From: a virus
DNA: 64,000 nt
Reading direction: 5' to 3' (one strand)
IMG/VR virus record: IMGVR_UViG_3300045243_000070
Location: 8,982 to 72,981 of that record
Shown: positions 1 through 64,000 of the stretch, one piece after another
Layout of the letters: each line of letters begins with the position of its first letter
Numbering within the stretch: position 1 is the stretch's first letter
Translations under genes and position numbers: made by a program
Notes under the pieces: generated by a model
What the model saw: only the letters and a program-made list of their open reading frames with translations
What the model was told of the DNA's origin: nothing
Database searches by the model: none

Positions 1-285
1 TTTCTTCCACGCCCTGTAGTGGTCAAGCATGTTCTCTGTGATGCTCTCAAGCGTGTTCTTGAACGTGAATTTTAATAGGTCTTCCGTGGTCTTGTCAAGC
101 TTAATCTTCTCAACACGCTCGGCCTTAGTTTGCATGCGCTTGGTCAATGTCATGATGTTCTGGACTAAGTAAAGACCAGCCGATGCCTCGGTAGTAAACC
201 CACCCATGATGCTCTTACCGTCATATTGAATTTCCCAACACGGCTCAGAAAATTTGATTGTAAAATGCTCGTCTATTTTTATCAT
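1..285 (-). CDS. hypothetical protein, runs off the left edge of the window
   Basis: ATG at 285 overlaps the stop of the upstream ORF (ATGA); AAGGGGGC RBS; open frame to position 1 (MIKIDEHFTIKFSEPCWEIQ...). Confidence 0.7.
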   Translation of the reverse strand, partial: MIKIDEHFTIKFSEPCWEIQYDGKSIMGGFTTEASAGLYLVQNIMTLTKRMQTKAERVEKIKLDKTTEDLLKFTFKNTLESITENMLDHYRAWKK

Positions 286-584
286 GATGCCCCCTTAATT
301 ATTCTCAATAGATGTCCACACATTAATTTATCGTGTTTAAAAGCTCTGACCAAAGGCCAATAAAAACCGGGGTATTGATTGCCCGATGCTTGATATATTA
401 CTTGACCAATACACCCACATGATTTCCATGTGCCACACTTTTTTTCGTTGTCGTATTCTCCCCCATAACAAAATTCTACAAAATCACCCTCTTTAATGGC
501 AGTCCCACTCACGTCAAAGATTCCTATTTCAATGCCTTTGAATTTTGAAATTATTTCATCGAGCGTCATTTTAATCGTCCCCAT
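282..584 (-). CDS. YopX-like phage protein
   Basis: DVSGTAIKEGDFV resembles the YopX DxNGxxIYEGDIV motif. Confidence 0.5.
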   Translation of the reverse strand: MGTIKMTLDEIISKFKGIEIGIFDVSGTAIKEGDFVEFCYGGEYDNEKKCGTWKSCGCIGQVIYQASGNQYPGFYWPLVRAFKHDKLMCGHLLRIIKGAS

Positions 585-698
585 GTGTGAAATTGTAAAA
601 CTTTATTTGAAGCATTTGGATGTGCTGGCGAATAATCACCCTTCCCAAAATCCAAAATATTTTAATCACCTGTTTTGTTTGTGCTACCGTCCAGAGTT

Positions 699-953
699 TC
701 ATACCTTCTTTCCCCGCTTGAATTTTTCGTTCAAGGCCGAACAAAGCCACCTGTATTCCCTGATGCATTCCTTCCGGCCCCGCTCACCAAAAATTTGCAT
801 GTTCATTCCAATAATGCTATCCCCATCTTTTGGTTTTATGCTCAGCCACACTTGCCCCGTTTTCCAAGGCTCATCACGTCTTTGCTTTTGGTCTTTACTC
901 GGTGTCCAGTCCTCAATAACTACACGGAAAGGCCCGTCAAATGGGCACTTCAT
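699..953 (-). CDS. hypothetical early protein
   Basis: ATGA overlap with the upstream ORF, same strand as the cassette. Confidence 0.6.
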   Translation of the reverse strand: MKCPFDGPFRVVIEDWTPSKDQKQRRDEPWKTGQVWLSIKPKDGDSIIGMNMQIFGERGRKECIREYRWLCSALNEKFKRGKKV

Positions 954-1246
954 GCTTTCACCTCGATGCTCGGACAGCCATAGGAATGCCCATGCTCAAT
1001 GGGGTCAAGCGCACACAAACATTTTGGTTCTTGCTCCTTGACCTCGATGCTCGGCTGTGGTGTTGGGATGAAATGCTTGAGGGTTTTGTTGATGCTCATA
1101 TCCTTCAATGTTACTTCCTTATTGCCGGGGTATGTGATGCCCTCAATGACGCTCGTGCTGTAGTGCTCAAAACAGCGCTCAGCAATGCCTCTGTCATTCA
1201 ATGGGAAGTCTCCCATGCCTTCGACTATGACGTTGAACCGTGCCAT
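950..1246 (-). CDS. hypothetical early protein (start re-assigned to MARFNV)
   Basis: AAGGGGG RBS before the ATG at 1246; own promoter at 1279-1307. Confidence 0.65.
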   Translation of the reverse strand: MARFNVIVEGMGDFPLNDRGIAERCFEHYSTSVIEGITYPGNKEVTLKDMSINKTLKHFIPTPQPSIEVKEQEPKCLCALDPIEHGHSYGCPSIEVKA

Positions 1247-1278
1247 GCTTCCCCCTTTCGATGCTCGATGCTTGAACC

Positions 1279-1307
1279 ATACTACCATGCCTTGACGGAA
1301 TTGTCAA
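1279..1307 (-). promoter_or_regulatory. sigma70-type early promoter with an inverted repeat over the -35
   Basis: TTGACA-17-TAGTAT with extended TG; CTTGAC-N6-GTCAAG palindrome at 1291-1308. Confidence 0.8.
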
Positions 1308-1627
1308 GCAAAAACTTTCTCGTCCGCTGAAATAACAATACCCATTCGGGTTAATCTAGTGCTCTCCTCCTCGTTGTAAAGCTTTTCCATCTCTAACCTC
1401 GTTAAAAATTCCATGCTCTTGACCTCAACATACCCCTCAACGAAACCATGCTCATTCATGAAGTCATAGAGATATTCTTTTTCGGTGTACCCAAGGCCCA
1501 ACTCTTTTTCTACTCGTTGGTAAATGCACCTATGGATTTCTTCCCCGAATTGTCGAGGGTAAACTACTCCGCTATTCAAGTCTTTCACTGCTGGAATGTA
1601 CCGCTTACCTTTCACTTTGATGCCCAT
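1304..1627 (-). CDS. hypothetical early protein, paralog of 4428..4805
   Basis: YIPAVKDLNSGVVY...H...EGYV...FLTR shared with the 4428 ORF. Confidence 0.75.
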   Translation of the reverse strand: MGIKVKGKRYIPAVKDLNSGVVYPRQFGEEIHRCIYQRVEKELGLGYTEKEYLYDFMNEHGFVEGYVEVKSMEFLTRLEMEKLYNEEESTRLTRMGIVISADEKVFA

Positions 1628-1686
1628 ATGATTCCCCCTTAGATTAAAAATCGTTCAAGCAATGCCCCAAAGAATGCAATTTCAGC

Positions 1687-1890
1687 CTATACTAGAAACC
1701 GCTCTTTCCAGTCCCCGTCAATGAATTCGTGCACAACCCGCTCTTGAACGTCTAAAATTTGTTTGTATTCATTGCTATAGGAAAACGCTTGTTTCTTTGC
1801 CAGCTCAAGGCTATCGCATTGGAACCTTAAATCATTCAAGCCCCCTTCAGGATAATAATCCCCGAAAACAAACACTAAAAATCTTGGCAT
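1687..1890 (-). CDS. small conserved phage protein (YYPxGG motif)
   Basis: GDYYPEGGLNDL motif common in small phage proteins; GAGGGGG RBS. Confidence 0.7.
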   Translation of the reverse strand: MPRFLVFVFGDYYPEGGLNDLRFQCDSLELAKKQAFSYSNEYKQILDVQERVVHEFIDGDWKERFLV

Positions 1891-1938
1891 ACCCTACCCC
1901 CTCAGCTTAAATTTAAAATCGTTCAAGCAAACACCCTC

Positions 1939-2142
1939 TTAATCAAATAATCGACCTATGGGCACTCTTATCACGGCTTGAGGCACAAAGGCTATAGGCT
2001 CGTCTATCCCTTCAAGCTTGACAGGCAAAGCCCCTCTTTCAAACATGCCGTACACTTCACGAGGGTTTAAAACTATTCCCTCCTTACCCTTAAACTCCCC
2101 TACCATAACCCGCACCTTGTGGCCTATGGTCAAAATTTCCAT
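1939..2142 (-). CDS. KOW-motif small protein
   Basis: IGHKVRVMVGEFKGKEGIV matches the KOW consensus GDxVxVxxGxFKGxxGxV. Confidence 0.7.
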   Translation of the reverse strand: MEILTIGHKVRVMVGEFKGKEGIVLNPREVYGMFERGALPVKLEGIDEPIAFVPQAVIRVPIGRLFD

Positions 2143-2233
2143 CCCTTGCCCCCTAGCTTCGATGATTTTACTACCCCGGCCCTGCTACCCTTGGGTAAAT
2201 AATCGGCCCAAGGATAGCCCTTTAAATGCAAAA

Positions 2234-2953
2234 CTAGGCCGTTTGGCGTACCACAAAACCGCTATCATCGTATCGTGCTTTTCCTTTAGCGTACAAGGCC
2301 ACAATTGCCCCCTGATACCCTTCGAGGAAACGCATATCTGTTTTGTCCCCGTCAATGACTGGACGGCCTAAAAACTCTTTGGGGTAGTCTTTACCACCAA
2401 AAACTACTGCAACATTAATCCCATTTTCAAGCGCAAGCTTTACCTCGTTTTCATTCTTTTCAGAACGGGAAAATGTCACATGGTAATTTTTAATATTGTT
2501 TTTGGCATTCAAGGCCTTTTTAATGTCTTTGGTATAATCGTAAAATTGCACGTTAGGAAATTGCTCAAAAACATTTTTCCCGTCATAAGGCTTGAAGTTT
2601 TCCCACCTTATGTCACTAGTGCCATTTAAGCGGACAAAAGCCCTTTTGCCTTCTTTGGTGGCCTTGCGCTCTAAAGCCTCAATTTCCTTTTTCATGGTTT
2701 CAAAAAAGAGGGGTTTATTCTCAAAAAAGAAATTGGTTTTTCTTAAACGGCCTTTAATCACTGGAGCCATAACACCCCGCCCCGCTGAAAATAGGCACGT
2801 CTTAACGCAACCATTGGAAGCAAAAGGGCAAACGTTACCGTGCCCTCCTGCCTTGTGAGGGGTCAAATAAAGAATTGACCCCGTCCAGTCTACTGTTTCA
2901 GACTTTTTTGTCTTATTATTCTTAACCGCTTGCGAAAGAACCGTGTTTGTCAT
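2234..2953 (-). CDS. GP88-family protein (Cys-cluster, radical-SAM-like)
   Basis: CPFASNGCVKTC, VRLNGTSDI, FYDYTK and NYHVTFSRSE motifs. Confidence 0.75.
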   Translation of the reverse strand: MTNTVLSQAVKNNKTKKSETVDWTGSILYLTPHKAGGHGNVCPFASNGCVKTCLFSAGRGVMAPVIKGRLRKTNFFFENKPLFFETMKKEIEALERKATKEGKRAFVRLNGTSDIRWENFKPYDGKNVFEQFPNVQFYDYTKDIKKALNAKNNIKNYHVTFSRSEKNENEVKLALENGINVAVVFGGKDYPKEFLGRPVIDGDKTDMRFLEGYQGAIVALYAKGKARYDDSGFVVRQTA

Positions 2954-2985
2954 ATCAAGCCCCCTTGATGTTTAACTACTCTTGA

Positions 2986-3014
2986 ATATTAACAGACAGT
3001 CAAGGAATAGTCAA
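2986..3014 (-). promoter_or_regulatory. sigma70-type early promoter
   Basis: TTGACT-17-TAATAT with extended TG. Confidence 0.75.
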
Positions 3015-3058
3015 TAGGAAAATAATTTATTTTACGTGATAAAATAAACCAACCTATT

Positions 3059-3087
3059 AGAATACCATACTTTCCCGGTTTTGTCAA
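3059..3087 (-). promoter_or_regulatory. sigma70-type early promoter (tandem with 2986-3014)
   Basis: TTGACA-17-TATTCT with extended TG. Confidence 0.75.
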
Positions 3088-3101
3088 GCGTTAAATAAAA
3101 T

Positions 3102-3135
3102 AAAAAAGCCGTACCTTGGGGGCAAGGCACGGCTT
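3102..3135 (-). terminator. intrinsic terminator
   Basis: AAGCCGTGCCTTG-loop-CAAGGTACGGCTTTTTT. Confidence 0.8.
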
Positions 3136-3163
3136 AACCTGCTGAAAAAGAGAAGTTAGAGAA

Positions 3164-3523
3164 TCAAATAAACGGTTTCCAGCCGTCCTCCTTAGCCAGT
3201 TTTCCAATTATGGCGTTATAGACTTGCGCCTTGCTGGAATAATACTCGTAATTTTCTTCCCCCGGCCTAAAATTCTCCCATTGGTTAATGGGGGCAAGCC
3301 TAAGAATTTCCTCTTTTAAGCCCCCGCCCTCGTAATAATCAATAAAGCCCTGAAGATTATAATGGGCAATAAAACCACTAGCGAGGGAAAGGAAATTGTA
3401 CCCTGTTTTATTAAGCTGGTTAATGTCCTTGCAAGCCTTAACCACGTTGTTAACAATCAAGGCCTGCTTTTGCTTACTTAACGGCTCAATGCCTTTTCTC
3501 TTCACTTCGTTTAAAGCTTCCAT
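3164..3523 (-). CDS. conserved hypothetical phage protein
   Basis: GFIAHYNLQGFIDYY motif; own promoter, RBS and terminator. Confidence 0.75.
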   Translation of the reverse strand: MEALNEVKRKGIEPLSKQKQALIVNNVVKACKDINQLNKTGYNFLSLASGFIAHYNLQGFIDYYEGGGLKEEILRLAPINQWENFRPGEENYEYYSSKAQVYNAIIGKLAKEDGWKPFI

Positions 3524-3560
3524 GCTCTGCCCCCTTGATGCTTATATGCTCAACGGATTA

Positions 3561-3589
3561 ATGCTACCATGCCTCTATGGTATTGTCAA
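3561..3589 (-). promoter_or_regulatory. sigma70-type early promoter
   Basis: TTGACA-17-TAGCAT with extended TG. Confidence 0.75.
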
Positions 3590-3625
3590 GTATAAAAATA
3601 TGGTGCTTGAATGAATTAACCCCTC

Positions 3626-3654
3626 AGTATACCAAAAAAGTTTTTACTTGTCAA
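3626..3654 (-). promoter_or_regulatory. sigma70-type early promoter (tandem)
   Basis: TTGACA-17-TATACT with extended TG. Confidence 0.8.
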
Positions 3655-3662
3655 GTAAAAAA

Positions 3663-3887
3663 TTAAGGTAGGGGAAAGAAACCAATTGCCTTTAAAAGCA
3701 ATTTAATATTATAAAGGGCTTGCTCTTGCGTGAAACCTATTTCACTGACACCTTGCCCCGGCACGTCAAGCAAAAAGGGCATATCATCATTGAAAGGCTG
3801 GTAAACAATTGACCCTTGATAGGCATTAAAGCCCAAAGACCCTTGAATATAATTTGTTAGTGAACCGTTGACATAATAGTTTTCCAT
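3663..3887 (-). CDS. hypothetical protein
   Basis: 74-aa ORF preceded by TAAATTTTAGC (late-type motif) at 3895-3905. Confidence 0.55.
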   Translation of the reverse strand: MENYYVNGSLTNYIQGSLGFNAYQGSIVYQPFNDDMPFLLDVPGQGVSEIGFTQEQALYNIKLLLKAIGFFPLP

Positions 3888-3949
3888 GCCTTAGGCTAAA
3901 ATTTAATTGTTTTGGCAGGGGTAGGATAGCGGACTGGTTAAAATGACAC

Positions 3950-3986
3950 AAAAAAAGCCCCTTAGAATGTAAATCCAAGGGGCTTT
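3950..3986 (-). terminator. intrinsic terminator
   Basis: AAAGCCCCTTGGA-loop-TCTAAGGGGCTTTTTTT. Confidence 0.8.
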
Positions 3987-4004
3987 AAACGGCCTTTAAT
4001 GCTT

Positions 4005-4295
4005 TTACTTCTTAGCCTTGACCGTTACCTTATTGAAAAGCGCAACATTAATATAAGGGTCAAGCTTTTCACCAAAAACGGGTTTCAATGTTTCCAGTGA
4101 AACCGTTTCCCGTCTTTGGGGTTGAACCATGACGAGGAATGACCCCGTATTGATTTCAGTTTTCCCCATGCTTTCAAAGAAGTCTTTCAATTCACCCTCT
4201 TCTTTTTCAAGCAAAGACTTTTGGTCTTTGATTAACTTAAGCCTTTTGGCCTTTTCGTTAATCGTCTCAATTTCTTTTCGTGCTTTTGTCGGCAT
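4005..4295 (-). CDS. hypothetical coiled-coil protein
   Basis: AAGGGGGC RBS, promoter at 4398-4426, downstream terminator. Confidence 0.75.
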   Translation of the reverse strand: MPTKARKEIETINEKAKRLKLIKDQKSLLEKEEGELKDFFESMGKTEINTGSFLVMVQPQRRETVSLETLKPVFGEKLDPYINVALFNKVTVKAKK

Positions 4296-4397
4296 AATGC
4301 CCCCTTTAAAATTTTAGCGGAAAAAGAGTCTTTAAGGTTATTTTGCCTTAACACTAACTAGCGCTTTTACCCTCTTGCGCTTTCCCCGCTTTAAAAT

Positions 4398-4426
4398 ATA
4401 CTACCAAAAAATCCCTTCCCTGTCAA
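4398..4426 (-). promoter_or_regulatory. sigma70-type early promoter
   Basis: TTGACA-17-TAGTAT with extended TG. Confidence 0.8.
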
Positions 4427-4427
4427 G

Positions 4428-4805
4428 TTAAAAATTATCTGGACATAACCCCTTTCTTTGTAAAGTAAATGTTTCGCCTAAATGATAACCCCCATGATAT
4501 TCGACCCCTTTTTGTTTTAAATGCTTGTCAAGCGCTTTCCTTGTGAAATAGTCCCCGGTATTTAGAGAAACAAAACCCTCAATTAGTTTGCATTCTTCAC
4601 TGTCATAATCCCTTTCATTGTAAGGGATTTTAAAGATATCCGCAACCCTGATAAAAACATCATGGTGCGTTCTGTCTTCAGGCAAAGCCATGTAAACTTT
4701 ACCGCTTTCCTTATGCTTGACGGCTGGAATATACCCCTCTTTAATTCTTTGCTTGACTAAAATAGCCTCTAAGCTTTCAAACCTTCTTAATTTTAATATT
4801 GTCAT
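4428..4805 (-). CDS. hypothetical early protein, paralog of 1304..1627
   Basis: YIPAVKHKESGKVY...HH...EGFV...YFTR. Confidence 0.75.
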   Translation of the reverse strand: MTILKLRRFESLEAILVKQRIKEGYIPAVKHKESGKVYMALPEDRTHHDVFIRVADIFKIPYNERDYDSEECKLIEGFVSLNTGDYFTRKALDKHLKQKGVEYHGGYHLGETFTLQRKGLCPDNF

Positions 4806-4815
4806 TTAATGCCCC

Positions 4816-5046
4816 TTATCTTACATCAAAAACAATGGCTTTACTTACTGGGTTTTGGTATGGCTTGCCATTGTAAGCGTATTCAACCGGGTTTCCGTGC
4901 TTGTCCGTTTCCATAATTTCGGGTTTTTCTGCGTTTCTGTTTTGGCTTCCCCCCTCATCAGCGTCATGCCACATGATAAGCACTTCCATATCATCAGAAA
5001 CCCCGTCAAGGTTATTAATCATTTTTTTAAAATCGCCTAGTTTCAT
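4816..5046 (-). CDS. small hypothetical phage protein
   Basis: MKLGDFKKMINNL..DDMEVLI start; AAGGGGGC RBS. Confidence 0.7.
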   Translation of the reverse strand: MKLGDFKKMINNLDGVSDDMEVLIMWHDADEGGSQNRNAEKPEIMETDKHGNPVEYAYNGKPYQNPVSKAIVFDVR

Positions 5047-5109
5047 CTTATGCCCCCTTGAATTAAAAATCGTTCAACTAACAGCCCTTTAAATGTAATT
5101 TCGACCCTT

Positions 5110-6342
5110 TTAAGCTTTGACCCCCTCAACGAATTGCGCCCTTGTGATAACCGTTTCCTTGACCCCTTTAAATTCATTATGAGCCTTAACAGTAGCCTTG
5201 ACAATTAAGCCGTCAACGTCCTGCGCTCCTTCGTTAAATCCAAAACCAAAAGACGTTGAAAACCATGAAAGAGAATTGCCCTTTTCATCTTTAAATTTTA
5301 ATAATGCGCTCTTGCCATAATCGCCTTCGATGAAACGGACATATACGAGTTTAGCCTTGACATTTACAAGCTTGTCCTTAATGCCCCCTAAAAATTCGCT
5401 AGTGATGGAAGGCTTTTCAATCTTAACAAAATCAGGGGTTAAATTATTAGCTTTCATGTAAGCCCAAACACTGGAAACGACAAGCCCCATATAACGGCTT
5501 TCAACGGCTTGACCCTTTAACAGTGTTTTAATGTTTTGCTCATATTCCCCGGTAGGGTTAATGCTTGCGCCCCATGAAATGACGTTTAAAGCGGTTTCCC
5601 TGTCTTGCCCGTTTGGTGTGATAACCTTGTCCTCTATTTTCCGGTAGTCTTCACCCTTTAGGCCCCGGTAATTCACTTGCTCCCAAACTAGGCCCCCCGT
5701 TGAGGGTAGGCCGTTCTCATCGCTTTTCGCCTTGCTCCTGTAAAATCCGCTCTTGCGAATAACAGCGCTAGAAAGGGACAGTATGTCAAGCAATGAGGGC
5801 AAACAATGCGCCCCATGACTGGAAGAATCCCCGCCCCCTATGTTTCCCCCTGCGGTTTCTAAAAATTCGGCAATTTGAGCAAGAAATTCGGGGTTATGGT
5901 TAAAGCCCATAAAATCTTTTAAACAGCTTGAACCTACTTGGATGATAGCCCCTATTTCATCCTTTAATAAAAACGTGCTATTTCTAACCCGGTTAATTTT
6001 GCAATGGTCACATAAGCAAAGCCTAGTCAACCAATCGGCAGGGACAGGGTTGTCCATGTCAAAACGCCTTATGATGTTTCCCCCTTCCCTATGGTCAAGG
6101 CTTGCGACAAAGGAATAACCATTAATAAAAGGGGCTTTCCCGTCAATGGAACCACAAACAACGTTTAAAACCTTTTCAATGCTTGACCCGTCCGGCAATT
6201 GCTCAAAGAAGGTTAGAACGTCCCGCCCCGTTTCAATCAAGGTAATTTCTGGACAACCTATTTTAACCGCTTTCCTGTTAAGCTTTTCGACTTGCTTTTT
6301 AAAATCATCCCATTTATAAACAGGGATTTTAAAGTCTTTCAT
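5110..6342 (-). CDS. conserved phage protein with Zn-binding motif and a C-terminal OB-fold-like region
   Basis: CDHCKINRVR...QVGSSCLKDF; C-terminal beta-rich KATVKAHNEFKGVKETVITR; own promoter. Confidence 0.7.
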   Translation of the reverse strand: MKDFKIPVYKWDDFKKQVEKLNRKAVKIGCPEITLIETGRDVLTFFEQLPDGSSIEKVLNVVCGSIDGKAPFINGYSFVASLDHREGGNIIRRFDMDNPVPADWLTRLCLCDHCKINRVRNSTFLLKDEIGAIIQVGSSCLKDFMGFNHNPEFLAQIAEFLETAGGNIGGGDSSSHGAHCLPSLLDILSLSSAVIRKSGFYRSKAKSDENGLPSTGGLVWEQVNYRGLKGEDYRKIEDKVITPNGQDRETALNVISWGASINPTGEYEQNIKTLLKGQAVESRYMGLVVSSVWAYMKANNLTPDFVKIEKPSITSEFLGGIKDKLVNVKAKLVYVRFIEGDYGKSALLKFKDEKGNSLSWFSTSFGFGFNEGAQDVDGLIVKATVKAHNEFKGVKETVITRAQFVEGVKA

Positions 6343-6376
6343 GTCTTGCCCCCTAGCTGGTTTTCACTACTCTTTT

Positions 6377-6405
6377 ATAATAGCAAAAAAGGGGGATAGT
6401 GTCAA
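6377..6405 (-). promoter_or_regulatory. sigma70-type early promoter
   Basis: TTGACA-17-TATTAT with extended TG. Confidence 0.8.
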
Positions 6406-6449
6406 TGCTTGCCCCTAGTATTTAACGGCTTAATGCTTTTAGGTAGTTT

Positions 6450-6483
6450 ATAACCATTTTGTAGGAATCTACATTATTGTAGA
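6450..6483. repeat. paired 16-bp palindrome, copy 1
   Basis: TCTACA-TTAT-TGTAGA at 6468-6483 preceded at an 18-bp period by degenerate ATAACC-ATTT-TGTAGG. Confidence 0.75.
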
Positions 6484-6744
6484 ATGCCTTCCATAACGAA
6501 AAAAATTTCCCCTAGTGTAATTTTGACCCTTAAAAACAGTCTAGATAAGCGCCCCCTAAAAACCCGCCAAACTTTGGGAGCATAGAAAACCGTTTGGCCT
6601 ATTTTTACATTCTATAGGCCTTTAATTGAAAGATTTTTTATCATAGGGCAATCTTATAAAAAACTTTTTATCTTTTAGTTAAGGCCCTGTTATGTGTAAG
6701 AAATAACAACCCCGGCCCTCTCAAAATTTTTTATAAAAACTTTC

Positions 6745-6773
6745 ATCATATCATAAAAAATCTTTTTTGTCAA
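6745..6773 (-). promoter_or_regulatory. sigma70-type promoter firing into non-coding DNA
   Basis: TTGACA-17-TATGAT with extended TG; no ORF of 60 aa or more in the next ~340 bp. Confidence 0.7.
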
Positions 6774-7082
6774 GTAAAATAAATTTCACGACAAAAAAAC
6801 TTTGCATTTAAACTCGATTTGAGCCCATGATTTTTTATAAAAAGGTTTTTTGTTAGCCTGCAATAAAAGGCCCTTTTACACTGCCCCGTTTTTGCATTCT
6901 TTGGGGCTTTTTCTGCACGGTTTTTTCTTTCGCATAAGGGCAATATGCGCCCACCCCCTGCCGTGGTACGCTCTGAGGGGCAGGGTAGGGACAAGTAAAA
7001 GAGGTTAAAAGAGTCTAAAAAGCGAATCTAGGGGGATAAATAGGGGCTTGTGGGACAGTAAAGGCATGAAAAAAGGGGAAAT

Positions 7083-7118
7083 AAAAAAGCCCCTACCTTT
7101 GGGGAAAGGAGGGGCTTT
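7083..7118 (-). terminator. intrinsic terminator
   Basis: AAAGCCCCTCCTTT-loop-AAAGGTAGGGGCTTTTTT. Confidence 0.8.
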
Positions 7119-7141
7119 AACTACTTGAAAGGGGTTTTTGT

Positions 7142-7597
7142 TTAAGCGTTAACCTCTTCCACGTTCAAAGCTTCTTTCAAGGCCTTGACCCCTTCTTGAA
7201 AATACTTAATCATATCGAGCCGATTGTTTTGAGCGCTTGAACCGTTGCGCCCCTTTGCCATTTCATCGAAAAGAGTTTTGATTCTCGTTTCCATGTATTC
7301 AATGGCTCCCAAAGAGTTTTGAAGGCCTTGGGGGGCTTCTACGTCAAAATCAATTGTTATTTCCAAGGCTTCAAGCAAGCGCCTAACTTTGCTTTGATGT
7401 CTTTGGGTTGACGTTGAATAGCGGTAAGAATTGAAAAACACTTTCCCGCCTATAACCTTGACGAATTCCCACCAATTGTAGGAAAGAGCGGTTTTTGTTT
7501 CAGGGTTAAATGTTACGTTAACCCCTTTGTAAATCCCCGCCCTTTTCATAAACTTCAAAGCGGTTTTTTCCTTCACTACTTCAAGAATTTGATTCAT
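7142..7597 (-). CDS. hypothetical early protein (start re-assigned to MNQILE)
   Basis: AAGGGGGC RBS before the ATG at 7597; YSxSTxRHQS motif. Confidence 0.7.
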   Translation of the reverse strand: MNQILEVVKEKTALKFMKRAGIYKGVNVTFNPETKTALSYNWWEFVKVIGGKVFFNSYRYSTSTQRHQSKVRRLLEALEITIDFDVEAPQGLQNSLGAIEYMETRIKTLFDEMAKGRNGSSAQNNRLDMIKYFQEGVKALKEALNVEEVNA

Positions 7598-7737
7598 TTT
7601 CTGCCCCCTTAAATTTATTTTCTTCCACCAAAAAAACCCTCTCAAAAAACTCTACGTCTATATCTGATATCATGCCCCCTTCTTTAGCGCTTGTCAAGCG
7701 TTCTTCATTTAATTTTTTTAGTCTTTCCCGTACCATG

Positions 7738-7977
7738 TTAAACCCCCTTAGCTTGTTTTAATAGTTTACGATGTCCACCCTCAATTTTCAAGCGCTTTAA
7801 TACTTCCCCATAGGGATGAGCCCCGCAAGTAGTCCAATCAATTTCAGCATTGCAAGCCCACAAAATTTCAGGCTCAATAAGGATAACGGAAATTACCCCT
7901 TCATTTTTTACGATAATTAGCCCCTGCCCGTCACTATCTTTCCAGAATGAGATTGTTATACCTTCTTTGGCTTGCAT
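7738..7977 (-). CDS. hypothetical early protein
   Basis: GAGGGGGC RBS. Confidence 0.65.
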   Translation of the reverse strand: MQAKEGITISFWKDSDGQGLIIVKNEGVISVILIEPEILWACNAEIDWTTCGAHPYGEVLKRLKIEGGHRKLLKQAKGV

Positions 7978-7991
7978 GTCTTGCCCCCTCG

Positions 7992-8021
7992 AAAAAATGC
8001 CCCCTAGCGTTAACTAGGGGG
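7992..8021 (-). terminator. intrinsic terminator
   Basis: CCCCCTAG-loop-CTAGGGGGCATTTTTT. Confidence 0.7.
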
Positions 8022-8035
8022 ATTAAACCGTGCCT

Positions 8036-8290
8036 TTAGTAGTCCTCTAAGCTGTCTAGCTTGTCATCCTGAAGGCTTTCAATATAGCTTTCCCTCTCGT
8101 TTTCAATGTCTTCAGACAATAAAACCTCATCCATCTCTTCTGATAACCGCTCGTTTTCTTTTTCCTCCTGCAAGCATTCGGCGCAAAGAATCGAACCGTC
8201 AAGGGCTAACTTTCCTTCACCCTCTTTCAATTCGATAAAACAATCTCCGCATTCTAACAGCGGGTTTTTCTCTTTAACTTGGTTTGACAT
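8036..8290 (-). CDS. small highly acidic Zn-finger protein
   Basis: CGDC...CAEC followed by an E/D-rich tail; own promoter and terminator. Confidence 0.75.
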   Translation of the reverse strand: MSNQVKEKNPLLECGDCFIELKEGEGKLALDGSILCAECLQEEKENERLSEEMDEVLLSEDIENERESYIESLQDDKLDSLEDY

Positions 8291-8323
8291 ATCACACCCC
8301 CAAAAGTTTTTAACTACACTGAT

Positions 8324-8351
8324 ATATTATCAATTAGAAAAAGATTGTCAA
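8324..8351 (-). promoter_or_regulatory. sigma70-type early promoter
   Basis: TTGACA-16-TAATAT with extended TG. Confidence 0.7.
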
Positions 8352-8515
8352 GCGTTTAAAAACATTTATTTAATTTATTTTAGAGGTAGGCTGGAAGGGG
8401 TAGCCTTTGAGCATTTACACGTTTTAAAAGGGGTCAATTTTGCATTCTTTGGGGGTTTATTTCGCCCCTGTAGACTCCACACATAGGGCCAATAAAGGCC
8501 TCGTAAAGAGGATTA

Positions 8516-8550
8516 AAAAAAAGGCCCATTCTGTGTAAGAATGAGCCTTT
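8516..8550 (-). terminator. intrinsic terminator after ardC
   Basis: AAAGGCTCATTCT-loop-AGAATGGGCCTTTTTTT. Confidence 0.8.
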
Positions 8551-8565
8551 TAAATCGACTAGGTT

Positions 8566-9435
8566 TTAAACTGGTACGGCTCCCCCTTCTGGAACAGGGG
8601 TTTTTATTTCCCCTGCCGATTGTAACAGCATGTTAACCGCTTTTTGGGCTTGTGAGCAAGCCTTGTAAAGCGTGTCCTCCTTTTCCTTCATCCCTTTGCA
8701 CCATGACGTTATATAGGCCGTGTGTTGCGTGTCATAGTGAAAGCCCACATAAGCGGACAGGAAAGCCCCTCCCATTTCCGCAACTAATTCTTCAAAAGGC
8801 CTTTCCGCTTTATAATCAGTAAAGCTAGGACGGTTTAAACGCTCTTTCGCCCCTGTCCAGTGAATCAATTCATGAAAAACTGTTGAATAATAACCTTCAT
8901 CAGTTTTCCACAACGATTTTTTTGGCACTTCAATGTGAGAGGCATCATTTTTACAAAAAGCAGGGGTTTGTGTAGTTGCGCCATTTTCGATGATCTTAGC
9001 CCCTGATAAGAGGATAATTTTATCCCCTAACACGTTTGGTTTTAATTCCCTTTTGACAATTTCATGGGGTTTCAAACCGTCTACTTGGTCAAGGGAGAAA
9101 ACTACCGAAGTTTTCATGAGGGGAAATTTTTCCTTTTTCCCGTCTTTCATTCTTTCCAACATTTGGAAATAAGAAACACAAAAACCCTTAGCCCCCTTTT
9201 TAACCTGCCCCCCTGCCTCGGTTGCTTGTTTGTAGGTTACGAATTGCCCTGTAGTTAATCCGCTACCCTGCAAACCATAAGCAAGGCCTATCACGTTCAT
9301 TCCCTGATAAGGCCTTTTGCTTTTCCAATTCATAACCTGCTGGTAAAACCAAGGCATTTCCCAAGGCAAAGACCCTTTTTCCATGTCTTTTAAAACCTTG
9401 TCCGCTAATTCCTGCATTTTCGGTGTTAATCTCAT
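8566..9435 (-). CDS. ardC: ArdC-family anti-restriction ssDNA-binding protein with zincin (MPTase) domain
   Basis: LPWEMPW, RPYQGMN, TYKQA..AGGQVKKG (ArdC N-domain); YYSTVFHELIHWTG and FEELVAE zincin motifs. Confidence 0.9.
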   Translation of the reverse strand: MRLTPKMQELADKVLKDMEKGSLPWEMPWFYQQVMNWKSKRPYQGMNVIGLAYGLQGSGLTTGQFVTYKQATEAGGQVKKGAKGFCVSYFQMLERMKDGKKEKFPLMKTSVVFSLDQVDGLKPHEIVKRELKPNVLGDKIILLSGAKIIENGATTQTPAFCKNDASHIEVPKKSLWKTDEGYYSTVFHELIHWTGAKERLNRPSFTDYKAERPFEELVAEMGGAFLSAYVGFHYDTQHTAYITSWCKGMKEKEDTLYKACSQAQKAVNMLLQSAGEIKTPVPEGGAVPV

Positions 9436-9447
9436 AACCTGCCCCCT

Positions 9448-9516
9448 TTAAAATTTTTCAAAAGCTAACAGCCCAACACCAAACAACAAAACCACTATAA
9501 CAAAAACAATTTCCAC
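9448..9516 (-). CDS. 22-aa hydrophobic micropeptide
   Basis: GTG start after AAGGGGGC RBS; MEIVFVIVVLLFGVGLLAFEKF. Confidence 0.5.
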   Translation of the reverse strand: MEIVFVIVVLLFGVGLLAFEKF

Positions 9517-9517
9517 G

Positions 9518-9691
9518 TCAAGCCCCCTTTTCTAATTGTTTAATAATACCGTTTTCAACGGCTTTCACTACCCTTTCACCTATGACACGTCTTTCGGCTT
9601 GAAAGGCTCGTAAAACCTCAATAGGTAAAGGGCTCTTTTCATTCTTGACCCTTTTGACTCTCATTTTTAACAGCTCTTGAAATACGCTCAT
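9518..9691 (-). CDS. 57-aa basic hypothetical protein
   Basis: AAGGGGGC RBS directly below the promoter at 9726-9753. Confidence 0.6.
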   Translation of the reverse strand: MSVFQELLKMRVKRVKNEKSPLPIEVLRAFQAERRVIGERVVKAVENGIIKQLEKGA

Positions 9692-9725
9692 AAAGCCCCC
9701 TTCAAAACTTATTCCCTACACTTCA

Positions 9726-9753
9726 ATTTTATCAAGCCCTAAAAGATTGTCAA
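9726..9753 (-). promoter_or_regulatory. sigma70-type early promoter
   Basis: TTGACA-16-TAAAAT with extended TG. Confidence 0.7.
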
Positions 9754-9995
9754 CAAAAAAATTAAATTATTTTAGGGCTTTAAATATAGGCCTTTTAAAA
9801 TATAAGGGTTTTTAGCCTATTTCCCCCATTCTTGCATTTAAAGGCCTATTCCTTGAACGATTATTTATTTAAGCCCCTATCGTATTAAGGCTTAGAGTTT
9901 TAAACATACTATTTTTCAATTTCAGACTAAAAACTTTTGATTAAATTTTTTAGCTTGACAATTTCAAAAAACTCTGAAGGGCTTTTTACCTCTAT

Positions 9996-10029
9996 CCTAC
10001 AATTTTGTCTGATTCTACAAAACTGTAGA
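9996..10029. repeat. paired 16-bp palindrome, copy 2
   Basis: CCTACA-ATTT-TGTCTG + AT + TCTACA-AAAC-TGTAGA. Confidence 0.75.
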
Positions 10030-10314
10030 CTATTCGGCGGATGACCTGCTTTTGCATTCTTTGGGCCTTTCCTTTGATCGAACACCTTTCCCTTATCATC
10101 TATCGTTAGTCCTCATTGTCACTTAAATTAGCCCCTATTATATGCAAACATTTTAGGTGCCTTAAAACGCCATATATTGCAAAAAATAAAACAAAATAAT
10201 TCGCTCAATTATCTTTTGTATGCCATTGACAGGCCCTAATTTTGATTCTAAGGCCCTTTACTTGAACGATTATTTTTATAGGCTATTAAAACAAGCAAGC
10301 CCAAACCCCTATAA

Positions 10315-10354
10315 AAACAAAAAGCCCCATACTACCCGAGGGGTAGCAGGGGCT
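10315..10354 (-). terminator. intrinsic terminator
   Basis: AGCCCCTGCTACCC-loop-GGGTAGTATGGGGCTTTTT. Confidence 0.7.
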
Positions 10355-10382
10355 AGGCCTATACTAGGGGTAGTGTAGGGTT

Positions 10383-10583
10383 TTAGGAGTATTTAACGTT
10401 AATCATCATATTATGGAAACCCAGCAAAGCCCTTTTAAAATTGTCATAAAGATAGGACTGCTCAATTTCCCCCTTCCGGTTGACTACTTCAACCCAATAT
10501 CCCCTAGTCCTGTCAGGGTTGAGAATTTTAGTATAGGTAATAGCCTTATTCCTGATAACCGCCTCCCTATAGGCTAGGACCAT
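10383..10583 (-). CDS. hypothetical early protein
   Basis: 66-aa ORF between promoter and terminator. Confidence 0.65.
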   Translation of the reverse strand: MVLAYREAVIRNKAITYTKILNPDRTRGYWVEVVNRKGEIEQSYLYDNFKRALLGFHNMMINVKYS

Positions 10584-10584
10584 A

Positions 10585-10659
10585 TCACACCACCATCAAG
10601 AGAACGATATACAACCCGGCCACTACAAACCCCGCCTTGACTCCTAGTGATACCCTCAT
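10585..10659 (-). CDS. 24-aa hydrophobic micropeptide
   Basis: AAGGGGG RBS; MRVSLGVKAGFVVAGLYIVLLMVV; first ORF after the promoter at 10698-10725. Confidence 0.55.
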   Translation of the reverse strand: MRVSLGVKAGFVVAGLYIVLLMVV

Positions 10660-10697
10660 GTGCATCCCCCTTGGTGTGTCTTACTGCCTACATAGAG

Positions 10698-10790
10698 ATA
10701 ATAACATAAGGGTTTTTATTGTCAACAATAAAAATAAAATAAATTAATAAATATTTATATAGTTGACAATTCTAGGGGATATGGTAGTAT
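10698..10790. promoter_or_regulatory. divergent sigma70 promoter pair around an AT-rich spacer
   Basis: minus strand TTGACA-16-TATTAT (10698-10725); plus strand TTGACA-16-TAGTAT (10763-10790). Confidence 0.75.
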
Positions 10791-10834
10791 ATGGGCAGGG
10801 GGAAACTATGCGATTATAAAGGGAATATTAAACA

Positions 10835-10868
10835 TCTACAATTTTGTAGAACTATACCAAAATGTTTG
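10835..10868. repeat. paired 16-bp palindrome, copy 3
   Basis: TCTACA-ATTT-TGTAGA + AC + degenerate TATACC-AAAA-TGTTTG. Confidence 0.7.
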
Positions 10869-11033
10869 GGTCCCATCGGTCCTAGACAAGGTGGAGCACG
10901 AAGCCTTCGAGGAGGTGCGGAATCTTATGGATGTTATAAGAATGATGAAGAGAAGGAAAGCACAGAAAAAGGAGTCCCTTTTGGGTCCTACTTCTGGGGC
11001 TCCCTTAAAATTTTAAAAATGCATCATATTTTC

Positions 11034-11062
11034 TTGACATAGGGACTCCAGCGTGGTATACT
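11034..11062 (+). promoter_or_regulatory. sigma70-type promoter for the HNH gene
   Basis: TTGACA-17-TATACT with extended TG; GAGGAG RBS follows. Confidence 0.8.
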
Positions 11063-11089
11063 TACAGTAATACTTACCGAGGAGTTTGT

Positions 11090-11554
11090 ATGAGAGAGAT
11101 AAAGCTGACCCAGGGAGAAGTGGCCCTGATTGATGATATTGATTTTGAATTAGTCAGTGGATATAAGTGGCACTGTTATAAAGGGGCCTACACAAAATAT
11201 GCAATTTCTGGGTGTAGAAAAAATAAAGTTTATATGCACAGGTTAGTGGCAGGCGCTACTGACCCTAAAACAGACGTTGACCATAAAAATTCGGACGGCT
11301 TGTGCAATTTAAGGTCTAATCTAAGAATAATTACTCATCAACAAAATACATTTAATAAAAGGCTGTCTAAGTCAAATACTTCGGGATTTAAGGGGGTGTG
11401 TTTTGATAAGGAGAAAGGAAAGTGGAAATCTAAAATTAAATTGAATGGAGTAGACATTCATATTGGTTATTTTAAAGATAAAGAGGATGCTGCAAAAGCC
11501 TACGATTTAAAAGCGAAAGAATTGTTCGGGGAGTTTGCAAGAACTAATTTTTAA
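11090..11554 (+). CDS. HNH-AP2 homing endonuclease
   Basis: YMHRLV...VDHKNSDGLCNLRSNLR; NTSGFKGV...IGYF...AAKAYD (AP2). Confidence 0.9.
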   Translation: MREIKLTQGEVALIDDIDFELVSGYKWHCYKGAYTKYAISGCRKNKVYMHRLVAGATDPKTDVDHKNSDGLCNLRSNLRIITHQQNTFNKRLSKSNTSGFKGVCFDKEKGKWKSKIKLNGVDIHIGYFKDKEDAAKAYDLKAKELFGEFARTNF

Positions 11555-11690
11555 GCTATTCTCCTGGCTTACAATTATCTAGGAATTTACCTAGAACGTA
11601 ACCCATATCGTCAGGTATATATTCCGCCGAGGAACTGTCCGATAAATCCGTGCTGTCGACTAACCCATAGGGTTCGTTTAAGGAGTTGTC

Positions 11691-12182
11691 TTGAAATATA
11701 TTATTACTTCCAACGGGGATCGGGTCCTTGTCAGCGACCGGGACTACCCCAAGGTTGTCAATCTCTGCTGGTCCACACTCAAGTCCAAGAACCATGGCCT
11801 TAAATACGCTAGGCGTACATTCCCCGGTGGACGCCACGTCTTCATGCACCGGTTTATACTCAACGTCGGTCCTGGGGTAACCATTGATCATAGAAACCGA
11901 AATGGTATTGATAATCGTCGCTCCAATCTGCGTCGGTGTAGCCACTCTCAAAACCTCTTTAATTCAAAATTAAGAACCAATAATAAATCCGGGTTCAAGG
12001 GGGTCTCCTGGAACAAATTCCATAAAGCCTGGATGGTTAAAATCCGCTTTGAAAATAACCACATACATCTAGGCTATTTTCACAATAAAATCAAGGGTGC
12101 CATTGAATATGACCGTAATGCCAAAAGGCTTTTCGGTAAATTCGCACGGCTTAACTTTCCTCGGCGCAAGACCCCTCAATAA
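11691..12182 (+). CDS. HNH-AP2 homing endonuclease
   Basis: MHRFIL...IDHRNRNGIDNRRSNLR; NKSGFKGV...HLGYF. Confidence 0.9.
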   Translation: MKYIITSNGDRVLVSDRDYPKVVNLCWSTLKSKNHGLKYARRTFPGGRHVFMHRFILNVGPGVTIDHRNRNGIDNRRSNLRRCSHSQNLFNSKLRTNNKSGFKGVSWNKFHKAWMVKIRFENNHIHLGYFHNKIKGAIEYDRNAKRLFGKFARLNFPRRKTPQ

Positions 12183-12400
12183 ACGCCATTTACAGCACTC
12201 ATGTTTATTGTCACCGATCTTATACTATAAAGAATTTCTACCTCACCTTTGTCGTTATAAAAGACGTCATTAATTTTAAAATAACTTATTCTGTCTTGTT
12301 TCCTAAGGTTGTATAGGTAATTTTCATATATAGCCCAGTGATAATCGAGTTCGGAATATAATTCGGCGTTCAAGGTGTTCCTTTTCCACAATTCCAGCAT
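12176..12400 (-). CDS. hypothetical protein
   Basis: ORF at the end of the long minus-strand run. Confidence 0.5.
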   Translation of the reverse strand: MLELWKRNTLNAELYSELDYHWAIYENYLYNLRKQDRISYFKINDVFYNDKGEVEILYSIRSVTINMSAVNGVY

Positions 12401-12531
12401 TTCTTATGTTTACCCTTATTTTTATAGTGACAGCCCCAGCACATCCAACCCGCACCCAAGAATATCTTGGCTAATATTCCGGCATTACGGCTTATAAGCT
12501 TTTGTTTTTTAGTGGCTTGCCTTATTCCCAC

Positions 12532-12786
12532 TTAAGTGGTCCTCTTTTCTTGCAGGAATTTATAATATTCTGCCCTCTCAACTGCTTGTTCCGCTAAGCC
12601 CCCCAAATCAATACAGCAGGCAGCTAATTTTGAAGCTAAGGCCCACTCTTTTTTACCGGCTGTTTCCCTAAGAAAGTCCCAAGATAGCCCATAGGACGCA
12701 ATTATCTTATCCTCGGGGCCGTTGGGGTATTTAAGGGCCATTAATCGCTTTTCAAGTTCGTTGTCGTCTGAAGGTTCGGCGGTCAA
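12532..12786 (-). CDS. hypothetical protein
   Basis: overlapping start/stop with the neighbouring ORF. Confidence 0.6.
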   Translation of the reverse strand: MTAEPSDDNELEKRLMALKYPNGPEDKIIASYGLSWDFLRETAGKKEWALASKLAACCIDLGGLAEQAVERAEYYKFLQEKRTT

Positions 12787-13103
12787 GATGGCCTCTTTTT
12801 TTCGAATATTCCCATCCCATCAATTCGGGCTTTTAATTCTTCGTTTGTTTCCCCAGGGAGGCGGGTAATGTCGAACACCTCAGCGCCAGGACGGTCAAAT
12901 AAATACCATTCCAATAATTTCTGGTCTTCAGCGTTCACTGAATTCCCTCTTTCGTGGTTCCCATAAGCTCCAAAATGGGTTCGGGCAATAATAGCCGGGT
13001 CCAAGGGGAGCGTATTCCAGGTATTTCGAGTGCAGGTGGCTGGATTTAACCAGCTTGCAGACCCGGCAAGTTAAAGAGCGTTTTCTTTTAATAATTTTCG
13101 GCT

Positions 13104-13508
13104 TCAAGAGAGCCTCTTTTCCGTGAATATTCCACCCGTCAGGCTGTCTTCCTGAATTGTTCCCCGGCAAAACCAGGAAACTCCATTTTTATTAAGTGGA
13201 TTTCCAATTAATAAATGATTTCTTTTTAATCTCCCGCAAAGGGCGCAGGTAAAATCCCTGGTTAAGCTCTCATTCAGGGCATTTAATAAATAATCTGCCT
13301 GAAATACCGATAAATGGCCCACAATAAAATTCCCAGAGTCAGCTACAACCCAGGCTGTCTTGCTCCTGCACTTGCCGGGGGCGTATTTTCTCCCGCTCTT
13401 TTTATGTCTGGCCTCACGAACAGCCATTTCAGCTGGCGTAAGGGGAATAAAATGCTCGTCACTCCGGTATTTCCTGAACGGAGGCTTGAATAATGGGTTA
13501 AATGGCAC
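13104..13508 (-). CDS. hypothetical protein with a CxxC..H Zn motif
   Basis: CALCGRLKRNH...WFC. Confidence 0.6.
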   Translation of the reverse strand: MPFNPLFKPPFRKYRSDEHFIPLTPAEMAVREARHKKSGRKYAPGKCRSKTAWVVADSGNFIVGHLSVFQADYLLNALNESLTRDFTCALCGRLKRNHLLIGNPLNKNGVSWFCRGTIQEDSLTGGIFTEKRLS

Positions 13509-13959
13509 TCAATTCCCTTTTATTTATTTTTTGGAGCTGGGCTTTCAAGGTGGCCTCAAAATATGCCTTGGTTATTCCCACCCATTCTTTTTCGCTGCCC
13601 TCAGACCTATTTAATTGGTCTATCCCAAAAGAGGAATTGAAGGTGATGCTGAAATAATCCTGGGCCGGGGTTATGTCACCTTCCTGTTTTTGGAATATGG
13701 TGCATTCCAAGACGCCTTCACATCTGGCCCCGGTGATGTGGACCCAGCGCCTGCCCTGGGAGTCCCGATAATACTTCCCAAGGTAGCTTTTTTCGAGAAC
13801 CTTCTTGGCCTGGACATCGGCAATATTGCAGAACTTGTACATTTCACTGTAAAGCTTCTGGTTGGACTTGTAGTCCTTCAGGTATTTCTTCCGAATAGCC
13901 TTATATTTCGTGGCATCTTCCGGTGATAGGTATTTTAAAGGCACTTTGTCAATTTGCAT
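13498..13959 (-). CDS. hypothetical protein (likely start MQIDKV)
   Basis: ORF track; ATG overlapping the end of the MmcB-like gene. Confidence 0.55.
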   Translation of the reverse strand: MQIDKVPLKYLSPEDATKYKAIRKKYLKDYKSNQKLYSEMYKFCNIADVQAKKVLEKSYLGKYYRDSQGRRWVHITGARCEGVLECTIFQKQEGDITPAQDYFSITFNSSFGIDQLNRSEGSEKEWVGITKAYFEATLKAQLQKINKRELSAI

Positions 13960-14437
13960 TGCTTTCCTTCTTTCTGCCCATTTCGTTTTTAAGCCCGATC
14001 TCTGTACGGTAGAAGCTACGAGCCATTTGACCCACAATCGCCCACGTAGGACGAACCTTGTCCCTAAATTCGGCCTGTAGGGTACGTTCTGTCCACAGTC
14101 CAATAGGCCCTTGAGTCACTTCGATCAATCCACACAGGTGTGGTATCTCCTCAGGCTTAATAATGCCTTTTGGGGCCACAAACCAGAACTGGTTACTTAT
14201 TGCCATCGCCATGCGCCTCTTAAGTGGCTTTTTCAGCTCTGAAAGCCAGTCCGCTCTGGACACCTTCACCTCGTAAGAGTGGGCAATCAGGCCATCAGCT
14301 GTAGAACAACTCAAAGCCCACAGGTCAATCTTTCTACCCTCACCCTTATACCCTACACTTCTCATTTCAGTAACGCAAGCCCAGTGAGATGCTGGGTGAA
14401 GTGATTTCAAAGCTCTGATTATTTCTTGAGAAGTCAC
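13949..14437 (-). CDS. MmcB-like PD-(D/E)XK nuclease
   Basis: IDLWAL...YEVKVSRADWLSELKKP...NQFWFVAPKGII.PEEIP..CGLI. Confidence 0.8.
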   Translation of the reverse strand: MTSQEIIRALKSLHPASHWACVTEMRSVGYKGEGRKIDLWALSCSTADGLIAHSYEVKVSRADWLSELKKPLKRRMAMAISNQFWFVAPKGIIKPEEIPHLCGLIEVTQGPIGLWTERTLQAEFRDKVRPTWAIVGQMARSFYRTEIGLKNEMGRKKESNAN

Positions 14438-14451
14438 TCTTGCTGGTTCCT

Positions 14452-14820
14452 TTAAAATCTAGCGGTTACGGATAATTTCTTCCCATCAAATTCTGGGAAC
14501 AACACATCTAGTCCGAGACACACGGATAAAGAGCATCCGGCGCTCAGAGCGAACCTGCCGAGATTAGGTGGGCCATCTAGCCAAGTGAACATTTCAGGTA
14601 AACATCCACCAGCCACGATTACGATTCTCATAGCGTCTGGCTTTATAGCGTTTTCGTTTAAGGTTCCATTGGATTTACCATCCCTATAAACTATGAGATA
14701 AGCTCCATAGCCTACAAGAGAAAACCCAGTGGCTGCTTTAAGACTCATTGGGATTTCATCGGCCTTTAAATAGGTAGGGGACAGAAGTAGGATTAAAGCC
14801 AGCAGAACCTTTTTAATCAT
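14452..14820 (-). CDS. secreted or membrane hypothetical protein
   Basis: signal-peptide-like N-terminus, hydrophobic segments. Confidence 0.6.
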   Translation of the reverse strand: MIKKVLLALILLLSPTYLKADEIPMSLKAATGFSLVGYGAYLIVYRDGKSNGTLNENAIKPDAMRIVIVAGGCLPEMFTWLDGPPNLGRFALSAGCSLSVCLGLDVLFPEFDGKKLSVTARF

Positions 14821-15230
14821 TTTGATTCCTCAGTGGCCCAGATGAGATAGAACCAATCCTCATCACCCATGACAATTTTTATGTCTTTGGCGCTACACGA
14901 GATTTCATTTAACCTTGACACAAGGGAAGCTTGCGTCAAAAACTTTTCGGAATGCCAGACGAGGCATAGTGCCAACATGTAAATTGAGACCCATTTCTTC
15001 ATTTTGATTTCCTCTTTCTTTTTTTATCTAAAGGTTTCCAAGCATCACTGTGAACCAATCTCGACCCTGGAAAATACAGCGGTAATTTTCCATAAGCCTT
15101 TTCGTACCTATACTGAAAAGCTTTTAGCAGAAGCCACACATCGTGTGTAACCTTTTTATTCTCAGCGAACTGAGATTGGTGATACATCGCACACATGGTT
15201 GCGAAAGCGTCACAAATAACTTTTTGTTGG

Positions 15231-15608
15231 TCAATCTTCATAAGGTTCCTCTCCACACTTACTACACATCGCATACCAATCTCCAGGGCCAGCGGGAGTA
15301 TCCGGTTCTTTTTTAGATATAATCTTCCCACCACATCCTTTGACACTACATATTATAATGTTAGGGCTGATAGTATTTAACCTAACCTCAGATATTTTTT
15401 TGCCCTTGAACCCACTCTTAGCCTGTCTACAATCTTCCCCTTTATCACAAATACAGTAATTATCTTTTGATAATTTTATAAACTCAACTTTCATAAACCC
15501 ATCCTCACATTTTTCACAGTCCGTTGGGTAATAGAAGTCATAGCTGTCATCGTCATCCCAATAATCTTCGCTCCGAAAATCATCGGACTCTCTATACCCA
15601 TCACCCAT
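15231..15608 (-). CDS. Zn-finger module protein 3 (acidic N-terminus)
   Basis: CEKCEDGFMKVEFIKLSKDNYCICDKG, plus a second C-terminal Cys cluster. Confidence 0.75.
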   Translation of the reverse strand: MGDGYRESDDFRSEDYWDDDDSYDFYYPTDCEKCEDGFMKVEFIKLSKDNYCICDKGEDCRQAKSGFKGKKISEVRLNTISPNIIICSVKGCGGKIISKKEPDTPAGPGDWYAMCSKCGEEPYED

Positions 15609-15942
15609 TCAACTTCTCCTTGAGCCTGTCTCGAAGCTTATTTCCTTCCAAGCAAGTACAGTAATTATCCTTCGATTCTTTCAAAAAGTCAAGCTTTAAA
15701 ATGCCCTCACTACACTTTACGCAAATCCCCCCAAGTCTGGCAGATAATGAATCTATGATAAAGGCTGAATGGAAAGGTTCCAACATCGTTTCCATCATTC
15801 TACGTTGAATTTCATCCCTATGTCTTGAAAACCTGTAGTATATACTTTCTTTTCCTTCCTGAGCTGCCCAGTCAATTTTTGGAAGTTCCCAATCAACAAT
15901 CCTTTGATTTGCTAAGTCGGCCCAATCGCCTTTCATACTCAT
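15601..15942 (-). CDS. Zn-finger module protein 2
   Basis: CVKCSEGILKLDFLKESKDNYCTCLEG. Confidence 0.75.
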   Translation of the reverse strand: MSMKGDWADLANQRIVDWELPKIDWAAQEGKESIYYRFSRHRDEIQRRMMETMLEPFHSAFIIDSLSARLGGICVKCSEGILKLDFLKESKDNYCTCLEGNKLRDRLKEKLNG

Positions 15943-16583
15943 TTAGAGCCAACTTTCTGCTGTTTTCTCAGCTTTTTACCTTCATCACATTTGCAGTAGT
16001 TGTCTTTTGATTCATTAATATATTCCATCTTCAATAAGCCCTCACTACACTTTGTGCAAGGGCCTGGGTCTGAGTATCTTGAACCAAACCCGTTGAAATC
16101 ATCTACCGTCCCATAACTCATAGGTCTCCCGTACATGACGCTGAGGTCATACTGCCCCCTAGCTATGTATTGGTTAAATTGGGAAGAAAATAACATTGTC
16201 GGCCCATGTGTAAACTCATATCGTGTTCCTGGGTGTGAGCATATTACGGAGCCTACGTGTCTAAATGATTGGACCGTACTACCACAAACATGGCAGAGAG
16301 ATTGAACAATGTCCATTGAGTCTGGGTCTGTAGTTTTTTCTACTAAAAATTTTACATTTAGTGGTTTTTGGTATGGGGAGGAGAAGCCTTGCAAAAAATC
16401 AATACACTCACGCATTCCCCTCGTTGTTCCAGCTGCAGTGTAGATGAAAAAAGTAGTTGAGTTAGATAAGCCCAATAATCCGTTTGGATTATCTACAAAA
16501 TGAATGTCGGTAGGATTAAATCTGTACATCTTACAGACTTGAAAGAAGACATCCATGTTGGGACATATTAAAATTTGTGTCAT
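15939..16583 (-). CDS. Zn-finger module protein 1
   Basis: CTKCSEGLLKMEYINESKDNYCKCDEG. Confidence 0.75.
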   Translation of the reverse strand: MTQILICPNMDVFFQVCKMYRFNPTDIHFVDNPNGLLGLSNSTTFFIYTAAGTTRGMRECIDFLQGFSSPYQKPLNVKFLVEKTTDPDSMDIVQSLCHVCGSTVQSFRHVGSVICSHPGTRYEFTHGPTMLFSSQFNQYIARGQYDLSVMYGRPMSYGTVDDFNGFGSRYSDPGPCTKCSEGLLKMEYINESKDNYCKCDEGKKLRKQQKVGSK

Positions 16584-17164
16584 TGTTTAAATCCTCTAAA
16601 AGTCAGACTTATTCTTTCTCCACATAAAAAGCTTGCTTTCGGAATCCTATGAAGGTGGGTTTCTTGCATTCCCGCACCCATTAATAACAAGCTTCCAGAC
16701 TCTAATTTCTGTTTTTCGATTTTGGTTTTGTCATCGTTAGGACAAAACCATATTTCCCGCTCAGTGCCGAGGCTGATAACAGCTATAGGCTTATTGTCGT
16801 CTATTTCAGGTGAATCGTCCGCATGCCAACCTAGTTGGTCACGATTGTTCAGGTATAGATTTAAGAAGCAAATGTCAAAATGAACTCTCACGGAGTTAAA
16901 AAGCTCACCGAATATGAAATCAATTGACGGAATTGAAATGGATGGCATGTAAGTACGTATTCCAACACCTTTACCATAAGTATATGGGAAGTTTCCAGCT
17001 CGATTGATGTAATACTCTGAACGAGGAGTGAACTCGTGTCTTTTCCATTGAAGATTAATTCTCAAATCTTCAAATAACCCAGTTGGGTCTTGTATAAATT
17101 TAGACGTGTATTTTACGGGTGCGTTTACCATTTTTCTTAACTCTTTTTCTGTTATACTTCCCAA
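16580..17164 (-). CDS. alkB: AlkB-family 2OG-Fe(II) dioxygenase
   Basis: FLNLY...LGWHADD (HxD), ISLG..R, HRIPK, RISLTFR. Confidence 0.9.
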   Translation of the reverse strand: MGSITEKELRKMVNAPVKYTSKFIQDPTGLFEDLRINLQWKRHEFTPRSEYYINRAGNFPYTYGKGVGIRTYMPSISIPSIDFIFGELFNSVRVHFDICFLNLYLNNRDQLGWHADDSPEIDDNKPIAVISLGTEREIWFCPNDDKTKIEKQKLESGSLLLMGAGMQETHLHRIPKASFLCGERISLTFRGFKQ

Positions 17165-17604
17165 TCATTTTTCTAACCCAATTCTCTGAAACACCTTTAG
17201 GTATTTCTATCCGAATCATTTTTTCAGTAGGTGTTATATCCACGGCGCACTTTAGAGTCAATATACCTGTCTTCTTATTCTCCACAGCTTCCGCACCTTT
17301 GACATCTACCTTAAAACCATGTCTAAGGAACCAAGCATAGTCTTTGGAGTTTTTAGCTTTCTCATAGTCAGACTCCAGATAAGCTTTCATCATTTTATGT
17401 TCATCTCCCTAAGTCTGGACGCACAATTGTGGGTATCTCCAAAAGCCCAATCAAATAAACGACCTAGCCATCCGATGTCAGCGTTACACCTCTGGCAGTG
17501 GTGGCTCGGATATTTTGGTAGATCAAATCCTAGCTTTAAATAACACGGAGTGCAATACGTGTTCATTGGGGATGTTGGTCTTCCACACTTAATACATTCT
17601 TGTC

Positions 17605-17868
17605 TCATACTGCCCTCATGTACTGTACCATCTGTGGGTCCTCTTTAGACTCAATACCAGAACCTTTACACTCATCGCATACTTCTTCTCTGTCGCAGTT
17701 CTTACCACATGCCGTATCTGTGCAGTCGGGGGCATGGACTTTAATCTTTTTCGACCCCTTACATCTGGAGCAATAAACTTGGTACGAACCCATACCCCAA
17801 GTTGCGTACATTTGGTATGTTGTAGATGACGATGCCGTACCAGATGTTGTTCCCAAAAATGTTGACAT
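17605..17868 (-). CDS. DnaJ-type Cys-rich Zn-finger protein
   Basis: CSRCKGS...CDECKGSG (CxxCxGxG). Confidence 0.6.
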   Translation of the reverse strand: MSTFLGTTSGTASSSTTYQMYATWGMGSYQVYCSRCKGSKKIKVHAPDCTDTACGKNCDREEVCDECKGSGIESKEDPQMVQYMRAV

Positions 17869-18520
17869 ATTTTCCTCTAAAAAAGAAACTTTGGTTCAGT
17901 CATAACGGGGGTGTACTCCGCTTCACGGTATCTTGCAGCCCTAAGAGTGATTCTCCCGGTTGAAAGTAGTTCCTCGCAACTGTGGCAAAGTAGATGACCA
18001 AAATCAGTCATCGAAACAGCCTTATTAAAACACGCATGCCCAACCGGGGTTTCACCAATATACCTATTTTGGTCAATGAGCCCATCGCATCTGCACATTT
18101 GGTTTACTGGGAATATTTTTAGCTTCATTAAACCTCGATTGTTTCAAAATACTTTCTATCGTCTTCGTCCCATTCATTTCTGTAGATTACTTCTGCTTCC
18201 TCGCTTCCAGCCAAGTAAGCTCTTTTAAAACACTTATGGTGATAGTAAGCATCCCACTCAAAACTGAAAGACCACTTATCGTGATCCCCGTCTTGGTGGC
18301 AAAACCAACACCCTCCTTGGCTTGGGAAAGATTTAGCCATTACTAAGCCTTTTTCTTGCTTGGTGGGACTAAGTAGAACACGTTATTGTGGTCCCTCATG
18401 TGAGTTTCCACAATCTCCTTAGTATCTTCCATCGTTGGTTGGGCGATACCAAAATTTTGTTTACAAACCGTGCAGCTGAGTAGTGTGTAATCTCCTTTTG
18501 GATTTACCTTATCTTCCATT

Positions 18521-18826
18521 TTATACCCACTTAACTTTTATTTTAAAGCCTTTTGCCTTTTCAATCAACTTGGTCAGAGCGTTTGGCGATGGGGCTATTA
18601 CTTCTTTCTCCTCATCAAACGTAGTAGTCGGCCCACCATTCTCTTTGTACTTGGCTACCAGGAGGGTGATAGACTCCTGCATTCTTTTTTCCGTGAACCC
18701 AAGGTCACACATCTTTCTGACAACCATCCCATAAGAGAAGCACACATCATTTGGAGAATCCAAATTTTGAAGCATAAGGTAAATAGCTTTTAGGTTGTCT
18801 ATCTTTTTGAACTGCTCTTCGTTCAT
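18521..18826 (-). CDS. hypothetical protein
   Basis: translationally coupled ORF in the minus-strand run. Confidence 0.6.
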   Translation of the reverse strand: MNEEQFKKIDNLKAIYLMLQNLDSPNDVCFSYGMVVRKMCDLGFTEKRMQESITLLVAKYKENGGPTTTFDEEKEVIAPSPNALTKLIEKAKGFKIKVKWV

Positions 18827-19191
18827 TTGTAAACCACCTTGATTTTAAGCTTCTTTAGGAAGTTGGAAATCTTCGATGTTTTTGGTTGAGTATCTTCTTT
18901 ACCATCTTCGGTTATTTTTTCATCTCCAGTAATTCCCCAAGCCTTAATAAGGTCTTTACTATTTGATATTCTTTCGGCTTCTCGTAACTTATCTCTCAGG
19001 GATTTAAATTTTTCCCAAATAGCTTTTTTCTCAACATCTGTGAAACAATGAGACTTGGGCCACGTGTCTATGTATTTCTCACCATTGGCTATCCACAACT
19101 CCTGACCGCTTTTAATGTGTTTTATAGTATGCTCGTCTAATCTCCACTTTGACGTGTCGTTTAATTCCGACAGTATGAACTTAGCTAACAT
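18823..19191 (-). CDS. hypothetical protein
   Basis: AGGAG RBS; ELWIANG motif. Confidence 0.65.
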   Translation of the reverse strand: MLAKFILSELNDTSKWRLDEHTIKHIKSGQELWIANGEKYIDTWPKSHCFTDVEKKAIWEKFKSLRDKLREAERISNSKDLIKAWGITGDEKITEDGKEDTQPKTSKISNFLKKLKIKVVYK

Positions 19192-19533
19192 TTTGTCTCC
19201 TCATATACTCAGAAAATTCTTTATCGGTCATGACAACCCAGTTTAAAATTTCTAGGTGAGCCATCAACAAGAATTTTATTTGATCTGAGCTCACTGTTTT
19301 TAATTGAGCTTCGTTTCTACGAATCATTTCCCTTATTTCAAGTTCGCTTTTCATCTCTTGGAACCTTTACCTCGACCTTGCACTTTGCTATGCCCAAGGC
19401 TATGTCCCTTAAAGTTTCGACAGCGTATTCCCAATTTGGGACAGCGCCTCTGTGTTCACATAAAACCATACACAGACCAGCCAGCTTTCCAGCGGTCTCC
19501 ATGTTTCGTCCTTCAATCTCTTTTTTACTAATT

Positions 19534-19899
19534 TTAGTTTTCATCTTCTTTCATTTCCACACTATATCCAACCAAGTTTTGTTTTTCATATGTGTAAACA
19601 CTTTCACCAATAGTGATTATTAGCTCCGACTCAGTGTCTACGAGTGTGTATTTCCTGAATTGAGTAGCGTCCAAGCCGGAAGCGTGAACAGTTAGGACTT
19701 TGGAGTATGTTTTCGGTGTTTCGGTAGGTGTGGGCTCAGGTGTAGCTTCTGGCTCTTGGGGTTGCGACTTTGGAAGTGCTTGCTCCTGAGAATTGCCGTC
19801 ATCGTCATGATACTTGTGGTGATTCTCATTGTTGCCACATCCCTGCGACACTATTCCTATAAGCATCAGCAAACAAACGAGCATTACATTCTTTTTCAT
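19534..19899 (-). CDS. putative lipoprotein
   Basis: MKKNVMLVCLLMLIGIVSQG-C lipobox-like signal, then a P/E/T-rich linker; GGGAG RBS. Confidence 0.65.
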   Translation of the reverse strand: MKKNVMLVCLLMLIGIVSQGCGNNENHHKYHDDDGNSQEQALPKSQPQEPEATPEPTPTETPKTYSKVLTVHASGLDATQFRKYTLVDTESELIITIGESVYTYEKQNLVGYSVEMKEDEN

Positions 19900-20109
19900 G
19901 AGTCTCCCTTTTATGTCCAAATCCACAAATACAGCACCTAATCATCCCTCCGGTATCGTATTTGTGGTAACTGAAACTACCTTCTTGTCCACAACCAAAA
20001 CAATGATCGAAAAACAATTTTCCATACATTGGGCCACATTCAACGCAAGTTTCCCAAGGAGTAACACAATGGTAGCACTCTAGCTGTCCAAAACAATCCC
20101 TAGTAACTC

Positions 20110-20334
20110 TCATAGAACATCCTCTTTAATTTCGTCCCAAAAAAGACCTATCCCTAGAAATACTCCGAGCAATACACAGAACCAAACGGACAAAGCGTTG
20201 TTGGTCCCATAGTCTCTATCCAATGAAGACAGCATACCATCAACCACCCCCAATGTCAAGGAGAAAAACAATAAAATAAACACACGAAATTGATACCAGC
20301 CCCGGTCTGAAAAAGAAGGGTTTCTTCTAGGCAT
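20110..20334 (-). CDS. two-TM membrane protein
   Basis: two hydrophobic helices. Confidence 0.6.
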   Translation of the reverse strand: MPRRNPSFSDRGWYQFRVFILLFFSLTLGVVDGMLSSLDRDYGTNNALSVWFCVLLGVFLGIGLFWDEIKEDVL

Positions 20335-20772
20335 TTTGACCCTCTAGTTTAGGCGATTCAATAAGTCTTTGGATATCATCATCCAGGTCTTGAACCCGAA
20401 TGATGACTCCACAAGACTCACCCTTTTCATTATGTGTTTGTAATACTCCTACCCTGTCATTTGCGTCCATAACCCCTCATTTACATAAATCGTTATACTT
20501 CCACTCGTACTCTTTCAGTCTCTTTATCTCTTCCCTTAACTTTTCTATGTCATCGACCTCTTGAACCGGAGGAGGTTCAACCTCTTCATCACAATCAGAA
20601 CATACCCATCCGATATCTACCCACTTATCACTGTCTTTTACAAACTCGTGGAATCTGGCTTGGTGTGAACACTTTTCTTCGGGAAGCACAAGCCTATGGT
20701 CACCACCAATGGCGTGATTTTTATGATTGTAAGGTTCGTGGCAAAAATCACAAATAATTATTTTTTCAGAAC

Positions 20773-21171
20773 TCATCGTTTTGAAACTCTCTGTCTATTA
20801 AAAATAACCGCCATCATGTGACGCAGCTCTTTTACTGGTGAGGATTTCTTATCTTTTTGAACTCTCTCTGCTGTCCAGTACTTATCATTTTCGTGTCTCC
20901 CATACCAAGGAACGGCATGTTCGTGGTAACACTCCATGAGCCCGCCAAATTCAAAACACTCCCCATCTTGAAACTCATCTCTAATCCAAACACAGGCTTC
21001 TTTACATATAGCGTGTTGCTTATAACTGGAGAACTCTCCGTCCCAAACCCCAGAACACACAACGTACTTTTCACCGGGGTTAATTACAACCCCACACTCA
21101 CAACATCTATGTGATTTCCTGGCGGTTGGGGTATCCATTTTATATATTTCTGGTACGGAGCAATCAGTCAT
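20773..21171 (-). CDS. conserved Cys-rich phage protein
   Basis: ARKSHRCCECGVVINPGEKY...GVWDGEF. Confidence 0.75.
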   Translation of the reverse strand: MTDCSVPEIYKMDTPTARKSHRCCECGVVINPGEKYVVCSGVWDGEFSSYKQHAICKEACVWIRDEFQDGECFEFGGLMECYHEHAVPWYGRHENDKYWTAERVQKDKKSSPVKELRHMMAVIFNRQRVSKR

Positions 21172-21174
21172 TTC

Positions 21175-21672
21175 TTACCTCACACTGAATAAACAAGCAT
21201 CGGCATCTTCGGGGAATGGGAACCCAAGACTGGCACAACCCATCCACCCCTTACGTATTTTTCTAGCCAAATCCCAGCTGAGCTTTCTAGCATGACCGTT
21301 ACTCAGGTCTCTACGATTCCACATCAACATTTTCGCAGAGTCGAAAGTCTTCACATCAGCCAGACTTGCTGGTTCCACGATGACATTATCGTAGGGGGCC
21401 ATTCGACCAACGCAAAGAACGTAGTCGGCCCCAGCTTTGAACGAAGCTTCAACACTTTCGTTAGTCCTGTGGATACCCTTAGCCATGATTATTTTGTCGG
21501 TCATACCTCTAGCCATGCGAAGGGTTTCCAACGACCCTCCCCACGGCTCTTCGGTATGAATCGAAATCCAATCACCCTGTTCGATGGCTTTCTTAATGAG
21601 CTCTTCCATCGGGAGCCAAGATATGACACCCTCCCACGGGGATTTCTTTTTCGCTTCAGCTATGCGTATCAT
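21175..21672 (-). CDS. minimal indole-3-glycerol-phosphate synthase (TrpC)-like TIM-barrel protein
   Basis: IAEAKKKSP (cf. IAEvKkaSPS), ISIHTEEPWGGSLETL (cf. SVLTE..F.GSl..L), GADYVL, NRRDL (cf. NNRDL), ADACL. Confidence 0.75.
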   Translation of the reverse strand: MIRIAEAKKKSPWEGVISWLPMEELIKKAIEQGDWISIHTEEPWGGSLETLRMARGMTDKIIMAKGIHRTNESVEASFKAGADYVLCVGRMAPYDNVIVEPASLADVKTFDSAKMLMWNRRDLSNGHARKLSWDLARKIRKGWMGCASLGFPFPEDADACLFSVR

Positions 21673-22109
21673 TAGTCGATACTGTAAATTGATTCGAGTG
21701 CATGACCATACTTTGTGGTCAAACGAATTCGGTCAGCTTGGGTAAGTAATCCCATACGGTCTGGGGATAGGTTATCAAAGATATCGTGAATCTTGACTTC
21801 TCTGGCATCGTGGTTACGCTTCACTCTGCCGTAATACTGGTCTCTTGATTCGTCTTTCTTATAGGTCATCGCCTCTACGCCTTCGACCACACGCTCTGGA
21901 AATCCAGCACTTCTAAGATTATCGATAGTAACTGAGGTGTCTTCCACAACGTCATGGAGTACAGCGATAGCCATAAGATAGGGGTCTTTGAAGGTAGCCA
22001 TTACACGCAAGGGGTGAAGGATGTAGGGCATGCCAGACTTGTCCATCTGTCCCTGATGGGCCTGTACAGAAACTTCAACCGCTTTACCTACCATTTCCCA
22101 TTGGTTCAT
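21672..22109 (-). CDS. RelA/SpoT-type HD hydrolase (Mesh1/small alarmone hydrolase-like)
   Basis: AHQGQMDKSGMPYILHP, LHDVVEDT, VKIHDIFDN. Confidence 0.85.
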   Translation of the reverse strand: MNQWEMVGKAVEVSVQAHQGQMDKSGMPYILHPLRVMATFKDPYLMAIAVLHDVVEDTSVTIDNLRSAGFPERVVEGVEAMTYKKDESRDQYYGRVKRNHDAREVKIHDIFDNLSPDRMGLLTQADRIRLTTKYGHALESIYSID

Positions 22110-22429
22110 TGTTCGTTCTCCAGTCTTCGTCTTTCTAGCTCTACGAGTGTTTCGGCTATTTCCTCGACCGACCCGTTCTTTACGACAGCCTCTCCATTCA
22201 CTTTGATGTGAGAAAAGTCCGTCTCTTTCAACCCGCATTTCTTAACCACTAGCGGTGTCACTATCACATTGTACCCAGAAGTGATGTACTTGTCAACAAG
22301 TTCTTTTACATTATCTGGAGGTATCTCGATTTTAATAAGAATTATATCCCCTTCAGGTTTTACGTCTGGGTCCTCAAAAAACACCATTATTAGGTTATGA
22401 GCCTCGGATAGCGCTATATTCAACAACAT
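22106..22429 (-). CDS. hypothetical protein
   Basis: coupled ORF in the run. Confidence 0.55.
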   Translation of the reverse strand: MLLNIALSEAHNLIMVFFEDPDVKPEGDIILIKIEIPPDNVKELVDKYITSGYNVIVTPLVVKKCGLKETDFSHIKVNGEAVVKNGSVEEIAETLVELERRRLENEQ

Positions 22430-22625
22430 TGGTAGTCTCCTTGGCTAGATGTTCAGATAATACCCAATACTCTTTGCAATCACACCATTCCATCTTCCCA
22501 GTTTCTTTGTTAGGCCTTCTCCACATACACTGCCCAACTTTCCCACCATACACGTGAGGCCCTCTTCGATGACCGCACTCGCACCTGGGCCACGGAGGAT
22601 TATGGACGTTATTTATACCCACCAT
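22395..22625 (-). CDS. small Cys/His Zn-binding protein
   Basis: CECGHRRGPH...QC...CDCKEY. Confidence 0.6.
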   Translation of the reverse strand: MVGINNVHNPPWPRCECGHRRGPHVYGGKVGQCMWRRPNKETGKMEWCDCKEYWVLSEHLAKETTNVVEYSAIRGS

Positions 22626-23093
22626 TACTTATTGTCCTTTTTATATCCCCAAATAAGTCTTTGTAGGTTAGTCGGTTCGTTACTATCAACTAACTTACAA
22701 AAACTTACCCAAACAAAAATACCGAATAAAAAATAATTAACGTGGTCCCAACATAAAAATAAGGCTAAGGACATTAAAGCGATAGCTTGAGCTATATTAA
22801 ACTTTTTGGTGAACTTATACGGTTTTCCCACTTAAGCCCCCAGTAACTGTTCGAGAAGGATTGTGTAGGTGTACCCACACTCATCGCACTCATAAACTAT
22901 CGAATCTATAGTTTTTTCTTTGAATACCATCAAAACCTTGTTGCAGTAACACTTCTCATACAAATCTTCGAGAGACCTCATCTATATTTCCCCTTTCCCG
23001 CTAGGTCGTTTTGAGTGTTTCTGTCGTCCCCTCACCGAGGAGATGAATTTCTTTATAACTGTCCAACACAGTAGGCATGTCAGCATTAATACC

Positions 23094-23372
23094 TCAACCC
23101 TTTAGAGCGTCTAGACAACCTTTTATTTGAGCCTTTGTAAGCTTAGTCTTGTTGATGTAGGCCATCTCCATTACAGGTAAGCCCTTCATTCGACCCGTCT
23201 CATGGATTCCAATTATTTCACCTGTCATGATGTTGCAGTTTGAGCCAACATCCCGAATACCGCCTACCCTACAGCCCAATGATTTTTTTCCAATGGGTGT
23301 CGACCAGACGCATTTACTGCAATTGGTCGGCCCCTTCTTAGCTTGCTCTAGAACGCTTTTCATATCTTTCAC
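23094..23372 (-). CDS. hypothetical protein with its own promoter
   Basis: TTGACA-17-TACACT at 23373-23401 immediately upstream. Confidence 0.6.
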   Translation of the reverse strand: MKDMKSVLEQAKKGPTNCSKCVWSTPIGKKSLGCRVGGIRDVGSNCNIMTGEIIGIHETGRMKGLPVMEMAYINKTKLTKAQIKGCLDALKG

Positions 23373-23397
23373 AGTGTACCATACCCTTAACCATTTG

Positions 23398-23757
23398 TCA
23401 ACTCTTTTTATTCAGTATCCCCGTCAGTTTCTTAATGTTCCCGTACTTCATAATAAGCTTAGGCCGAACCCCTTGGATAGGACCATACTTGATAATAGCT
23501 TCAATTTCTGGGCTTAATTTTACTGGTTCGGGTTCAACTTTTACCTCTTCCAATACTACTTCCTCTGGGGCCTTAGGCTTTTTATTAGCTATCCGTTTCA
23601 GCCTTTCTCTTCTTTTCTTATCTTCCACCCTTCTTTGCTCTAATGAGACCACTCTTTGGCATTCCCTACAGTGAGTTGGGATTGACATCGCAAAGTTGTA
23701 GTACTCAAATTCGTTTCCACAGCCATCGCACGTTTTCTTTTCCATGTTGTCGTACAT
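23398..23757 (-). CDS. Zn-ribbon hypothetical protein
   Basis: CDGC...CREC followed by a basic coiled region. Confidence 0.6.
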   Translation of the reverse strand: MYDNMEKKTCDGCGNEFEYYNFAMSIPTHCRECQRVVSLEQRRVEDKKRRERLKRIANKKPKAPEEVVLEEVKVEPEPVKLSPEIEAIIKYGPIQGVRPKLIMKYGNIKKLTGILNKKS

Positions 23758-23789
23758 TAACTACTCTTTTCAATACCTTAATTTAACCC

Positions 23790-24677
23790 TTAAAAATTAT
23801 CAACCTTTAGGTAGTCGTGGAACTCTTCTTCTTTATGGTATGCCCTAATCTTATCGTAGGCCTCAAGTTTCCAATTATGGACGGTCTGGACACTGACACC
23901 GTATTTTTTTGCAAGGGCACGACCACTATAAGCCACTCCGTCTTTAAGGCCGAAAAGACTTGCCAGTACCGTCCCGTAATGTGATTTTTCCAAAATCTTT
24001 CTGACCTTTGTTTTGAGTTTCTTCTCACCATCAGAATTTTCAATCTCACGTAATGGGGACTCAGTACAAAGACCATGATCGTATCTCGGAAAAGACTCTC
24101 CGCTACCATCAACATTAGCGATGGTAATATCGCAATACATAGTGTTTGTTTTTAAGAGGATTGATTCGAGAGGGTGACCTTTGTACTTTTTACCAAACAT
24201 TTTATGAATATCCTGTTCGGTCAGTCTTCCCTTTTCGTTCTCAATACTTTTCAACTTGTTTTTAAAGCTGTTTGCGACTCCAGATAGGTTTGCCGGAGTT
24301 CTAATAAGAGTCGAGTTACTGTTTAGGGCATATATAATCTGTCTCTTAATCCAGAAATAGGCGTAAGTGCTGAACCGGATTTTTCTTTTGTATCTCCATT
24401 TGGTGGCAGCTTTCATAAGACCGACATTACCATCTGAGATTAAGTCTTCGTAACTAATCCCCTTATTTTGATACTTACTAGCCACATGTACGACCAGTCC
24501 GAGGTTTGCGGTAACCAAATCTTCTATAGCCTTTTTATCTCCTCTCTCTATTTTTTTACCTAGAGATTTCTCTTCTTCGTGGCTAATTCGACTGAACCTA
24601 GAAATATCCCGTAGATATAGCTTTATATTTGATATTTTATATTTGACATGTGGTTCATTGCTTGAAATATCGTTCAT
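23790..24677 (-). CDS. phage-encoded sigma70-family RNA polymerase sigma factor
   Basis: region 1.2 LYLRDI..EEE, region 2 ANLGLVVHVASKY..DLISDGNVGLMKA..RFSTYAYFWIK, C-terminal HTH. Confidence 0.92.
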   Translation of the reverse strand: MNDISSNEPHVKYKISNIKLYLRDISRFSRISHEEEKSLGKKIERGDKKAIEDLVTANLGLVVHVASKYQNKGISYEDLISDGNVGLMKAATKWRYKRKIRFSTYAYFWIKRQIIYALNSNSTLIRTPANLSGVANSFKNKLKSIENEKGRLTEQDIHKMFGKKYKGHPLESILLKTNTMYCDITIANVDGSGESFPRYDHGLCTESPLREIENSDGEKKLKTKVRKILEKSHYGTVLASLFGLKDGVAYSGRALAKKYGVSVQTVHNWKLEAYDKIRAYHKEEEFHDYLKVDNF

Positions 24678-24889
24678 GTAATTCCTTTTGTTTAATTTGG
24701 TGGTTCATCATAAGCCTTTAATCTAGTTTTCCTTTAGCTAAATCAATTACGAAATTCAATGTCATTAATGTATTTTTGCACTCTAAAGCATCTTCAAAAT
24801 TTTCTCTCCCGGCATACTCTTCCATGCACTTTTGAGTAACCTTTATTTCTTGTTCAAGCTCCTCTATTAGCTTCTTCGTAGGCTTAAGC

Positions 24890-25270
24890 TTAGGTGTTTT
24901 CATTTATTTCAACCCCATCCGGCCCACACGTCACAGCGTATACAGAAGCTGGGCCTTCATAGTCGTTCCACTTGGTTGGGCCACTATCCCCCACAGTTAT
25001 GTCGAAAGCGTGTTCCATGTCATCTTGATGGTCAAACAGGAAGAATCCGAAACCATTAATGAAGATTGTTTCATTCTCTGGGTATCGAAGATATGGCGCT
25101 GCTTGGTGATATTCGGCGATTGAGTTTGGGAACTCCCCAGACTTGTGGCCTAAGGAGACGTACATCCCGAACTTACCGAGCTTCTTACAAAGAGCACAGA
25201 GGCTTTGAGCCCCACCCGTATCCAAAATAGCATAAACTTCTGAGATTGGAACTGATTTAGCATCGTTCAT
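24890..25270 (-). CDS. hypothetical phage protein
   Basis: TVGDSGPTKWNDYEGPASVYA...GPDG..NENT. Confidence 0.65.
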   Translation of the reverse strand: MNDAKSVPISEVYAILDTGGAQSLCALCKKLGKFGMYVSLGHKSGEFPNSIAEYHQAAPYLRYPENETIFINGFGFFLFDHQDDMEHAFDITVGDSGPTKWNDYEGPASVYAVTCGPDGVEINENT

Positions 25271-25485
25271 TTTATTTCCACCTTACTTTGAGTTTCAATC
25301 CAGACGTGAGCCCCACACTTTAATGGGGAACAAGGCTGATATACAATTTTGCTCGGCCCTAACATCTTAACCTCATTAGCGTAAGTGTTACTTTTGTAGG
25401 TCTTCACAGTTATGACTGGTAGAGAAGACCCAGTTTTTCTGTTTTTCTTTATGTTATGCTGATTGACGTGGATGATGGTTTTCAT
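25267..25485 (-). CDS. conserved small phage protein
   Basis: MKTIIHVNQHNI...PLKCGAHVWIET. Confidence 0.75.
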   Translation of the reverse strand: MKTIIHVNQHNIKKNRKTGSSLPVITVKTYKSNTYANEVKMLGPSKIVYQPCSPLKCGAHVWIETQSKVEIK

Positions 25486-25758
25486 ATGTCATCAGCTCTT
25501 TGTTGGTGACAATCATCACATAAATTCATTGGGATGTCCTCCCCATTGATTTCAAGAGCGAAAGGACAACATGTGTATTTTACTGTTTCATTCTTCTCAC
25601 CGCAGTCATCACATGTCAATAGATTGGGATTTCCAACTTCTTCTGTCATTCTTCACCTTTTTCTTTTTATTTGGCACGACCTTGGGGCTGGGATTGAACC
25701 CCCAGACAACACGTCTCTTTTTAGGTTTTCCCAGCCTTATCTTTTCGGTCTTCAACTT

Positions 25759-26868
25759 TTATTCCTTGTAGTGCTCCAAGAACTTGTTGGATACAACCTT
25801 GAAGGACACACGGCCCTTCATGTAGTCGCTGTATTTCTCCACGAGCGGACGGAACACAATCCCCTCTCTTGGAGTTCCGTTGGCATAGGAGCCATCAGCC
25901 ATAGCCAGCATTTCATCAAACTTGCGTCCAGTGAAGTCGAAATTGGAGTCAATAATCTCGACAGTCTGTAACCCCAATTCTTTGGTGAAGGAAATGAACT
26001 CATCAAAGTTAAGATGTCTGCGTTCAGAGATGTTGAACACATTGAACACAAAGAAGTCAACCTCCTTCAAGCCCATCTTGTTGCCTTGGATGCCAGGACC
26101 GCAGATTTCACCTTGGACGGCGTAATTTCCTTTGGCCTTAAGCTTATCAAGGATGTTGTATTTCTGTTCCATTTGGAAGTACACGTTTGGCTTATCCCCC
26201 TCAATTGGAGCCTTGAGAGACAGTTTGCGTGAGCAGACGTGTTGTTCACCATCCGTCAGTCCATCCGGCAAGAAGTTGATGTAGGTTGCTGAGGTTCCAT
26301 CCATCTTGACGGAAGCGTAACCCTTGACCCCATTAAGCTCTTCCAGAATTCGTGAGCAGTTTTGAAGACGTTCTTCGTCCGTAACTGACACGTATTTGGT
26401 GGGGAAGTTACCCTTAATCTTTCCATGTAGGTTGGCGGGAATAGGTTTCTCATACTTGGTAACACCAATGAGGGTGGTGATGTCATCACCGACCAGCATT
26501 CCTGCGAACCCAACGGTTCCAGTCGATAAACCTTCAATCCCAGGTTCTTTTTTTAAATCTGTCAGCTGGATGATAAGCCCCTGAGAGAGTTGTTTCTTCA
26601 GGCGAATGGTGCGGACACGGAAGTGACTCTTCCGTAAAAATTCGGACCACGGGGCTTCTGGAACTACAGTATCAATGGCAATAAAACATACTAGGTCTCC
26701 AACCTTATGCAATTCTTTCTGAACAACCACCTGCCATTCATTGTCTTCCATTTTAGCCAGTTCTATCTTATCAGCATCGGGTATTGGGCTAAGGGATTTA
26801 ATTTTTTGAATAGTGGCTAAATTTTTAACCACCTCTACTGTTTCTACAGTCTCTGAAACTTCACTCAT
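25759..26868 (-). CDS. RNA ligase, DRB0094/Rnl2-like family
   Basis: LATIQKI..PIPDADKIE N-domain; motif I KMDGTS; QGEICGPGIQGN; REGIVFR; FKVVSNKFL. Confidence 0.9.
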   Translation of the reverse strand: MSEVSETVETVEVVKNLATIQKIKSLSPIPDADKIELAKMEDNEWQVVVQKELHKVGDLVCFIAIDTVVPEAPWSEFLRKSHFRVRTIRLKKQLSQGLIIQLTDLKKEPGIEGLSTGTVGFAGMLVGDDITTLIGVTKYEKPIPANLHGKIKGNFPTKYVSVTDEERLQNCSRILEELNGVKGYASVKMDGTSATYINFLPDGLTDGEQHVCSRKLSLKAPIEGDKPNVYFQMEQKYNILDKLKAKGNYAVQGEICGPGIQGNKMGLKEVDFFVFNVFNISERRHLNFDEFISFTKELGLQTVEIIDSNFDFTGRKFDEMLAMADGSYANGTPREGIVFRPLVEKYSDYMKGRVSFKVVSNKFLEHYKE

Positions 26869-27245
26869 TGTAAATACTCCTTTGCTTTTTGTAATAATTC
26901 AACGCTATCTCTAAATAAACCTAATCCAGAATTACACCGATGGCATAAAATTCCACGAATATTCCCAGTCTTGTGGTCGTGGTCTATACAAGCTCTACCT
27001 TCAGTACCTTTTCCACGAACCTCTCTTTTTAATGGGTAGCCACATATCCCGCATCTCCCACGAAAAGCTTGATATAAGGCCTCAAAATATTCCTCATCTA
27101 TTCCATACTTTTTTAAATAACCCCATTGTTTTTTATACTCACTTAAAGTTCCAGTTCGTATCATCCTACTTAAACAATGACATTTTCGACACCTTTTCCC
27201 CCATGTCATCGTGGAGCAACCAAGGCATTTTTTCTTCTTACTCAA
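26865..27245 (-). CDS. endonuclease VII-like HNH endonuclease
   Basis: KKYGI...CGIC...IDHDHKTGNIRGILCHRCNSGLGLFRD. Confidence 0.9.
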   Translation of the reverse strand: MSKKKKCLGCSTMTWGKRCRKCHCLSRMIRTGTLSEYKKQWGYLKKYGIDEEYFEALYQAFRGRCGICGYPLKREVRGKGTEGRACIDHDHKTGNIRGILCHRCNSGLGLFRDSVELLQKAKEYLQ

Positions 27246-28120
27246 ATAAATGTTCCATCTCCAACGTCAATGACGTTTATTTTTTCCGTTCTGAGCATTT
27301 CAATAACACTCACCCGGTCATCAAACCAAAATTTAATCTTGCTCTTATCCAAAAGCCTATCAATGAACTGCTTCTTCACGACAGTGTCTGGACGAGTGTC
27401 TTTAGACGGCCTCATGATGAACCTGTCTGGCTCGATATTATACTTATAAAGCCACTCTTCACGAACTTGACGATAATCCTCAGAGCACCCAGATACAATA
27501 ATCAAGTCCAGCCCATTCGCTTGGTGACGAAGAACCGTTTCAATAATGTCAAGACGTGGTGCATCGTTAATGCTTTGACGAGAGAACTCGTCCCAATCCG
27601 GTTTCTTTCCAGTAGACTTATCGACCAGATAACGTCTTTTACTGACATCACACAGAGTCCCATCAAGATCACTGACTACACAATTGTTGGTAGACCTCAA
27701 TATGTTATACCTGAAAGCTGTGTTTAATATAGTGTCTTTACCAACAAAGCGTTTTCCAGAAAACTGTCTATCTAAATCCCTCTCAATACACTCTCTAACC
27801 GGGGTGTCTACTTTGACTTCCTCAAAGTCGGCATTGTACCTCTCAGCCAACACCTTGTAGGCGGTAGCATTTGACGGAGCTAAGTTCATATTATCAATGA
27901 CCACGTTGTGGCCCTGGCTCAAGAGGTGTTCAACCATGAACTCATTGGCGAGGTGAATCATCTTCTCGTGTCTTGGGTCAAAATTCTCAAAATACATCAT
28001 CTTGCGTAGACTGTCTTTGTTCACGCAAAACGTGTTTCGGTTTTCCTTCACGATCTTTTGAGCAATTGTGGACTTACCACTGCCTTGAAGACCTTGGAGC
28101 ATCCAAATTTTTAATTTCAT
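27242..28120 (-). CDS. pseT: polynucleotide 5'-kinase/3'-phosphatase (T4 PseT-like)
   Basis: P-loop GLQGSGKST; HAD DLDGTL, RPSKDTRPD, FDDR. Confidence 0.92.
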   Translation of the reverse strand: MKLKIWMLQGLQGSGKSTIAQKIVKENRNTFCVNKDSLRKMMYFENFDPRHEKMIHLANEFMVEHLLSQGHNVVIDNMNLAPSNATAYKVLAERYNADFEEVKVDTPVRECIERDLDRQFSGKRFVGKDTILNTAFRYNILRSTNNCVVSDLDGTLCDVSKRRYLVDKSTGKKPDWDEFSRQSINDAPRLDIIETVLRHQANGLDLIIVSGCSEDYRQVREEWLYKYNIEPDRFIMRPSKDTRPDTVVKKQFIDRLLDKSKIKFWFDDRVSVIEMLRTEKINVIDVGDGTFI

Positions 28121-28137
28121 TTCTTCCTACCGATTTA

Positions 28138-28251
28138 TTATAGACAACAAATAGCTAAAAATATCAACCAACCCCAGCCTTCCTTACCATACCACGCCAG
28201 AAAAATAGCTCCGGCAGTCGCCAATAGTGCAATCCACCAAGACCCTTTCAT
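28138..28251 (-). CDS. 37-aa two-helix membrane micropeptide
   Basis: GGAGG RBS; MKGSWWIALLATAGAIFLAWYGKEGWGWLIFLAICCL. Confidence 0.55.
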   Translation of the reverse strand: MKGSWWIALLATAGAIFLAWYGKEGWGWLIFLAICCL

Positions 28252-28260
28252 GAGTCCTCC

Positions 28261-29430
28261 TTAAGTATTTTTGCTCACCTTATGAATCATTTCCAGAAGA
28301 GAGTCATCCCGAAGCCCCATCAAATACTCTTTCAAACTGTACAGACAGGTCTTGTTATCATAAAGAGCGAAGAGAGTGTTTGGAAAGGACTTTTTGTAAG
28401 CTTCGATAGCAAAAGCCTTCCGGTTAATTTTTACTTCCCAAGTCTGGTTATCTGCTGGCATTTCTCTCCAGTCCGCACGAATAGTATCCTCTACTTTTTG
28501 TAATCCGTCAAGTAGTTTCTGAATATGGGCTGTGTATTCTGGGAAATAGGCCAAAGTATCGTCCACTTTCCCCAACTTAATCACCTCTAAGAAGCCTTTC
28601 TCTGAAACAGAGGAAACCATTTTAGACAAGGCTAGGTACGCAGGGTTCTTGCACTTGACACGCAAGTGGGAACCGTTGTTTTGTTCCTTTACAATCACAT
28701 AACCCTCAAACGTAGGGTCTTTGGAGCTCATATCCTCAATCTCGGTCCATTCAGATACTGGAAATGTTTTGACCAAATCACACTTAAAAACATCTGCCAT
28801 AGTTTGAAGCTCGTGTCTTGTTACTTCGCACAGGTTTTCGTTGCTACGAATAGTTAGAAGAGTTATTTTTGTTTCTTTGTATGGAGTAACTATTCTATTT
28901 TCTGGGCTAGTGAGCTCAAAAACATAGGTGCATCTTGGATTAAGTAATTTGTTTTCTATCAAATACTCTAACTTTGTCCCATTATCAACACCATCCATAA
29001 AAAGTTCCGCAAAGCTCTTAGAGGAACAGTTATTAACAGGCCCCTCGGCATAAATCATGTTTCTAGTGCTGAAATGCCACGAATTGGCAATACGGTCAAA
29101 CCACATATTGACCATTGTTCCATCAAGTTTCTCTAAAACCAAACAACCGCTCAGGTCTTCTGGAAGTTTGTCGGCCCCGCCCTCCCCTAAGTTGAAGAAA
29201 CGTGAGAACCCATAAGAAGCAATATCATAATTGTCTTTGTACAGAATAAGACCACGGCACTCCCTAACAATGGGGTCACCTTTGAACTTATAGCTGTCAA
29301 TCATATCGTATGAAAATATGAACTTGCCACCCAGCTCTTTGAAATTGATTCCAAGAGGGGCGCAAATTTCTTCGGGTGTCTTTCCAGACCGTAGAGCTTC
29401 TTGTATTTTTAACATGTTATATCCTACCAC
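28261..29430 (-). CDS. RNA ligase 1 (T4 Rnl1/RnlA-like)
   Basis: RECRGLIL, RFFNLGE, EKLDGT, FELTSPENRIV, EGYVI, RVKCKNPAY. Confidence 0.9.
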   Translation of the reverse strand: MVGYNMLKIQEALRSGKTPEEICAPLGINFKELGGKFIFSYDMIDSYKFKGDPIVRECRGLILYKDNYDIASYGFSRFFNLGEGGADKLPEDLSGCLVLEKLDGTMVNMWFDRIANSWHFSTRNMIYAEGPVNNCSSKSFAELFMDGVDNGTKLEYLIENKLLNPRCTYVFELTSPENRIVTPYKETKITLLTIRSNENLCEVTRHELQTMADVFKCDLVKTFPVSEWTEIEDMSSKDPTFEGYVIVKEQNNGSHLRVKCKNPAYLALSKMVSSVSEKGFLEVIKLGKVDDTLAYFPEYTAHIQKLLDGLQKVEDTIRADWREMPADNQTWEVKINRKAFAIEAYKKSFPNTLFALYDNKTCLYSLKEYLMGLRDDSLLEMIHKVSKNT

Positions 29431-29445
29431 AAGATAGCTACGGTG

Positions 29446-30582
29446 TCAAGCATTTTCTTTTCTAAGGTCTGTGCTAGAAACATGCTCGTATTTTCGTGGT
29501 TCCAGAACCCACTCCCCAGGCAAGACCGTATCTCCTGTACCCCACAGACCTAAGGCCTTGCCGTTACTTCTTGGGAAGATGTAAAAATAGTTTCTGTTAC
29601 CAGTGAACATCGAGCAAACATACTCAATGGACCCAGCATACTTAGGGTTCAGGATTCTCTCGTAGGTGTCATAACCAATGATGAACTTTGCATCATGAAA
29701 CAGTCTGGACTTCTCTACGAATGTCGGTGCATTGGTTATCAGCATAGGCATGCCATTTTGAACCAGTCTGTCTCTAATTGAGATAAAGTCAACCGCAGGC
29801 TTGTCAACGTTGGCAATACTTATTTCTTGAATAACTTTGCAACCCCTACGAGCAACTATTTCCATCATCTCACGATGTCCGCTATGCGTGGGATTAAAGC
29901 TTCCTGGGAATATGGCTGTACGGCTGTCCACGTAGTTTGAGAGGTCGAGGGTATCGGTTCCGACAAAACCTTGAAACTTTATTTCCCCACTTAAGATTTT
30001 ACCAAGCTTCTCGTTCTCGAACCAATCGTATTCTATGGACTGCATTACAGGCGTATCCAACCTAACCTGTAATTCAAGGTCGTGACCATTGGCGAGTTCG
30101 TTTAGAATAAGATTAGTAGCTATCTCTTCTTCCCAAATTCTAACAACCTCTGCGTTTTGATCTTTCGTACCTTTAATCTTAAAACTCATGGTGTGGGTCA
30201 TATTTTTAGTCTGAAGAGCGACATAGATAGCATGCTCACGTCCCTCACGCTCAGAAGGTACACGTTGTAGGCTTGCTGTACAGGCCACACCTATGACCTC
30301 ATAGTCCCCATCACGAAGCTGGAGGGCTTTTTGATAAGCCACCATAGCTAATGACCGAGCCACTTCACCGCTCACCATCTTTTCGGGAACTTTTCCCAAA
30401 AGAGTGGAGGTTTCTTTAGTGCTGTATGGGACGTACCCAGCCAGCAAAGTATTGGACCCATTACCACGGTTGAGGAGAGCCTGGAAAACTCCAGACCCTC
30501 CACCAGTCGTGATTATGACGGCCTTATGAGTAGCTAACCCATTAAGTGTGTCGACTACTTCTTCCTGAGTCCTGATACCCAT
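29446..30582 (-). CDS. fusion of a CinA/PncC-like domain and an NMN/NaMN adenylyltransferase-like domain
   Basis: N-terminal TGGG, GYVPYS, VSGEVARSLA, GVACTA; C-terminal FPGSFNPTHSGH (HxGH), IGYDT, VSSTDLR. Confidence 0.8.
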   Translation of the reverse strand: MGIRTQEEVVDTLNGLATHKAVIITTGGGSGVFQALLNRGNGSNTLLAGYVPYSTKETSTLLGKVPEKMVSGEVARSLAMVAYQKALQLRDGDYEVIGVACTASLQRVPSEREGREHAIYVALQTKNMTHTMSFKIKGTKDQNAEVVRIWEEEIATNLILNELANGHDLELQVRLDTPVMQSIEYDWFENEKLGKILSGEIKFQGFVGTDTLDLSNYVDSRTAIFPGSFNPTHSGHREMMEIVARRGCKVIQEISIANVDKPAVDFISIRDRLVQNGMPMLITNAPTFVEKSRLFHDAKFIIGYDTYERILNPKYAGSIEYVCSMFTGNRNYFYIFPRSNGKALGLWGTGDTVLPGEWVLEPRKYEHVSSTDLRKENA

Positions 30583-32096
30583 TAGAGACCTTTCTTAGTG
30601 ACCAACCCGGCGATTTTGTGATACATCTGAGTCGAAATAGCGTCCCCATGAGCCGGGACAATAGTCATTAAGGTATTGATACGGGCTTTGAGTTCATCAA
30701 ATGTAAGCCATTTGATATCCACGGGGCCTTTATCATAAACAACCTGCAACATGTTCTTATCGACTTCTGTTTCCGCAGGATAAACCTTAAGGCTCAAAGT
30801 GTCCTTATCGGCTGCGACTTTCATAATGCCGGGGAGCGAATACTTCCCCTTGTCGTCCGAAGGGCGCTTCATGATGTCAAGAGTCGCTCCAGTATTGTAG
30901 GTAATGTGGCTCAGCTTAGTAGCCATCGAGAGAGTATCCCGGTTTAGTTTCTGAAGCAACCCGGCTCCCATTCCGAAAGCGATATTCTCGGCGCTGAAGC
31001 CAGCCTTCTCAGCAGCGTCCAAGATTTTACCAATCTCGGTGATGGTGATTCCATCACCCTGAATGACCGCAGCGTTGTTGATAACTTTGTATCCCTTTTT
31101 ATTGAGGACGGTTCCAAAAGCTTTCTCAGCAGCGTGTAGGCCTTGAAGAACACATTCCACGGGGTCGCCCGAATCTGGTCGAAGAACCCACAGGCCGAAC
31201 TTCCCAGCAAACTTCTGGGCCACGGCTGGAACAATCTTATCCAAAAAGTTGGTGTAGTTGTAGCTATCACCAACGGTGGCGAAGATTCCAAGCTTATTGA
31301 CCAGTTCGTTTTGTCCAAACATCTGCATCATGCGTTCCACAGCTTCTTGTTCTGTGGCATAGCTTGTCATGACCGAGTGCTCAGTAGCTGGGATGCTGGT
31401 AGCTACGGGACGGCCCTCGTTCAGGTGGAACTGGGCGTAGTAAGCAGCCGACATAGTGTCCGACCCGCCGAAGTTAAGTAGGTGAGCAACACCGCCGATT
31501 ACCGCTTGCTCTTGCGAGGTGCATCCACGATACCCAAAGTCGTGGAGACGGCTGTCGAGCTTCCAGAAGCTCTCAGGGTCAACCGTTTTTTGAAAAAATC
31601 CCTCGATGAGGGTTCTGGCGTGACGGCTGAGGGTAGCCACTGTCGTGGGATACCAAATCATCGTCAGCAAGGTCTCAAGATAGGTGCAAAGATGGGCGTA
31701 GGGGGCTTCCGCAGTGATTTGATAGATAGGAGTATGTGGGTAGATAACCGAACCCTCTTCGAGAGCTTCCACTTTGATTGGGAAGTAACCGTTGTTTTCT
31801 TTTATGAATTTCAAGAACAGGTTTTTGGGGAAGGGATATGGAGTGAAAGCAGCATTGTGGGTTTGGAAGAACTTGTCGGCTTCCTCGACTTCTTCCACAG
31901 TCCACTTATGATTCAAAACGTTTTCAACGATGTAGCGGATTCCAAAAAACACGATGCGGTCATCGTCAATGCCGGGATAAGCTTTTCGTAGCTCCCCGTA
32001 GGCCACCATCTTTTCTGCATTCGGGTACATCATGTAATGACCTGCCTTGTAGCTATCCGTCCGAACCGGGAATGGAATATCGTTGATGCTTTTCAT
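30582..32096 (-). CDS. nadV: nicotinamide phosphoribosyltransferase (NAMPT)
   Basis: TDSYKAGH, LHDFGYRG, IPATEHS, DSY, LRPDSGDP, IQGDG, FGMGAGLLQKLNRDT. Confidence 0.93.
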   Translation of the reverse strand: MKSINDIPFPVRTDSYKAGHYMMYPNAEKMVAYGELRKAYPGIDDDRIVFFGIRYIVENVLNHKWTVEEVEEADKFFQTHNAAFTPYPFPKNLFLKFIKENNGYFPIKVEALEEGSVIYPHTPIYQITAEAPYAHLCTYLETLLTMIWYPTTVATLSRHARTLIEGFFQKTVDPESFWKLDSRLHDFGYRGCTSQEQAVIGGVAHLLNFGGSDTMSAAYYAQFHLNEGRPVATSIPATEHSVMTSYATEQEAVERMMQMFGQNELVNKLGIFATVGDSYNYTNFLDKIVPAVAQKFAGKFGLWVLRPDSGDPVECVLQGLHAAEKAFGTVLNKKGYKVINNAAVIQGDGITITEIGKILDAAEKAGFSAENIAFGMGAGLLQKLNRDTLSMATKLSHITYNTGATLDIMKRPSDDKGKYSLPGIMKVAADKDTLSLKVYPAETEVDKNMLQVVYDKGPVDIKWLTFDELKARINTLMTIVPAHGDAISTQMYHKIAGLVTKKGL

Positions 32097-32109
32097 CTTA
32101 CTTCTCCTT

Positions 32110-32601
32110 TTATTTGTTTAGAAGCTCAACACAATTTAAAATAATCTGATTGTGGTCATCGTGAATCTCTTCTTTTGTGAAGTTCCAGACATCATCTACC
32201 TTCACCCAAAAAGCCCTCGTTGCATCGTCCCCGCCGTTTAACTCAAACATGTTATCAACTACGAAAACATGGGCAGTGGTTATCTTCCTATTCCCAACCG
32301 TTGTTCTGGATGGGTCATCAAAGTGAAGATACCCAATATACTTTGATGAAGTAACAGATAGGGATTTTCTCAATGAAACCCCAGCCTCTTCCTCCAACTC
32401 CCTATGAGCTGCCATGAGTGACGTTTCATCGTACTCGACAAACCCGCCGGGCAAAGCGTACTTCTTGTTATCCCCTCTTTCAATCATTGCGACCACAAGC
32501 CCGTGTGTTGGGTCTTTGCAGAAAACCACAGCATCTGCACAGACCATAATGACAGGGTACTTCTCACCGGGCTTGAACTCGTAGGTTATTAAATCTTTCA
32601 T
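32110..32601 (-). CDS. Nudix hydrolase (ADP-ribose pyrophosphatase-like)
   Basis: ALPGGFVEYDETSLMAAHRELEEEAG Nudix box; FDDPSR, GGDDA..A.W. Confidence 0.9.
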   Translation of the reverse strand: MKDLITYEFKPGEKYPVIMVCADAVVFCKDPTHGLVVAMIERGDNKKYALPGGFVEYDETSLMAAHRELEEEAGVSLRKSLSVTSSKYIGYLHFDDPSRTTVGNRKITTAHVFVVDNMFELNGGDDATRAFWVKVDDVWNFTKEEIHDDHNQIILNCVELLNK

Positions 32602-32867
32602 GGTTTTCCCTGTAAGTATTTCAGTCGCTCAATGGCTTTGGAACGACTCTTAAAGTACATCAAATCAGTGTCTTTGTCAACGATATTCTTTAAAACCTTA
32701 ATCTGTTCCTTTTTTGGAAGAGAATAAGCCCAGCGGTGTAAGGTCTCGAAGACTGCCCGATTAATAAACTCATTTCGGGAAATACCATATTGTTTAGACT
32801 TCCGGTTCAATTTCTTAATGTCCTTATCACTTAATGTCAGGGAAATTCTTTCGCTTCGCTTGCTCAT
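32598..32867 (-). CDS. ribbon-helix-helix (CopG-like) DNA-binding protein
   Basis: RISLTLSDKD..KL...GISRNEFINRAV. Confidence 0.7.
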   Translation of the reverse strand: MSKRSERISLTLSDKDIKKLNRKSKQYGISRNEFINRAVFETLHRWAYSLPKKEQIKVLKNIVDKDTDLMYFKSRSKAIERLKYLQGKP

Positions 32868-33154
32868 TTATCTAACTTCCCTTTCTTCTTTGCATACCTC
32901 ATGAATTTGACAACCTTTTTCTTTTTAGCGTCAATAAGACGGTCATTTACTACAATCATCGGTAATACGCCTTCGTCTTGAAGCATTTCAACTACGGCGA
33001 AAAGGTCGTTAAGCTCAAGAACTATCTTCTCTCTTACGGAAGGCATGCGCTTATATCGGTCTTCGATACCAAAGCTCAGGGCCTTGTGGCACTCTTTTGA
33101 TACTTCTACACATTCTTCAGAAAGACGTAAAATGAGATGGTCTTGTTTGTTCAT
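32864..33154 (-). CDS. MazG-like nucleotide pyrophosphohydrolase
   Basis: LSEECVEV...KALSFG...ELNDL. Confidence 0.75.
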   Translation of the reverse strand: MNKQDHLILRLSEECVEVSKECHKALSFGIEDRYKRMPSVREKIVLELNDLFAVVEMLQDEGVLPMIVVNDRLIDAKKKKVVKFMRYAKKKGKLDK

Positions 33155-33759
33155 AATCTATTTAACCACAATTTGTTAAAAATATCAAGATATTCTTTTT
33201 CAGCTTCTTCTGGGCTCAATGGATTCACCGTTAGAAGTTCCCAATCAAGGTCGTAATCTTTGTCCTCCATGATAGAGCTGGATTTGGGCCAGTAGTTGGG
33301 GTATCTTGGCCCCATCAAGGCTTTGCTTTCGATATCCAGAGCAAGCCTATCATAGAACTTGACCTCTTCAAAATTCGGGATGTTAAGCCCAAACCTCAAA
33401 ATTATGGTCTTCTCCATCCTGTCTTCCAGTACGTGGTAGTCTGGAAGAAGTGCCTTGAGAGGAGAAACAACGTCACTTAAATAAGCCTCACTAGCGTCAT
33501 GAAGGAGACCTACCAACTTCAAAGGCCCGTCTTCTTGAATAAGCTTGCTAACGAGACTGCAGTGCTGGGCTACCGAATAAAACTTACGGCAAGCCCCGGT
33601 GAAACGACATATGTTAGATAGCTGGTGAGCAATATCCGGCAGAAGAATATCTTCAACCGCTGGATTTTCTAAATCTAACAATATTCCAGAATAAGTCTGT
33701 ATGCTTGTCTTTTCATTTTTCAATTGATATATCCTATCACACTTAAGACTTAATGTCAA
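33151..33759 (-). CDS. HD-superfamily 5'-deoxynucleotidase (YfdR-like)
   Basis: DIAHQLSNICRFTG..FYSVAQH, LLHDASEAYLSD. Confidence 0.88.
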   Translation of the reverse strand: MTLSLKCDRIYQLKNEKTSIQTYSGILLDLENPAVEDILLPDIAHQLSNICRFTGACRKFYSVAQHCSLVSKLIQEDGPLKLVGLLHDASEAYLSDVVSPLKALLPDYHVLEDRMEKTIILRFGLNIPNFEEVKFYDRLALDIESKALMGPRYPNYWPKSSSIMEDKDYDLDWELLTVNPLSPEEAEKEYLDIFNKLWLNRL

Positions 33760-33930
33760 CCTTTTTCTTCATTTGTTCAAAGGCCATGTCTAGCCATTTT
33801 TTGCATCTAGGGCATAAATCGGTAAAATTCATGCAGTAATCTTGAGCAAGACCATCCAAGGGTTCAGTAACTATTTGATATCCACCTTTGTCCAACACCC
33901 TATTACAATTGTCGCAAATTCTAACCTTGC

Positions 33931-34332
33931 TCAACCTTTGATACTCAAAAACATGGTGTTCTTTACGAAGCCTTTGGGCACATCGCCGTTAAACATCTTG
34001 GCATCGCATGTGACCTCATAATAAGGCTTGTCGTGCCACATTGGTTCATCTTTCCAAGTAATCTTTGGGTACTGGGGCCAAGGCCAAACGTAGGGTTTTT
34101 CATACCAGTCGTGCTCGTGTATGATTTTGGTCTCCTTGATGACCTCTTTACCAAAGATTCCTTCGAGAGCATCTTTCAGCTTCTTGGCCTCTTCGATGGT
34201 GAGGACAATCTCCCTTTCACCTATTTTTACCACCACATTCTTTATGACCACTTCTTGGGCCACCACTTCGTTCTTTTTAGTCACGGCTTTTCTCCTTTTC
34301 CAGTAAAACTGGGTTTTGCCACTTATTTCCAA
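33931..34332 (-). CDS. hypothetical protein
   Basis: coupled ORF; start uncertain. Confidence 0.55.
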   Translation of the reverse strand: MEISGKTQFYWKRRKAVTKKNEVVAQEVVIKNVVVKIGEREIVLTIEEAKKLKDALEGIFGKEVIKETKIIHEHDWYEKPYVWPWPQYPKITWKDEPMWHDKPYYEVTCDAKMFNGDVPKGFVKNTMFLSIKG

Positions 34333-34642
34333 CTACTTCACAGTCTCTAAAAAATTCAGAGGGCCACTCAATGTATGGCAGTATCCTTCCATGCCTTTCA
34401 ACATAAAAGGATGGTGCATCATAAGAAACTAGCCCAGTATTGTCACGCTCTCCACACCCAGGACCTTTAATAATGTCATCCTCATAGATTCTTTTTCCGT
34501 TTTTATCTTTAAGCCCAGTATATTGCATTATATTTTTACCAAAATTTGAACTTGAGCCGTCATCGCTCATAGTTATCTCATAGGATGGGTAAAACATGGT
34601 TTTGTTTGTATCATCCCAAACTCTAAACCTTATCTCTCTCAT
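34277..34642 (-). CDS. YopX-family protein
   Basis: MREIRFRVWD...MQYTGLKDKNGKRIYEDDI...EVVGN. Confidence 0.9.
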   Translation of the reverse strand: MREIRFRVWDDTNKTMFYPSYEITMSDDGSSSNFGKNIMQYTGLKDKNGKRIYEDDIIKGPGCGERDNTGLVSYDAPSFYVERHGRILPYIEWPSEFFRDCEVVGNKWQNPVLLEKEKSRD

Positions 34643-34911
34643 GCAAGCCTTCCGGTGTTGCTCTTTTGTTTAAGACTATCAACCCTTGTTTTTTCTTTTT
34701 CCAAGTTCATAATGAGTCTTTTCAAATACCACTCTGCCTTTTTAAAGTCTTGGAGTTCGTCATCTTTCTTCCCCGCACGGGACAAATATTTGATGACATT
34801 GCCTTGAAGATAACCTTTCAACCCTTCTGGGGTTAACTTCGCCTCCATAAAGTCAATAACTTCGATTCCACCACTCTTATAGTGGTCTGGGTGGTTAACT
34901 AAATCTTTCAT
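34639..34911 (-). CDS. DUF3310-family protein
   Basis: VNHPDHY..GGIEVID...GNVIKYLSRAGKK...DFKKAEWYL. Confidence 0.88.
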   Translation of the reverse strand: MKDLVNHPDHYKSGGIEVIDFMEAKLTPEGLKGYLQGNVIKYLSRAGKKDDELQDFKKAEWYLKRLIMNLEKEKTRVDSLKQKSNTGRLA

Positions 34912-34916
34912 GGCAA

Positions 34917-35165
34917 TTATTCCTTTTCTACGTCTCTTATAAAAATTATTTTTTCTACTGAGGACTTCCAATTACGTTTAAACTCGTCTAACTGTTCTTG
35001 AGTTAGACCCTTTTTCATAACCAGAACAGCAGGTTCATTATCATCTTCAAAACAATAACAAATATCTCCAAGTGGATTTTCAGCCAAACACTCGACACAA
35101 CCGGAACCGTTACTTCCCTTTGAGAAGTGGTAGTCCTTTTCGTGGTGACAGAACCCACACTTCAT
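34917..35165 (-). CDS. small Cys/His Zn-binding protein
   Basis: CGFCHHEKDYH...GCVEC...CYCF. Confidence 0.6.
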   Translation of the reverse strand: MKCGFCHHEKDYHFSKGSNGSGCVECLAENPLGDICYCFEDDNEPAVLVMKKGLTQEQLDEFKRNWKSSVEKIIFIRDVEKE

Positions 35166-35506
35166 ATTGAATCAACTTTTTTCTCCGGCTTCTGTATGTA
35201 CCACGAATGACCGCCGTACCCGCTGAAGTAGATTCGACCATCAACGTGCCCGTGATTTCCACTAACTCCTCCATACTTAACATCAAACCCGCAGGAATAC
35301 TCTTCGCCGATTACTTCAAAAAACGCCGAATCTTTTCCATTTTCTCGAAGGACTATATCTGTAATCTTGTTTTCTGGGCACTCATCAAGACCCATAGCTC
35401 GGTCCATTGAATCCCCGTGATCTTTTAGTATTCCACCAATCCACGCTTCTTTACCTTCAACGAACTGGCTCCAAAGTGGGTAAGCCCTACCATTTACTGT
35501 TATCAA
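35162..35506 (-). CDS. hypothetical phage protein
   Basis: GAGG RBS; YPLWSQFV motif. Confidence 0.65.
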   Translation of the reverse strand: MITVNGRAYPLWSQFVEGKEAWIGGILKDHGDSMDRAMGLDECPENKITDIVLRENGKDSAFFEVIGEEYSCGFDVKYGGVSGNHGHVDGRIYFSGYGGHSWYIQKPEKKVDSI

Positions 35507-35710
35507 AAAACACCTCAGTTATTTATTTTGCTTCCCTTAATTTTCATAAGGTGCTCAGTCAGATGGTCGTTCTCTTCTTTTGAAAACTCGGAGTTTTCCA
35601 CCTCTTGAAAAACAACTCCGTGAACGGCTGACATATGCTCCAACACATCAATTTCCTCTAAGAGTTCTTTGCACAGATTGCACTGGTGAGTAGCTTCCAT
35701 AGGTTCTCCT

Positions 35711-36346
35711 CTATATTTCAAAGGTAACTGCCGGATTAACTGGTTTGTAGCGAACATCACAACTTGAGGCATTTAAAAACGTAGTGGTTTTTGAGTCATT
35801 AAACCATCCAAACTCCATCCGTCCATAACCTTCGTGTATGTGACCAAATACATTAAACCTTGGTTTAGCCTTAAGGCAACGGTTGAATAGTGACTCACTA
35901 CCAACATACCCGTCTCTTTCTACTTTGTCAAGCACTTTTTTTGGCGGACCGTGGGTAATCAGCATATCCAAGTCTTCTGGTATCTTAGAAAATACCTCTA
36001 CAAGGTCGTGGTCTGGCTTCATAAAGGCCCAACGTCCATATTCGGGAACCCAAGGGGAGCCATAAAATCTCTTTCCATCTATTTCAATAAACTCGTCTAT
36101 AAGCAGAGTTGCATGGGTAAGTTCTTGTTTGCACATCTGGGGAAGTTCTTCACAAATGAAGTCATGGTTGCCTGGGACAAGCAGGATTTTTTTTGCCGGG
36201 AGGGTTCCAAGCCATATGTTGAATTTCATTAGCTCAACTAATGAGCCACCCATAGAAAAATCTCCGCAATGCAAAAGTACGTCACATTCTGGTATATGCA
36301 AACTTTCATGTTTATTGTGCGTGTCACTAATTGCGACAATCCTCAA
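35711..36346 (-). CDS. calcineurin-like metallophosphoesterase
   Basis: ISDTH, HCGD, GNHD, THGPP, FGHIHE. Confidence 0.9.
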   Translation of the reverse strand: MRIVAISDTHNKHESLHIPECDVLLHCGDFSMGGSLVELMKFNIWLGTLPAKKILLVPGNHDFICEELPQMCKQELTHATLLIDEFIEIDGKRFYGSPWVPEYGRWAFMKPDHDLVEVFSKIPEDLDMLITHGPPKKVLDKVERDGYVGSESLFNRCLKAKPRFNVFGHIHEGYGRMEFGWFNDSKTTTFLNASSCDVRYKPVNPAVTFEI

Positions 36347-36885
36347 AGTCCGCTCCTATGCCTTACCAGCCTGTCTAGGTAGGCCATAAATTCTTGATAT
36401 GTTTTATCCAACTTTGCAGAATTACAGAATCTACAGCAACTAACACAATTTCCTCTTACATATCCCTTAGAACTATCAACCCTATCAATACCATTATATT
36501 TAATCTCAACTCTTCTTTTTTCTGGTCCATAAGTATTGTCTGGCTCACACCCACAATAGTGACAGTTACCTTTTATTAGAGCCACAGTCTCATCTATTGC
36601 TAACGAGAAACTCTTTCCCCTAAGTTTGGCTTGGGCCTTTATGTTACCTGCCTTGGCTCTAAATGAAGCCAATTCTGGGGGATATTTTTTGTTTCCATGA
36701 CCCCACGTAAAATTTAAACACCCGCAAGACTTTACAAGACCTCTAAGCAGATGAGAAGTCGTAACGTCTCTATTCATTCCGCAAACACACAGACACTTCC
36801 AAACAACACCTATTTTATCTCTTTTCTTTTTCATTACCAATAAACTACCAAATTTTAAACCTTCAAGTTTTGGGGAAACGCTCAT
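36343..36885 (-). CDS. HNH-type homing endonuclease
   Basis: WKCLCVCG..SCGC N-domain; CHYCG...NGIDRVDSSKGYVRGNCVSCC..CN. Confidence 0.85.
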   Translation of the reverse strand: MSVSPKLEGLKFGSLLVMKKKRDKIGVVWKCLCVCGMNRDVTTSHLLRGLVKSCGCLNFTWGHGNKKYPPELASFRAKAGNIKAQAKLRGKSFSLAIDETVALIKGNCHYCGCEPDNTYGPEKRRVEIKYNGIDRVDSSKGYVRGNCVSCCRFCNSAKLDKTYQEFMAYLDRLVRHRSGL

Positions 36886-37079
36886 TTTTGTTTCTTTTTG
36901 GTATCAATCTTTTGGTTAAGCTTTGCGCCCTCTTTACGAGCCAATAAAGTTGCTTGTTCTTCCGTTATCAGCCCCTGATTAATTGCTTCAACCAGTAGGT
37001 CAACGGTTACGTTTATCTTTCTAATTTTTTTATTTAATATTTCTTTTTTCATTTTAAATTTCTTTCTATAATGTTTTAC

Positions 37080-37236
37080 GTCTAAACACCAAGTAAGAGT
37101 CCATCGGTTTGCACACCTAGACCAGGAGGTCCGACCCTCTTAAGTTCCCATAAACTGGACTTAGGCCCAGTCAGCGTCAGGTCTTGCAAGTTTCCCTCCG
37201 CTTTATGAGTCACCTACTTACATACAGTGCTTAGAC
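37080..37236 (-). ncRNA. putative structured ncRNA 3
   Basis: 11-bp closing stem GTCTAAGCACT/GGTGTTTAGAC; internal GTAAG/CTTAC, CATAAA/TTTATG and ACTGGGC-CTAA-GTCCAGT; no ORF. Confidence 0.55.
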
Positions 37237-37247
37237 ATCAAACATCT

Positions 37248-37421
37248 TAAGTCACCCAAAACTGGGGTGGGGCTACTGTAGTGCGTTGCCGGGTCTCATG
37301 AAAACCCAACCGTGGGACTCGAACCCACATCTCCAGCCTTTGTGCTGGTGTCCTACCATTAGACGAGAAATGCACTATGAGGCTGCTCCCGCTTTGACCA
37401 ACCCCATTTTCCGGTGACTTA
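37248..37421 (-). ncRNA. putative rod-like ncRNA 2 with an embedded tRNA-like D/anticodon/T module
   Basis: closing stems TAAGTCACC/GGTGACTTA and TGGGGT/ACCCCA; core GTCTAATGGTAGGAC, CCAGC-ACAAAG-GCTGG, GTGGG-TTCGAGT-CCCAC; promoter at 37433-37461. Confidence 0.7.
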
Positions 37422-37432
37422 CTTATGGACAC

Positions 37433-37461
37433 AGTGTACTACAAAACAAACAACTTGTCAA
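37433..37461 (-). promoter_or_regulatory. sigma70-type promoter for ncRNAs 2 and 3
   Basis: TTGACA-17-TACACT. Confidence 0.75.
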
Positions 37462-37470
37462 GTAAAAAAA

Positions 37471-37570
37471 GAAACCTGGGGTGGGGATTGCAACCCACTA
37501 GTGGAGGGCTATCCCCCACACCTAACAACTGAACGCCCATGTGTGTCTTACCACACCGCCCAGGCTTTCC
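37471..37570 (-). ncRNA. putative degenerate long-variable-arm tRNA-like RNA 1
   Basis: CCTGGG/CCCAGG acceptor-like stem, GTGTG/CACAC D-like stem, 7-bp variable arm, GTGGG-TTGCAATC-CCCAC T-like arm, 3' U-tract. Confidence 0.6.
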
Positions 37571-37586
37571 CTACTAAGGAAATACA

Positions 37587-37615
37587 ACTATACTCCAAAA
37601 CATTCTTTTTGTCAA
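37587..37615 (-). promoter_or_regulatory. sigma70-type promoter for ncRNA 1
   Basis: TTGACA-17-TATAGT. Confidence 0.75.
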
Positions 37616-37637
37616 TACAAAAAACAGACAAAATCCC

Positions 37638-37648
37638 TAAATTTTAGC
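37638..37648 (+). promoter_or_regulatory. putative late promoter motif
   Basis: TAAATTTTAGC, recurring at 38516, 45302, 50185 and 60497 before structural genes. Confidence 0.7.
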
Positions 37649-37680
37649 CTTTAAGAGGCTCAATTATCAAGGAGACCGTC

Positions 37681-38499
37681 TTGCCCAACCCAGAAACAAA
37701 AGAAGAATTTGAAAAGTTCGTAGATAGCAATCCCAATAAGGCCTGGAAATTTTACCTACCTTTTGGTGATGAGTATATTGAAAAATCTCTTACGTCAGAA
37801 AAACAAGACACTGACGAAAAGAGTTGGAAGATCGGTGGGATTGCTTCAAGCAACGAAGAAGATTTGGAAGCTGAAATTGTTGTTCCAGAAGGAATTGATG
37901 TCAGCTATTTTTTGAAGTGGGGTTGGTTCAACTCCGAACACAAAAAAGGCGCTGCATATAAAGTTGGGATTCCAACCAAAGCGATGTGTACGAGAAAAGG
38001 TCTTGAAGTTGAAGGATATCTTTTAAAAGATATGCCCGAAGCGCAGGGCATTTATACCTTAATGAAGACGTTGAGAAAGGGAGATCACAGACGCTCAGTT
38101 GGTTTTTCCATCGAAGGAAAAACTGTCCTTCAACAAGGAAAAAGAATTCTTAAAAGCTTCCTCATCGACATTGCCATTACAGCCAACCCAGTCAACCCTA
38201 CAACCTATGCCGACCTTGTGAAATCACTTAAAACATGCTCTACAGATAACTCACTGGAATCCATGTCTTACCTCTCTACCGATAAGGCTTTAGAGGCTGG
38301 ATATGCTGTAGATGGTCAAACCGGAGGGGACGCTTTGAGGACTCAAGACCTCGAAAGAAAGCTTAAAATCCTCACAAATAAGAGCTTTTCACCGGAAGAT
38401 GCCTTGGAATACGTGAAGCTTAAGGCCGGGGTTACTGACGATGTAGCCAAGAAGATTCTAAAATATTCAGACCTTCTTAAGAAGCTGAAGGGTCAATAA
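37681..38499 (+). CDS. prohead protease (Herelleviridae type)
   Basis: IGGIAS..EEDLEAE, GWFNSEH, GFSIEG, IAITANPVN. Confidence 0.88.
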   Translation: MPNPETKEEFEKFVDSNPNKAWKFYLPFGDEYIEKSLTSEKQDTDEKSWKIGGIASSNEEDLEAEIVVPEGIDVSYFLKWGWFNSEHKKGAAYKVGIPTKAMCTRKGLEVEGYLLKDMPEAQGIYTLMKTLRKGDHRRSVGFSIEGKTVLQQGKRILKSFLIDIAITANPVNPTTYADLVKSLKTCSTDNSLESMSYLSTDKALEAGYAVDGQTGGDALRTQDLERKLKILTNKSFSPEDALEYVKLKAGVTDDVAKKILKYSDLLKKLKGQ

Positions 38500-38504
38500 C
38501 TTTT

Positions 38505-38529
38505 GCAAAGATTGTTAAATTTTAGCTAT
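38505..38529 (+). promoter_or_regulatory. putative late promoter
   Basis: GCAAAGATTGTTAAATTTTAGCTAT, identical to 50174-50198. Confidence 0.75.
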
Positions 38530-38612
38530 TAGTGTTGAATAAATAAGTTTTGAAGAGCAATAAAGATTTACCGAAATTTAATTTTCGGAAAACCCGCAAG
38601 GAGCCGCAAAAA

Positions 38613-40121
38613 ATGTCAGACCTCAAGAAAGTAATCAACGCTGCAGATTTGGACGCAGCTTTGCAGAACATCGAGAAATCTTTCTCGGAAACAAAAGTCA
38701 CTCTTGAAAAGAGTGTCGACAAACGTGCGATGGGCGGGGACCAAAAGGTCGAAACTGGAAACGAAGTTATTTCCGCTCCAGGCGATGACCGTACTGGACT
38801 TCCTAAGGTCGGAGCTGGAACTCGTGAAGTTAGCAAACTCCAAGGTAACTGGGCAGAACGCTATCCGATGGATGCAGCTGCTCCCGGCGCTCTCGAAGCA
38901 GCCGTTGCCGATTCAGCAAAAGCACCTACTCGTGACAAAGAGCCTGTGAACAAGTCAGTTGAGCAATCAGCTGAACCAGGAAGCATGTCAAAGGCAGCTG
39001 ATGCCGATCAATCTTCTGAATCTTCAAAAATCGTGAAGGCTGCTGATGCTTCTTCATCTTACTCTTCAATGAGCAAAGCTGCTGATGCTTCAGACTCTTC
39101 ATCTTCAAAATCTTCAAAGAAAAATCCTTTCGCCAAAGCAGTGGTTCCTGCAGAGAAGCCAGCTTCTGAAACAGCAGCCTCTGGAGCCCCACAGCTTAAG
39201 AAATCAATGAAGCTTATCGCCAGCGCCAAAAAGCACTTGGCAAAAGCCTACGAAGGTGGGTCTGACTCAGAGTTGGATATCGCTGGTGACCGTTTGGTCG
39301 AAGCGAAGACAACTATCAACAAAGCCATCACAAGCGGTGAAGCTGTTCCTGCCGAGTTGGTCAAGAGCTTGAACAAAGCCTCCAAGTATTTTGGAAAAGC
39401 TTTGGCCTCCTTCGAGAACGACAAAATCGAAGAGCATGTCAAGTCAGTTGAAAAAGCTGACAAGCACATGGCAAAAGCTTTGAACGCTTTCGACTTCAAA
39501 TCAACTTCAGCTGCTCCGATTGAGAAATCAGTCGCTGCTCCCGAAAAGAACGAAATCAAATTCAACCACAAAGACGGAAAAGTGGTTGCGGAAATGACAG
39601 AAGAACAGTACAAACAAGTTCAAAAAGCTTTGAACGAGAAAGGTATCTACAAATCATTCTTGGACACTCTTCCAAAAGAAGACAAAGCCACGATTGATGC
39701 GATGCCAGTCTTGAAGAGCTTGGTCGATGGGTTGAAAGATTCTCAGAACGCCCTTCGTGACAACTTGGTTGCCACTGCCCAAAAAGACAACGACTTCAAA
39801 AAAAGCGTAACTGAGGCTTTGAATCTCTTGGCGAAAGCCAGCAAGCAAAACACTGCGGAAGTGGAAAAGCTGAAAAGCGAACCCCAAGTCCGTAAGTCAA
39901 TCTTGACAGAGGTTAAGTCACCTCTCGAAGAGGTCAAAAAGCCCTCAATCGATGTCGCTCAGATGACAGAGATTCTCGAAAAGGGAATCCGAAAAGGAAT
40001 CTGCAGCAACATGACACTCTTGGCCTGGGACGTTGACAAGGACATGATTGGCAAGGGACTTTTGGATGCCAAAGACGAGCTGAAGTATGTGAACCTATGT
40101 GAAAAGATTCAAAGAAGTTAA
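38613..40121 (+). CDS. putative scaffold/inner head protein
   Basis: lies between protease and capsid; helical, with many KS/KA sites and Ser-rich KAAD repeats; AAGGAG RBS before the ATG at 38613. Confidence 0.7.
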   Translation: MSDLKKVINAADLDAALQNIEKSFSETKVTLEKSVDKRAMGGDQKVETGNEVISAPGDDRTGLPKVGAGTREVSKLQGNWAERYPMDAAAPGALEAAVADSAKAPTRDKEPVNKSVEQSAEPGSMSKAADADQSSESSKIVKAADASSSYSSMSKAADASDSSSSKSSKKNPFAKAVVPAEKPASETAASGAPQLKKSMKLIASAKKHLAKAYEGGSDSELDIAGDRLVEAKTTINKAITSGEAVPAELVKSLNKASKYFGKALASFENDKIEEHVKSVEKADKHMAKALNAFDFKSTSAAPIEKSVAAPEKNEIKFNHKDGKVVAEMTEEQYKQVQKALNEKGIYKSFLDTLPKEDKATIDAMPVLKSLVDGLKDSQNALRDNLVATAQKDNDFKKSVTEALNLLAKASKQNTAEVEKLKSEPQVRKSILTEVKSPLEEVKKPSIDVAQMTEILEKGIRKGICSNMTLLAWDVDKDMIGKGLLDAKDELKYVNLCEKIQRS

Positions 40122-40193
40122 GCCGTAATAAGAAAGCAGAAACAAGCAGCAAAGGCTTCGATAACCAAGCAGCCTAATTTAAGGAGGATGTAA

Positions 40194-41621
40194 ATGTCAG
40201 CAATCAATTCGATGTTCAAAGGGATGGAAGAGGGTTTCGGTAACTCCTCAGCTTCCCACCTGGACGACCTTCGCAAAGCTTTGTCAGCTGGTTATCAAGT
40301 CAGCTCACAAACTGGCGGTGGCGCTCTCAGGGTTCAGAGCTTGGAATCAAGCCTGAAAGTTTTGACCAACACGGAGAAAAACTACGTGTTTTGGCAAGAT
40401 GTTGAGAAGAAAGCTGCGTACTCAACAGTTGAAGAGTACAACACTTTGACTCAATATGGTCCTGACACCGGAGGATTTAACTTTGAAGGTGTGTTGCCAG
40501 AACAAGACGACACTTCCTACACACGTAACGTTGCTTTGACCAAGTTCCTTGGTACGACACGTAGCGTGTCTCACCCATTGACGCTGGTTCGTCCAGCTCA
40601 CGGTGAAGTTATCGCTCTTGAAAACAAGAACGGTATCCTCTGGATTCTCCGCAGATTAGAATCAGCCTTCTTCTACGGCAATTCCACCTTGATGTTCGGT
40701 GGCGCAGAAGGTGCGGAATTCAACGGTATGTCACAGCAAATCGCTTCAACCAACGTCATCGACTGCTTGGGTAACCCCTTGTCAGAAGAGTTGATTGAAG
40801 AAGGTGCAAACCTTGTTTCCGTCAACTTCGGAACTCCTACTCACCTGTTCTTGGCTAAACGTGCGATGGCTGACTTCGGTAAAACCGTGTTCAGCAAAGA
40901 GCGCTTCATGCCACAGCAAACAACTGTCAATGCTAATGGGGAAGTTGGGTATTTCATCCAATCCATTAACACTCAGTCAGGTATCATCGGTCTCCGTCCA
41001 GACGTGTTCATCACGAACACTCCTGTTGCGAACTTGTCAGCTGCGTTGTCACCCAACGCTCCTGCAGCTCCTTCAGCAGTCACCTCCGTGAAGGCTGCAA
41101 CTGGTCTCGGAAACTTCTTCAAAGACGGCGCAGGGGTTTACTCCTACGGCGCTGCTCTTGGCAACAACTACGGGGAATCCACTGTGGTCGCTGCTTCCGC
41201 AACCGTCACCCTCTCAGCTGCTGAATTGACAGACTCTGTCAACGTCACTGTGACCAACGCTGCCTCAATCGGCGCTGTTCTTCCTCAGTACATCAGCATC
41301 TATCGTTCACAGCCAAACGGTTCAGTTCTTTACCGTATCGCCAGAACGCCTGTCACAACCCAAACCGCTTCAGTCGCTAACACCGCCTGGGTCGATGTGG
41401 ACACTGTGATGGCTAACACTTCGGAAGCTTATCTTGGTGAGATGTCAGACCAAGTCATCGCTTTCAAGCAACTGGCCCCGCTGTTGAAAATGGACTTGGC
41501 TGTGGTCGGTCCTGCCTTCCGCTGGATGATCTTGTTGTACGGTGTCTTGGTGCTTTATGCTCCTGCCAAGTGGTGCAAATATATTAATGTTGGCTCCAGC
41601 TCAGCAATCGCTCAAATCTAA
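40194..41621 (+). CDS. major capsid protein
   Basis: KALSAGY..QTGGGALRVQSLE, STVEEY, E.AFFYG, EFNG, PLLKMDLA, LYGVLVLYAP.KW, typical of SPO1/Twort-like MCPs; AGGAGG RBS; terminator follows. Confidence 0.92.
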   Translation: MSAINSMFKGMEEGFGNSSASHLDDLRKALSAGYQVSSQTGGGALRVQSLESSLKVLTNTEKNYVFWQDVEKKAAYSTVEEYNTLTQYGPDTGGFNFEGVLPEQDDTSYTRNVALTKFLGTTRSVSHPLTLVRPAHGEVIALENKNGILWILRRLESAFFYGNSTLMFGGAEGAEFNGMSQQIASTNVIDCLGNPLSEELIEEGANLVSVNFGTPTHLFLAKRAMADFGKTVFSKERFMPQQTTVNANGEVGYFIQSINTQSGIIGLRPDVFITNTPVANLSAALSPNAPAAPSAVTSVKAATGLGNFFKDGAGVYSYGAALGNNYGESTVVAASATVTLSAAELTDSVNVTVTNAASIGAVLPQYISIYRSQPNGSVLYRIARTPVTTQTASVANTAWVDVDTVMANTSEAYLGEMSDQVIAFKQLAPLLKMDLAVVGPAFRWMILLYGVLVLYAPAKWCKYINVGSSSAIAQI

Positions 41622-41642
41622 CCGATAAGAGCTTATTAACCC

Positions 41643-41694
41643 TAAGCCGTCTTGAGAGAAATCTCTTGACGGCTTTTTTATTTTAAGGTATAAT
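41643..41694 (+). terminator. capsid terminator overlapping a sigma70 promoter for the HNH gene
   Basis: AAGCCGTC-TTGAGAGAAATCTCTT-GACGGCTTTTTT; TTGACG-17-TATAAT (41666-41694). Confidence 0.8.
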
Positions 41695-41700
41695 TTAAGC

Positions 41701-42198
41701 ATGACCAAAGTTTGCCATCGGTGTAAAATTGAAAAAGACGAGACAGAATTCCATATCCGAAAGGAAAGGAAGTCTGGTAGATTTGGAACCTGCAAGAAAT
41801 GTAGAAATAGAGCCTATTGGTTGGCGGTAAAAAATAACCCGGAAAGAAAAAGAAAAGCTAATAAGTATTCAAACGATTGGGGTAGAAAAAATCCAAAGAG
41901 AGTTAATGAATGTTCTAAGCGATGGAATCATGCTAACCCAGACAAAGTGAATGCAGGATGTTCAAACTACAGAGCTAGAAAATTACAAGCAACCCCGCCC
42001 TGGTTAACTCAAGCTATGAAGACTGACATTCAATTCTTTTATACAATTAGAGAGCAGATGAAGAACCCATCCGCTTGGCACATAGACCATGTCGTGCCGT
42101 TAATGGGGGAAACAGCTCGTGGTTTGCACGTTCCCTGGAACCTTCAACTTCTTCCAGCCCCAGAGAACATGTCAAAACACAATAAACTTACTGCCTAG
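41701..42198 (+). CDS. HNH homing endonuclease
   Basis: N-terminal CxxC..CxxC; ATPPWL...HIDHVVPL.G..ARGLHVPWNLQ...N.SK.N. Confidence 0.88.
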   Translation: MTKVCHRCKIEKDETEFHIRKERKSGRFGTCKKCRNRAYWLAVKNNPERKRKANKYSNDWGRKNPKRVNECSKRWNHANPDKVNAGCSNYRARKLQATPPWLTQAMKTDIQFFYTIREQMKNPSAWHIDHVVPLMGETARGLHVPWNLQLLPAPENMSKHNKLTA

Positions 42199-42406
42199 TC
42201 TGCTTACCGTGGAAATAACCTTCCTTCTTATGCTCTAATTCCACTTTTAGAGTCTCAACTTGAACCTTTTTCATCTCAAGGTCCATCTTTAAGCACTCGA
42301 CACTAACCTTTTTAATCTCTGTTGAAGCATCAACTTCTCTGGTAAGGGCCTTAGTTCTTTCAATATCGGCCTTTGCCTGTTCATCTAACAGTTCATCTGA
42401 TACCAT
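42188..42406 (-). CDS. coiled-coil hypothetical protein
   Basis: AGGAGG RBS. Confidence 0.65.
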   Translation of the reverse strand: MVSDELLDEQAKADIERTKALTREVDASTEIKKVSVECLKMDLEMKKVQVETLKVELEHKKEGYFHGKQTRQ

Positions 42407-42700
42407 AACTACCTCCTAAATTTGTTTCCCGCTTTAAAGGCGGGTTCAACGTTTTCAGGTAGTCTATAACAGCTATTTTTTATCGTGGGTTATTGAGTAG
42501 TAAAACATATAAGACACAATTGACAAGAGAGCAAACGCCCATATACCATAGCTGATATCTTGATAAGTACTAATCCATCTAATGGCTCCGAAAACCCATC
42601 CAGTCAATCCAGCAAAAACAAACCAAATAAACACTTTGTTCATTAACTTCTCCTTTTACTTTAATGATATAATTACTTCAGCATACGCCCCAAGCCTCTG

Positions 42701-42943
42701 CTACAAAGCAAGCTCAAATCGGGGCGTTTTTATTTTACGCTTCTTGATAGCCTTTTCAGCCTTATCCGAAATCTTTGAGGCTCCGTTACACGAACCGCAA
42801 CCACACTCAGATATGAACCAACCACAATCCATACAATGCTTTTCATACCCAGTACAGTAGTCCGTACCGCAATAGAGAAAAGCAAGGTAATTTGGGTAGA
42901 AATCATGCACCCAGTTATGGCAAGGTGTTTCTTTTAAGGGCAC
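42701..42943 (-). CDS. Cys-rich hypothetical protein
   Basis: multiple Cys; start uncertain. Confidence 0.5.
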   Translation of the reverse strand: MPLKETPCHNWVHDFYPNYLAFLYCGTDYCTGYEKHCMDCGWFISECGCGSCNGASKISDKAEKAIKKRKIKTPRFELAL

Positions 42944-43065
42944 TCTTCATCCTCTGGTTCATAGATGTCGCACTTACATCCTTTGACCCTACAACCATTG
43001 GACCCAGGGTACTTCTTTGTAGGGCCGTGCTCCTCTTCTGTGTGAAGGCAAACAATGCGGGCCAT
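42934..43065 (-). CDS. 43-aa Cys/His Zn-binding protein
   Basis: CLHTEEEH...GC...CKCDIY; TAATG overlap with the upstream ORF. Confidence 0.5.
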   Translation of the reverse strand: MARIVCLHTEEEHGPTKKYPGSNGCRVKGCKCDIYEPEDEECP

Positions 43066-43265
43066 TAGTCGAACAAAGACCCAATTACAGCGCCTTCAAT
43101 GGCCCCTTCAATTCCACCTTCCAAACCCCCAATAACCCCACCAATAATGGCTCCGGTGTGGTCATCGTCTTCGTCATCATCGTCCCGGCGCTTTTTCTCT
43201 TCTGGCTCTTCGTAGTTGTTTATCGACATACTAATTCTCCTTTTTATTCTTTTCTTCATCGGCAA
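43065..43265 (-). CDS. acidic protein with a glycine zipper
   Basis: DDDDEDDD followed by GAIIGGVIGGLEGGIEGAIEGAVIG. Confidence 0.6.
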   Translation of the reverse strand: MPMKKRIKRRISMSINNYEEPEEKKRRDDDDEDDDHTGAIIGGVIGGLEGGIEGAIEGAVIGSLFD

Positions 43266-43435
43266 CCCGTGCTTCCCAAATCTTCTCTAAAAACTTTGCA
43301 ATTTTTAAAGTAGCTTCATCATCAGTGCCCATAAGAAACCCTTGAGGCAGGACTACAGGCATATAATCGTAGGGATTTAAACCACTACCTATATACTTAG
43401 CTTCTATCAATTTTAATCGTTCTTCAGCATTAAGC

Positions 43436-43960
43436 TCAGTCATATTTACCCTCGTAAGCTATAGGGCTCAACTGCTTTACTACGTCTTCTGCCGAAATAG
43501 GAGCGTATTTTGCCTTATACTGGGAGGCATCTACCCCTACATCCATAGACCTATCGTACCCCGGTAAGTTCCCGTGAGAGTGTCCATATAAGTGGTAAAC
43601 CCCATGAAATTTGGAAGGCCAAACCCTGTGGGCATAATGACTCAGGAAGAAATGATCTCCATTAAAGGAAAGCATATTCACATCCTGTATGGAAGCCCAT
43701 TTTAGCTTCTGAATCTTATTGTTTTGGTCGTGGTTTCCTTTGATAAGGTGTTTGTCTCCATTGAGTCTGTCAAACACTGCTTTAGCGTCTTCAAGAGATT
43801 TTGTGAACCCGAAGTCTCCCAAGTGCCATACGGAATCTTTCGGCGTAACCACTTTATTCCAATTCTCGATTAGAAGCTCATCCATTCCAGGCCCAAGTAT
43901 AGGTCTGTTCAGGAAGTCTTTGTAGTGGTAAAAATGGGTGTCTGAAATAAAGAAAATCAC
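43436..43960 (-). CDS. calcineurin-like metallophosphoesterase
   Basis: ISDTHF, NWNKVV, HLGDF, GNHD, SHY, GHSH, DVGVD. Confidence 0.9.
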   Translation of the reverse strand: MIFFISDTHFYHYKDFLNRPILGPGMDELLIENWNKVVTPKDSVWHLGDFGFTKSLEDAKAVFDRLNGDKHLIKGNHDQNNKIQKLKWASIQDVNMLSFNGDHFFLSHYAHRVWPSKFHGVYHLYGHSHGNLPGYDRSMDVGVDASQYKAKYAPISAEDVVKQLSPIAYEGKYD

Positions 43961-44131
43961 TTTTTTGTTTTTGATCTTTCCGCTAAATTAGTAACCATGT
44001 CGTGCACCTCATCTATGCAGTGTGAGCATCCTTCAAAACTTACTGTTTTTGACTTACCACCAAATCTAGGTTCCAACTTAAAATCTACCGACCCAACGAA
44101 GTCATTCTTTAAAAGCTTTGCTCCGCAAAAA

Positions 44132-44572
44132 TCACAGTAGACTAGTTTCATTGCAAGGTTCACCTTTCTCGATTTTTATAATCTCCTGGTCGATGTCGCA
44201 ATAAGCATCACAAATACCACACTGATACTGGTCATCCTCATGATCGTCATGAACTCCGCAGCTTTTTACTTTGGCAGCCAATCTGATTTTTAGTTCTTTC
44301 CATCGCTCCCCATCTTCGTTTTTCTGGCCCACAAGAACCGCAAGGTTAAACCTGAAGCACATAGCATCGGCTTCATCTGCAGATAGCCCATACTTAATAA
44401 TACCGTCTGGGCACATTACGTGATTACCTTCCATAATGGATTTAATAGACCCACTCGGTTTTAAGTGGTCAACCGTGTTTGGTTTATACGGTCCTTTTTC
44501 ATTAATGAGTCTTACAAACTCCCTATAAGTCTCAAGAGTTCCGGTTTGGTTTTTATTGTAGTAAAGGTCCAT
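44132..44572 (-). CDS. hypothetical protein
   Basis: coupled ORF in the minus-strand island. Confidence 0.6.
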   Translation of the reverse strand: MDLYYNKNQTGTLETYREFVRLINEKGPYKPNTVDHLKPSGSIKSIMEGNHVMCPDGIIKYGLSADEADAMCFRFNLAVLVGQKNEDGERWKELKIRLAAKVKSCGVHDDHEDDQYQCGICDAYCDIDQEIIKIEKGEPCNETSLL

Positions 44573-45018
44573 TATTTATGCCCTTCAATTGCTCTTAGGG
44601 CTTTTTCTCTCGACATCGCAGCTCTCGTTGCTGGATTATACTTCAATTCGTCACCAGACAACCACTTGTCAATTCCCAACTGCATTACAGCATCGAACTC
44701 ACATTGAAGTTCGTGGTAGGCCTTTCGTATCCCATCGAGTTCGGCTGTCTCTGTTCCGATACCACCACAGATGCACTCACGACCACTTTCGAGGGGGCGA
44801 CCAAGACAGACTCCGCACATCTTGTTTGAATAGGATGTTGGGGGGCCTGGGCATCCCATATTTGGGCAATAAAATTCCAGTTCCCGTGTGTACTCGCCAT
44901 TGGTATATAGGACGGCTCGTTCATCCATAGTCGTGCCACAAAATCTGCACTTGAAGTTTTCCATGAAGGAATCGGTTCCTACTCCAGGCAATCCTTTTTT
45001 GAAGTCTTCGTTTTTCAT
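44572..45018 (-). CDS. Cys-rich hypothetical protein (likely start MKNEDF)
   Basis: GAGG RBS; ATGA overlap with the upstream ORF. Confidence 0.6.
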   Translation of the reverse strand: MKNEDFKKGLPGVGTDSFMENFKCRFCGTTMDERAVLYTNGEYTRELEFYCPNMGCPGPPTSYSNKMCGVCLGRPLESGRECICGGIGTETAELDGIRKAYHELQCEFDAVMQLGIDKWLSGDELKYNPATRAAMSREKALRAIEGHK

Positions 45019-45224
45019 AGTCCTCGTCTCTTCTTTTCTTCCATCCAAGATACCCTGTCTTGGTAGACCCTGACTCCACATTTCTTGCATACCCCAGTTA
45101 CCAACATCGAATCTTTCCCGCCAACCATTTTATCGACATAGTGTTTGCAGTCTTTGGTCAGTTTGTACCTTATTTTTTGGGGAATGGTGTACCTGGAAGC
45201 CTGTTCTTTTTTACGGTTAAGCAT
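45015..45224 (-). CDS. small Zn-binding hypothetical protein
   Basis: GAGGAG RBS; CKH...CKKCG. Confidence 0.65.
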   Translation of the reverse strand: MLNRKKEQASRYTIPQKIRYKLTKDCKHYVDKMVGGKDSMLVTGVCKKCGVRVYQDRVSWMEEKKRRGL

Positions 45225-45252
45225 TCAATCTCCTCTTATTTAGCATGTCGTG

Positions 45253-45312
45253 TTTATACCTTATTTCTTGGACAAAGTCAACCTCTTTTTCGTAAAAAAG
45301 TTAAATTTTAGC
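45253..45312. promoter_or_regulatory. divergent promoters: sigma70 type (minus) and late motif (plus)
   Basis: minus strand TTGACT-17-TATAAA (45253-45281); plus strand TAAATTTTAGC (45302-45312). Confidence 0.7.
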
Positions 45313-45367
45313 TATATTATAGGGATAACAATCTACAAAAATCACCTATTAGAAAGAGAGATTTAAG

Positions 45368-46192
45368 ATGCCTCCATTGGTTCCTTCCCCTGGAATTCCA
45401 CAGCTTCCATTAATTCCGACTGAAAAAGTCGCTCCAATTCCCAATGTCCAAAACTCTTCAATCATGACAGCTGCGGATTTGAAGAATCGATTCTTATATG
45501 GGATTAAGCTTACTCCACCAAACGGTGGGCCTCCCATGTCTGATGATGCTATTCAGTATCATATTGACGCAGCTACCTCAGCCGTAGAGAATTATCTTCA
45601 AATTGACATTCGCCCACGATACTATCAGCAAGAACGTGCTGACTACATGCGCTCAGATTACACCAACTGGGGATATTTCAGATTGAAGCATGGCCCAATT
45701 CTTCAGTTCTATGAATTCTTAGTTATCTACCCAGATACGGGGTCTGTTGTAGCGCTACCACTTCAATGGCTTCAAACAGATGCTGTTGGTCAGTCAAACG
45801 TTGTTAACATTATCCCAGGTGTTGGTTCAATGGGTAGCTTTGTGATTGGGTACGGTAACAGCATCCTCCCTCTAGTCTTCTCAACAGCTGACTTTCTACC
45901 AGACCTATTTAAAATTTCTTATAAAGCTGGGTTCCCCGCCAATAAAGTCCCAGAAGCTTTCACCAGTGTTATTGGGAAGAAGGCCGTTATTGATATTCTT
46001 ATCCAAGTCTCGAACAGCTACCTTCAAGCTGGAGCTATTGAGCAACAAATAGGTGTTGATGGGAACTTTGAAAGGGTTACAACCATCCCGTTCATTTATG
46101 AAAAGCAAATCGAGCTTTATCGTAAACAATATGCCGAAGAAATAAGTCAATTAAGAAGTATGTACCAAGGAATAAAAATGGTGGTGGCATAA
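45368..46192 (+). CDS. head-tail connector/neck protein
   Basis: position; LYGI.L...I..A.S.VE..L.I, I.YKAGF, GVDG motifs of Twort-like neck proteins. Confidence 0.75.
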   Translation: MPPLVPSPGIPQLPLIPTEKVAPIPNVQNSSIMTAADLKNRFLYGIKLTPPNGGPPMSDDAIQYHIDAATSAVENYLQIDIRPRYYQQERADYMRSDYTNWGYFRLKHGPILQFYEFLVIYPDTGSVVALPLQWLQTDAVGQSNVVNIIPGVGSMGSFVIGYGNSILPLVFSTADFLPDLFKISYKAGFPANKVPEAFTSVIGKKAVIDILIQVSNSYLQAGAIEQQIGVDGNFERVTTIPFIYEKQIELYRKQYAEEISQLRSMYQGIKMVVA

Positions 46193-46726
46193 GTGGAAGC
46201 AACCGCCATAAAAAATTGTTCCGCTTGTGGGCTCGATAAACCCATAAATGATTTCAGAACGATAAATTCTTTAACTAGAGATAGAAAGTATCTTTCCTCA
46301 AAATGTCGGGGCTGTGAAACAGAATACACTGCTAATTGGAAATCAAAAAATACAAAAAAACACCTAAATCAACTTTTCCGTTACAGACAAAAAAACTCTG
46401 AAACCTTCAAACTAGGTATGAGTAGGTGGTACTATTCTAAGGCCGAAAGATTAAATTCTGAAAAAATAAAATCGATTAAAAAAATAGGGTGTATTTGCCC
46501 AGGTTGTGGATTTGACTACTCTTCTTGCCCGGACAGGGCTTTAATGCTCATATTTGAAAAATCCCATGTTCACAGTTCTACTTGTTCTCTGAGAAAACAA
46601 AAGAAAAACAATAGATTTAATATAGTAGATGACTTTTTTTGGTCTTGTCAGTACTGCAACAACGGTGTTCAGAGAAATAAGTGTGGTTCGTGGGAATCAC
46701 CGAATAATTTCAAATCAATCTGTTAA
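46193..46726 (+). CDS. putative Zn-finger/HNH-like endonuclease
   Basis: CSACGLDKPINDF..CRGC N-domain like the other HNH genes; CPGC...H...CQYCN. Confidence 0.6.
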   Translation: MEATAIKNCSACGLDKPINDFRTINSLTRDRKYLSSKCRGCETEYTANWKSKNTKKHLNQLFRYRQKNSETFKLGMSRWYYSKAERLNSEKIKSIKKIGCICPGCGFDYSSCPDRALMLIFEKSHVHSSTCSLRKQKKNNRFNIVDDFFWSCQYCNNGVQRNKCGSWESPNNFKSIC

Positions 46727-46737
46727 GGTCGTTTTAA

Positions 46738-47697
46738 ATGCCTATCGCTCCAAGCCCAATCTATGTCTCTTTTAGTACAAACACGCTCGGACAAATGGTT
46801 GTTACTTGGTTTGCTGCTCCTGGGGCAGTAAGCTACAATGTCTACAGACGCTCAGACGTTTCTGACGGATTTGGAGCCCCTCTAAACTCATCTCCAGTGG
46901 TCAGCACATCTTTTATTGATACAACGTTTGTTTCTGGTTCCGTTGTCTATTACACTATTACATCTGTAAATTCTTTTGGTGAATCTCTACCCTCACAGGC
47001 TCTTCAAGTCAATGACTTTTCTGGTCCGGTCCTTCCAAGGGTCGACTTCCATCAAACAAAGTTCAGTAGGTTTATTGAAGAAAAAGGATACCGTGTTCGC
47101 AGAGAATCTGCTCTGGCATGCCCTTGTAATAAGGCTTCACAAAAAACAACGGATGCTTCTGACTTAAACTGTAGGTTATGTAAAGACAAGCACTATATCT
47201 ATTTTCCCGCCGGGGAAATGATAGCTCTGATTACAAACATGACTCAGGAGAATACTCTCGAACAGTCCGGTCAGTGGTTGGCTGGTATGTACAAGATAAC
47301 TACTAAACCTACAGATCAGCTGGGGCTTTACGACAGACTTATTTTTATTGACGACAGTGTAAGCTTTACCGAAGCTCTTGTCAGGTCATCAACAAGCGAC
47401 ACGGATGAGCTTAGGTTCCCTGCGATAACTTTTGACCTCCCTATTGAAGACATAAATGGGGTTACTTACCTTTTGGAGACCGACTTCAGCTTGGACTCGG
47501 ACGGAAATATTGTTTGGGGGTTGTCAAGTAAACAACCATCGCCTGGAACTTATTTTGGGGTTCGATATCAAACGCTCAGAAGAATCTTAGTCGTTGACTT
47601 CCCACACGTTACAAGGTCTTCTCCTATCGGAAACCCTCCCGTTCATCAACCAATGAGTTTGGCGGCTGTAGGCAAGCTCGAATTCTTCATGGAGTAG
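46738..47697 (+). CDS. neck/head-completion protein with an N-terminal FN3-like domain
   Basis: W.A.PGAVSYNVYR...YY.ITSVN..GES (FN3); CPC..C.LC then YDR. Confidence 0.75.
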   Translation: MPIAPSPIYVSFSTNTLGQMVVTWFAAPGAVSYNVYRRSDVSDGFGAPLNSSPVVSTSFIDTTFVSGSVVYYTITSVNSFGESLPSQALQVNDFSGPVLPRVDFHQTKFSRFIEEKGYRVRRESALACPCNKASQKTTDASDLNCRLCKDKHYIYFPAGEMIALITNMTQENTLEQSGQWLAGMYKITTKPTDQLGLYDRLIFIDDSVSFTEALVRSSTSDTDELRFPAITFDLPIEDINGVTYLLETDFSLDSDGNIVWGLSSKQPSPGTYFGVRYQTLRRILVVDFPHVTRSSPIGNPPVHQPMSLAAVGKLEFFME

Positions 47698-47701
47698 TAA
47701 A

Positions 47702-48328
47702 ATGTTAGATTTTCAAGCGGACATTTCGGGTTCGGGAGACCTCTGGGGAGGAGCTCTCGAAAACTATATTACTGAATCTATGGATGCAATTGCGGAAGCA
47801 GCCAGAGATGAATGGGTTCGTCTTGCCCAAGAATCTGATTTAACTGTAACCAAAGATGCTTACATCGAAGGTATCGGTGAAATCCAAGCGCCTTCGGAAA
47901 CCGAAAGAAAAATAGAGTTGGAAGGTTGGCTTCCAAACGCTCTTGAAACAGGGATTGGTTCATTCGATATGAAGCCTGGACTTTTAAAGGGTAGAGACCA
48001 CGTAGCTATTCCTATGAAATATGGAGCCCCAGGTTCTACGAACAGTACTCCCCTTACTTCCCAAACATTTAACCGTGCCAAGAATTTAAAAAAAGGTGAG
48101 AGATTCAGCACGAAGATGGGACGTTCAAAGTACGAGGGTCTTAAGAGAGACAGTCAAACTAAAGATAGGGATTCGTTTGTTAAATTCAGAACGGTGTCTG
48201 TTAACTCACCCTCAAGCTCTTGGGTACACCCAGGGCTCACACCTCTGTTACTTGCGGAGCAGGTTCAATCTTTTATTGAGCAGAATATGCCTAACATCTT
48301 AGCTAAATTTAACCCAGACCAAGGATAA
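47702..48328 (+). CDS. neck/tail completion protein
   Basis: LE.G...FDMKPGLL, FRTVSVNSP.SSW.HPG. Confidence 0.75.
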   Translation: MLDFQADISGSGDLWGGALENYITESMDAIAEAARDEWVRLAQESDLTVTKDAYIEGIGEIQAPSETERKIELEGWLPNALETGIGSFDMKPGLLKGRDHVAIPMKYGAPGSTNSTPLTSQTFNRAKNLKKGERFSTKMGRSKYEGLKRDSQTKDRDSFVKFRTVSVNSPSSSWVHPGLTPLLLAEQVQSFIEQNMPNILAKFNPDQG

Positions 48329-48332
48329 TATT

Positions 48333-48992
48333 ATGCCAGTCAGTTCCCCAGAAGTTACAATCGAAAATATCATACAAAATGGGTTTGCTGACATTGTGGC
48401 AAATGCTTCTACATACATTCCACTTATTTTGGCTAACTTCCCAACTGACTATCGCACAGACGCTATAGCCTACTTAACTGGACCTAATTTTAAAATAAAT
48501 ACTTTTTTTGGGTACGCCTACGACACGTCAGAAATGCCAGTGTTTAATATAGTCTTGTCGAGCGAATCCGAGGGAACCGGAGCAAGCCGTCAAATGTATC
48601 TTGGAGACATCGTGGAAGCTGCTGACGACAATCCTAACACTCAAGACTACGAACAATTTGGAAGCATGTGGTCAGCATCTATCTCCGTTATTGTTCGTTG
48701 CCAAAAAGCCAGACAAACGATAATTCTTTATGCTTTAACTAAGTGGTTGATGTTAAAAAATCGTGTCGCTTTAGAAACCGCTGGAATCATGGCTACAAAA
48801 TTCAGTGGTAGCGACCTTGTTTATGACAAAACAAAAGAACCCACTTTTACTTTTGCAAGAACGTGGAAGATGGATTGTCTGGTATTTAATACCTACGACT
48901 TGGATATTACTTCTGACCCAACACTTCTAACCGTTGTCTCTGCATTTAATTCGGAGGTCAGAGGTCTTCCTCAGGAACAAGAAGAGTCTTAA
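48333..48992 (+). CDS. tail terminator-like structural protein
   Basis: position before the sheath; acidic, beta-rich. Confidence 0.6.
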   Translation: MPVSSPEVTIENIIQNGFADIVANASTYIPLILANFPTDYRTDAIAYLTGPNFKINTFFGYAYDTSEMPVFNIVLSSESEGTGASRQMYLGDIVEAADDNPNTQDYEQFGSMWSASISVIVRCQKARQTIILYALTKWLMLKNRVALETAGIMATKFSGSDLVYDKTKEPTFTFARTWKMDCLVFNTYDLDITSDPTLLTVVSAFNSEVRGLPQEQEES

Positions 48993-49708
48993 TCCCAGTG
49001 AGCTTTTCTTGCACGGAGCAAGAACTCATTGAGTTTGTCTGGGTCGTTAGTATGGTTTGGATTGGTTTCGTAAGCCTTAACCAATTCACCTTCAAGATGC
49101 TGAGCCCAATCAATAACCATACCCTTACTGTATTCTCCTGACTTAAGAGCCCTTAACGCCTTAGCATAGTTAAACTCTTCATCATAATGAATATTAAGAT
49201 TAGAGTCTAAATAATCGGGCATTATTTCAAACTGTTTTTGAACATTTATTGTTAAAGAATCATGTTTCAAAAGCTCAATTCCAAGTAACAATACACGAAT
49301 ATAAGCCACCGCATACTTCCAGGGTCGGTTGTCTTTATCTTCAAGAAACTTTTTTCGTTGGTTAATGGAGTACCCACGGAAAGCTTCAAGAACTCCCTTA
49401 GATGTCCACATGTATGGAAATAATGATTTAAGCTCTTCACCCCAAGGAGTGGATTCCATAACTGGGCCGTGTAGGACTTCTAAAACCGTTGCATTTGATT
49501 TTAAGGCCATGAACAAGAATTTGTTCAACTCATAGGCAGTGTCATCCGTGTCCCCCTCATTCCAAGAGACTTGATCGGCTTTGCCACCAAGCTTTAAGAT
49601 TTCGGACGTGGGGGCAATAAATACTCCACGGTAATCATAGTCGCTTGTAGGAGTTTCCAGCCCGTGTGCTCTACTTCCAACTAGGGTCTTTAAAATCATT
49701 TTGTTCAT
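48989..49708 (-). CDS. Pol-beta-superfamily nucleotidyltransferase (RlaP/YcgL-like)
   Basis: VGSRAHGLETPTSDYDYRGVF, YELNKF, N..VLE.L. Confidence 0.85.
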   Translation of the reverse strand: MNKMILKTLVGSRAHGLETPTSDYDYRGVFIAPTSEILKLGGKADQVSWNEGDTDDTAYELNKFLFMALKSNATVLEVLHGPVMESTPWGEELKSLFPYMWTSKGVLEAFRGYSINQRKKFLEDKDNRPWKYAVAYIRVLLLGIELLKHDSLTINVQKQFEIMPDYLDSNLNIHYDEEFNYAKALRALKSGEYSKGMVIDWAQHLEGELVKAYETNPNHTNDPDKLNEFLLRARKAHWD

Positions 49709-49926
49709 GTATGTCCGTCCTTGTTAAATTCGACCTCTGAGATTATTAATACTTGAACTAAATCACCGTCTGAGTTATATTGCATAGGAAAAACGGAAAC
49801 TATTTTTTCCCCGTTTTCATATAGCCCAGTAATCGCCTCCTCTACTTGAGCCATCGTAACGTGGTATATTCCAGGTTTTTTGTTTACATAGTTATACTGA
49901 AGACTTTTACTCATCGTAATCCTCAC
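49705..49926 (-). CDS. hypothetical protein
   Basis: coupled ORF in the island. Confidence 0.5.
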   Translation of the reverse strand: MRITMSKSLQYNYVNKKPGIYHVTMAQVEEAITGLYENGEKIVSVFPMQYNSDGDLVQVLIISEVEFNKDGHT

Positions 49927-50152
49927 TTTTTACTGCCCACACTCTCCCATATAATGGGATTGAGCTTTGGCAGGTAATTGCTGCATGGCACTCATCACAG
50001 TGTCCCTGTTTTCCGCTTAGGTCGGCAGCAATTCCTGTCGGAACATGGCTTTCCTCATAAGTTAACAATATGCTTTTTCCAGCCTTGGACTGGAATTCGG
50101 TTAATTTACCGCATTTTGGGCAAGTCACCATTACGCTGTCAAACATCCCCAT
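49907..50152 (-). CDS. Zn-ribbon protein
   Basis: MGMFDSV...CPKCG...EFQSK...CDEC; AAGGAG RBS. Confidence 0.7.
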   Translation of the reverse strand: MGMFDSVMVTCPKCGKLTEFQSKAGKSILLTYEESHVPTGIAADLSGKQGHCDECHAAITCQSSIPLYGRVWAVKSEDYDE

Positions 50153-50173
50153 TCATAAACTCCTTTAATTTAA

Positions 50174-50198
50174 GCAAAGATTGTTAAATTTTAGCTAT
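50174..50198 (+). promoter_or_regulatory. putative late promoter
   Basis: GCAAAGATTGTTAAATTTTAGCTAT, identical to 38505-38529. Confidence 0.75.
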
Positions 50199-50214
50199 AT
50201 GTTGAGGTACAAAC

Positions 50215-50436
50215 ATGGCTAAATTGTCTCGATCAGATTCTACTCCAAAACCCACTAAGAATCAAGGAAAATTTTTGGTTAAAGCTTCGGTCTATGCCCG
50301 TCTAAAGAGCCTGACCGCCTTTGACACTCTTATTTTCCAACGCATGGCTGACAATAAGTACCCTGGAGCTTTGAAATCACTGGAAGATTGGGATGCTTTC
50401 AGAGCTGAATACCAAAATAGCGGTTCAACGAAATAA
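50215..50436 (+). CDS. small protein preceding the tail sheath
   Basis: GAGG RBS; syntenic position. Confidence 0.65.
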   Translation: MAKLSRSDSTPKPTKNQGKFLVKASVYARLKSLTAFDTLIFQRMADNKYPGALKSLEDWDAFRAEYQNSGSTK

Positions 50437-50462
50437 CAGTTTAAGATTATACAGGAGATAAC

Positions 50463-52319
50463 ATGGCACTTCAAGCATTTTTCAATGGAAAGGTTTATAC
50501 CCAACCAAGTTCAGCCACTGAAATTAATTCCAGTGCGCTAAACCCACTTCAGCTTGGTTATTCGGGAATCGCTGCTGTTATCGGTTCTTGCGTCAGCGGT
50601 GAACCTTTTATCCCTCAATTATTTACTTCCCCAGGTCAGTTAAAAGCTGCTCTCGGCTCAGGCCCAGCTTATGATGCTGCTCGTGTTTGCTTCACTCCAA
50701 CAACTCAAATTGTTGAAGGTAACTCAGTTCGCCCTCAAATCGTGTATGTGGTTCGTGCGGACAATGCCACACAATCTTCATATACAGCTGCTGACTCAAA
50801 TTCAGCTGACACTATCGTTTTTACTTCTACGGACTTTGGAGCTCAAACAAATTCAATCAGCGTTCAAGTTACTGGTGGCTCATTTCCAGTTCTAACCGAC
50901 CCGGTTGTTGCTCCAACTGGTATTAATCCAGTCACGGTTGTTATTCAAAACAGCTACAATGATTCACTTGAAACGTATTCCAATATTGGACTTGGGGTAT
51001 TGTTTGGCATCCAATATACTGGGACAGGCACACCAGCGACAATGTCAATTAGCGCTACTAGCTTAACAACTACCATCACTGGTGGGCCTGGAAGCGAAGA
51101 GCTTACTGTTCCTTTCGCCACCTACGGAACTGTTCAGCAAGTGGTTGATTATATCAACTCTCTTGGACTTCCTTACGATATCACAAACGTTGCTCCAAAT
51201 GCTTCGACTTTCAACGCCGTTGATTTGGACCACTTCACAAACTTTGACGTGTTAACAGACGCTGTTGGAGTCTATGCTGTTACTACAGCTATCTTGTCCA
51301 CTATCAACCCAGTTTCTGGAAACGTTCAAGTATCTTTAAGCTCCACAACAACTCAACGTCCACCAGCTAACATTTCAACTCCAGTCAATCTTTCTGGTGG
51401 AAGCACTACGAACCAATCCTCTTTCAACAACATTCAAGCAGCCTTGAGTGCGTTGACTTTAACAAGAATTAACTTTTTGTGCGGGTCTATGGATGCTGAC
51501 CCTACCTTAACGTCAGTCGATGCCGGAAGCTTGTTCGCAGCCTTCGTTCAAAACATGCAAGGAAAGAATGAGTGCAGAGCTCATCTTGGGCTAAGCGCAA
51601 ACATTACCTTGGCTGTTGCCAAGGCTTATGCTGCTCAATTGAACTCACAGATGACAAACCTTTGGTTCCAAGGGCCTATCATGCCCAACGATCAGGGAGT
51701 TACAACCACGTATTCTCCTTGGATGCAAGCTGCTATGGCGACTGGAATGCAAGCCGGAATGCCAATTGGCTCTTCCTTCGTTCAAAAGTCATTCAACGTT
51801 CTTGGATACTCTTACAACACTTCAACTGATGGTTTTGACATCATTAACAATGCTGATGCCATCATCTTGGACAGATTGTCTTTGGTTCGCTTCAACGGAG
51901 CCACATCAACCTGGAATTGTGTTCGTGCTCTTTCTTCTTACGTCAGCGACTCCAACTCCTTCAACATCGAACCTGGACTTCAATCAGCCGTAAACTATGC
52001 CGTGTACAACATCCGTCAGGACGTTGAACAAAAATTCCTTGGGGCAAGAACATTGTTCACAGAGGCTGGTTCGACTGCCGATTCTATCCAAAGAGAAGTT
52101 GTTGCTTATGGAGCGTTGCTGGAAGCAGCTAACGTTATCACAAAAGCAACGGTTCTTGTCAATAACCAAAAACAAACACTGCCTGCGTTGGTTATCGACA
52201 GCATAACAATTACGGACGACACAGCCCGTCTTCGTTATGGTATTAGACCAATCGGTTCCTTGAACTTTATCTTCCACACAGTTTCATTAAACGCTAATTC
52301 ACAAGTTGCCACAGCTTAA
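50463..52319 (+). CDS. tail sheath protein
   Basis: 618 aa; FFNGK.Y.QP, GSC.SGEP, L.GG, C-terminal PIGSLNFI; followed by the tube gene. Confidence 0.9.
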   Translation: MALQAFFNGKVYTQPSSATEINSSALNPLQLGYSGIAAVIGSCVSGEPFIPQLFTSPGQLKAALGSGPAYDAARVCFTPTTQIVEGNSVRPQIVYVVRADNATQSSYTAADSNSADTIVFTSTDFGAQTNSISVQVTGGSFPVLTDPVVAPTGINPVTVVIQNSYNDSLETYSNIGLGVLFGIQYTGTGTPATMSISATSLTTTITGGPGSEELTVPFATYGTVQQVVDYINSLGLPYDITNVAPNASTFNAVDLDHFTNFDVLTDAVGVYAVTTAILSTINPVSGNVQVSLSSTTTQRPPANISTPVNLSGGSTTNQSSFNNIQAALSALTLTRINFLCGSMDADPTLTSVDAGSLFAAFVQNMQGKNECRAHLGLSANITLAVAKAYAAQLNSQMTNLWFQGPIMPNDQGVTTTYSPWMQAAMATGMQAGMPIGSSFVQKSFNVLGYSYNTSTDGFDIINNADAIILDRLSLVRFNGATSTWNCVRALSSYVSDSNSFNIEPGLQSAVNYAVYNIRQDVEQKFLGARTLFTEAGSTADSIQREVVAYGALLEAANVITKATVLVNNQKQTLPALVIDSITITDDTARLRYGIRPIGSLNFIFHTVSLNANSQVATA

Positions 52320-52337
52320 TTCAAATAGGAGTCTAAG

Positions 52338-52784
52338 ATGCCAAATCTAGTATATACAGGCGCAAGAGCCATCTTCAAACTGAAGGGCGAAAAAGTCGCC
52401 GTTGCTACGGGCGTTGATGTTGGTTCAAACATCGCTTACGACCCTGTCCGCACTCTCGATTTGCTAGAAGTGTACGAATTCGCTGAAGCTCAGTACAATG
52501 CTACTTTGTCCTGTACTACGGTGAAAGTTATTGGCTCTTCCCCCACCCAATTGGGATTCTTCCCTAAGATCGACCTCATGTCAATCCTGCTTCAGCCCGA
52601 ACTCGTGGCTGAACTCTATGACAACGTTACTGGTCAGTTGGTTTGCGTTGCCGAAGGCGTTAAGCCCGAAAACAACACATTCAACGTGACTGCTGGCGCT
52701 GTCGTTGCTAACAACCTAACCTTCGTTTGTAAGCGTGTCAAGGATGTTTCGGAAAGTAATCCTTCCGTTGGTCCGACTCAATAA
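52338..52784 (+). CDS. tail tube protein
   Basis: 148 aa after the sheath; VYTGARAIFKLKG.KV. Confidence 0.85.
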   Translation: MPNLVYTGARAIFKLKGEKVAVATGVDVGSNIAYDPVRTLDLLEVYEFAEAQYNATLSCTTVKVIGSSPTQLGFFPKIDLMSILLQPELVAELYDNVTGQLVCVAEGVKPENNTFNVTAGAVVANNLTFVCKRVKDVSESNPSVGPTQ

Positions 52785-52796
52785 TAGGCGGTTTGA

Positions 52797-53396
52797 GTGG
52801 AAACTAAGGTCTGTACTGGATGCCACATCTCAAAAGACACAGGCTCTTTTTACAGAAACAAAGCTCGTTATGACGGCCTCAACAATTACTGCAAAACTTG
52901 TGATTCTTCCAGAATTAATAAATTAAGGTCTAAAAATCCAGATAGGTTCAGCGAGGTTGGAAATAAGTCTTATCAAAAACATAAAAACTCTGTACTTAAG
53001 AAACAGAAGACTTACAGAGAGGAAAATGTTGAAAAAATAAGACTGAAGAATTCAAGATACTGGGTTGAAGACAAAGAAAGAATTTCAAAAAGAAACAAAG
53101 CCTGGAAGAAATCAAATCCAGACAAACTTACGGCTATGGCAGCTAAAAGAAGAGCTGCAGAATTGAGAGCCACACCGCCCTGGTTAACCCAAGAAATGAA
53201 GACGGATATCAACTTCTTCTATACAATCCGCTCATCAATGAAAAATCCCTCAGACTGGCATATCGACCACATAACCCCATTGCAAGGTAAGTTTGTAAGC
53301 GGGTTGCACATACCTTCAAACCTACAGCTCCTCCCAAAGACAGATAACCTGTCCAAGACAAACAAGTTCACGCCGTTATCAATAAATTTTAAGTAA
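52797..53396 (+). CDS. HNH homing endonuclease, paralog of 41701..42198
   Basis: ATPPWLTQEMKTDINFFYTIR...WHIDHITPLQG..VSGLHIPSNLQ. Confidence 0.88.
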   Translation: METKVCTGCHISKDTGSFYRNKARYDGLNNYCKTCDSSRINKLRSKNPDRFSEVGNKSYQKHKNSVLKKQKTYREENVEKIRLKNSRYWVEDKERISKRNKAWKKSNPDKLTAMAAKRRAAELRATPPWLTQEMKTDINFFYTIRSSMKNPSDWHIDHITPLQGKFVSGLHIPSNLQLLPKTDNLSKTNKFTPLSINFK

Positions 53397-53408
53397 AGGA
53401 AGTTTATC

Positions 53409-53873
53409 ATGGATGAGAAAGAAATACTTTCCCCCACAAATACTGACACGCCATCTCCTACGAATGCGGAGCTTACCAACGTTCCAACGCCGAAGCCAGA
53501 GGAAGTCAAGAAATCTCCAGAACAACTTGTAAAAGAGTCTATTAAGGATTACGCATTCTTGTCATTCACCAATGGCGTATTAAAAGTAGAACACGCAGAG
53601 ATGAAGTCATTCTTGACACCCGTTCTCCTGAAGACTGGTAGTATAGTCAAAAGAGGGACTATACTTGCTAATCTAAATGGTGGGGCTGCCAACATTGACC
53701 AGCAAACCCAAGGCTTGAATAGTAGTATTGCTACTGTTTTAGTTGGATTTGCTGAACCGCTGAAGGTCAATCTATTGGAAGTAGAGGATACCGATTTAAT
53801 TATGGGTCTCTACGTTACAGTAGTAGCCTACAACGCCTTTTTTCGTAAAACCCCTCTCGGATTCGTACTCTAA
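53409..53873 (+). CDS. tail assembly chaperone (G-like)
   Basis: lies between tube and tape measure; ends just after TTT TTT CGT. Confidence 0.75.
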   Translation: MDEKEILSPTNTDTPSPTNAELTNVPTPKPEEVKKSPEQLVKESIKDYAFLSFTNGVLKVEHAEMKSFLTPVLLKTGSIVKRGTILANLNGGAANIDQQTQGLNSSIATVLVGFAEPLKVNLLEVEDTDLIMGLYVTVVAYNAFFRKTPLGFVL

Positions 53874-54309
53874 GGCCAAAGAAGAACTCCACTCTATAAA
53901 TTTTTGGTTCAGAAAGAAATATAATTTAGCTCCAACAGACCCTAGATACTTGGAAATGACTCAGGAAGACATCCACACAGAATATTTTATGTATATTCTA
54001 GAGGAGAATCCTGGGTTCAAGCTAGAGGACTTGGATAGAACTTCTACTTCTGATGAAGAGTGGATGAAGGACCAACAAAGAGAGCATACCAACGAAGTTC
54101 TAAAGAAAGCTTTTGAAGGGAAATTAGACGAGCTTAAAAAAGCAGCCGAAGAACTTGGGAAGATAAAACCTTCTGGGTTGAGTCCTCTTGAAGCTGCAAG
54201 GAATAAAGTTAAAGTCTCTTTAAAGTCAAAATTTAATAAACAAATTAATCTCCCAGCTTCGTTAGGTGGGGATGATGAATTTGAAGAAATAATTAGAGAG
54301 ACGAACTAA
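53827..54309 (+). CDS. tail assembly chaperone extension (GT-like, reached by +1 frameshift)
   Basis: frame open from 53827 with FWFRKKYNLAPTDPRYL upstream of any start codon. Confidence 0.7.
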   Translation, partial: PTTPFFVKPLSDSYSKAKEELHSINFWFRKKYNLAPTDPRYLEMTQEDIHTEYFMYILEENPGFKLEDLDRTSTSDEEWMKDQQREHTNEVLKKAFEGKLDELKKAAEELGKIKPSGLSPLEAARNKVKVSLKSKFNKQINLPASLGGDDEFEEIIRETN

Positions 54310-54342
54310 AATTAGTCTCTCTTTTTATTTACGGAGTTTTAG

Positions 54343-56136
54343 ATGCCAGATTTAAATTTAAATATTCATACACTTGGTTCAAAAGAAGCCATCAAGAGTG
54401 TCAAAGACATTAATAGTGTCATAAAAGACATGTCCAAACTGGCTAAGAACTCTGCGTTTGGTGATATGAATGCTAAGCAGGTTGGTAAGGCAGATAAGCT
54501 CCTTAAACAATTTAACACTACTCAGATGCAGACCATAAAGCTTGCCAAAGAGTATGGGGCTCAGGTTAATGTTCTGAATAAAGCTCTTCAGCAAACCGAA
54601 GCCATCTACGGGAAGAGTAAACAAGGTAGAGAACAATTAAAGTCACTCACATCGATGAGAGACGAAGCTAGGCTTAATGCTCGTAGACTACAAGGCTCTG
54701 TTAACCGTGGGCGTGGAATTGCTGGGGAGATTGCTGAATCGAGAGGTTCTTCAAATCCATCAGAAGGCCCTGGATTATTCGGCGGGGTTGCTAAAGGAGC
54801 GGGGCTTGGAGTCCTATCGATGGGGGCAATTGGGTTCGTCATTGGAAAAGCTATTATGGCGGGTGTTCAACAATCCAATAAAAACCTTGCCTCCATTACT
54901 CAAATTGCAGGTTCCTCAAGAGGGGGCACTTCGGGACTTTTAAATGAGATAGCTACGTCTTTTGGCCCAGGTTCTATAACTGCCGAAGCTGCGTCTATGG
55001 GGTTTGGAAGTAAACAAAAGCTTCTTGAAGAGATGCAATCTCAGCAAAATACTGGTCTAACAGCAGACCACAGAAGCATTATTGATGCTCTGGCTATGTC
55101 CCGCATTGGGGTCAGTACAGACCAATCTCACGCTCTTATGGCTATGCAGTCCGCTGGAATGCCAGCCGTTGCTACAGACCCAACTAAGAATGGAGGTAAA
55201 ACTGCCTCAAGTTTCGTCAATTTCAAGAGAATTATGGCTGAGGCTGTCACAGTAGGTATGACGGGCGTTAAGTCGGGTGATTTCATTGATAGCGTTAATC
55301 GCATGGCTGATGTTACCCTTAAAACCGCAGGTTCTGTGGACGTGGGTAGAATTGCAGATACGATGGCTGCTGCAGCTCGTTTGAACAGGTCAAGCCTGCA
55401 GGGTGAGCAAGGTGCAGCAAACATGGCTACCCTTCAAACATCGCTATTAAATCCAGGTGGCGGTATTGCCGGTAAAATGTTATCCCTTCAAGCTGGGGGT
55501 TTTGGCACATCTACGTGGGATGTTTTGAAAGCTCAGCGTAACCTTGAGGGTGGCCTGACACAACAATCAGTTGGAACTGTTTTTGGGGCTCTACGTGGAA
55601 AAGGTGAAGCCGGATACGCTGCATTGAGAGAAATAACTCACGGTGGAATTTCTGCCAATGTTGCTAAAGACATGCTCGATGCCTCTTTTAACTCTCATCC
55701 AGAGATTAAGGGTTCAAAGTCCTACCACCTAGAAGACCTTATGGGGAACAGTCCGGCGGTTAAGGCTATTATTGGAAAACTTCCAGCCCAACAAATGCAA
55801 ATTTTAACTGAGTTCCAAAAAAAGATTGCCGAGGCTGGACCTGTTGCCGAAGCTGATGTGTTCAAACAAGCTTTGATGGACACAATTATGGACCCTATTG
55901 TTTCAATCGCTAACGCCACTCAAAAAATGGCCTTTGGTTGGGGATTTGCTGAAACCCCTACAGAAAAAGCTGACACCAGAACCCACCGCATGGTTAGCCT
56001 TACTGATGCTGGAAGTGCTTCCCCTGCAGCAGCTGGGCCAACACCAGCTGGATATTCGGTCAACCCAGGTACAAAATGGACTAGACAGCCTGGAACTTAC
56101 GGGGCTGAGGATAAAGGGGAGTTGGCTAAACAATAA
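54343..56136 (+). CDS. tape measure protein
   Basis: Ala/Gly-rich helical protein after the chaperones. Confidence 0.75.
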   Translation: MPDLNLNIHTLGSKEAIKSVKDINSVIKDMSKLAKNSAFGDMNAKQVGKADKLLKQFNTTQMQTIKLAKEYGAQVNVLNKALQQTEAIYGKSKQGREQLKSLTSMRDEARLNARRLQGSVNRGRGIAGEIAESRGSSNPSEGPGLFGGVAKGAGLGVLSMGAIGFVIGKAIMAGVQQSNKNLASITQIAGSSRGGTSGLLNEIATSFGPGSITAEAASMGFGSKQKLLEEMQSQQNTGLTADHRSIIDALAMSRIGVSTDQSHALMAMQSAGMPAVATDPTKNGGKTASSFVNFKRIMAEAVTVGMTGVKSGDFIDSVNRMADVTLKTAGSVDVGRIADTMAAAARLNRSSLQGEQGAANMATLQTSLLNPGGGIAGKMLSLQAGGFGTSTWDVLKAQRNLEGGLTQQSVGTVFGALRGKGEAGYAALREITHGGISANVAKDMLDASFNSHPEIKGSKSYHLEDLMGNSPAVKAIIGKLPAQQMQILTEFQKKIAEAGPVAEADVFKQALMDTIMDPIVSIANATQKMAFGWGFAETPTEKADTRTHRMVSLTDAGSASPAAAGPTPAGYSVNPGTKWTRQPGTYGAEDKGELAKQ

Positions 56137-57845
56137 TGAACAACCTACGTTCCTACGCTAAACTAACCTTTTCAACTTCTACTGGAAACTCATTGGTCAT
56201 CGATGATGCCAATAACGATATTCTGGCGGTAACTACTTGTAAAGAGATATCTAATCCAAACGGCGTGTTCTCAATTCTTCTTAGCCCAAGAATAGCAAAA
56301 CAGCTTACCGTTAACCGTGGGTCTTTACTAATTTCGGACTTAATCAGACCTTACGATTTAGTTCAAATTGAGTTTAAAGTAGATGGTAGTGGATACCACA
56401 CGGAAATGATTGGTCTTGTTACAAGAGCTGCCGTCTCTCTAAGTATTGGAGAAAACGGAACTCCTCAGAGGGTTATCAAAATTGATGGATTTGATTTTGG
56501 CATGGCTTTAAAGAACTTTAAGATTTACTTCAGCCCATTCATTACTTCGAGAGATTTGCGTCAATACGGTGGTCAGCTTTATTTTGGAAAAAACAATAAG
56601 ATTTTTAGAAGCAATAACCCGAAAGAGTTTATTCAAAACTTTGTCAACCTTTCGGTTGCTGGTGCTGGAACTCCAGGCCCAGGTCAAATTTTCTACCCAC
56701 TTACCTTTAACAACAAGTTAAAATTAACTGACTATATGGATTTTTACACAAACATTTCAACAGCTTTTGAAGAACACCGACTTGTAGACCCATTCATTCT
56801 AACAAATATTCAAGCGAATGTTGAACAATCAGTTTATGATATCGTAAAGTTTTATTCGGACTTGCCTTATCATGAAGTTTTTATGGATTTAAGAAGACCT
56901 GGAAAAGATGCTATGGGTAAAGTTTGGTCGGTTGAAGAGGCCGAGGCCACACATAAGTTAAATCCTATAACAAATCAAGCTTCTTTTAATGTTACTACAC
57001 CGACATCCGGCCCAGGAGGGCAAGGAATAACCCCAAGAACTGGCTATCAACCTTATGTGTTTACAATGAGAACGGCTCCATTTAGCCAGGGTTCGGATAG
57101 TTGGGATGGCCTAAGTTACCACAATTACAGCCCAACGGATGTTATTGATATGGACGTTTCTACTTCCGAGCAGAATGTTTTTAATTATTTCGATGTTGTT
57201 TGTGAACGCCAAAGTTTTGCTTTGGGAGACAATCAAGAGGCTTACGTGTCCGAGCAAGCTATCACTAAAGACCCTGTAACGGGTCAGGATATAATCAGGT
57301 TTCCAATACAGGACCAAGATTCGGTGAATCGATTTGGTATAAAGAGATTCCCTTTCCACAATACAAAATATGTTACGTTTATCCAATCAGCTAACCATAA
57401 AAAAACTAAAGGTAAATCCACCTTTCCACAAGAAAACCTTTTTCCTTTAAAACAAATTAGGTCTTTAGCTAGACAGCTATTTAGATGGTTCTCTTTCGGA
57501 GAAACGTTTGAAAGTGGTGTTATTTCTTTCAAGGGTCGTGTAGGTGTAGGTCCTTCTGGTCTTACGATGGGCTCACGCCTTGTAGAGCTAGGCCCTAACT
57601 CAACTCCAACAGGTAAAGAATTCTACATCGAAAGTGTCATGCAAGAGTTCAAGTTAGGTAACCCATTAAAAACTACGGCCTCCGTAACAAGAGGGCATTA
57701 TCCAAGAGATTGGACCGACCCAACAAATCCAAGCAAAACGTATCAGGGAAGATTTAGCAGAGTAAAGCAAACAGAGATAGCTTTGCACATCGACCAAGCT
57801 CACAATAGTCAATACTTCAACCCAATCGATGATGAGGACTTTTAA
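56136..57845 (+). CDS. baseplate hub protein
   Basis: position after the TMP; G.FSILL, I.G.DF, PYHEVF, FYIESV.QEF..TTASVTRG. Confidence 0.75.
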   Translation: MNNLRSYAKLTFSTSTGNSLVIDDANNDILAVTTCKEISNPNGVFSILLSPRIAKQLTVNRGSLLISDLIRPYDLVQIEFKVDGSGYHTEMIGLVTRAAVSLSIGENGTPQRVIKIDGFDFGMALKNFKIYFSPFITSRDLRQYGGQLYFGKNNKIFRSNNPKEFIQNFVNLSVAGAGTPGPGQIFYPLTFNNKLKLTDYMDFYTNISTAFEEHRLVDPFILTNIQANVEQSVYDIVKFYSDLPYHEVFMDLRRPGKDAMGKVWSVEEAEATHKLNPITNQASFNVTTPTSGPGGQGITPRTGYQPYVFTMRTAPFSQGSDSWDGLSYHNYSPTDVIDMDVSTSEQNVFNYFDVVCERQSFALGDNQEAYVSEQAITKDPVTGQDIIRFPIQDQDSVNRFGIKRFPFHNTKYVTFIQSANHKKTKGKSTFPQENLFPLKQIRSLARQLFRWFSFGETFESGVISFKGRVGVGPSGLTMGSRLVELGPNSTPTGKEFYIESVMQEFKLGNPLKTTASVTRGHYPRDWTDPTNPSKTYQGRFSRVKQTEIALHIDQAHNSQYFNPIDDEDF

Positions 57846-58720
57846 TGACTCTATATTCTCCAGAAGGTAACCGAAAGCAATCAATCATTGAGGACGCTAA
57901 ACGTCCATATGAGATATTGTCACAACCCTTTCCTTTAATGGCTGGAACTATTATCGATGTTTTGGCTGTGGACAGAACAGACTCGGAAGGAAACTTATTA
58001 AACCTTCCTGGGACCTATCTAACGTATACGGTCCAACTTGCACCCACGGGGGTTGTTATTCAAGATGTTCCAACCCTGATGTCGGGTGGTCACACAAAAT
58101 TTTTTACAAACACTTCGGCGAGTCCGGCCCTCACATTTCAAAATTCTGAGGAAACCCCTTATGTGATAGGACAACCTGTCATTATAGGGTTTTTAAATGG
58201 AAGTAGTTTCAACCCAATTATCTTAGGCTCCGCTTCCTGCCAGATGAATGCTACTACGATGAGTGATGATGGGGAAGACCCTTTCCCACTCGACCCACAA
58301 ACTATGGGTAATGGGGCTAAGCCTGGAGACCCTCCTCAGTTAGACCCAACTACTGGAGCAAGCAGCGGTGATAACATCTACCCACAAAAGCAGGGAATAT
58401 TTCAAGGAACTTCTTGGAAAATTGACAAGAATGGAAACCCTACTGTAAATATTATTACAAATGGTAAACTTATGGTACAGGTGAATGGAGTTCCTTTCAT
58501 CACTGTCGATGGTGAAAATAACTTGGTCGATATTGGTACGGGGGCTGAGTTTGGAATAATGGGCGAAACTCTAAAAAACTTCCTAACTAATTTCATAAAT
58601 AATGAGTTTAATACTCACACTCACGTATCTGTTACTTCGATTGGAATTCCAACACCTCCAGTTGTCCCAGCAACACCCCCAGGAAGCAATATTTTAACAA
58701 CCGTTTTAAAGGTAGAATAA
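57845..58720 (+). CDS. baseplate central spike protein
   Basis: OB-like N-terminus (GQPVIIGFLNG..PIILG); C-terminal FNTHTH metal-binding apex. Confidence 0.75.
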   Translation: MTLYSPEGNRKQSIIEDAKRPYEILSQPFPLMAGTIIDVLAVDRTDSEGNLLNLPGTYLTYTVQLAPTGVVIQDVPTLMSGGHTKFFTNTSASPALTFQNSEETPYVIGQPVIIGFLNGSSFNPIILGSASCQMNATTMSDDGEDPFPLDPQTMGNGAKPGDPPQLDPTTGASSGDNIYPQKQGIFQGTSWKIDKNGNPTVNIITNGKLMVQVNGVPFITVDGENNLVDIGTGAEFGIMGETLKNFLTNFINNEFNTHTHVSVTSIGIPTPPVVPATPPGSNILTTVLKVE

Positions 58721-58721
58721 C

Positions 58722-60485
58722 ATGCCACGTAACTCAAACTTACCCTCAACCGATGTCTTAAATAACGGGCATCCACCAAACATACCCAATAGACAGCCCA
58801 GTGCTACCGACTTGCCTCTTGCGGGGAATAATTTCCTTCAAGCCAGCTACTCTTTTGTTTTTACAAGTATGAAGACAGGAAAACCAGTTGTATCTGAGCT
58901 GACTCTTGTAGTTAATCCAGAAGAGTTTCAACAAACTGAATCTTCAACAGCCAATGTTGTTCTAACGGCTGGGGATGTTTTCAGTGACACTTTTGGAGCC
59001 GGATTAACAAGAATCAGAATTTCCGGTACGTTTGGTCAGCGCCCAAAAGCAGGGTCGGGCTCAGGCCAACTAGAGGCTCTTCGTCTTCGTAAGTTTTTCA
59101 GACAGTATTTAGATGAAGTTAACCCAATAACTACAAAAGACTTTGTTGCGAATGCCGGAGCTAAACTACAATTTTTTAATCCTAAAGATAATGAGTACTG
59201 GGATATTGAAATCCCAGGAGATTACTTAACTATCTCTAGGTCTAAAACTTCTCCATTCCTTTACAGATACTCTCTAAATTTTATTGGGATGACACCAAGC
59301 ACACAGACTGGGATTTACGACTTTCTACAGTCCATAACAAAAACTGCAAACAGTGTCCCAATTATAAACCAAAACATCACCGACATTTTGACAGAGGCGG
59401 CTACAAGAACTCAACAGATAGCTACAACCTCAACTTCAATTGGTTTGGGAGCCGTGTTTTTTCCAAATCAGATTTTAACTCCGCTCACTAACCTCAATAC
59501 CGCCATTACAAATTTTGTCAATGGGAGCGCTCAGGTTATTAACTATCCGTTAGCTGGGGTGGACCAATTGGTAGCTAACTGCAGAACGATGTTGTCTGCT
59601 ATCGATACAGCGTATGATACTCATATTGTCAATGAACTGGCTGGAGCGGACGATGGGTTTAGGTATGACCCAAACGTTGATAACCTATTGGCTACCACGA
59701 TTCAAAACGTTGTTTTCATAACTATCTATGAAAATATATTCGTAAAAAATTACATCCAATCGGACTTTTATAATCAAACCAGTGTCTACGATTTAAACCT
59801 AGTTAACGTCAATTTAAATAACATTACAAGTGTTATCTATGGTCAGGTGAGTATTGGAGACACAATAGAGTCTTTGGCGTTAAAGGGAATGGGGAGTGTT
59901 TCATTTTGGAAAACTTTAGCTGAGTTTAACAACCTTGTATACCCATTCATCTACATTGTCGACCCAAACAACCCAGACGATTTTCAACCAGAAAAAACTC
60001 TAGGTGTTGGTATGAACATAGCATTCCCTCAATTCAACAGTCAGTCAGAGAACAGCCTGATTCTAGGTAAAACAACTGGTGGGCCTAACACGAATGACTT
60101 TGCTTTCGGTGAAGATTTTCTTCTGGACGAAACAAACGACATAATTATTGATTCCAAGGGAGAAATTTTAACTGTTGTTGGAATTGATAACTTGCTTCAA
60201 GCCGTTGCTATTAAGTTTAATGTAATGCAGGGAGAATTAATCACACATTTAAACTTTGGTCTTCCAAACCTGCTTGGGTATAGAACCCTATCCTTTGTAA
60301 CTTCCCTCGCTGCAAGCGCCTTAAAATCAACAATTTTGAGTGACACTAGAATCAAAAGCGTAACGAATATCCAAGTATCGATTCAAGACGATGTTTTGAG
60401 CTATACTTGTGAAATTCAGCCAAACTTTACTTCAGAACCCATCGTCTTAGAAGGCACAATCGGTGGGAACATAGCTAACCCGTAA
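58722..60485 (+). CDS. baseplate protein (tube-initiator-like, LysM-like and gp25-like wedge fusion)
   Basis: LVVNPEE..., GDTIESLA...W..LAEFNNL.YP, G.DNLLQA...GEL..H..FG...D.RI. Confidence 0.7.
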   Translation: MPRNSNLPSTDVLNNGHPPNIPNRQPSATDLPLAGNNFLQASYSFVFTSMKTGKPVVSELTLVVNPEEFQQTESSTANVVLTAGDVFSDTFGAGLTRIRISGTFGQRPKAGSGSGQLEALRLRKFFRQYLDEVNPITTKDFVANAGAKLQFFNPKDNEYWDIEIPGDYLTISRSKTSPFLYRYSLNFIGMTPSTQTGIYDFLQSITKTANSVPIINQNITDILTEAATRTQQIATTSTSIGLGAVFFPNQILTPLTNLNTAITNFVNGSAQVINYPLAGVDQLVANCRTMLSAIDTAYDTHIVNELAGADDGFRYDPNVDNLLATTIQNVVFITIYENIFVKNYIQSDFYNQTSVYDLNLVNVNLNNITSVIYGQVSIGDTIESLALKGMGSVSFWKTLAEFNNLVYPFIYIVDPNNPDDFQPEKTLGVGMNIAFPQFNSQSENSLILGKTTGGPNTNDFAFGEDFLLDETNDIIIDSKGEILTVVGIDNLLQAVAIKFNVMQGELITHLNFGLPNLLGYRTLSFVTSLAASALKSTILSDTRIKSVTNIQVSIQDDVLSYTCEIQPNFTSEPIVLEGTIGGNIANP

Positions 60486-60496
60486 ACCAAAAAAGC

Positions 60497-60507
60497 TAAA
60501 TTTTAGC
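60497..60507 (+). promoter_or_regulatory. putative late promoter motif
   Basis: GCTAAATTTTAGC, here a perfect palindrome, before baseplate J. Confidence 0.7.
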
Positions 60508-60524
60508 CTATATATTAGGAGTAA

Positions 60525-62558
60525 TTGATGTCCACCTTTGTCACACAGCCATTTAACCCACAAACATACAATCAAGTTTTGCAGGCTCTGGTCTCATACA
60601 TGTCAGCTCAATCGAGCGTCACGGATGCGAATATTGGGGCTGTAAATAGAACTTTTTTTGAATCAATTGCTTTAGTTATCGATAATGCGTATTTTCAGAT
60701 GGTTAACGTTTTAAATGCGTTCTACATCAATACGGCTACGGGCGTTGACCTAGACAGACGTGGTACGGACTTTAATTTACCTCGATTCCTCAATAGCTCC
60801 TCTGTCGTAACTCTATTCTTTTCTGGAACAATTGGAACTCTTGTCCCTGCCGGAACAATTTGCTACTCCGCTGCTTCTGGGAACACACCTCAATTAAACT
60901 TTATTACTCAAAATGATGGTACAGTCGGTCCAACTGGTATTACAGCTATATGTACAACTACTGGAGCTATTGGTAACGTTTCCCCAAACACCATTGTTAA
61001 CATCCAAAATAATCCTAACTTCTCTTTAATTACAAGCGTCACAAACCCCTCCGCAGCTGTTGGTGGTTTTGACCAAGAGTCGGATGCTTCCTACAGAACC
61101 AGAATCATCGCCTATCTTACGTCTCTAAGTCAAGGTACGGTTAATGCCATTACCAGCGCCCTGTTAAATATACCAACGGCGGGGATTACGGAAGTTAAAA
61201 TATTACAGATTAACTTAAGCCCATCAAACCCAGGCGGTCCCTCTACTGGCTACGCTCTTTCGTTCACGCCACCATACACAAATGAAAACTCAGACCTTCA
61301 GGGAACGATCTACAGTGCTTTAAGTACTGTTGTTGATTTGGCTACAGTAGCTGCTCTACCTACCAATACTTACTCAAACGGAGCTGCGGGTGTTGGGGCC
61401 ACTTTAACCGCTACTTCAAATGGTCTTCTATTCGTTGACGGCGTTGCGGTTGTTAACGGGAACAGAGTTTTAATAAAAGACGAAGTAGCTACTGAAAATA
61501 ATGGAGTCTATGTTGTTATTCAAGCTGGGGATGGTTCTGACCCTTACGTATTGATTCGTGCCACAGATTTGAATGTTAACACACAATTCACCAACTACAG
61601 AACAACTATATCCTCTGGCGGGACTTTATCGGGCCAAACGTTTATTCAAACTTTGACCATAGCTACAATTGGGACGGACCCAGTAAGCTTCAGCGAAGTT
61701 AACAGCTGTGACGTTGCTACAACAATCCCCCTTTTCCCAGCAAACACTTACACACATCTTGGTGGACCCGATGGGGTTGGGGATTATCTATTAGCTTCAT
61801 CTAACGGGTTCCTAATAGTTGACGGCGTTAGTATGGTTGTCGGAAAAAGAATACTCGTTAAAGACGAAGTGGCTCCAGCCTACAACGGTGTTTACAGTGT
61901 TACCATCGCTGGTGATTCTTCCACGGCATATAAGCTCACTAGGGTCACCGACTTGGACGAAACTACTGAATTCCCCAACTACACAGCTTTCGTTCTTGGA
62001 GGATTAGTTCAATCGGGTTCTACGTATATTCAGACAAACTTATCGGTAACAGCTGTTGGAACCGACCCAATTAATTTCTCTGAAGTTACGGGATTGGTTA
62101 TTCCACCTCCAATTCCAAACTCCCCAGGAAGCATTGTCATCATTATTGACAATGGAGACGGTTCTTTACCATTCCAATCTGTAACCTCCGCTTTAAATGT
62201 TGCTAACGGAGTACCAACAAATTATGCTACTTATCCCGGCGTTGTTTCTGCCGGAATCCAGGCTTTTGTTACTAGACCTTCGTTAAGACAGCAACCGATT
62301 GTTTTAACTATCATTACGGACCCTAATTCGGTTTTAACTTCCGCTCAGATAGCCGAAAATGTTAAGACGGCGATTAACGCTTATTTTGTTCAATTACCTA
62401 TCGGTGGAACAATCTATCGAAGCGAAATCATTGACGTTGTTATGAACGTCTCTGGTGTTATTAACGTCCCTGAAGCAGCTTTTACTGACCCCGCCTCAGA
62501 TACAACTGTGAATTCATATGTTCGTTCAATTCCAGGCCTACTGACAATAAATTATTAA
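60525..62558 (+). CDS. baseplate J-like wedge protein with two inserted tandem domains
   Basis: ATGVDLD, G..GNV, VTNP.A.VGG.D.ESDA.YR.RI; C-terminal LPIGG.IYRSEI. Confidence 0.85.
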   Translation: MMSTFVTQPFNPQTYNQVLQALVSYMSAQSSVTDANIGAVNRTFFESIALVIDNAYFQMVNVLNAFYINTATGVDLDRRGTDFNLPRFLNSSSVVTLFFSGTIGTLVPAGTICYSAASGNTPQLNFITQNDGTVGPTGITAICTTTGAIGNVSPNTIVNIQNNPNFSLITSVTNPSAAVGGFDQESDASYRTRIIAYLTSLSQGTVNAITSALLNIPTAGITEVKILQINLSPSNPGGPSTGYALSFTPPYTNENSDLQGTIYSALSTVVDLATVAALPTNTYSNGAAGVGATLTATSNGLLFVDGVAVVNGNRVLIKDEVATENNGVYVVIQAGDGSDPYVLIRATDLNVNTQFTNYRTTISSGGTLSGQTFIQTLTIATIGTDPVSFSEVNSCDVATTIPLFPANTYTHLGGPDGVGDYLLASSNGFLIVDGVSMVVGKRILVKDEVAPAYNGVYSVTIAGDSSTAYKLTRVTDLDETTEFPNYTAFVLGGLVQSGSTYIQTNLSVTAVGTDPINFSEVTGLVIPPPIPNSPGSIVIIIDNGDGSLPFQSVTSALNVANGVPTNYATYPGVVSAGIQAFVTRPSLRQQPIVLTIITDPNSVLTSAQIAENVKTAINAYFVQLPIGGTIYRSEIIDVVMNVSGVINVPEAAFTDPASDTTVNSYVRSIPGLLTINY

Positions 62559-62570
62559 TCGAGAAGTAAG

Positions 62571-64000
62571 ATGCCAATAAGCACCCTTGAATCCCTCTTA
62601 AAGAGAATTCCAGCTTTTTATAATAAATTTACTGGTACAAATCCAGTTAATACTGATATTAAAATACCTGCGCCACCAAGTATTTCGGTCCTTACTGTAG
62701 GAAATGCCCCGGTTGTTCAGGATTCCAGTAACATTGTAAAGGTTGCAAGCAGCGCTGCATTCAGTTTGGACTTACTGTTTGCTAACATTCAAACTACTAA
62801 AGACGTTTCCTATGTGGGTCAAGTTCCTGTCGATATTTCAAACATCGAACCATCGGCCCAAACAATAGATATTTCTTTAACGGCTCCAAATCCGGTAGCT
62901 ATGGTTACAGATTCTTTTGGTAACTATTACGTGGTTAGTGCTGATGGGTATGCCGTCCAACTAGACAGTACTGGTACTCTTATAGCTACATATGGAGCAC
63001 CTGGAACAAATCCAGATCAATTTACAGCACCGTCAGATATTTCAGTTCTTCCAGACGGAAGGGTCGTTATTTCGGACACTATTGACCCGACAGACTCTAA
63101 ATTAACTATTTGGCAAAACGATGGAACATTTATATCAGATTTTGTATACAGCACTCCATACACCTATCTATCTGTAGCCTACGACCCTATCAGTACCAAC
63201 ATCTACGCCCTCACAAGTGATTTGCGTGTTGAAAACTATGAGTCTGTGACCTATACAAGGCTCCAAGACTTATGGACTAATTTACCAACCGCTGTTTTGG
63301 TTTCTCCAAAACAAGTTCGTTGTGATGCTACTGGATACACATTTGTTTCAGATGACGATTCTGTTTTCGTTTTTCAGTCGGCAGTAAATCCCCTCGTTGG
63401 AAACGGGACGTTACTAGGCTCTTTTAATTCTCAAAATTTTCTACCTGGGACAACAAACTATATTGGGATTTCATTTATAGGAAACAGTTATGTTTTAGCT
63501 TACAACAGTGTTCGTCAAGTTGTTGAATTGTTTTCGTATGACCCGCTGTCCTCAATAACTAGCAGTTCGTTCACCTATGTGACATCGTTCTTCAGACAGG
63601 GTATTGGGACTGCCGATTTCTCTGCGGGAGGTTTTGGGGTAAGTGTAAATAACTTAAGTCAGATTATTTTTATGGACACAACTAATGAAAACCTAATTAT
63701 ATTGGATTTTGTTTTCTCACTCCCACTATTTGATGGTTTTTTTGAAGACACGGCGCTCCCAGGAAATGTGTTTGATATTTTTCAAACAATACGAGCAACC
63801 TATTCATACACAATCCCAGCTCTTCAAAATACTGGGGTTGTTACGTATACTATCGTCCAAAATGATGCGACCAGCACGTTCACAATTGTTTGTGAAGAGG
63901 TAGCTATTGAACCCGGAAACTATCAAGTATATAACTGGAGACCTGAAATTGGATTTTGGGAACCAGTGCAAATTATTAGCTATGTTACAGATACTTTCGT
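62571..64000 (+). CDS. baseplate/tail protein with beta-propeller (NHL-like) repeats, runs off the right edge
   Basis: ATG at 62571 (MPISTLESLLKRIPAFY...); QFTAPSDISVLPDGRVVISD-type repeats. Confidence 0.7.
   Translation, partial: MPISTLESLLKRIPAFYNKFTGTNPVNTDIKIPAPPSISVLTVGNAPVVQDSSNIVKVASSAAFSLDLLFANIQTTKDVSYVGQVPVDISNIEPSAQTIDISLTAPNPVAMVTDSFGNYYVVSADGYAVQLDSTGTLIATYGAPGTNPDQFTAPSDISVLPDGRVVISDTIDPTDSKLTIWQNDGTFISDFVYSTPYTYLSVAYDPISTNIYALTSDLRVENYESVTYTRLQDLWTNLPTAVLVSPKQVRCDATGYTFVSDDDSVFVFQSAVNPLVGNGTLLGSFNSQNFLPGTTNYIGISFIGNSYVLAYNSVRQVVELFSYDPLSSITSSSFTYVTSFFRQGIGTADFSAGGFGVSVNNLSQIIFMDTTNENLIILDFVFSLPLFDGFFEDTALPGNVFDIFQTIRATYSYTIPALQNTGVVTYTIVQNDATSTFTIVCEEVAIEPGNYQVYNWRPEIGFWEPVQIISYVTDTF

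Follow-up and report, generated by a model that had tools for sequence, protein, structure and literature searches.

Repeats in the early region of a large phage share their motif with a chromosomal element found beside an Xer-like recombinase gene in candidate phylum FCPU426

The dispersed repeats in the early region of this soil phage carry the same motif, of about 40-45 bp, as a conserved chromosomal element of one clade of candidate phylum FCPU426, in which sequence model R1 matches 32 of 99 genomes. There, the element is linked to a gene for an Xer-like tyrosine recombinase and is positioned at the replication terminus. The explanation we prefer, if tentatively, is that the repeats are phage copies of this dif-like, Xer-linked host site, with a terminus-like polar zone as the proposed use. 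The label ‘dif’ is one that we infer for the host element; protein binding, and every effect downstream of binding, are likewise proposed.

The repeat family is genuine and lies far above chance, both by half-motif counts against shuffled sequences and by a position weight matrix (PWM) scan. The first half of the motif has 18 matches (4.6 ± 2.35 expected) and the second half nine (1.92 ± 1.59 expected), and none of 100 shuffles yielded at least 18 or at least nine, respectively. An independent repeat search also recovers the family (D1, D3, D4 and D19; pairs I1-I7). The PWM scan covered the entire 72,981-bp phage contig, of which the window analysed here comprises 64,000 nucleotides, and its background of 60 Markov-simulated genomes had a top score of 17.0. 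Ten strong copies (30.3-49.7 bits) and four weak ones were detected; leave-one-out scores of the strong copies range from 8.1 to 43.5 and exceed 17 in nine of the ten. All 14 fall within 15 kb, and nothing above 11 bits was seen in the contig beyond 4.4-19.3 kb. The copies are 60-85% alike. Their middle parts vary from copy to copy, and four have CTTTGG instead of TTAAAG in the inner left arm.

The copies are placed at the boundaries of genes or transcription units of the early region. Scores below are PWM bits, with E-values from a second model, R2, described further on. On the minus strand, strong copies occupy 1642-1683 (49.7 bits; both halves exact; family D1), between genes 1687-1890 and 1304-1627 and ending about 8 nt before a ribosome-binding site; 1910-1951 (38.7 bits, E = 0.017; variant first half), between genes 1939-2142 and 1687-1890; 2194-2235 (30.7 bits, E = 0.0026; middle 1 nt shorter), immediately past the stop of the GP88-like gene 2234-2953; and 5061-5102 (47.7 bits, E = 2.2e-7), the innermost minus copy, between a 410-aa gene and gene 4816-5046. 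A weak minus copy at 3935-3976 (22.6 bits), consisting of the first half only, overlaps a terminator hairpin at 3954-3986 (terminator scan). The plus-strand series begins with a strong copy at 6601-6642 (46.1 bits, E = 0.013). It continues with a weak one at 6798-6839, which has a good first half (E = 0.02 for that half) and a total of 8.7 bits, in the chance range, and lies 25 bp upstream of the -35 box of minus-strand promoter 6773. A strong copy at 6888-6929 (42.3 bits) is located between terminator 7088-7125 and promoter 6773, and a half copy at 8436-8477 (18.4 bits; first half only; family D3) between terminator 8519-8551 and promoter 8351. The non-coding gap 9692-10382 harbours three more: 9828-9869 (strong; 49.4 bits, E = 4.7e-6), 10048-10089 (30.3 bits, leave-one-out only 8.1; degenerate second half) and the strong outermost copy 10237-10278 (43.1 bits, E = 0.0004). 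To the left of the window, the PWM detects a strong plus copy at contig positions 4451-4492 and a weak minus copy at 7073-7114. The earlier note had listed every strong copy of the window except 6601-6642, which it overlooked. Its copies at ~6800 and 8425-8458 exist in weak or half form only, and its ‘shorter variants’ at ~3985-4005, ~6420-6440 and ~6505-6535 score at most 6 bits, the first of them lying next to the half copy in the terminator hairpin.

Five minus copies are followed in the window by seven plus copies. The orientation flip proposed in the earlier note is thus present in the window, but the strong plus copy at 6601-6642 moves it from 6.55-6.8 kb to the interval 5102-6601. This interval contains the 410-aa gene (5110-6342, minus strand; phrog_2319) and its promoter. 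The 410-aa protein matched no Pfam family, and modelling its structure from the single sequence gave a pLDDT of 31.8, too low to be of use. Over the whole contig there is no single flip, given the plus copy at contig 4451-4492, left of the minus block, and the weak minus copy at 7073-7114. The note had held that copies in both orientations on either side of 6.7 kb would speak against its idea, and outside the window this is in part what is found. In tests of sorting by orientation, the nine strong window sites (one switch) gave p = 0.035, the 12 window sites p = 0.006, the full set of 14 (two switches) p = 0.011 and the ten strong contig sites p = 0.09. The copies form two opposed blocks, though the plus copy at contig 4451 misfits a simple two-block layout. 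As the note had stated, all genes here are on the minus strand (every long ORF in window 1-10.6 kb). Its idea of strand-specific cis sites diverging about a centre, unrelated to gene direction, holds, since seven of the 12 window copies oppose every gene and the same outward arrangement recurs around one host gene. The mechanisms that it had named, helicase or primase loading, Chi-like attenuation and DNA entry, stay conjectural. The GC skew that it had suggested computing shows no inflection at the centre of the two blocks.

The exact composite pattern matches metagenome contigs (L220, L221) and metagenome-assembled genomes titled ‘candidate division FCPU426’. Model R2, built from 56 host copies and containing zero phage sequence, recovers eight phage copies at E ≤ 0.02, each on the expected strand, while all other matches have E ≥ 0.12; the phage copies with the CTTTGG left arm are detected by R2 only partly. 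Among 54 distinct host copies, two conserved arms surround a low-information middle of 4-5 bp. Dyad symmetry reaches 5.7 of 9 (other axes: mean 2.5, sd 0.9), and the dyad axis is ambiguous. Host genomes usually contain two copies plus one to four extras, some of them distant from any recombinase gene; dif, by comparison, is normally single. The polarity of the extras is mixed: five fit and three break the rule (G073 332627+, G061 72189- and the weak G055 60667-). One class of half-copies is found in an integrase element of 3 kb, where they lie between divergently oriented genes; a promoter or operator would also suit that position. From the motif, the phage's host is probably a member of the FCPU426 clade. 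No capsid homolog was found in any of the 99 FCPU426 genomes, i.e. no integrated phage copies.

Linkage to the recombinase gene is tight. Counting orthologs of one tyrosine recombinase gene of XerS/XerH size, the best host copy lies 145-190 nt downstream of the gene and co-oriented with it in 23 of 30 genomes, or 24 of 30 including one at 499 nt. Where the downstream neighbour differs (two genomes), the site remains with xer in both. An outward-facing (-,+) pair, 1.3-2.3 kb apart, brackets the xer gene in 16 of 32 genomes, and in five genomes a PF00589 match is found no more than about 1.6 kb from 16 of 22 R1 matches. The host recombinase has 340-382 aa and, aligned to XerD (1a0p), retains the catalytic R, K, HxxR, H and Y. 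In five of five genomes, the site pair marks the exact point at which long ORFs change from a plus-strand to a minus-strand bias. We take this convergence of gene orientation as the replication terminus; in one genome (G058) cumulative GC skew also peaks near the pair. Linkage of the motif to an Xer-type gene at the terminus points towards a dif-like protein-binding site.

Close known counterparts of the host element are XerS/difSL of streptococci and lactococci and XerH/difH of Helicobacter and Campylobacter. The passages of PMC5357621 drawn on here put forward a dif site adjoining the recombinase gene as a possible hallmark of such single-recombinase systems (XerS, 356 aa; XerH, 354-362 aa). 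The host element likewise has a partner recombinase, about 340-380 aa long and intact in its catalytic residues; the element itself is conserved, asymmetric, adjacent to the gene and at the replication terminus, with a variable middle between A- or T-rich arms. The same passages quote the right arm of difSL as TTTTCTTGAAA, and the T-run plus TTGAA of the phage and host motif is similar to it. Unlike these single sites, the host element usually has two inverted copies flanking the gene plus a few extras, its conserved stretch is ~45 bp against 28-31 bp, and it is known from sequence in an uncultured phylum. Phage mimics of a host Xer site are also familiar: IMEX elements (the CTX, VGJ and TLC phages) carry a dif-like attP and use host XerCD, as those passages describe. 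These phages, however, are small and filamentous and have one or two integration sites, whereas here a contig of a large SPO1-like myovirus carries 10-14 copies in two blocks, and integrated copies were not found. Scattered dif-like sites near a terminus have a parallel in the XDS of B. subtilis, extra sites in the terminus region that, in the parts of PMC11840125 and PMC12322038 used here, are bound by Xer without recombination and unload SMC; an artificial XDS array stops SMC travel. This likeness is one of description. Many Xer-type sites per replicon, at the borders of gene modules, are described as pdif modules for Acinetobacter plasmids in the excerpts considered (PMC12907356, PMC13141974, PMC10132070).

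Several other explanations have to be weighed. The copies are probably not promoters, and we consider it unlikely that the motif is a special promoter for the RpoD/RpoS-like sigma factor encoded by the phage (window 23790-24677) or for an alternative host sigma, with minus copies re-expressing selected early genes and plus copies giving antisense or small RNAs that silence early operons. The best-conserved blocks do resemble -35 (TTGCAT) and -10 (GATTAT, GATAAT or GAATAT) elements in the phage and all host classes, and a ribosome-binding site follows 8-14 nt past the end of three minus copies. Host half-copies stand upstream of, and co-oriented with, integrase genes between divergent genes, and an aminotransferase gene lies co-oriented about 300 nt downstream of the right-hand host copy. 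The blocks are, however, 21 bp apart, where the sigma-70 model of the promoter scan allows 16-18 bp; to our knowledge, no sigma-70-family class uses 21-bp spacing. Conservation also continues across the presumed ‘spacer’, seven of 12 window copies oppose all genes, downstream of these gene-opposed copies there is no ORF equipped with a start signal, and an RNA structure search revealed nothing except known terminators. On the host side, left-hand copies in the genomes examined are aimed at a convergent gene from its 3′ side, the best copy of G056 too faces a convergent gene, and the site tracks xer rather than the downstream gene. Still less credible is a small selfish or neutral dispersed repeat without phage function, or a set of RNA-level operators in mRNA, a view that we would give very little weight. 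The copies are short, intergenic and diverged, as such a repeat might be, but they lack terminal inverted repeats and target duplications, the positions conserved in them are also the ones conserved in host copies across dozens of species, and their orientation is sorted in the phage. As for operators, plus copies are antisense to every mRNA, no conserved fold was found, and Rfam gave no match.

Fork barriers and module exchange are each improbable, although both share features with the data. As Ter-like polar barriers, the copies would be served by a terminator protein unrelated to Xer, the phage trap would centre on 5.1-6.6 kb, and the host pair would be the innermost pair of a chromosomal trap. 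The two opposed phage blocks (p = 0.006-0.035) suit this, as does the outward-facing host pair exactly at the terminus; in G053, G055, G058 and G059, extras at distances of 20-90 kb point the same way as whichever pair member is closer. Like Tus-ter and RTP-ter, including those of R6K and R1, the phage has polar sites in two opposed groups around a centre, and the host pair brackets the terminus. The available sections of a review (PMC10331603) state that fork traps arose at least twice, that a ter site lies within the promoter of tus and of rtp, that dif falls between the innermost ter sites, and that ter sites also occur on plasmids R6K and R1; B. subtilis ter is bipartite, like our motif. 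The word ‘phage’ does not occur in that review. Against a trap, Tus and RTP are absent from five of five host genomes and no candidate terminator gene was identified, the three polarity-breaking extras violate its rule, and phage GC skew is unchanged at the centre. Ter sites are not expected to link tightly with tyrosine recombinase genes, as the host sites do, and arrest is a candidate only. Alternatively, the copies could be recombination sites bounding swappable modules of early, host-takeover or anti-defence genes, like pdif, an idea that we likewise doubt. Copies border single genes (1642, 1910, 2194, 5061) and whole terminator-to-promoter units (6888, 8436, 9828), the region carries accessory genes, an ArdC-like anti-restriction gene among them, and two copies bracket a 1.7-kb segment in an unrelated phage contig (L110/L118). 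Yet pdif sites alternate in orientation, whereas successive phage copies do not and are sorted into two blocks. Unlike pdif modules, the putative modules of the phage show no sign of movement in two soil samples or the viral contigs searched: the samples have identical sequence without alternative joints, though contigs hide rare variants, and no module appears in a second context because the early genes have no relatives in those contigs. The phage contig (42% complete by CheckV) also has no recombinase gene.

Returning to the dif-like site, the phage copies would most likely be bound by the host recombinase or by a relative of it that the phage encodes outside the sequenced part of its genome; the contig itself has no recombinase gene. 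Since their middles differ, the copies could bind protein yet should rarely recombine with each other. Once bound, they would act according to their orientation as a terminus-like zone in the phage, where machines moving along the DNA (replication forks, an FtsK-type translocase, SMC complexes) would meet a polar stop; a fork or translocase stop is possible as a consequence of a dif-like site. Next in likelihood would come the exchange of gene modules and, with the copies as decoys, titration of the host recombinase. Because the likely host keeps this site beside its chromosome-resolving recombinase gene at the terminus, the phage seems to borrow the chromosome-end machinery of that host.

The dispersed, oriented repeat of about 40 bp carried by this phage is real and stands far above chance. 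Matches to its first half number 18 against 4.6 expected and matches to its second half nine against 1.9, and neither count was reached in any of 100 shuffles. A de novo repeat search run without any prior recovered the same family. For a whole-contig scan, a position-weight matrix of 42 columns was built from 10 copies. These score 30–50 bits, compared with a best score of 17 in 60 simulated genomes, and nine of the 10 remain above 17 bits in leave-one-out. Four additional sites are weak or half copies (22.6, 18.4, 17.2 and 8.7 bits). All 14 sites are confined to contig 4.4–19.3 kb, one fifth of the contig.

Within the window, minus copies are located at 1642, 1910, 2194, 3935 (weak) and 5061, and plus copies at 6601, 6798 (weak), 6888, 8436 (half), 9828, 10048 and 10237. 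The earlier note had reported opposed blocks with a flip at 6.55–6.8 kb. The blocks stand, five minus copies being followed by seven plus copies, but the flip falls in the interval 5102–6601, since the strong copy at 6601 was absent from the original list and three ‘shorter variants’ counted in it score at most 6 bits. This interval contains a minus-strand gene for a 410-aa protein (5110–6342) and the promoter of that gene. The idea of a single flip does not extend to the entire contig: to the left of the window it is spoiled by two copies, a strong one at contig 4451 (plus) and a weak one at contig 7073 (minus). Orientation sorting is moderately significant, with p = 0.006 to 0.09 depending on the sites counted. 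GC skew, suggested earlier as a check, tracks gene direction and makes no turn at the centre of the blocks, and a replication origin at the centre was rejected on the basis of this missing inflection. The phage copies form two outward-facing blocks, with the same polarity as the pair of copies found in host genomes.

The repeats are carried by a single virus contig of 72,981 bp and 42.4% G+C (the window being its bases 8982–72981), for which CheckV estimates a completeness of 42%. Two DNA runs from soil metagenomes contain the stretch, and no RNA run is listed for it. The major capsid protein shares 45% identity with its counterparts in Bacillus phage SP-10 and further SPO1-like phages, and between the contig start and about 46 kb the minus strand carries nearly every long ORF. 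Window 1–10.6 kb has the character of an early region, with small genes on the minus strand that include an ArdC-like anti-restriction gene and a GP88-like gene. Strong TTGACA-N16-18-TAnnnT promoters are numerous in the early region, frequently with a TG extension, and are accompanied by several intrinsic terminators; a promoter scan found 52 promoter-like sites against 24.7 ± 5.0 in shuffles. Near-consensus promoters are unusually dense on the minus strand of window 1–11000 and most possess the TG extension (examples at 1307, 3087, 3589, 3654, 4426, 6405, 6773, 8351, 9753 and 10725). Each of these early promoters precedes a unit of small genes, an arrangement like that of SPO1-type host-takeover regions.

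Other features of the contig deserve mention. A second repeat family consists of near-palindromes, CTACAA-N4-TTGTAG, in non-coding control regions beside divergent promoters (6451–6480, 9997–10029 and 10835–10865); they resemble operator sites of a dimeric regulator. The plus strand carries two genes for HNH endonucleases, one of which has an AP2 domain, at 11090–11554 and 11691–12182; both have their own promoters and neighbours on the opposite strand, and they probably encode homing endonucleases. The contig further encodes an RpoD/RpoS-like sigma factor, two RNA ligases, a polynucleotide kinase and a nicotinamide phosphoribosyltransferase. The sigma-70-family factor (23790–24677, minus strand) comprises regions 1.2 and 2, and its closest models are RpoD, RpoS and RpoH. 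The genes of the other four enzymes cluster on the minus strand at 25759–32096 and resemble an RNA-repair and NAD-salvage kit, possibly with a counter-defence role. Ribosome-binding sites at many gene starts in the window are mostly AGGGGG and not AGGAGG; they were rejected as a host clue because the likely hosts have a canonical 16S tail. For the 410-aa protein, the single-sequence structure model (pLDDT 31.8) is unusable, and a protein atlas returned nothing but unnamed viral clusters.

The copies are located at gene and operon borders. Minus copies occupy short intergenic gaps inside one operon, and three of them end 8–14 nt before a ribosome-binding site. Plus copies separate the terminator of a minus-strand unit from the promoter of the following unit, or are found in a 700-bp non-coding gap (9692–10382). 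Seven of the 12 window copies are oriented against all genes. Downstream of the plus copies, neither an ORF with a start signal nor convincing small ORFs were found, and the folds are ordinary, terminators excepted. A search of the phage region gave no tRNA, and no Rfam family reached gathering level there or in the host loci. The two soil DNA runs are identical in sequence and free of alternative joints at the level of contigs, in which rare forms are invisible. In one of these runs, X1, the assembly passes through window 1428–1630 by way of a 203-base contig at depth 3.5, flanked by contigs at depth 8.2 and 10.3. This low-depth spot lies directly beside the copy at 1642–1683 and may reflect a variant, noise being equally possible.

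Phage records searched by megablast with 12 kb contained no match, the 410-aa and ArdC-like proteins have no close relatives in viral contigs, and a related phage with its early region was found neither in phage records nor in viral contigs. Relatives of the GP88-like protein are at most 50% identical. One viral contig, G102, encodes a capsid protein 82% identical to that of the phage and lacks the motif, an absence which is uninformative because this 46-kb contig probably does not include the early region. Among viral contigs, an exact 15-mer gave 77 single, chance-like matches, and a composite pattern gave 55 matches, mostly in repeated coding sequence; only the viral contigs L110/L118 looked real, with two motif copies in direct orientation 1.8 kb apart. 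They share no homology with this phage by tblastx and may represent a second phage of the same host clade. L110/L118 also use AAGGGG-type ribosome-binding sites.

The motif itself leads to bacteria. A stricter pattern matched two bacterial metagenome contigs and, in a collection of one genome per species, metagenome-assembled genomes titled ‘candidate division FCPU426’ together with two untitled ones. A sequence-only model built from 23 copies (R1) matches 32 of 99 FCPU426 genomes, with one to six matches each, and all 32 fall within one run of the genome list. A model built from 56 host copies only (R2) was then run on the whole phage contig with filters off. It recovers eight phage copies at E-values of 6.5e-8 to 0.02, every one on the expected strand, and partially matches three more; outside the known copies all E-values are at least 0.12. 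Since a model made solely of host copies finds the phage copies, phage motif and host motif are the same. Judged from the motif alone, the phage host is probably a member of the FCPU426 clade. A capsid homolog is found in none of the 99 FCPU426 genomes, and lysogeny in these bacteria was rejected on that ground. When the phage proteins were compared with about 1 Mb of host loci, the sole matches were host sigma factor genes at about 30% identity.

In the host, the motif belongs to a syntenic locus which comprises a hydrolase gene, a minus copy, a tyrosine recombinase gene (here xer), a plus copy and, about 300 nt on, an aminotransferase gene. The best copy lies downstream of and co-oriented with an xer ortholog in 24 of 30 genomes, at 145–190 nt in 23 of them and at 499 nt in one. 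As for the remaining six, one is the upstream inverted partner and five are without an xer ortholog within 1.5 kb. A (−,+) pair 1.3–2.3 kb apart brackets xer in 16 of 32 genomes. In two genomes the downstream neighbour is not the aminotransferase gene, and the site still follows xer in both. The xer orthologs of the 24 genomes are 57–78% identical. The host recombinase ORFs span 340–382 aa; their best NCBIfam matches are XerC and XerD, below cut-offs, and alignment to E. coli XerD (1a0p) shows that the catalytic R, K, HxxR, H and Y are kept. PF00589 matches number 4 to 36 per genome in five genomes, and in genome G003 one of four is the gene of this locus.

Convergent gene orientation marks the replication terminus. 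In five of five genomes the pair marks the exact point at which long ORFs change from nearly all plus to nearly all minus (G058, G056, G053, G055 and, more weakly, G061; 65–400 kb examined), and in G058 the cumulative GC skew peaks near the pair. Gene-strand bias in these five genomes places the host locus computationally at the replication terminus. Alignment of 54 distinct host copies reveals a conserved 14-nt left arm, four to five low-information positions, and a right arm with a conserved T-run and TTGAAcGATT. The best dyad symmetry of the host site amounts to 5.7–5.8 of 9 at several competing axes, which leaves the axis ambiguous. In six species a conserved block of about 20 nt is found between the xer stop codon and the motif (e.g. 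L226:3165–3260; alignment A1, columns 73–90), and this block could be part of the recombination site.

The closest parallel is offered by single-recombinase Xer/dif systems. According to passages of PMC5357621, XerS (356 aa) and XerH (354–362 aa) work alone, a dif that adjoins the recombinase gene may be a hallmark of these systems, and the arms of difSL are TTTCCGAAAA and TTTTCTTGAAA. The host element agrees in recombinase size, catalytic residues, a site adjoining the gene, terminus position and appearance of the right arm. Because size, linkage, terminus position and right arm match XerS/XerH systems, we infer that the host element is a dif-like site of a single-recombinase Xer module.

Further copies complicate this picture, as host genomes carry one to four in addition to the terminus site. 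The copies of one extra class are AT-rich, lie between genes away from any recombinase and have an additional conserved block about 35 nt downstream. Four copies of this class, at 20–90 kb from the pair, have the same polarity as its nearer member (G053, G055, G058 and G059); in total, five extras fit this rule (including one in G073) and three do not (one in G073, one in G061 and a weak unclassed one in G055). In a second class, a half motif lies about 420–500 nt upstream of a gene for a 367–371-aa integrase which is 25% identical to the terminus recombinase. This half motif is inside a 3-kb multi-copy element, between divergent genes and not at the element ends. The element of about 3 kb at L323:3022–6013, with copies in the loci L324–L327, is 80–90% alike within and between FCPU426 genomes and contains the integrase gene and a divergent gene for a 181-aa protein, with the half motif between them. 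Overall, 16 of the 22 R1 matches in five genomes have a tyrosine recombinase domain no more than about 1.6 kb away.

The main alternative is that the motif is a special class of promoter. The TTGCAT and GATTAT-like blocks are the best conserved in every copy class, three phage copies lie directly upstream of genes, the integrase-linked half copies are placed where a promoter could be, and the phage encodes its own sigma factor. However, the aligned copies have 21 bp between their two hexamer-like blocks, against 16–18 bp for the sigma-70 family, and conservation continues through the gap. To our knowledge, based on comparison by eye, neither the rules for sigma-54, sigma-28, sigma-32, ECF, sporulation sigma and MerR-type promoters nor SPO1 middle and late promoters or several Bacillus regulator boxes fit this spacing. 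Furthermore, the promoter scan calls other sites in the region and not the motif copies, the phage copies directed against all genes have no recognised ORF or fold downstream, the left-hand host copies and the G056 copy face convergent genes, and the host site tracks xer and not the downstream gene. We consider a promoter function unlikely.

The phage holds 10–14 diverged copies of a host site tied to the gene of a terminus Xer-type recombinase. These copies would bind the host recombinase or a phage-encoded relative; a recombinase gene was not found in the 42% of the phage genome at hand. Given their different middle parts, recombination among them should be rare. The array would most likely act as a terminus-like zone whose bound sites, depending on orientation, stop or unload machines that track along DNA. 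Passages of PMC10331603 describe fork traps as two opposed polar site groups whose innermost pair encloses dif, and mention ter-type sites on plasmids R6K and R1; phages are not mentioned in this review. The phage window shares the two opposed polar groups and 16 of 32 host genomes have the (−,+) pair, but Tus and RTP (PF05472, PF02334) are absent from five of five host genomes, control genomes being matched. Passages of PMC11840125 and PMC12322038 report that XerD, when bound to XDS sites similar to dif, unloads SMC complexes and that SMC travel is blocked by an artificial array of XDS sites.

Module exchange, similar to that of Acinetobacter pdif modules, and titration of the host recombinase would be the next most likely uses of the array. 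Sites of pdif modules are placed at module borders, and the phage copies are likewise found in gaps between genes or separate a terminator from the promoter that follows. A module in a second context was not found, as viral contigs yielded no relatives of the early genes, and the two soil runs are identical. The phage site also resembles a host Xer site (eight copies by R2), as does the attP of IMEX, but the phage carries 10 strong and four weak copies and not the one or two used for integration at dif. In its full form, the reading as a terminus-like zone proposes that the phage mimics the host terminus with a two-sided, Xer-bound dif-like array, a polar stop or unloading zone for forks, FtsK, SMC-type complexes and SMC-like defence systems, which would protect or compartmentalise the early region or divert the presumed sole dimer-resolving recombinase of the host from the chromosome. 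We consider this detailed scenario unlikely as it stands and offer it tentatively.

Several consequences follow. The motif gives a sequence-based host assignment for a soil phage without close relatives in the phage records searched, and it marks a candidate single-recombinase Xer/dif module and a terminus position in a phylum whose chromosome biology is unstudied. The host-takeover region of a large SPO1-like phage holds about a dozen sorted copies of the host terminus site. Among phages, dif-like sites have been described in small filamentous phages that integrate (PMC5357621); a narrow literature search found no array of them on a large tailed phage, and such arrays appear to be new. If the sites bind the host recombinase, one can ask whether phages employ the terminus machinery of the host to halt forks or translocases, for the unloading of SMC complexes, for swaps of early-gene modules, or to deprive the host of its dimer-resolving enzyme. 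If terminus mimicry were true, the array would be the first terminus-type cis system to be reported from a virulent-type tailed phage and the first hint of an Xer-based polar barrier in an uncultured phylum.

Follow-up and report, generated by a model that had tools for sequence, protein, structure and literature searches.

Three consecutive genes of an uncultured soil phage encode proteins in which one small four-cysteine module is joined to otherwise unrelated parts and, judged on its sequence, this module is a real, very rare and previously undescribed domain family. It may tentatively be read as a zinc-stabilised recognition module that would bring different domains to one shared ligand, either nucleic acid or protein. 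The window (the whole stretch of DNA analysed, 64,000 nucleotides) is part of a linear virus record of 72,981 bp, for which CheckV estimates a completeness of 42%, and the positions below are those of the window. The first-pass annotation had described three consecutive, overlapping genes of 214, 113 and 125 aa with one module each, and both the open reading frames and the scans of the sequence bear this out. In all three genes the module reads C-x-K-C-x2-G-x2-K-x8-S-K-D-N-Y-C-x-C-x2-G. The genes and their module copies are as follows:

15939..16583, minus strand: gene 1 (ORF, 214 aa), with an alpha/beta domain, a CxxC..CxH site, a variable linker, the module and a basic tail
15978-16058, minus strand: module copy 1 in gene 1 (C176 to G202); with the basic tail to the C-terminus, 15942..16058
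15601..15942, minus strand: gene 2 (ORF, 113 aa), with a Trp-rich N-terminus (W-E-L-P-K-I-D-W), predicted helices and a C-terminal module
15643-15723, minus strand: module copy 2 in gene 2; with the basic tail, 15604..15723
15231..15608, minus strand: gene 3 (ORF, 125 aa), with an acidic, D/Y-rich N-terminus, an internal module, a linker and a second zinc ribbon
15438..15518, minus strand: module copy 3 in gene 3 (residues 31-57)

The picture of three genes sharing one putative zinc-finger module thus stands as far as the architecture is concerned, with the amendment that in gene 3 the module is internal and is followed by the second zinc ribbon.

Copies, carriers and relatives of the module

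Across the 72,981 bp of the contig, a six-frame regular-expression scan detects SKDN[YFW]C exactly three times, once per gene and always inside CxxCxxG-x11-SKDNYCxC. A profile search of the contig returns the same three places and no fourth at E ≤ 10, with E-values of 4e-23 to 6e-20 that are not independent, as the profile includes the three own copies. One given hexapeptide would be expected by chance about 0.002 times in six frames of 73 kb, which excludes a chance origin of the three copies. At the DNA level, 54-57 of the 81 nt of the module are identical between paralogue pairs, and each pair shares 15-18 residues, of which 8-10 are written with different codons; the copies are therefore old and under purifying selection rather than a recent DNA repeat.

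Searching protein collections with a profile of the module, as the first-pass annotation had proposed, uncovered nine foreign carriers and further N-terminal contexts. Specifically, a whole-library HMMER search of 1.84 billion representative proteins with a four-row profile (E ≤ 0.001) returned 13 proteins, namely the nine foreign carriers, two of the own proteins, a fragment of 29 residues with the same sequence as the end of the 214-aa protein, and P0011 (1736 aa), which matched solely the non-module part of the profile. The nine carriers are single-member clusters from metagenome assemblies, eight of them on contigs of 0.8-2.5 kb and P0005 on a contig of 60.7 kb. With the three own sequences, the family amounts to 12 members, all from uncultured phages, the own ones being from soil. 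A word-index search of 5.8 billion proteins recovered the own three proteins and P0002 (112 aa), and nothing else.

Several of the foreign carriers can be assigned to one or other of the three genes. The 214-aa protein has three orthologues, P0006, P0007 and P0008, whose N-terminal parts align with its own at E 8e-23 to 2e-35, and the 113-aa protein has one in P0002 (40% identical; N-terminal parts E 3e-8; shared motif W-[ED]-[LV]-P-K-I-D-W). The orthologue of the 125-aa protein is P0013, in which the whole layout recurs, from the acidic D/Y-rich start to the second zinc ribbon. Other short Tyr/Asp-rich starts are found in P0014 and P0010 and another short start in P0009, and P0005 is a hybrid in which a 214-like C-x2-C...C-S-H-P hairpin is followed by a 113-like pre-module segment and then by the module. 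In total, the module stands on at least five N-terminal contexts among the 12 sequences, and the claim of a constant module on varied N-terminal parts holds beyond this genome as well, among the nine foreign proteins. Because each architecture is kept as an orthologue group of its own, the three genes are not redundant decaying copies.

Loci related to the trio are scarce. No further module loci were found in IMG/VR, JGI metagenome contigs or GTDB genome contigs, and with the 214- and 125-aa proteins as tblastn queries, GenBank phages gave chance matches alone (E ≥ 0.1). A search of IMG/VR with the capsid protein gave nine kin loci, the best of them 82% identical. Five of these kin records had no match to the module profile, and three of the five had none to the AlkB and RNA ligase queries either. 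As all are fragments 16-54% complete, of which the closest is estimated to end short of the equivalent region, this speaks neither for nor against a wider occurrence of the trio.

In the 12-row alignment 10 of 43 columns are invariant, comprising the four cysteines (C6, C9, C27 and C29), G12, S22, D24, N25, G32 and R36; K23 is nearly invariant, and the spacing is always C-x2-C-x17-C-x-C. The family core of roughly 27 residues can be written as C-x2-C-x2-G-x(11)-S-[KE]-D-N-[YW]-C-x-C-x2-G. The invariance of SKDNYC, which had been noted earlier, is thus true within this genome, while the form that holds family-wide is S-[KE]-D-N-[YW]-C. In 11 of the 12 sequences, the tail behind the CxC pair carries a net positive charge of +1 to +5, which is as low as +1 in P0002 and P0009, and in P0013 its net charge is 0. 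Module identity between classes spans 31-71%, with remainders that cannot be aligned: the modules of the 113- and 214-aa proteins are 63% identical, as are those of the 113-aa protein and P0002, those of the 214-aa protein and P0006 are 66% identical, and the 125-aa class lies further off at 43-54%. Between-class identity about equal to within-class identity fits one shared constraint. The S-K-D-N-Y run between the two Cys pairs and R36 in the tail would represent more conservation than four metal ligands need, but where a zinc domain is very small, polar residues may also be conserved for structural reasons alone.

The first-pass annotation did not recognise the domain, and indeed it corresponds to no known domain in Pfam, PHROGs, NCBIfam, PADLOC or PDB sequences. 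In Pfam, the three proteins match no family at E ≤ 1, no family is matched by more than two of the 12 modules at E ≤ 10, and the gathering cut-off is reached by 0/12 modules and 0/12 full proteins. The best zinc-ribbon match is to PF17848, in one of the 12 sequences (P0009), with E 0.0006 for the module and E 0.0026 for the full protein, where the 18.3 bits fall below the cut-off of 24.5. PHROGs gave nothing for the 113- and 214-aa proteins and E 0.076 at best for the 125-aa protein, and NCBIfam and PADLOC gave nothing significant for the trio. Profiles against PDB chain sequences stayed at chance level (E 1.5 for the module and E 0.52 at best for the 214-aa family), as did the ESM Atlas, with no usable match for the 214-aa protein and scores of at most 0.84 for the module. 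The CxxCxGxG repeat of DnaJ (PF00684) matches none of the three proteins and none of the 12 modules, whose motifs are CxxCxxG and CxCxxG. The string SKDNYC appears in none of about 8.4 million full texts.

At the level of layout, the module resembles two groups of known Cys4 domains. Four ligands in two knuckles are present in all 12 sequences and, as in zinc ribbons and treble clefs (e.g. the AccD zinc ribbon PF17848), some 17 residues separate the two Cys pairs, a hydrophobic, strand-like stretch comes after the CxxC knuckle of the first pair, and the small unit is fused to varied partners. In contrast, the second pair is CxC and not CxxC, the S-K-D-N-Y and G-x3-R motifs are unique to the module, and zinc-ribbon models match none of 11 of the 12 members. 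In GATA-type and DksA/TraR-type C4 fingers, the spacer is 17 residues long, and contact with nucleic acid or RNA polymerase is made through a basic helix or tail. The CxxC-x17-Cys spacing and the basic extension of the module are alike, a resemblance of layout alone, whereas its second knuckle is CxC, its conserved motifs differ, and there is no Pfam match to these families at E ≤ 10.

Partner domains of the three proteins

Outside the module, the three proteins differ throughout. BLASTP between their module-free parts, run within a set of four sequences, gives nothing below E 0.4, and a profile built from one class detects no significant homology in any other, so that the earlier description of the N-termini as unrelated is upheld. 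Homologous N-termini, the alternative that the first-pass annotation had held up against its own reading, were found neither by BLASTP nor by profiles, P0005 alone giving a weak hint of shared ancestry. At full length, P0005 matches the 214- and 113-aa proteins by BLASTP at 3e-18 and 8e-18; without the module, 13 bits (E 0.004 at Z=1000) and 7.8 bits are left. Genes 1 and 2 may therefore share more than the module, although the indication is weak.

The partner domains contain the following further features:

16329..16583, minus strand: flavodoxin-like alpha/beta domain of gene 1, residues 1 to about 85 (AF2)
16224..16301, minus strand: second putative metal site of gene 1, C97-x2-C100...C115-x-H117 (residues 95-120), invariant in 4/4 orthologues
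15252..15350, minus strand: second zinc ribbon of gene 3, C87-x4-C92...C115-x2-C118, kept in P0013 (C-terminal parts E 5e-15)

The N-terminal domain of gene 1 is modelled by AF2 with block-mean pLDDT of 69-89 and with the order beta-alpha-beta-alpha-beta-alpha-beta. In a comparison with 48,161 PDB chains (VIA-align), the best match is the pseudo-receiver of CikA (2j48; Z 7.0, rmsd 2.8 over 77 residues), followed at Z 5-6 by receiver, TIR, IspH, helicase sub-domains and other unrelated flavodoxin-like folds, and neither Pfam nor NCBIfam gives a receiver or TIR sequence-family match. The fold match is thus generic for flavodoxin-like domains and names no function. In BFVD, the top of the list is taken by phage proteins of 75-93 aa that are themselves uncharacterised (E 0.01-0.12, probability up to 0.99, TM by target 0.54-0.63), which suggests that, as far as predicted models can tell, the alpha/beta domain also exists alone in other phages. 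With the model of the entire 214-aa protein, Foldseek found nothing in the PDB at E ≤ 0.001, and a likeness to thymidine kinase was rejected (rmsd above 11, TM 0.2). The C-x2-C...C-x-H site has a weak counterpart in P0005 (13 bits).

For the remaining parts, the models are less informative. The AF2 model of gene 2 is helical but unreliable (pLDDT 51.5), and the start of gene 3 is a low-complexity, acidic/aromatic segment. Over the module itself, pLDDT is below 60 in the models of both the 214- and the 113-aa proteins; a helix is placed, with low confidence, at residues 200-212 of the 214-aa protein, right after C199.

A somewhat unlikely explanation for these proteins is that they are tandem paralogues, i.e. 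that a small zinc protein was duplicated twice and its N-termini diverged or were newly acquired, in which case the module would be a structural clasp and the three products would have separate targets. In its favour, the genes adjoin one another on the same strand, zinc clasps are common in the Cys-rich early region, and P0005 joins 214-like and 113-like features, although weakly once its module is left out. However, significant cross-class homology is confined to the module, the modules are about as alike across classes as within a class, and their conservation goes well beyond the four ligands, all of which argues against a mere clasp on diverged copies.

The gene block and its AlkB-like neighbour

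Besides the trio, the record encodes a major head protein, a tail sheath, a baseplate protein, two RNA ligases and a nicotinamide phosphoribosyltransferase. The head protein shares 42-45% identity with its counterparts in SPO1-like Bacillus phages (e.g. SP-10 and CP-51), which makes the phage a distant uncultured relative of Herelleviridae-type myoviruses. Contigs of two soil metagenome runs, from two studies, carry identical DNA over 14400-17400 with zero differences and hence no population variation, and blastn with 14000-18000 finds no nucleotide match in GenBank phages. Repair genes are also seen in the surrounding block, with a DNA-repair-protein PHROG at 13949-14437 and the RNA ligases at 25759-29430. 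The early region is rich in other small Cys-rich ORFs.

The trio sits tightly packed within one minus-strand gene block, together with these neighbours:

16580..17164, minus strand: AlkB-like 2OG-Fe(II) oxygenase gene (PF13532 and phrog_21963), directly upstream of the trio
14999..15241, minus strand: downstream gene of 80 aa from ATG 15241, overlapping gene 3 by 11 nt, with GGAGAGGAA before the ATG

The downstream gene has no family match. Most junctions in the minus-strand block from 19191 down to 14452 are short overlaps. Overlaps of 4, 8 or 11 nt occur both upstream of the trio (17605-17608, 17390-17393 and 18823-18826) and downstream of it (15231-15241, 14999-15002 and 14817-14820). Within the trio, genes 1 and 2 overlap by 4 nt (ATGA) and genes 2 and 3 by 8 nt; AGAGGA lies 8 nt before the ATG of gene 1 (16583) and AAGGAG lies 7 nt before that of gene 3 (15608). 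The possibility of a single gene split by frameshifts was rejected on the basis of the separate starts, the ribosome-binding sites at genes 1 and 3, and the separate, length-matched orthologues. A scan for regulatory signals counted 16 promoter-like sites against a shuffled expectation of 16.1 and 10 terminator-like sites against 7.7, with no minus-strand terminator-like site between 17164 and 15000.

The neighbour upstream is, to go by its signatures, a genuine AlkB-like oxygenase, but no equivalog of Escherichia coli AlkB. Its ORF matches Pfam PF13532 at 2.6e-19 (70.6 bits, cut-off 31.2) and phrog_21963, ‘alkylated DNA repair’, at 1.1e-60 in an alignment that begins at residue 13; the longest ORF begins with TTG 17164, and ATG 17131 is the likelier start. 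H-A-D, a later His and R-x-S-x-T-x-R are visible in the translation, in agreement with the HxD...H and RxxxxxR signatures. Against the NCBIfam AlkB equivalogs, whose cut-offs are 231 and 267 bits, the ORF reaches 19-20 bits. The start of gene 1 overlaps the stop of the AlkB-like ORF by 4 nt (ATGA), as expected from the coupling downstream of alkB that the first-pass annotation had put forward; such overlaps are, however, general in the block and not special to alkB. As short overlaps are the style of the whole block, they do not single out alkB and the link to it is weak: a functional connection between trio and AlkB is thus weakly suggested, the gene overlaps being what points to it. In IMG/VR, the AlkB query yielded no locus matching the trio pattern, and a search for literature on AlkB in Herelleviridae bacteriophages found nothing relevant.

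The overlaps are also relevant to the idea of a homotypic assembly, whereby products made in a fixed ratio would join via their modules into one hetero-oligomer, possibly together with AlkB. Start/stop overlaps suggest coupled synthesis, a single module is common to all three proteins, and P0005 could represent portions of two partners joined in one protein. Yet overlaps of this kind are general in the gene block, and Cys4 domains as small as this one mostly act as monomers in binding, which together make such an assembly quite unlikely. A complex prediction with the C-terminal half of the 214-aa protein, the 125- and 113-aa proteins and 4 Zn returned ‘no answer’ with a score of 0.00, and speaks neither for nor against binding. 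Finally, it is highly improbable that the four cysteines bind iron in a rubredoxin-like manner or form a redox dithiol, with the proteins supplying or protecting the Fe(II) centre of AlkB: the genes do adjoin an Fe(II)/2-oxoglutarate oxygenase and two Cys pairs are present, but rubredoxin knuckles are CxxCG, unlike the pattern of the module, no rubredoxin or thioredoxin-like family matches at E ≤ 10, and three carriers for one cofactor task would seem uneconomical.

Recognition of a shared ligand as a possible role

The reading tentatively preferred here, recognition of a shared ligand, is favoured by the conservation beyond the ligands, the equal constraint across classes, the basic tail and the three persisting, non-redundant architectures. 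The core and the short basic helix that follows it would form one small independent domain, in which four invariant cysteines would hold one metal ion, most likely zinc. Its predicted layout is a CxxC knuckle, a beta-hairpin (the hydrophobic, strand-like stretch), a polar turn and a CxC pair that opens the basic helix, similar to a zinc ribbon or treble clef. The domain would then act as a common recognition module for one shared ligand, which may be nucleic acid or a single phage or host protein, and would bring three different partner bodies to the same place early in infection: the flavodoxin-like alpha/beta domain with its CCCH site, the Trp-rich helical segment, and the acidic Asp/Tyr-rich segment with the second zinc ribbon. 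Metal binding and fold are deduced from the sequence pattern, and the binding of a shared ligand and any link to AlkB are likewise inferred.

A bolder and unlikely version is that the module is the zinc-held docking tag of a small clade of soil myoviruses, through which at least five effector bodies, among them the alpha/beta putative enzyme, the Trp-rich helical protein and an acidic, DNA-mimic-like protein, would be recruited to one machine of host or phage. That machine might, for example, be the transcription or translation apparatus of the host, or damaged nucleic acid undergoing processing together with AlkB.

To our knowledge, the clearest known phage case of one tag on different payloads is provided by the internal proteins of T4, which share an N-terminal capsid-targeting peptide of about 10 residues that is cleaved, metal-free and used for packaging. 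They too are encoded by neighbouring phage genes in which a short constant segment is attached to different bodies, and the comparison is one of analogy alone. In contrast to the T4 tag, the constant part here is a putative Cys4 domain of 40 residues that lies at the C-terminus or internally, its genes belong to an early or repair-type block, and nothing suggests packaging.

Polymorphic toxin and effector systems, with which the first-pass annotation had aligned the trio, likewise join a constant domain to variable ones. Here, however, the variable parts are conserved orthologue groups and not a fast-shuffling cassette, the context is a lytic-type myovirus genome, and no toxin, secretion, trafficking or immunity domain is found in the trio, the 80-aa gene downstream (14999-15241) or the 97-aa gene upstream (17100-17393). 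The proposal of a polymorphic effector system is accordingly not supported. The docking or adaptor role put forward with it is plausible at most.

With a family of 12 sequences and a role that is putative, the general importance of the module is modest. If it is a common docking domain, as the shared-ligand reading would have it, it would nevertheless offer a handle on what several early phage proteins act on: a single pull-down with a peptide of 45 residues would then reveal what all of them target, and an undescribed mini-domain would be added to the catalogue of zinc fingers. Should the module also prove to be a docking tag for at least five effector bodies, the genes would form a compact phage ‘adaptor set’, an organisation not described for early phage genes.

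Start of alkB and a second repair-type gene

The longest reading frame of the AlkB-like oxygenase gene (alkB; 16580-17164, minus strand) opens with a TTG at 17164 and shares 65 nt with the 97-aa ORF upstream. In PHROGs this frame aligns from residue 13 onwards, which argues for the ATG at 17131 as a more likely start of alkB than the TTG. Three genes downstream of the trio, the three genes next to alkB that each carry one copy of the module (a four-Cys motif of about 27 residues and putative zinc domain), lies an ORF whose PHROG match makes it a second repair-type gene in the block of alkB:

13949-14437, minus strand: 162-aa ORF, phrog_5429 'DNA repair protein' (2.4e-32)

Cys-rich and other ORFs upstream of alkB

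Upstream of alkB, further small or motif-bearing ORFs are found on the same strand:

17390-18340, minus strand: four small Cys/His-rich ORFs (72, 87, 83 and 70 aa), immediately upstream of alkB
19826-21171, minus strand: three further Cys-rich ORFs (95, 99 and 132 aa)
21672-22238, minus strand: 188-aa ORF with the motif H-x3-R...H-D-V-V-E-D, read from the translation

In the first group, the 72-aa ORF gives sub-threshold matches to double zinc ribbons in Pfam (DZR, E 2e-4) and the 87-aa ORF carries DnaJ-like CxxCxGxG motifs (E 0.0024, below the cut-off), while no family was matched by the 83-aa and 70-aa ORFs. The 95-aa ORF of the second group contains CFGCGQEG...CCICGFG, a loose regular-expression match, and is ruled out as a module copy because the profile search of the contig gave only three places. 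Inspected by eye, the translation of the 188-aa ORF resembles an HD-domain hydrolase of the (p)ppGpp-hydrolase type.

RNA ligase genes and a kin phage

A more distant stretch contains the genes below, together with a 378-aa minus-strand ORF without a PHROG match:

within 25759-32096, minus strand: two genes for RNA ligases (phrog_968, 2.4e-63; phrog_562, 2e-52)
within 25759-32096, minus strand: nicotinamide phosphoribosyltransferase gene (phrog_448 at 3.4e-112)

The GC content of the window peaks in bin 30001-32000 (0.484 vs about 0.41-0.44). In L004, a kin phage fragment in IMG/VR (46,169 bp) with a head protein 82% identical to that of the window, no match was found to alkB, to one of the RNA ligases or to the module, so close kin may differ in their early regions, or these regions may simply fall outside this fragment.

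A hybrid module carrier

Among the nine foreign metagenomic module carriers, P0005 (181 aa) combines, in this order, a CxxC..CSHP hairpin resembling the one in the 214-aa class, a pre-module segment similar to its counterpart in the 113-aa class (the architectures of the first and second trio genes, respectively) and the module. This natural hybrid may represent either a fusion or an ancestral form.
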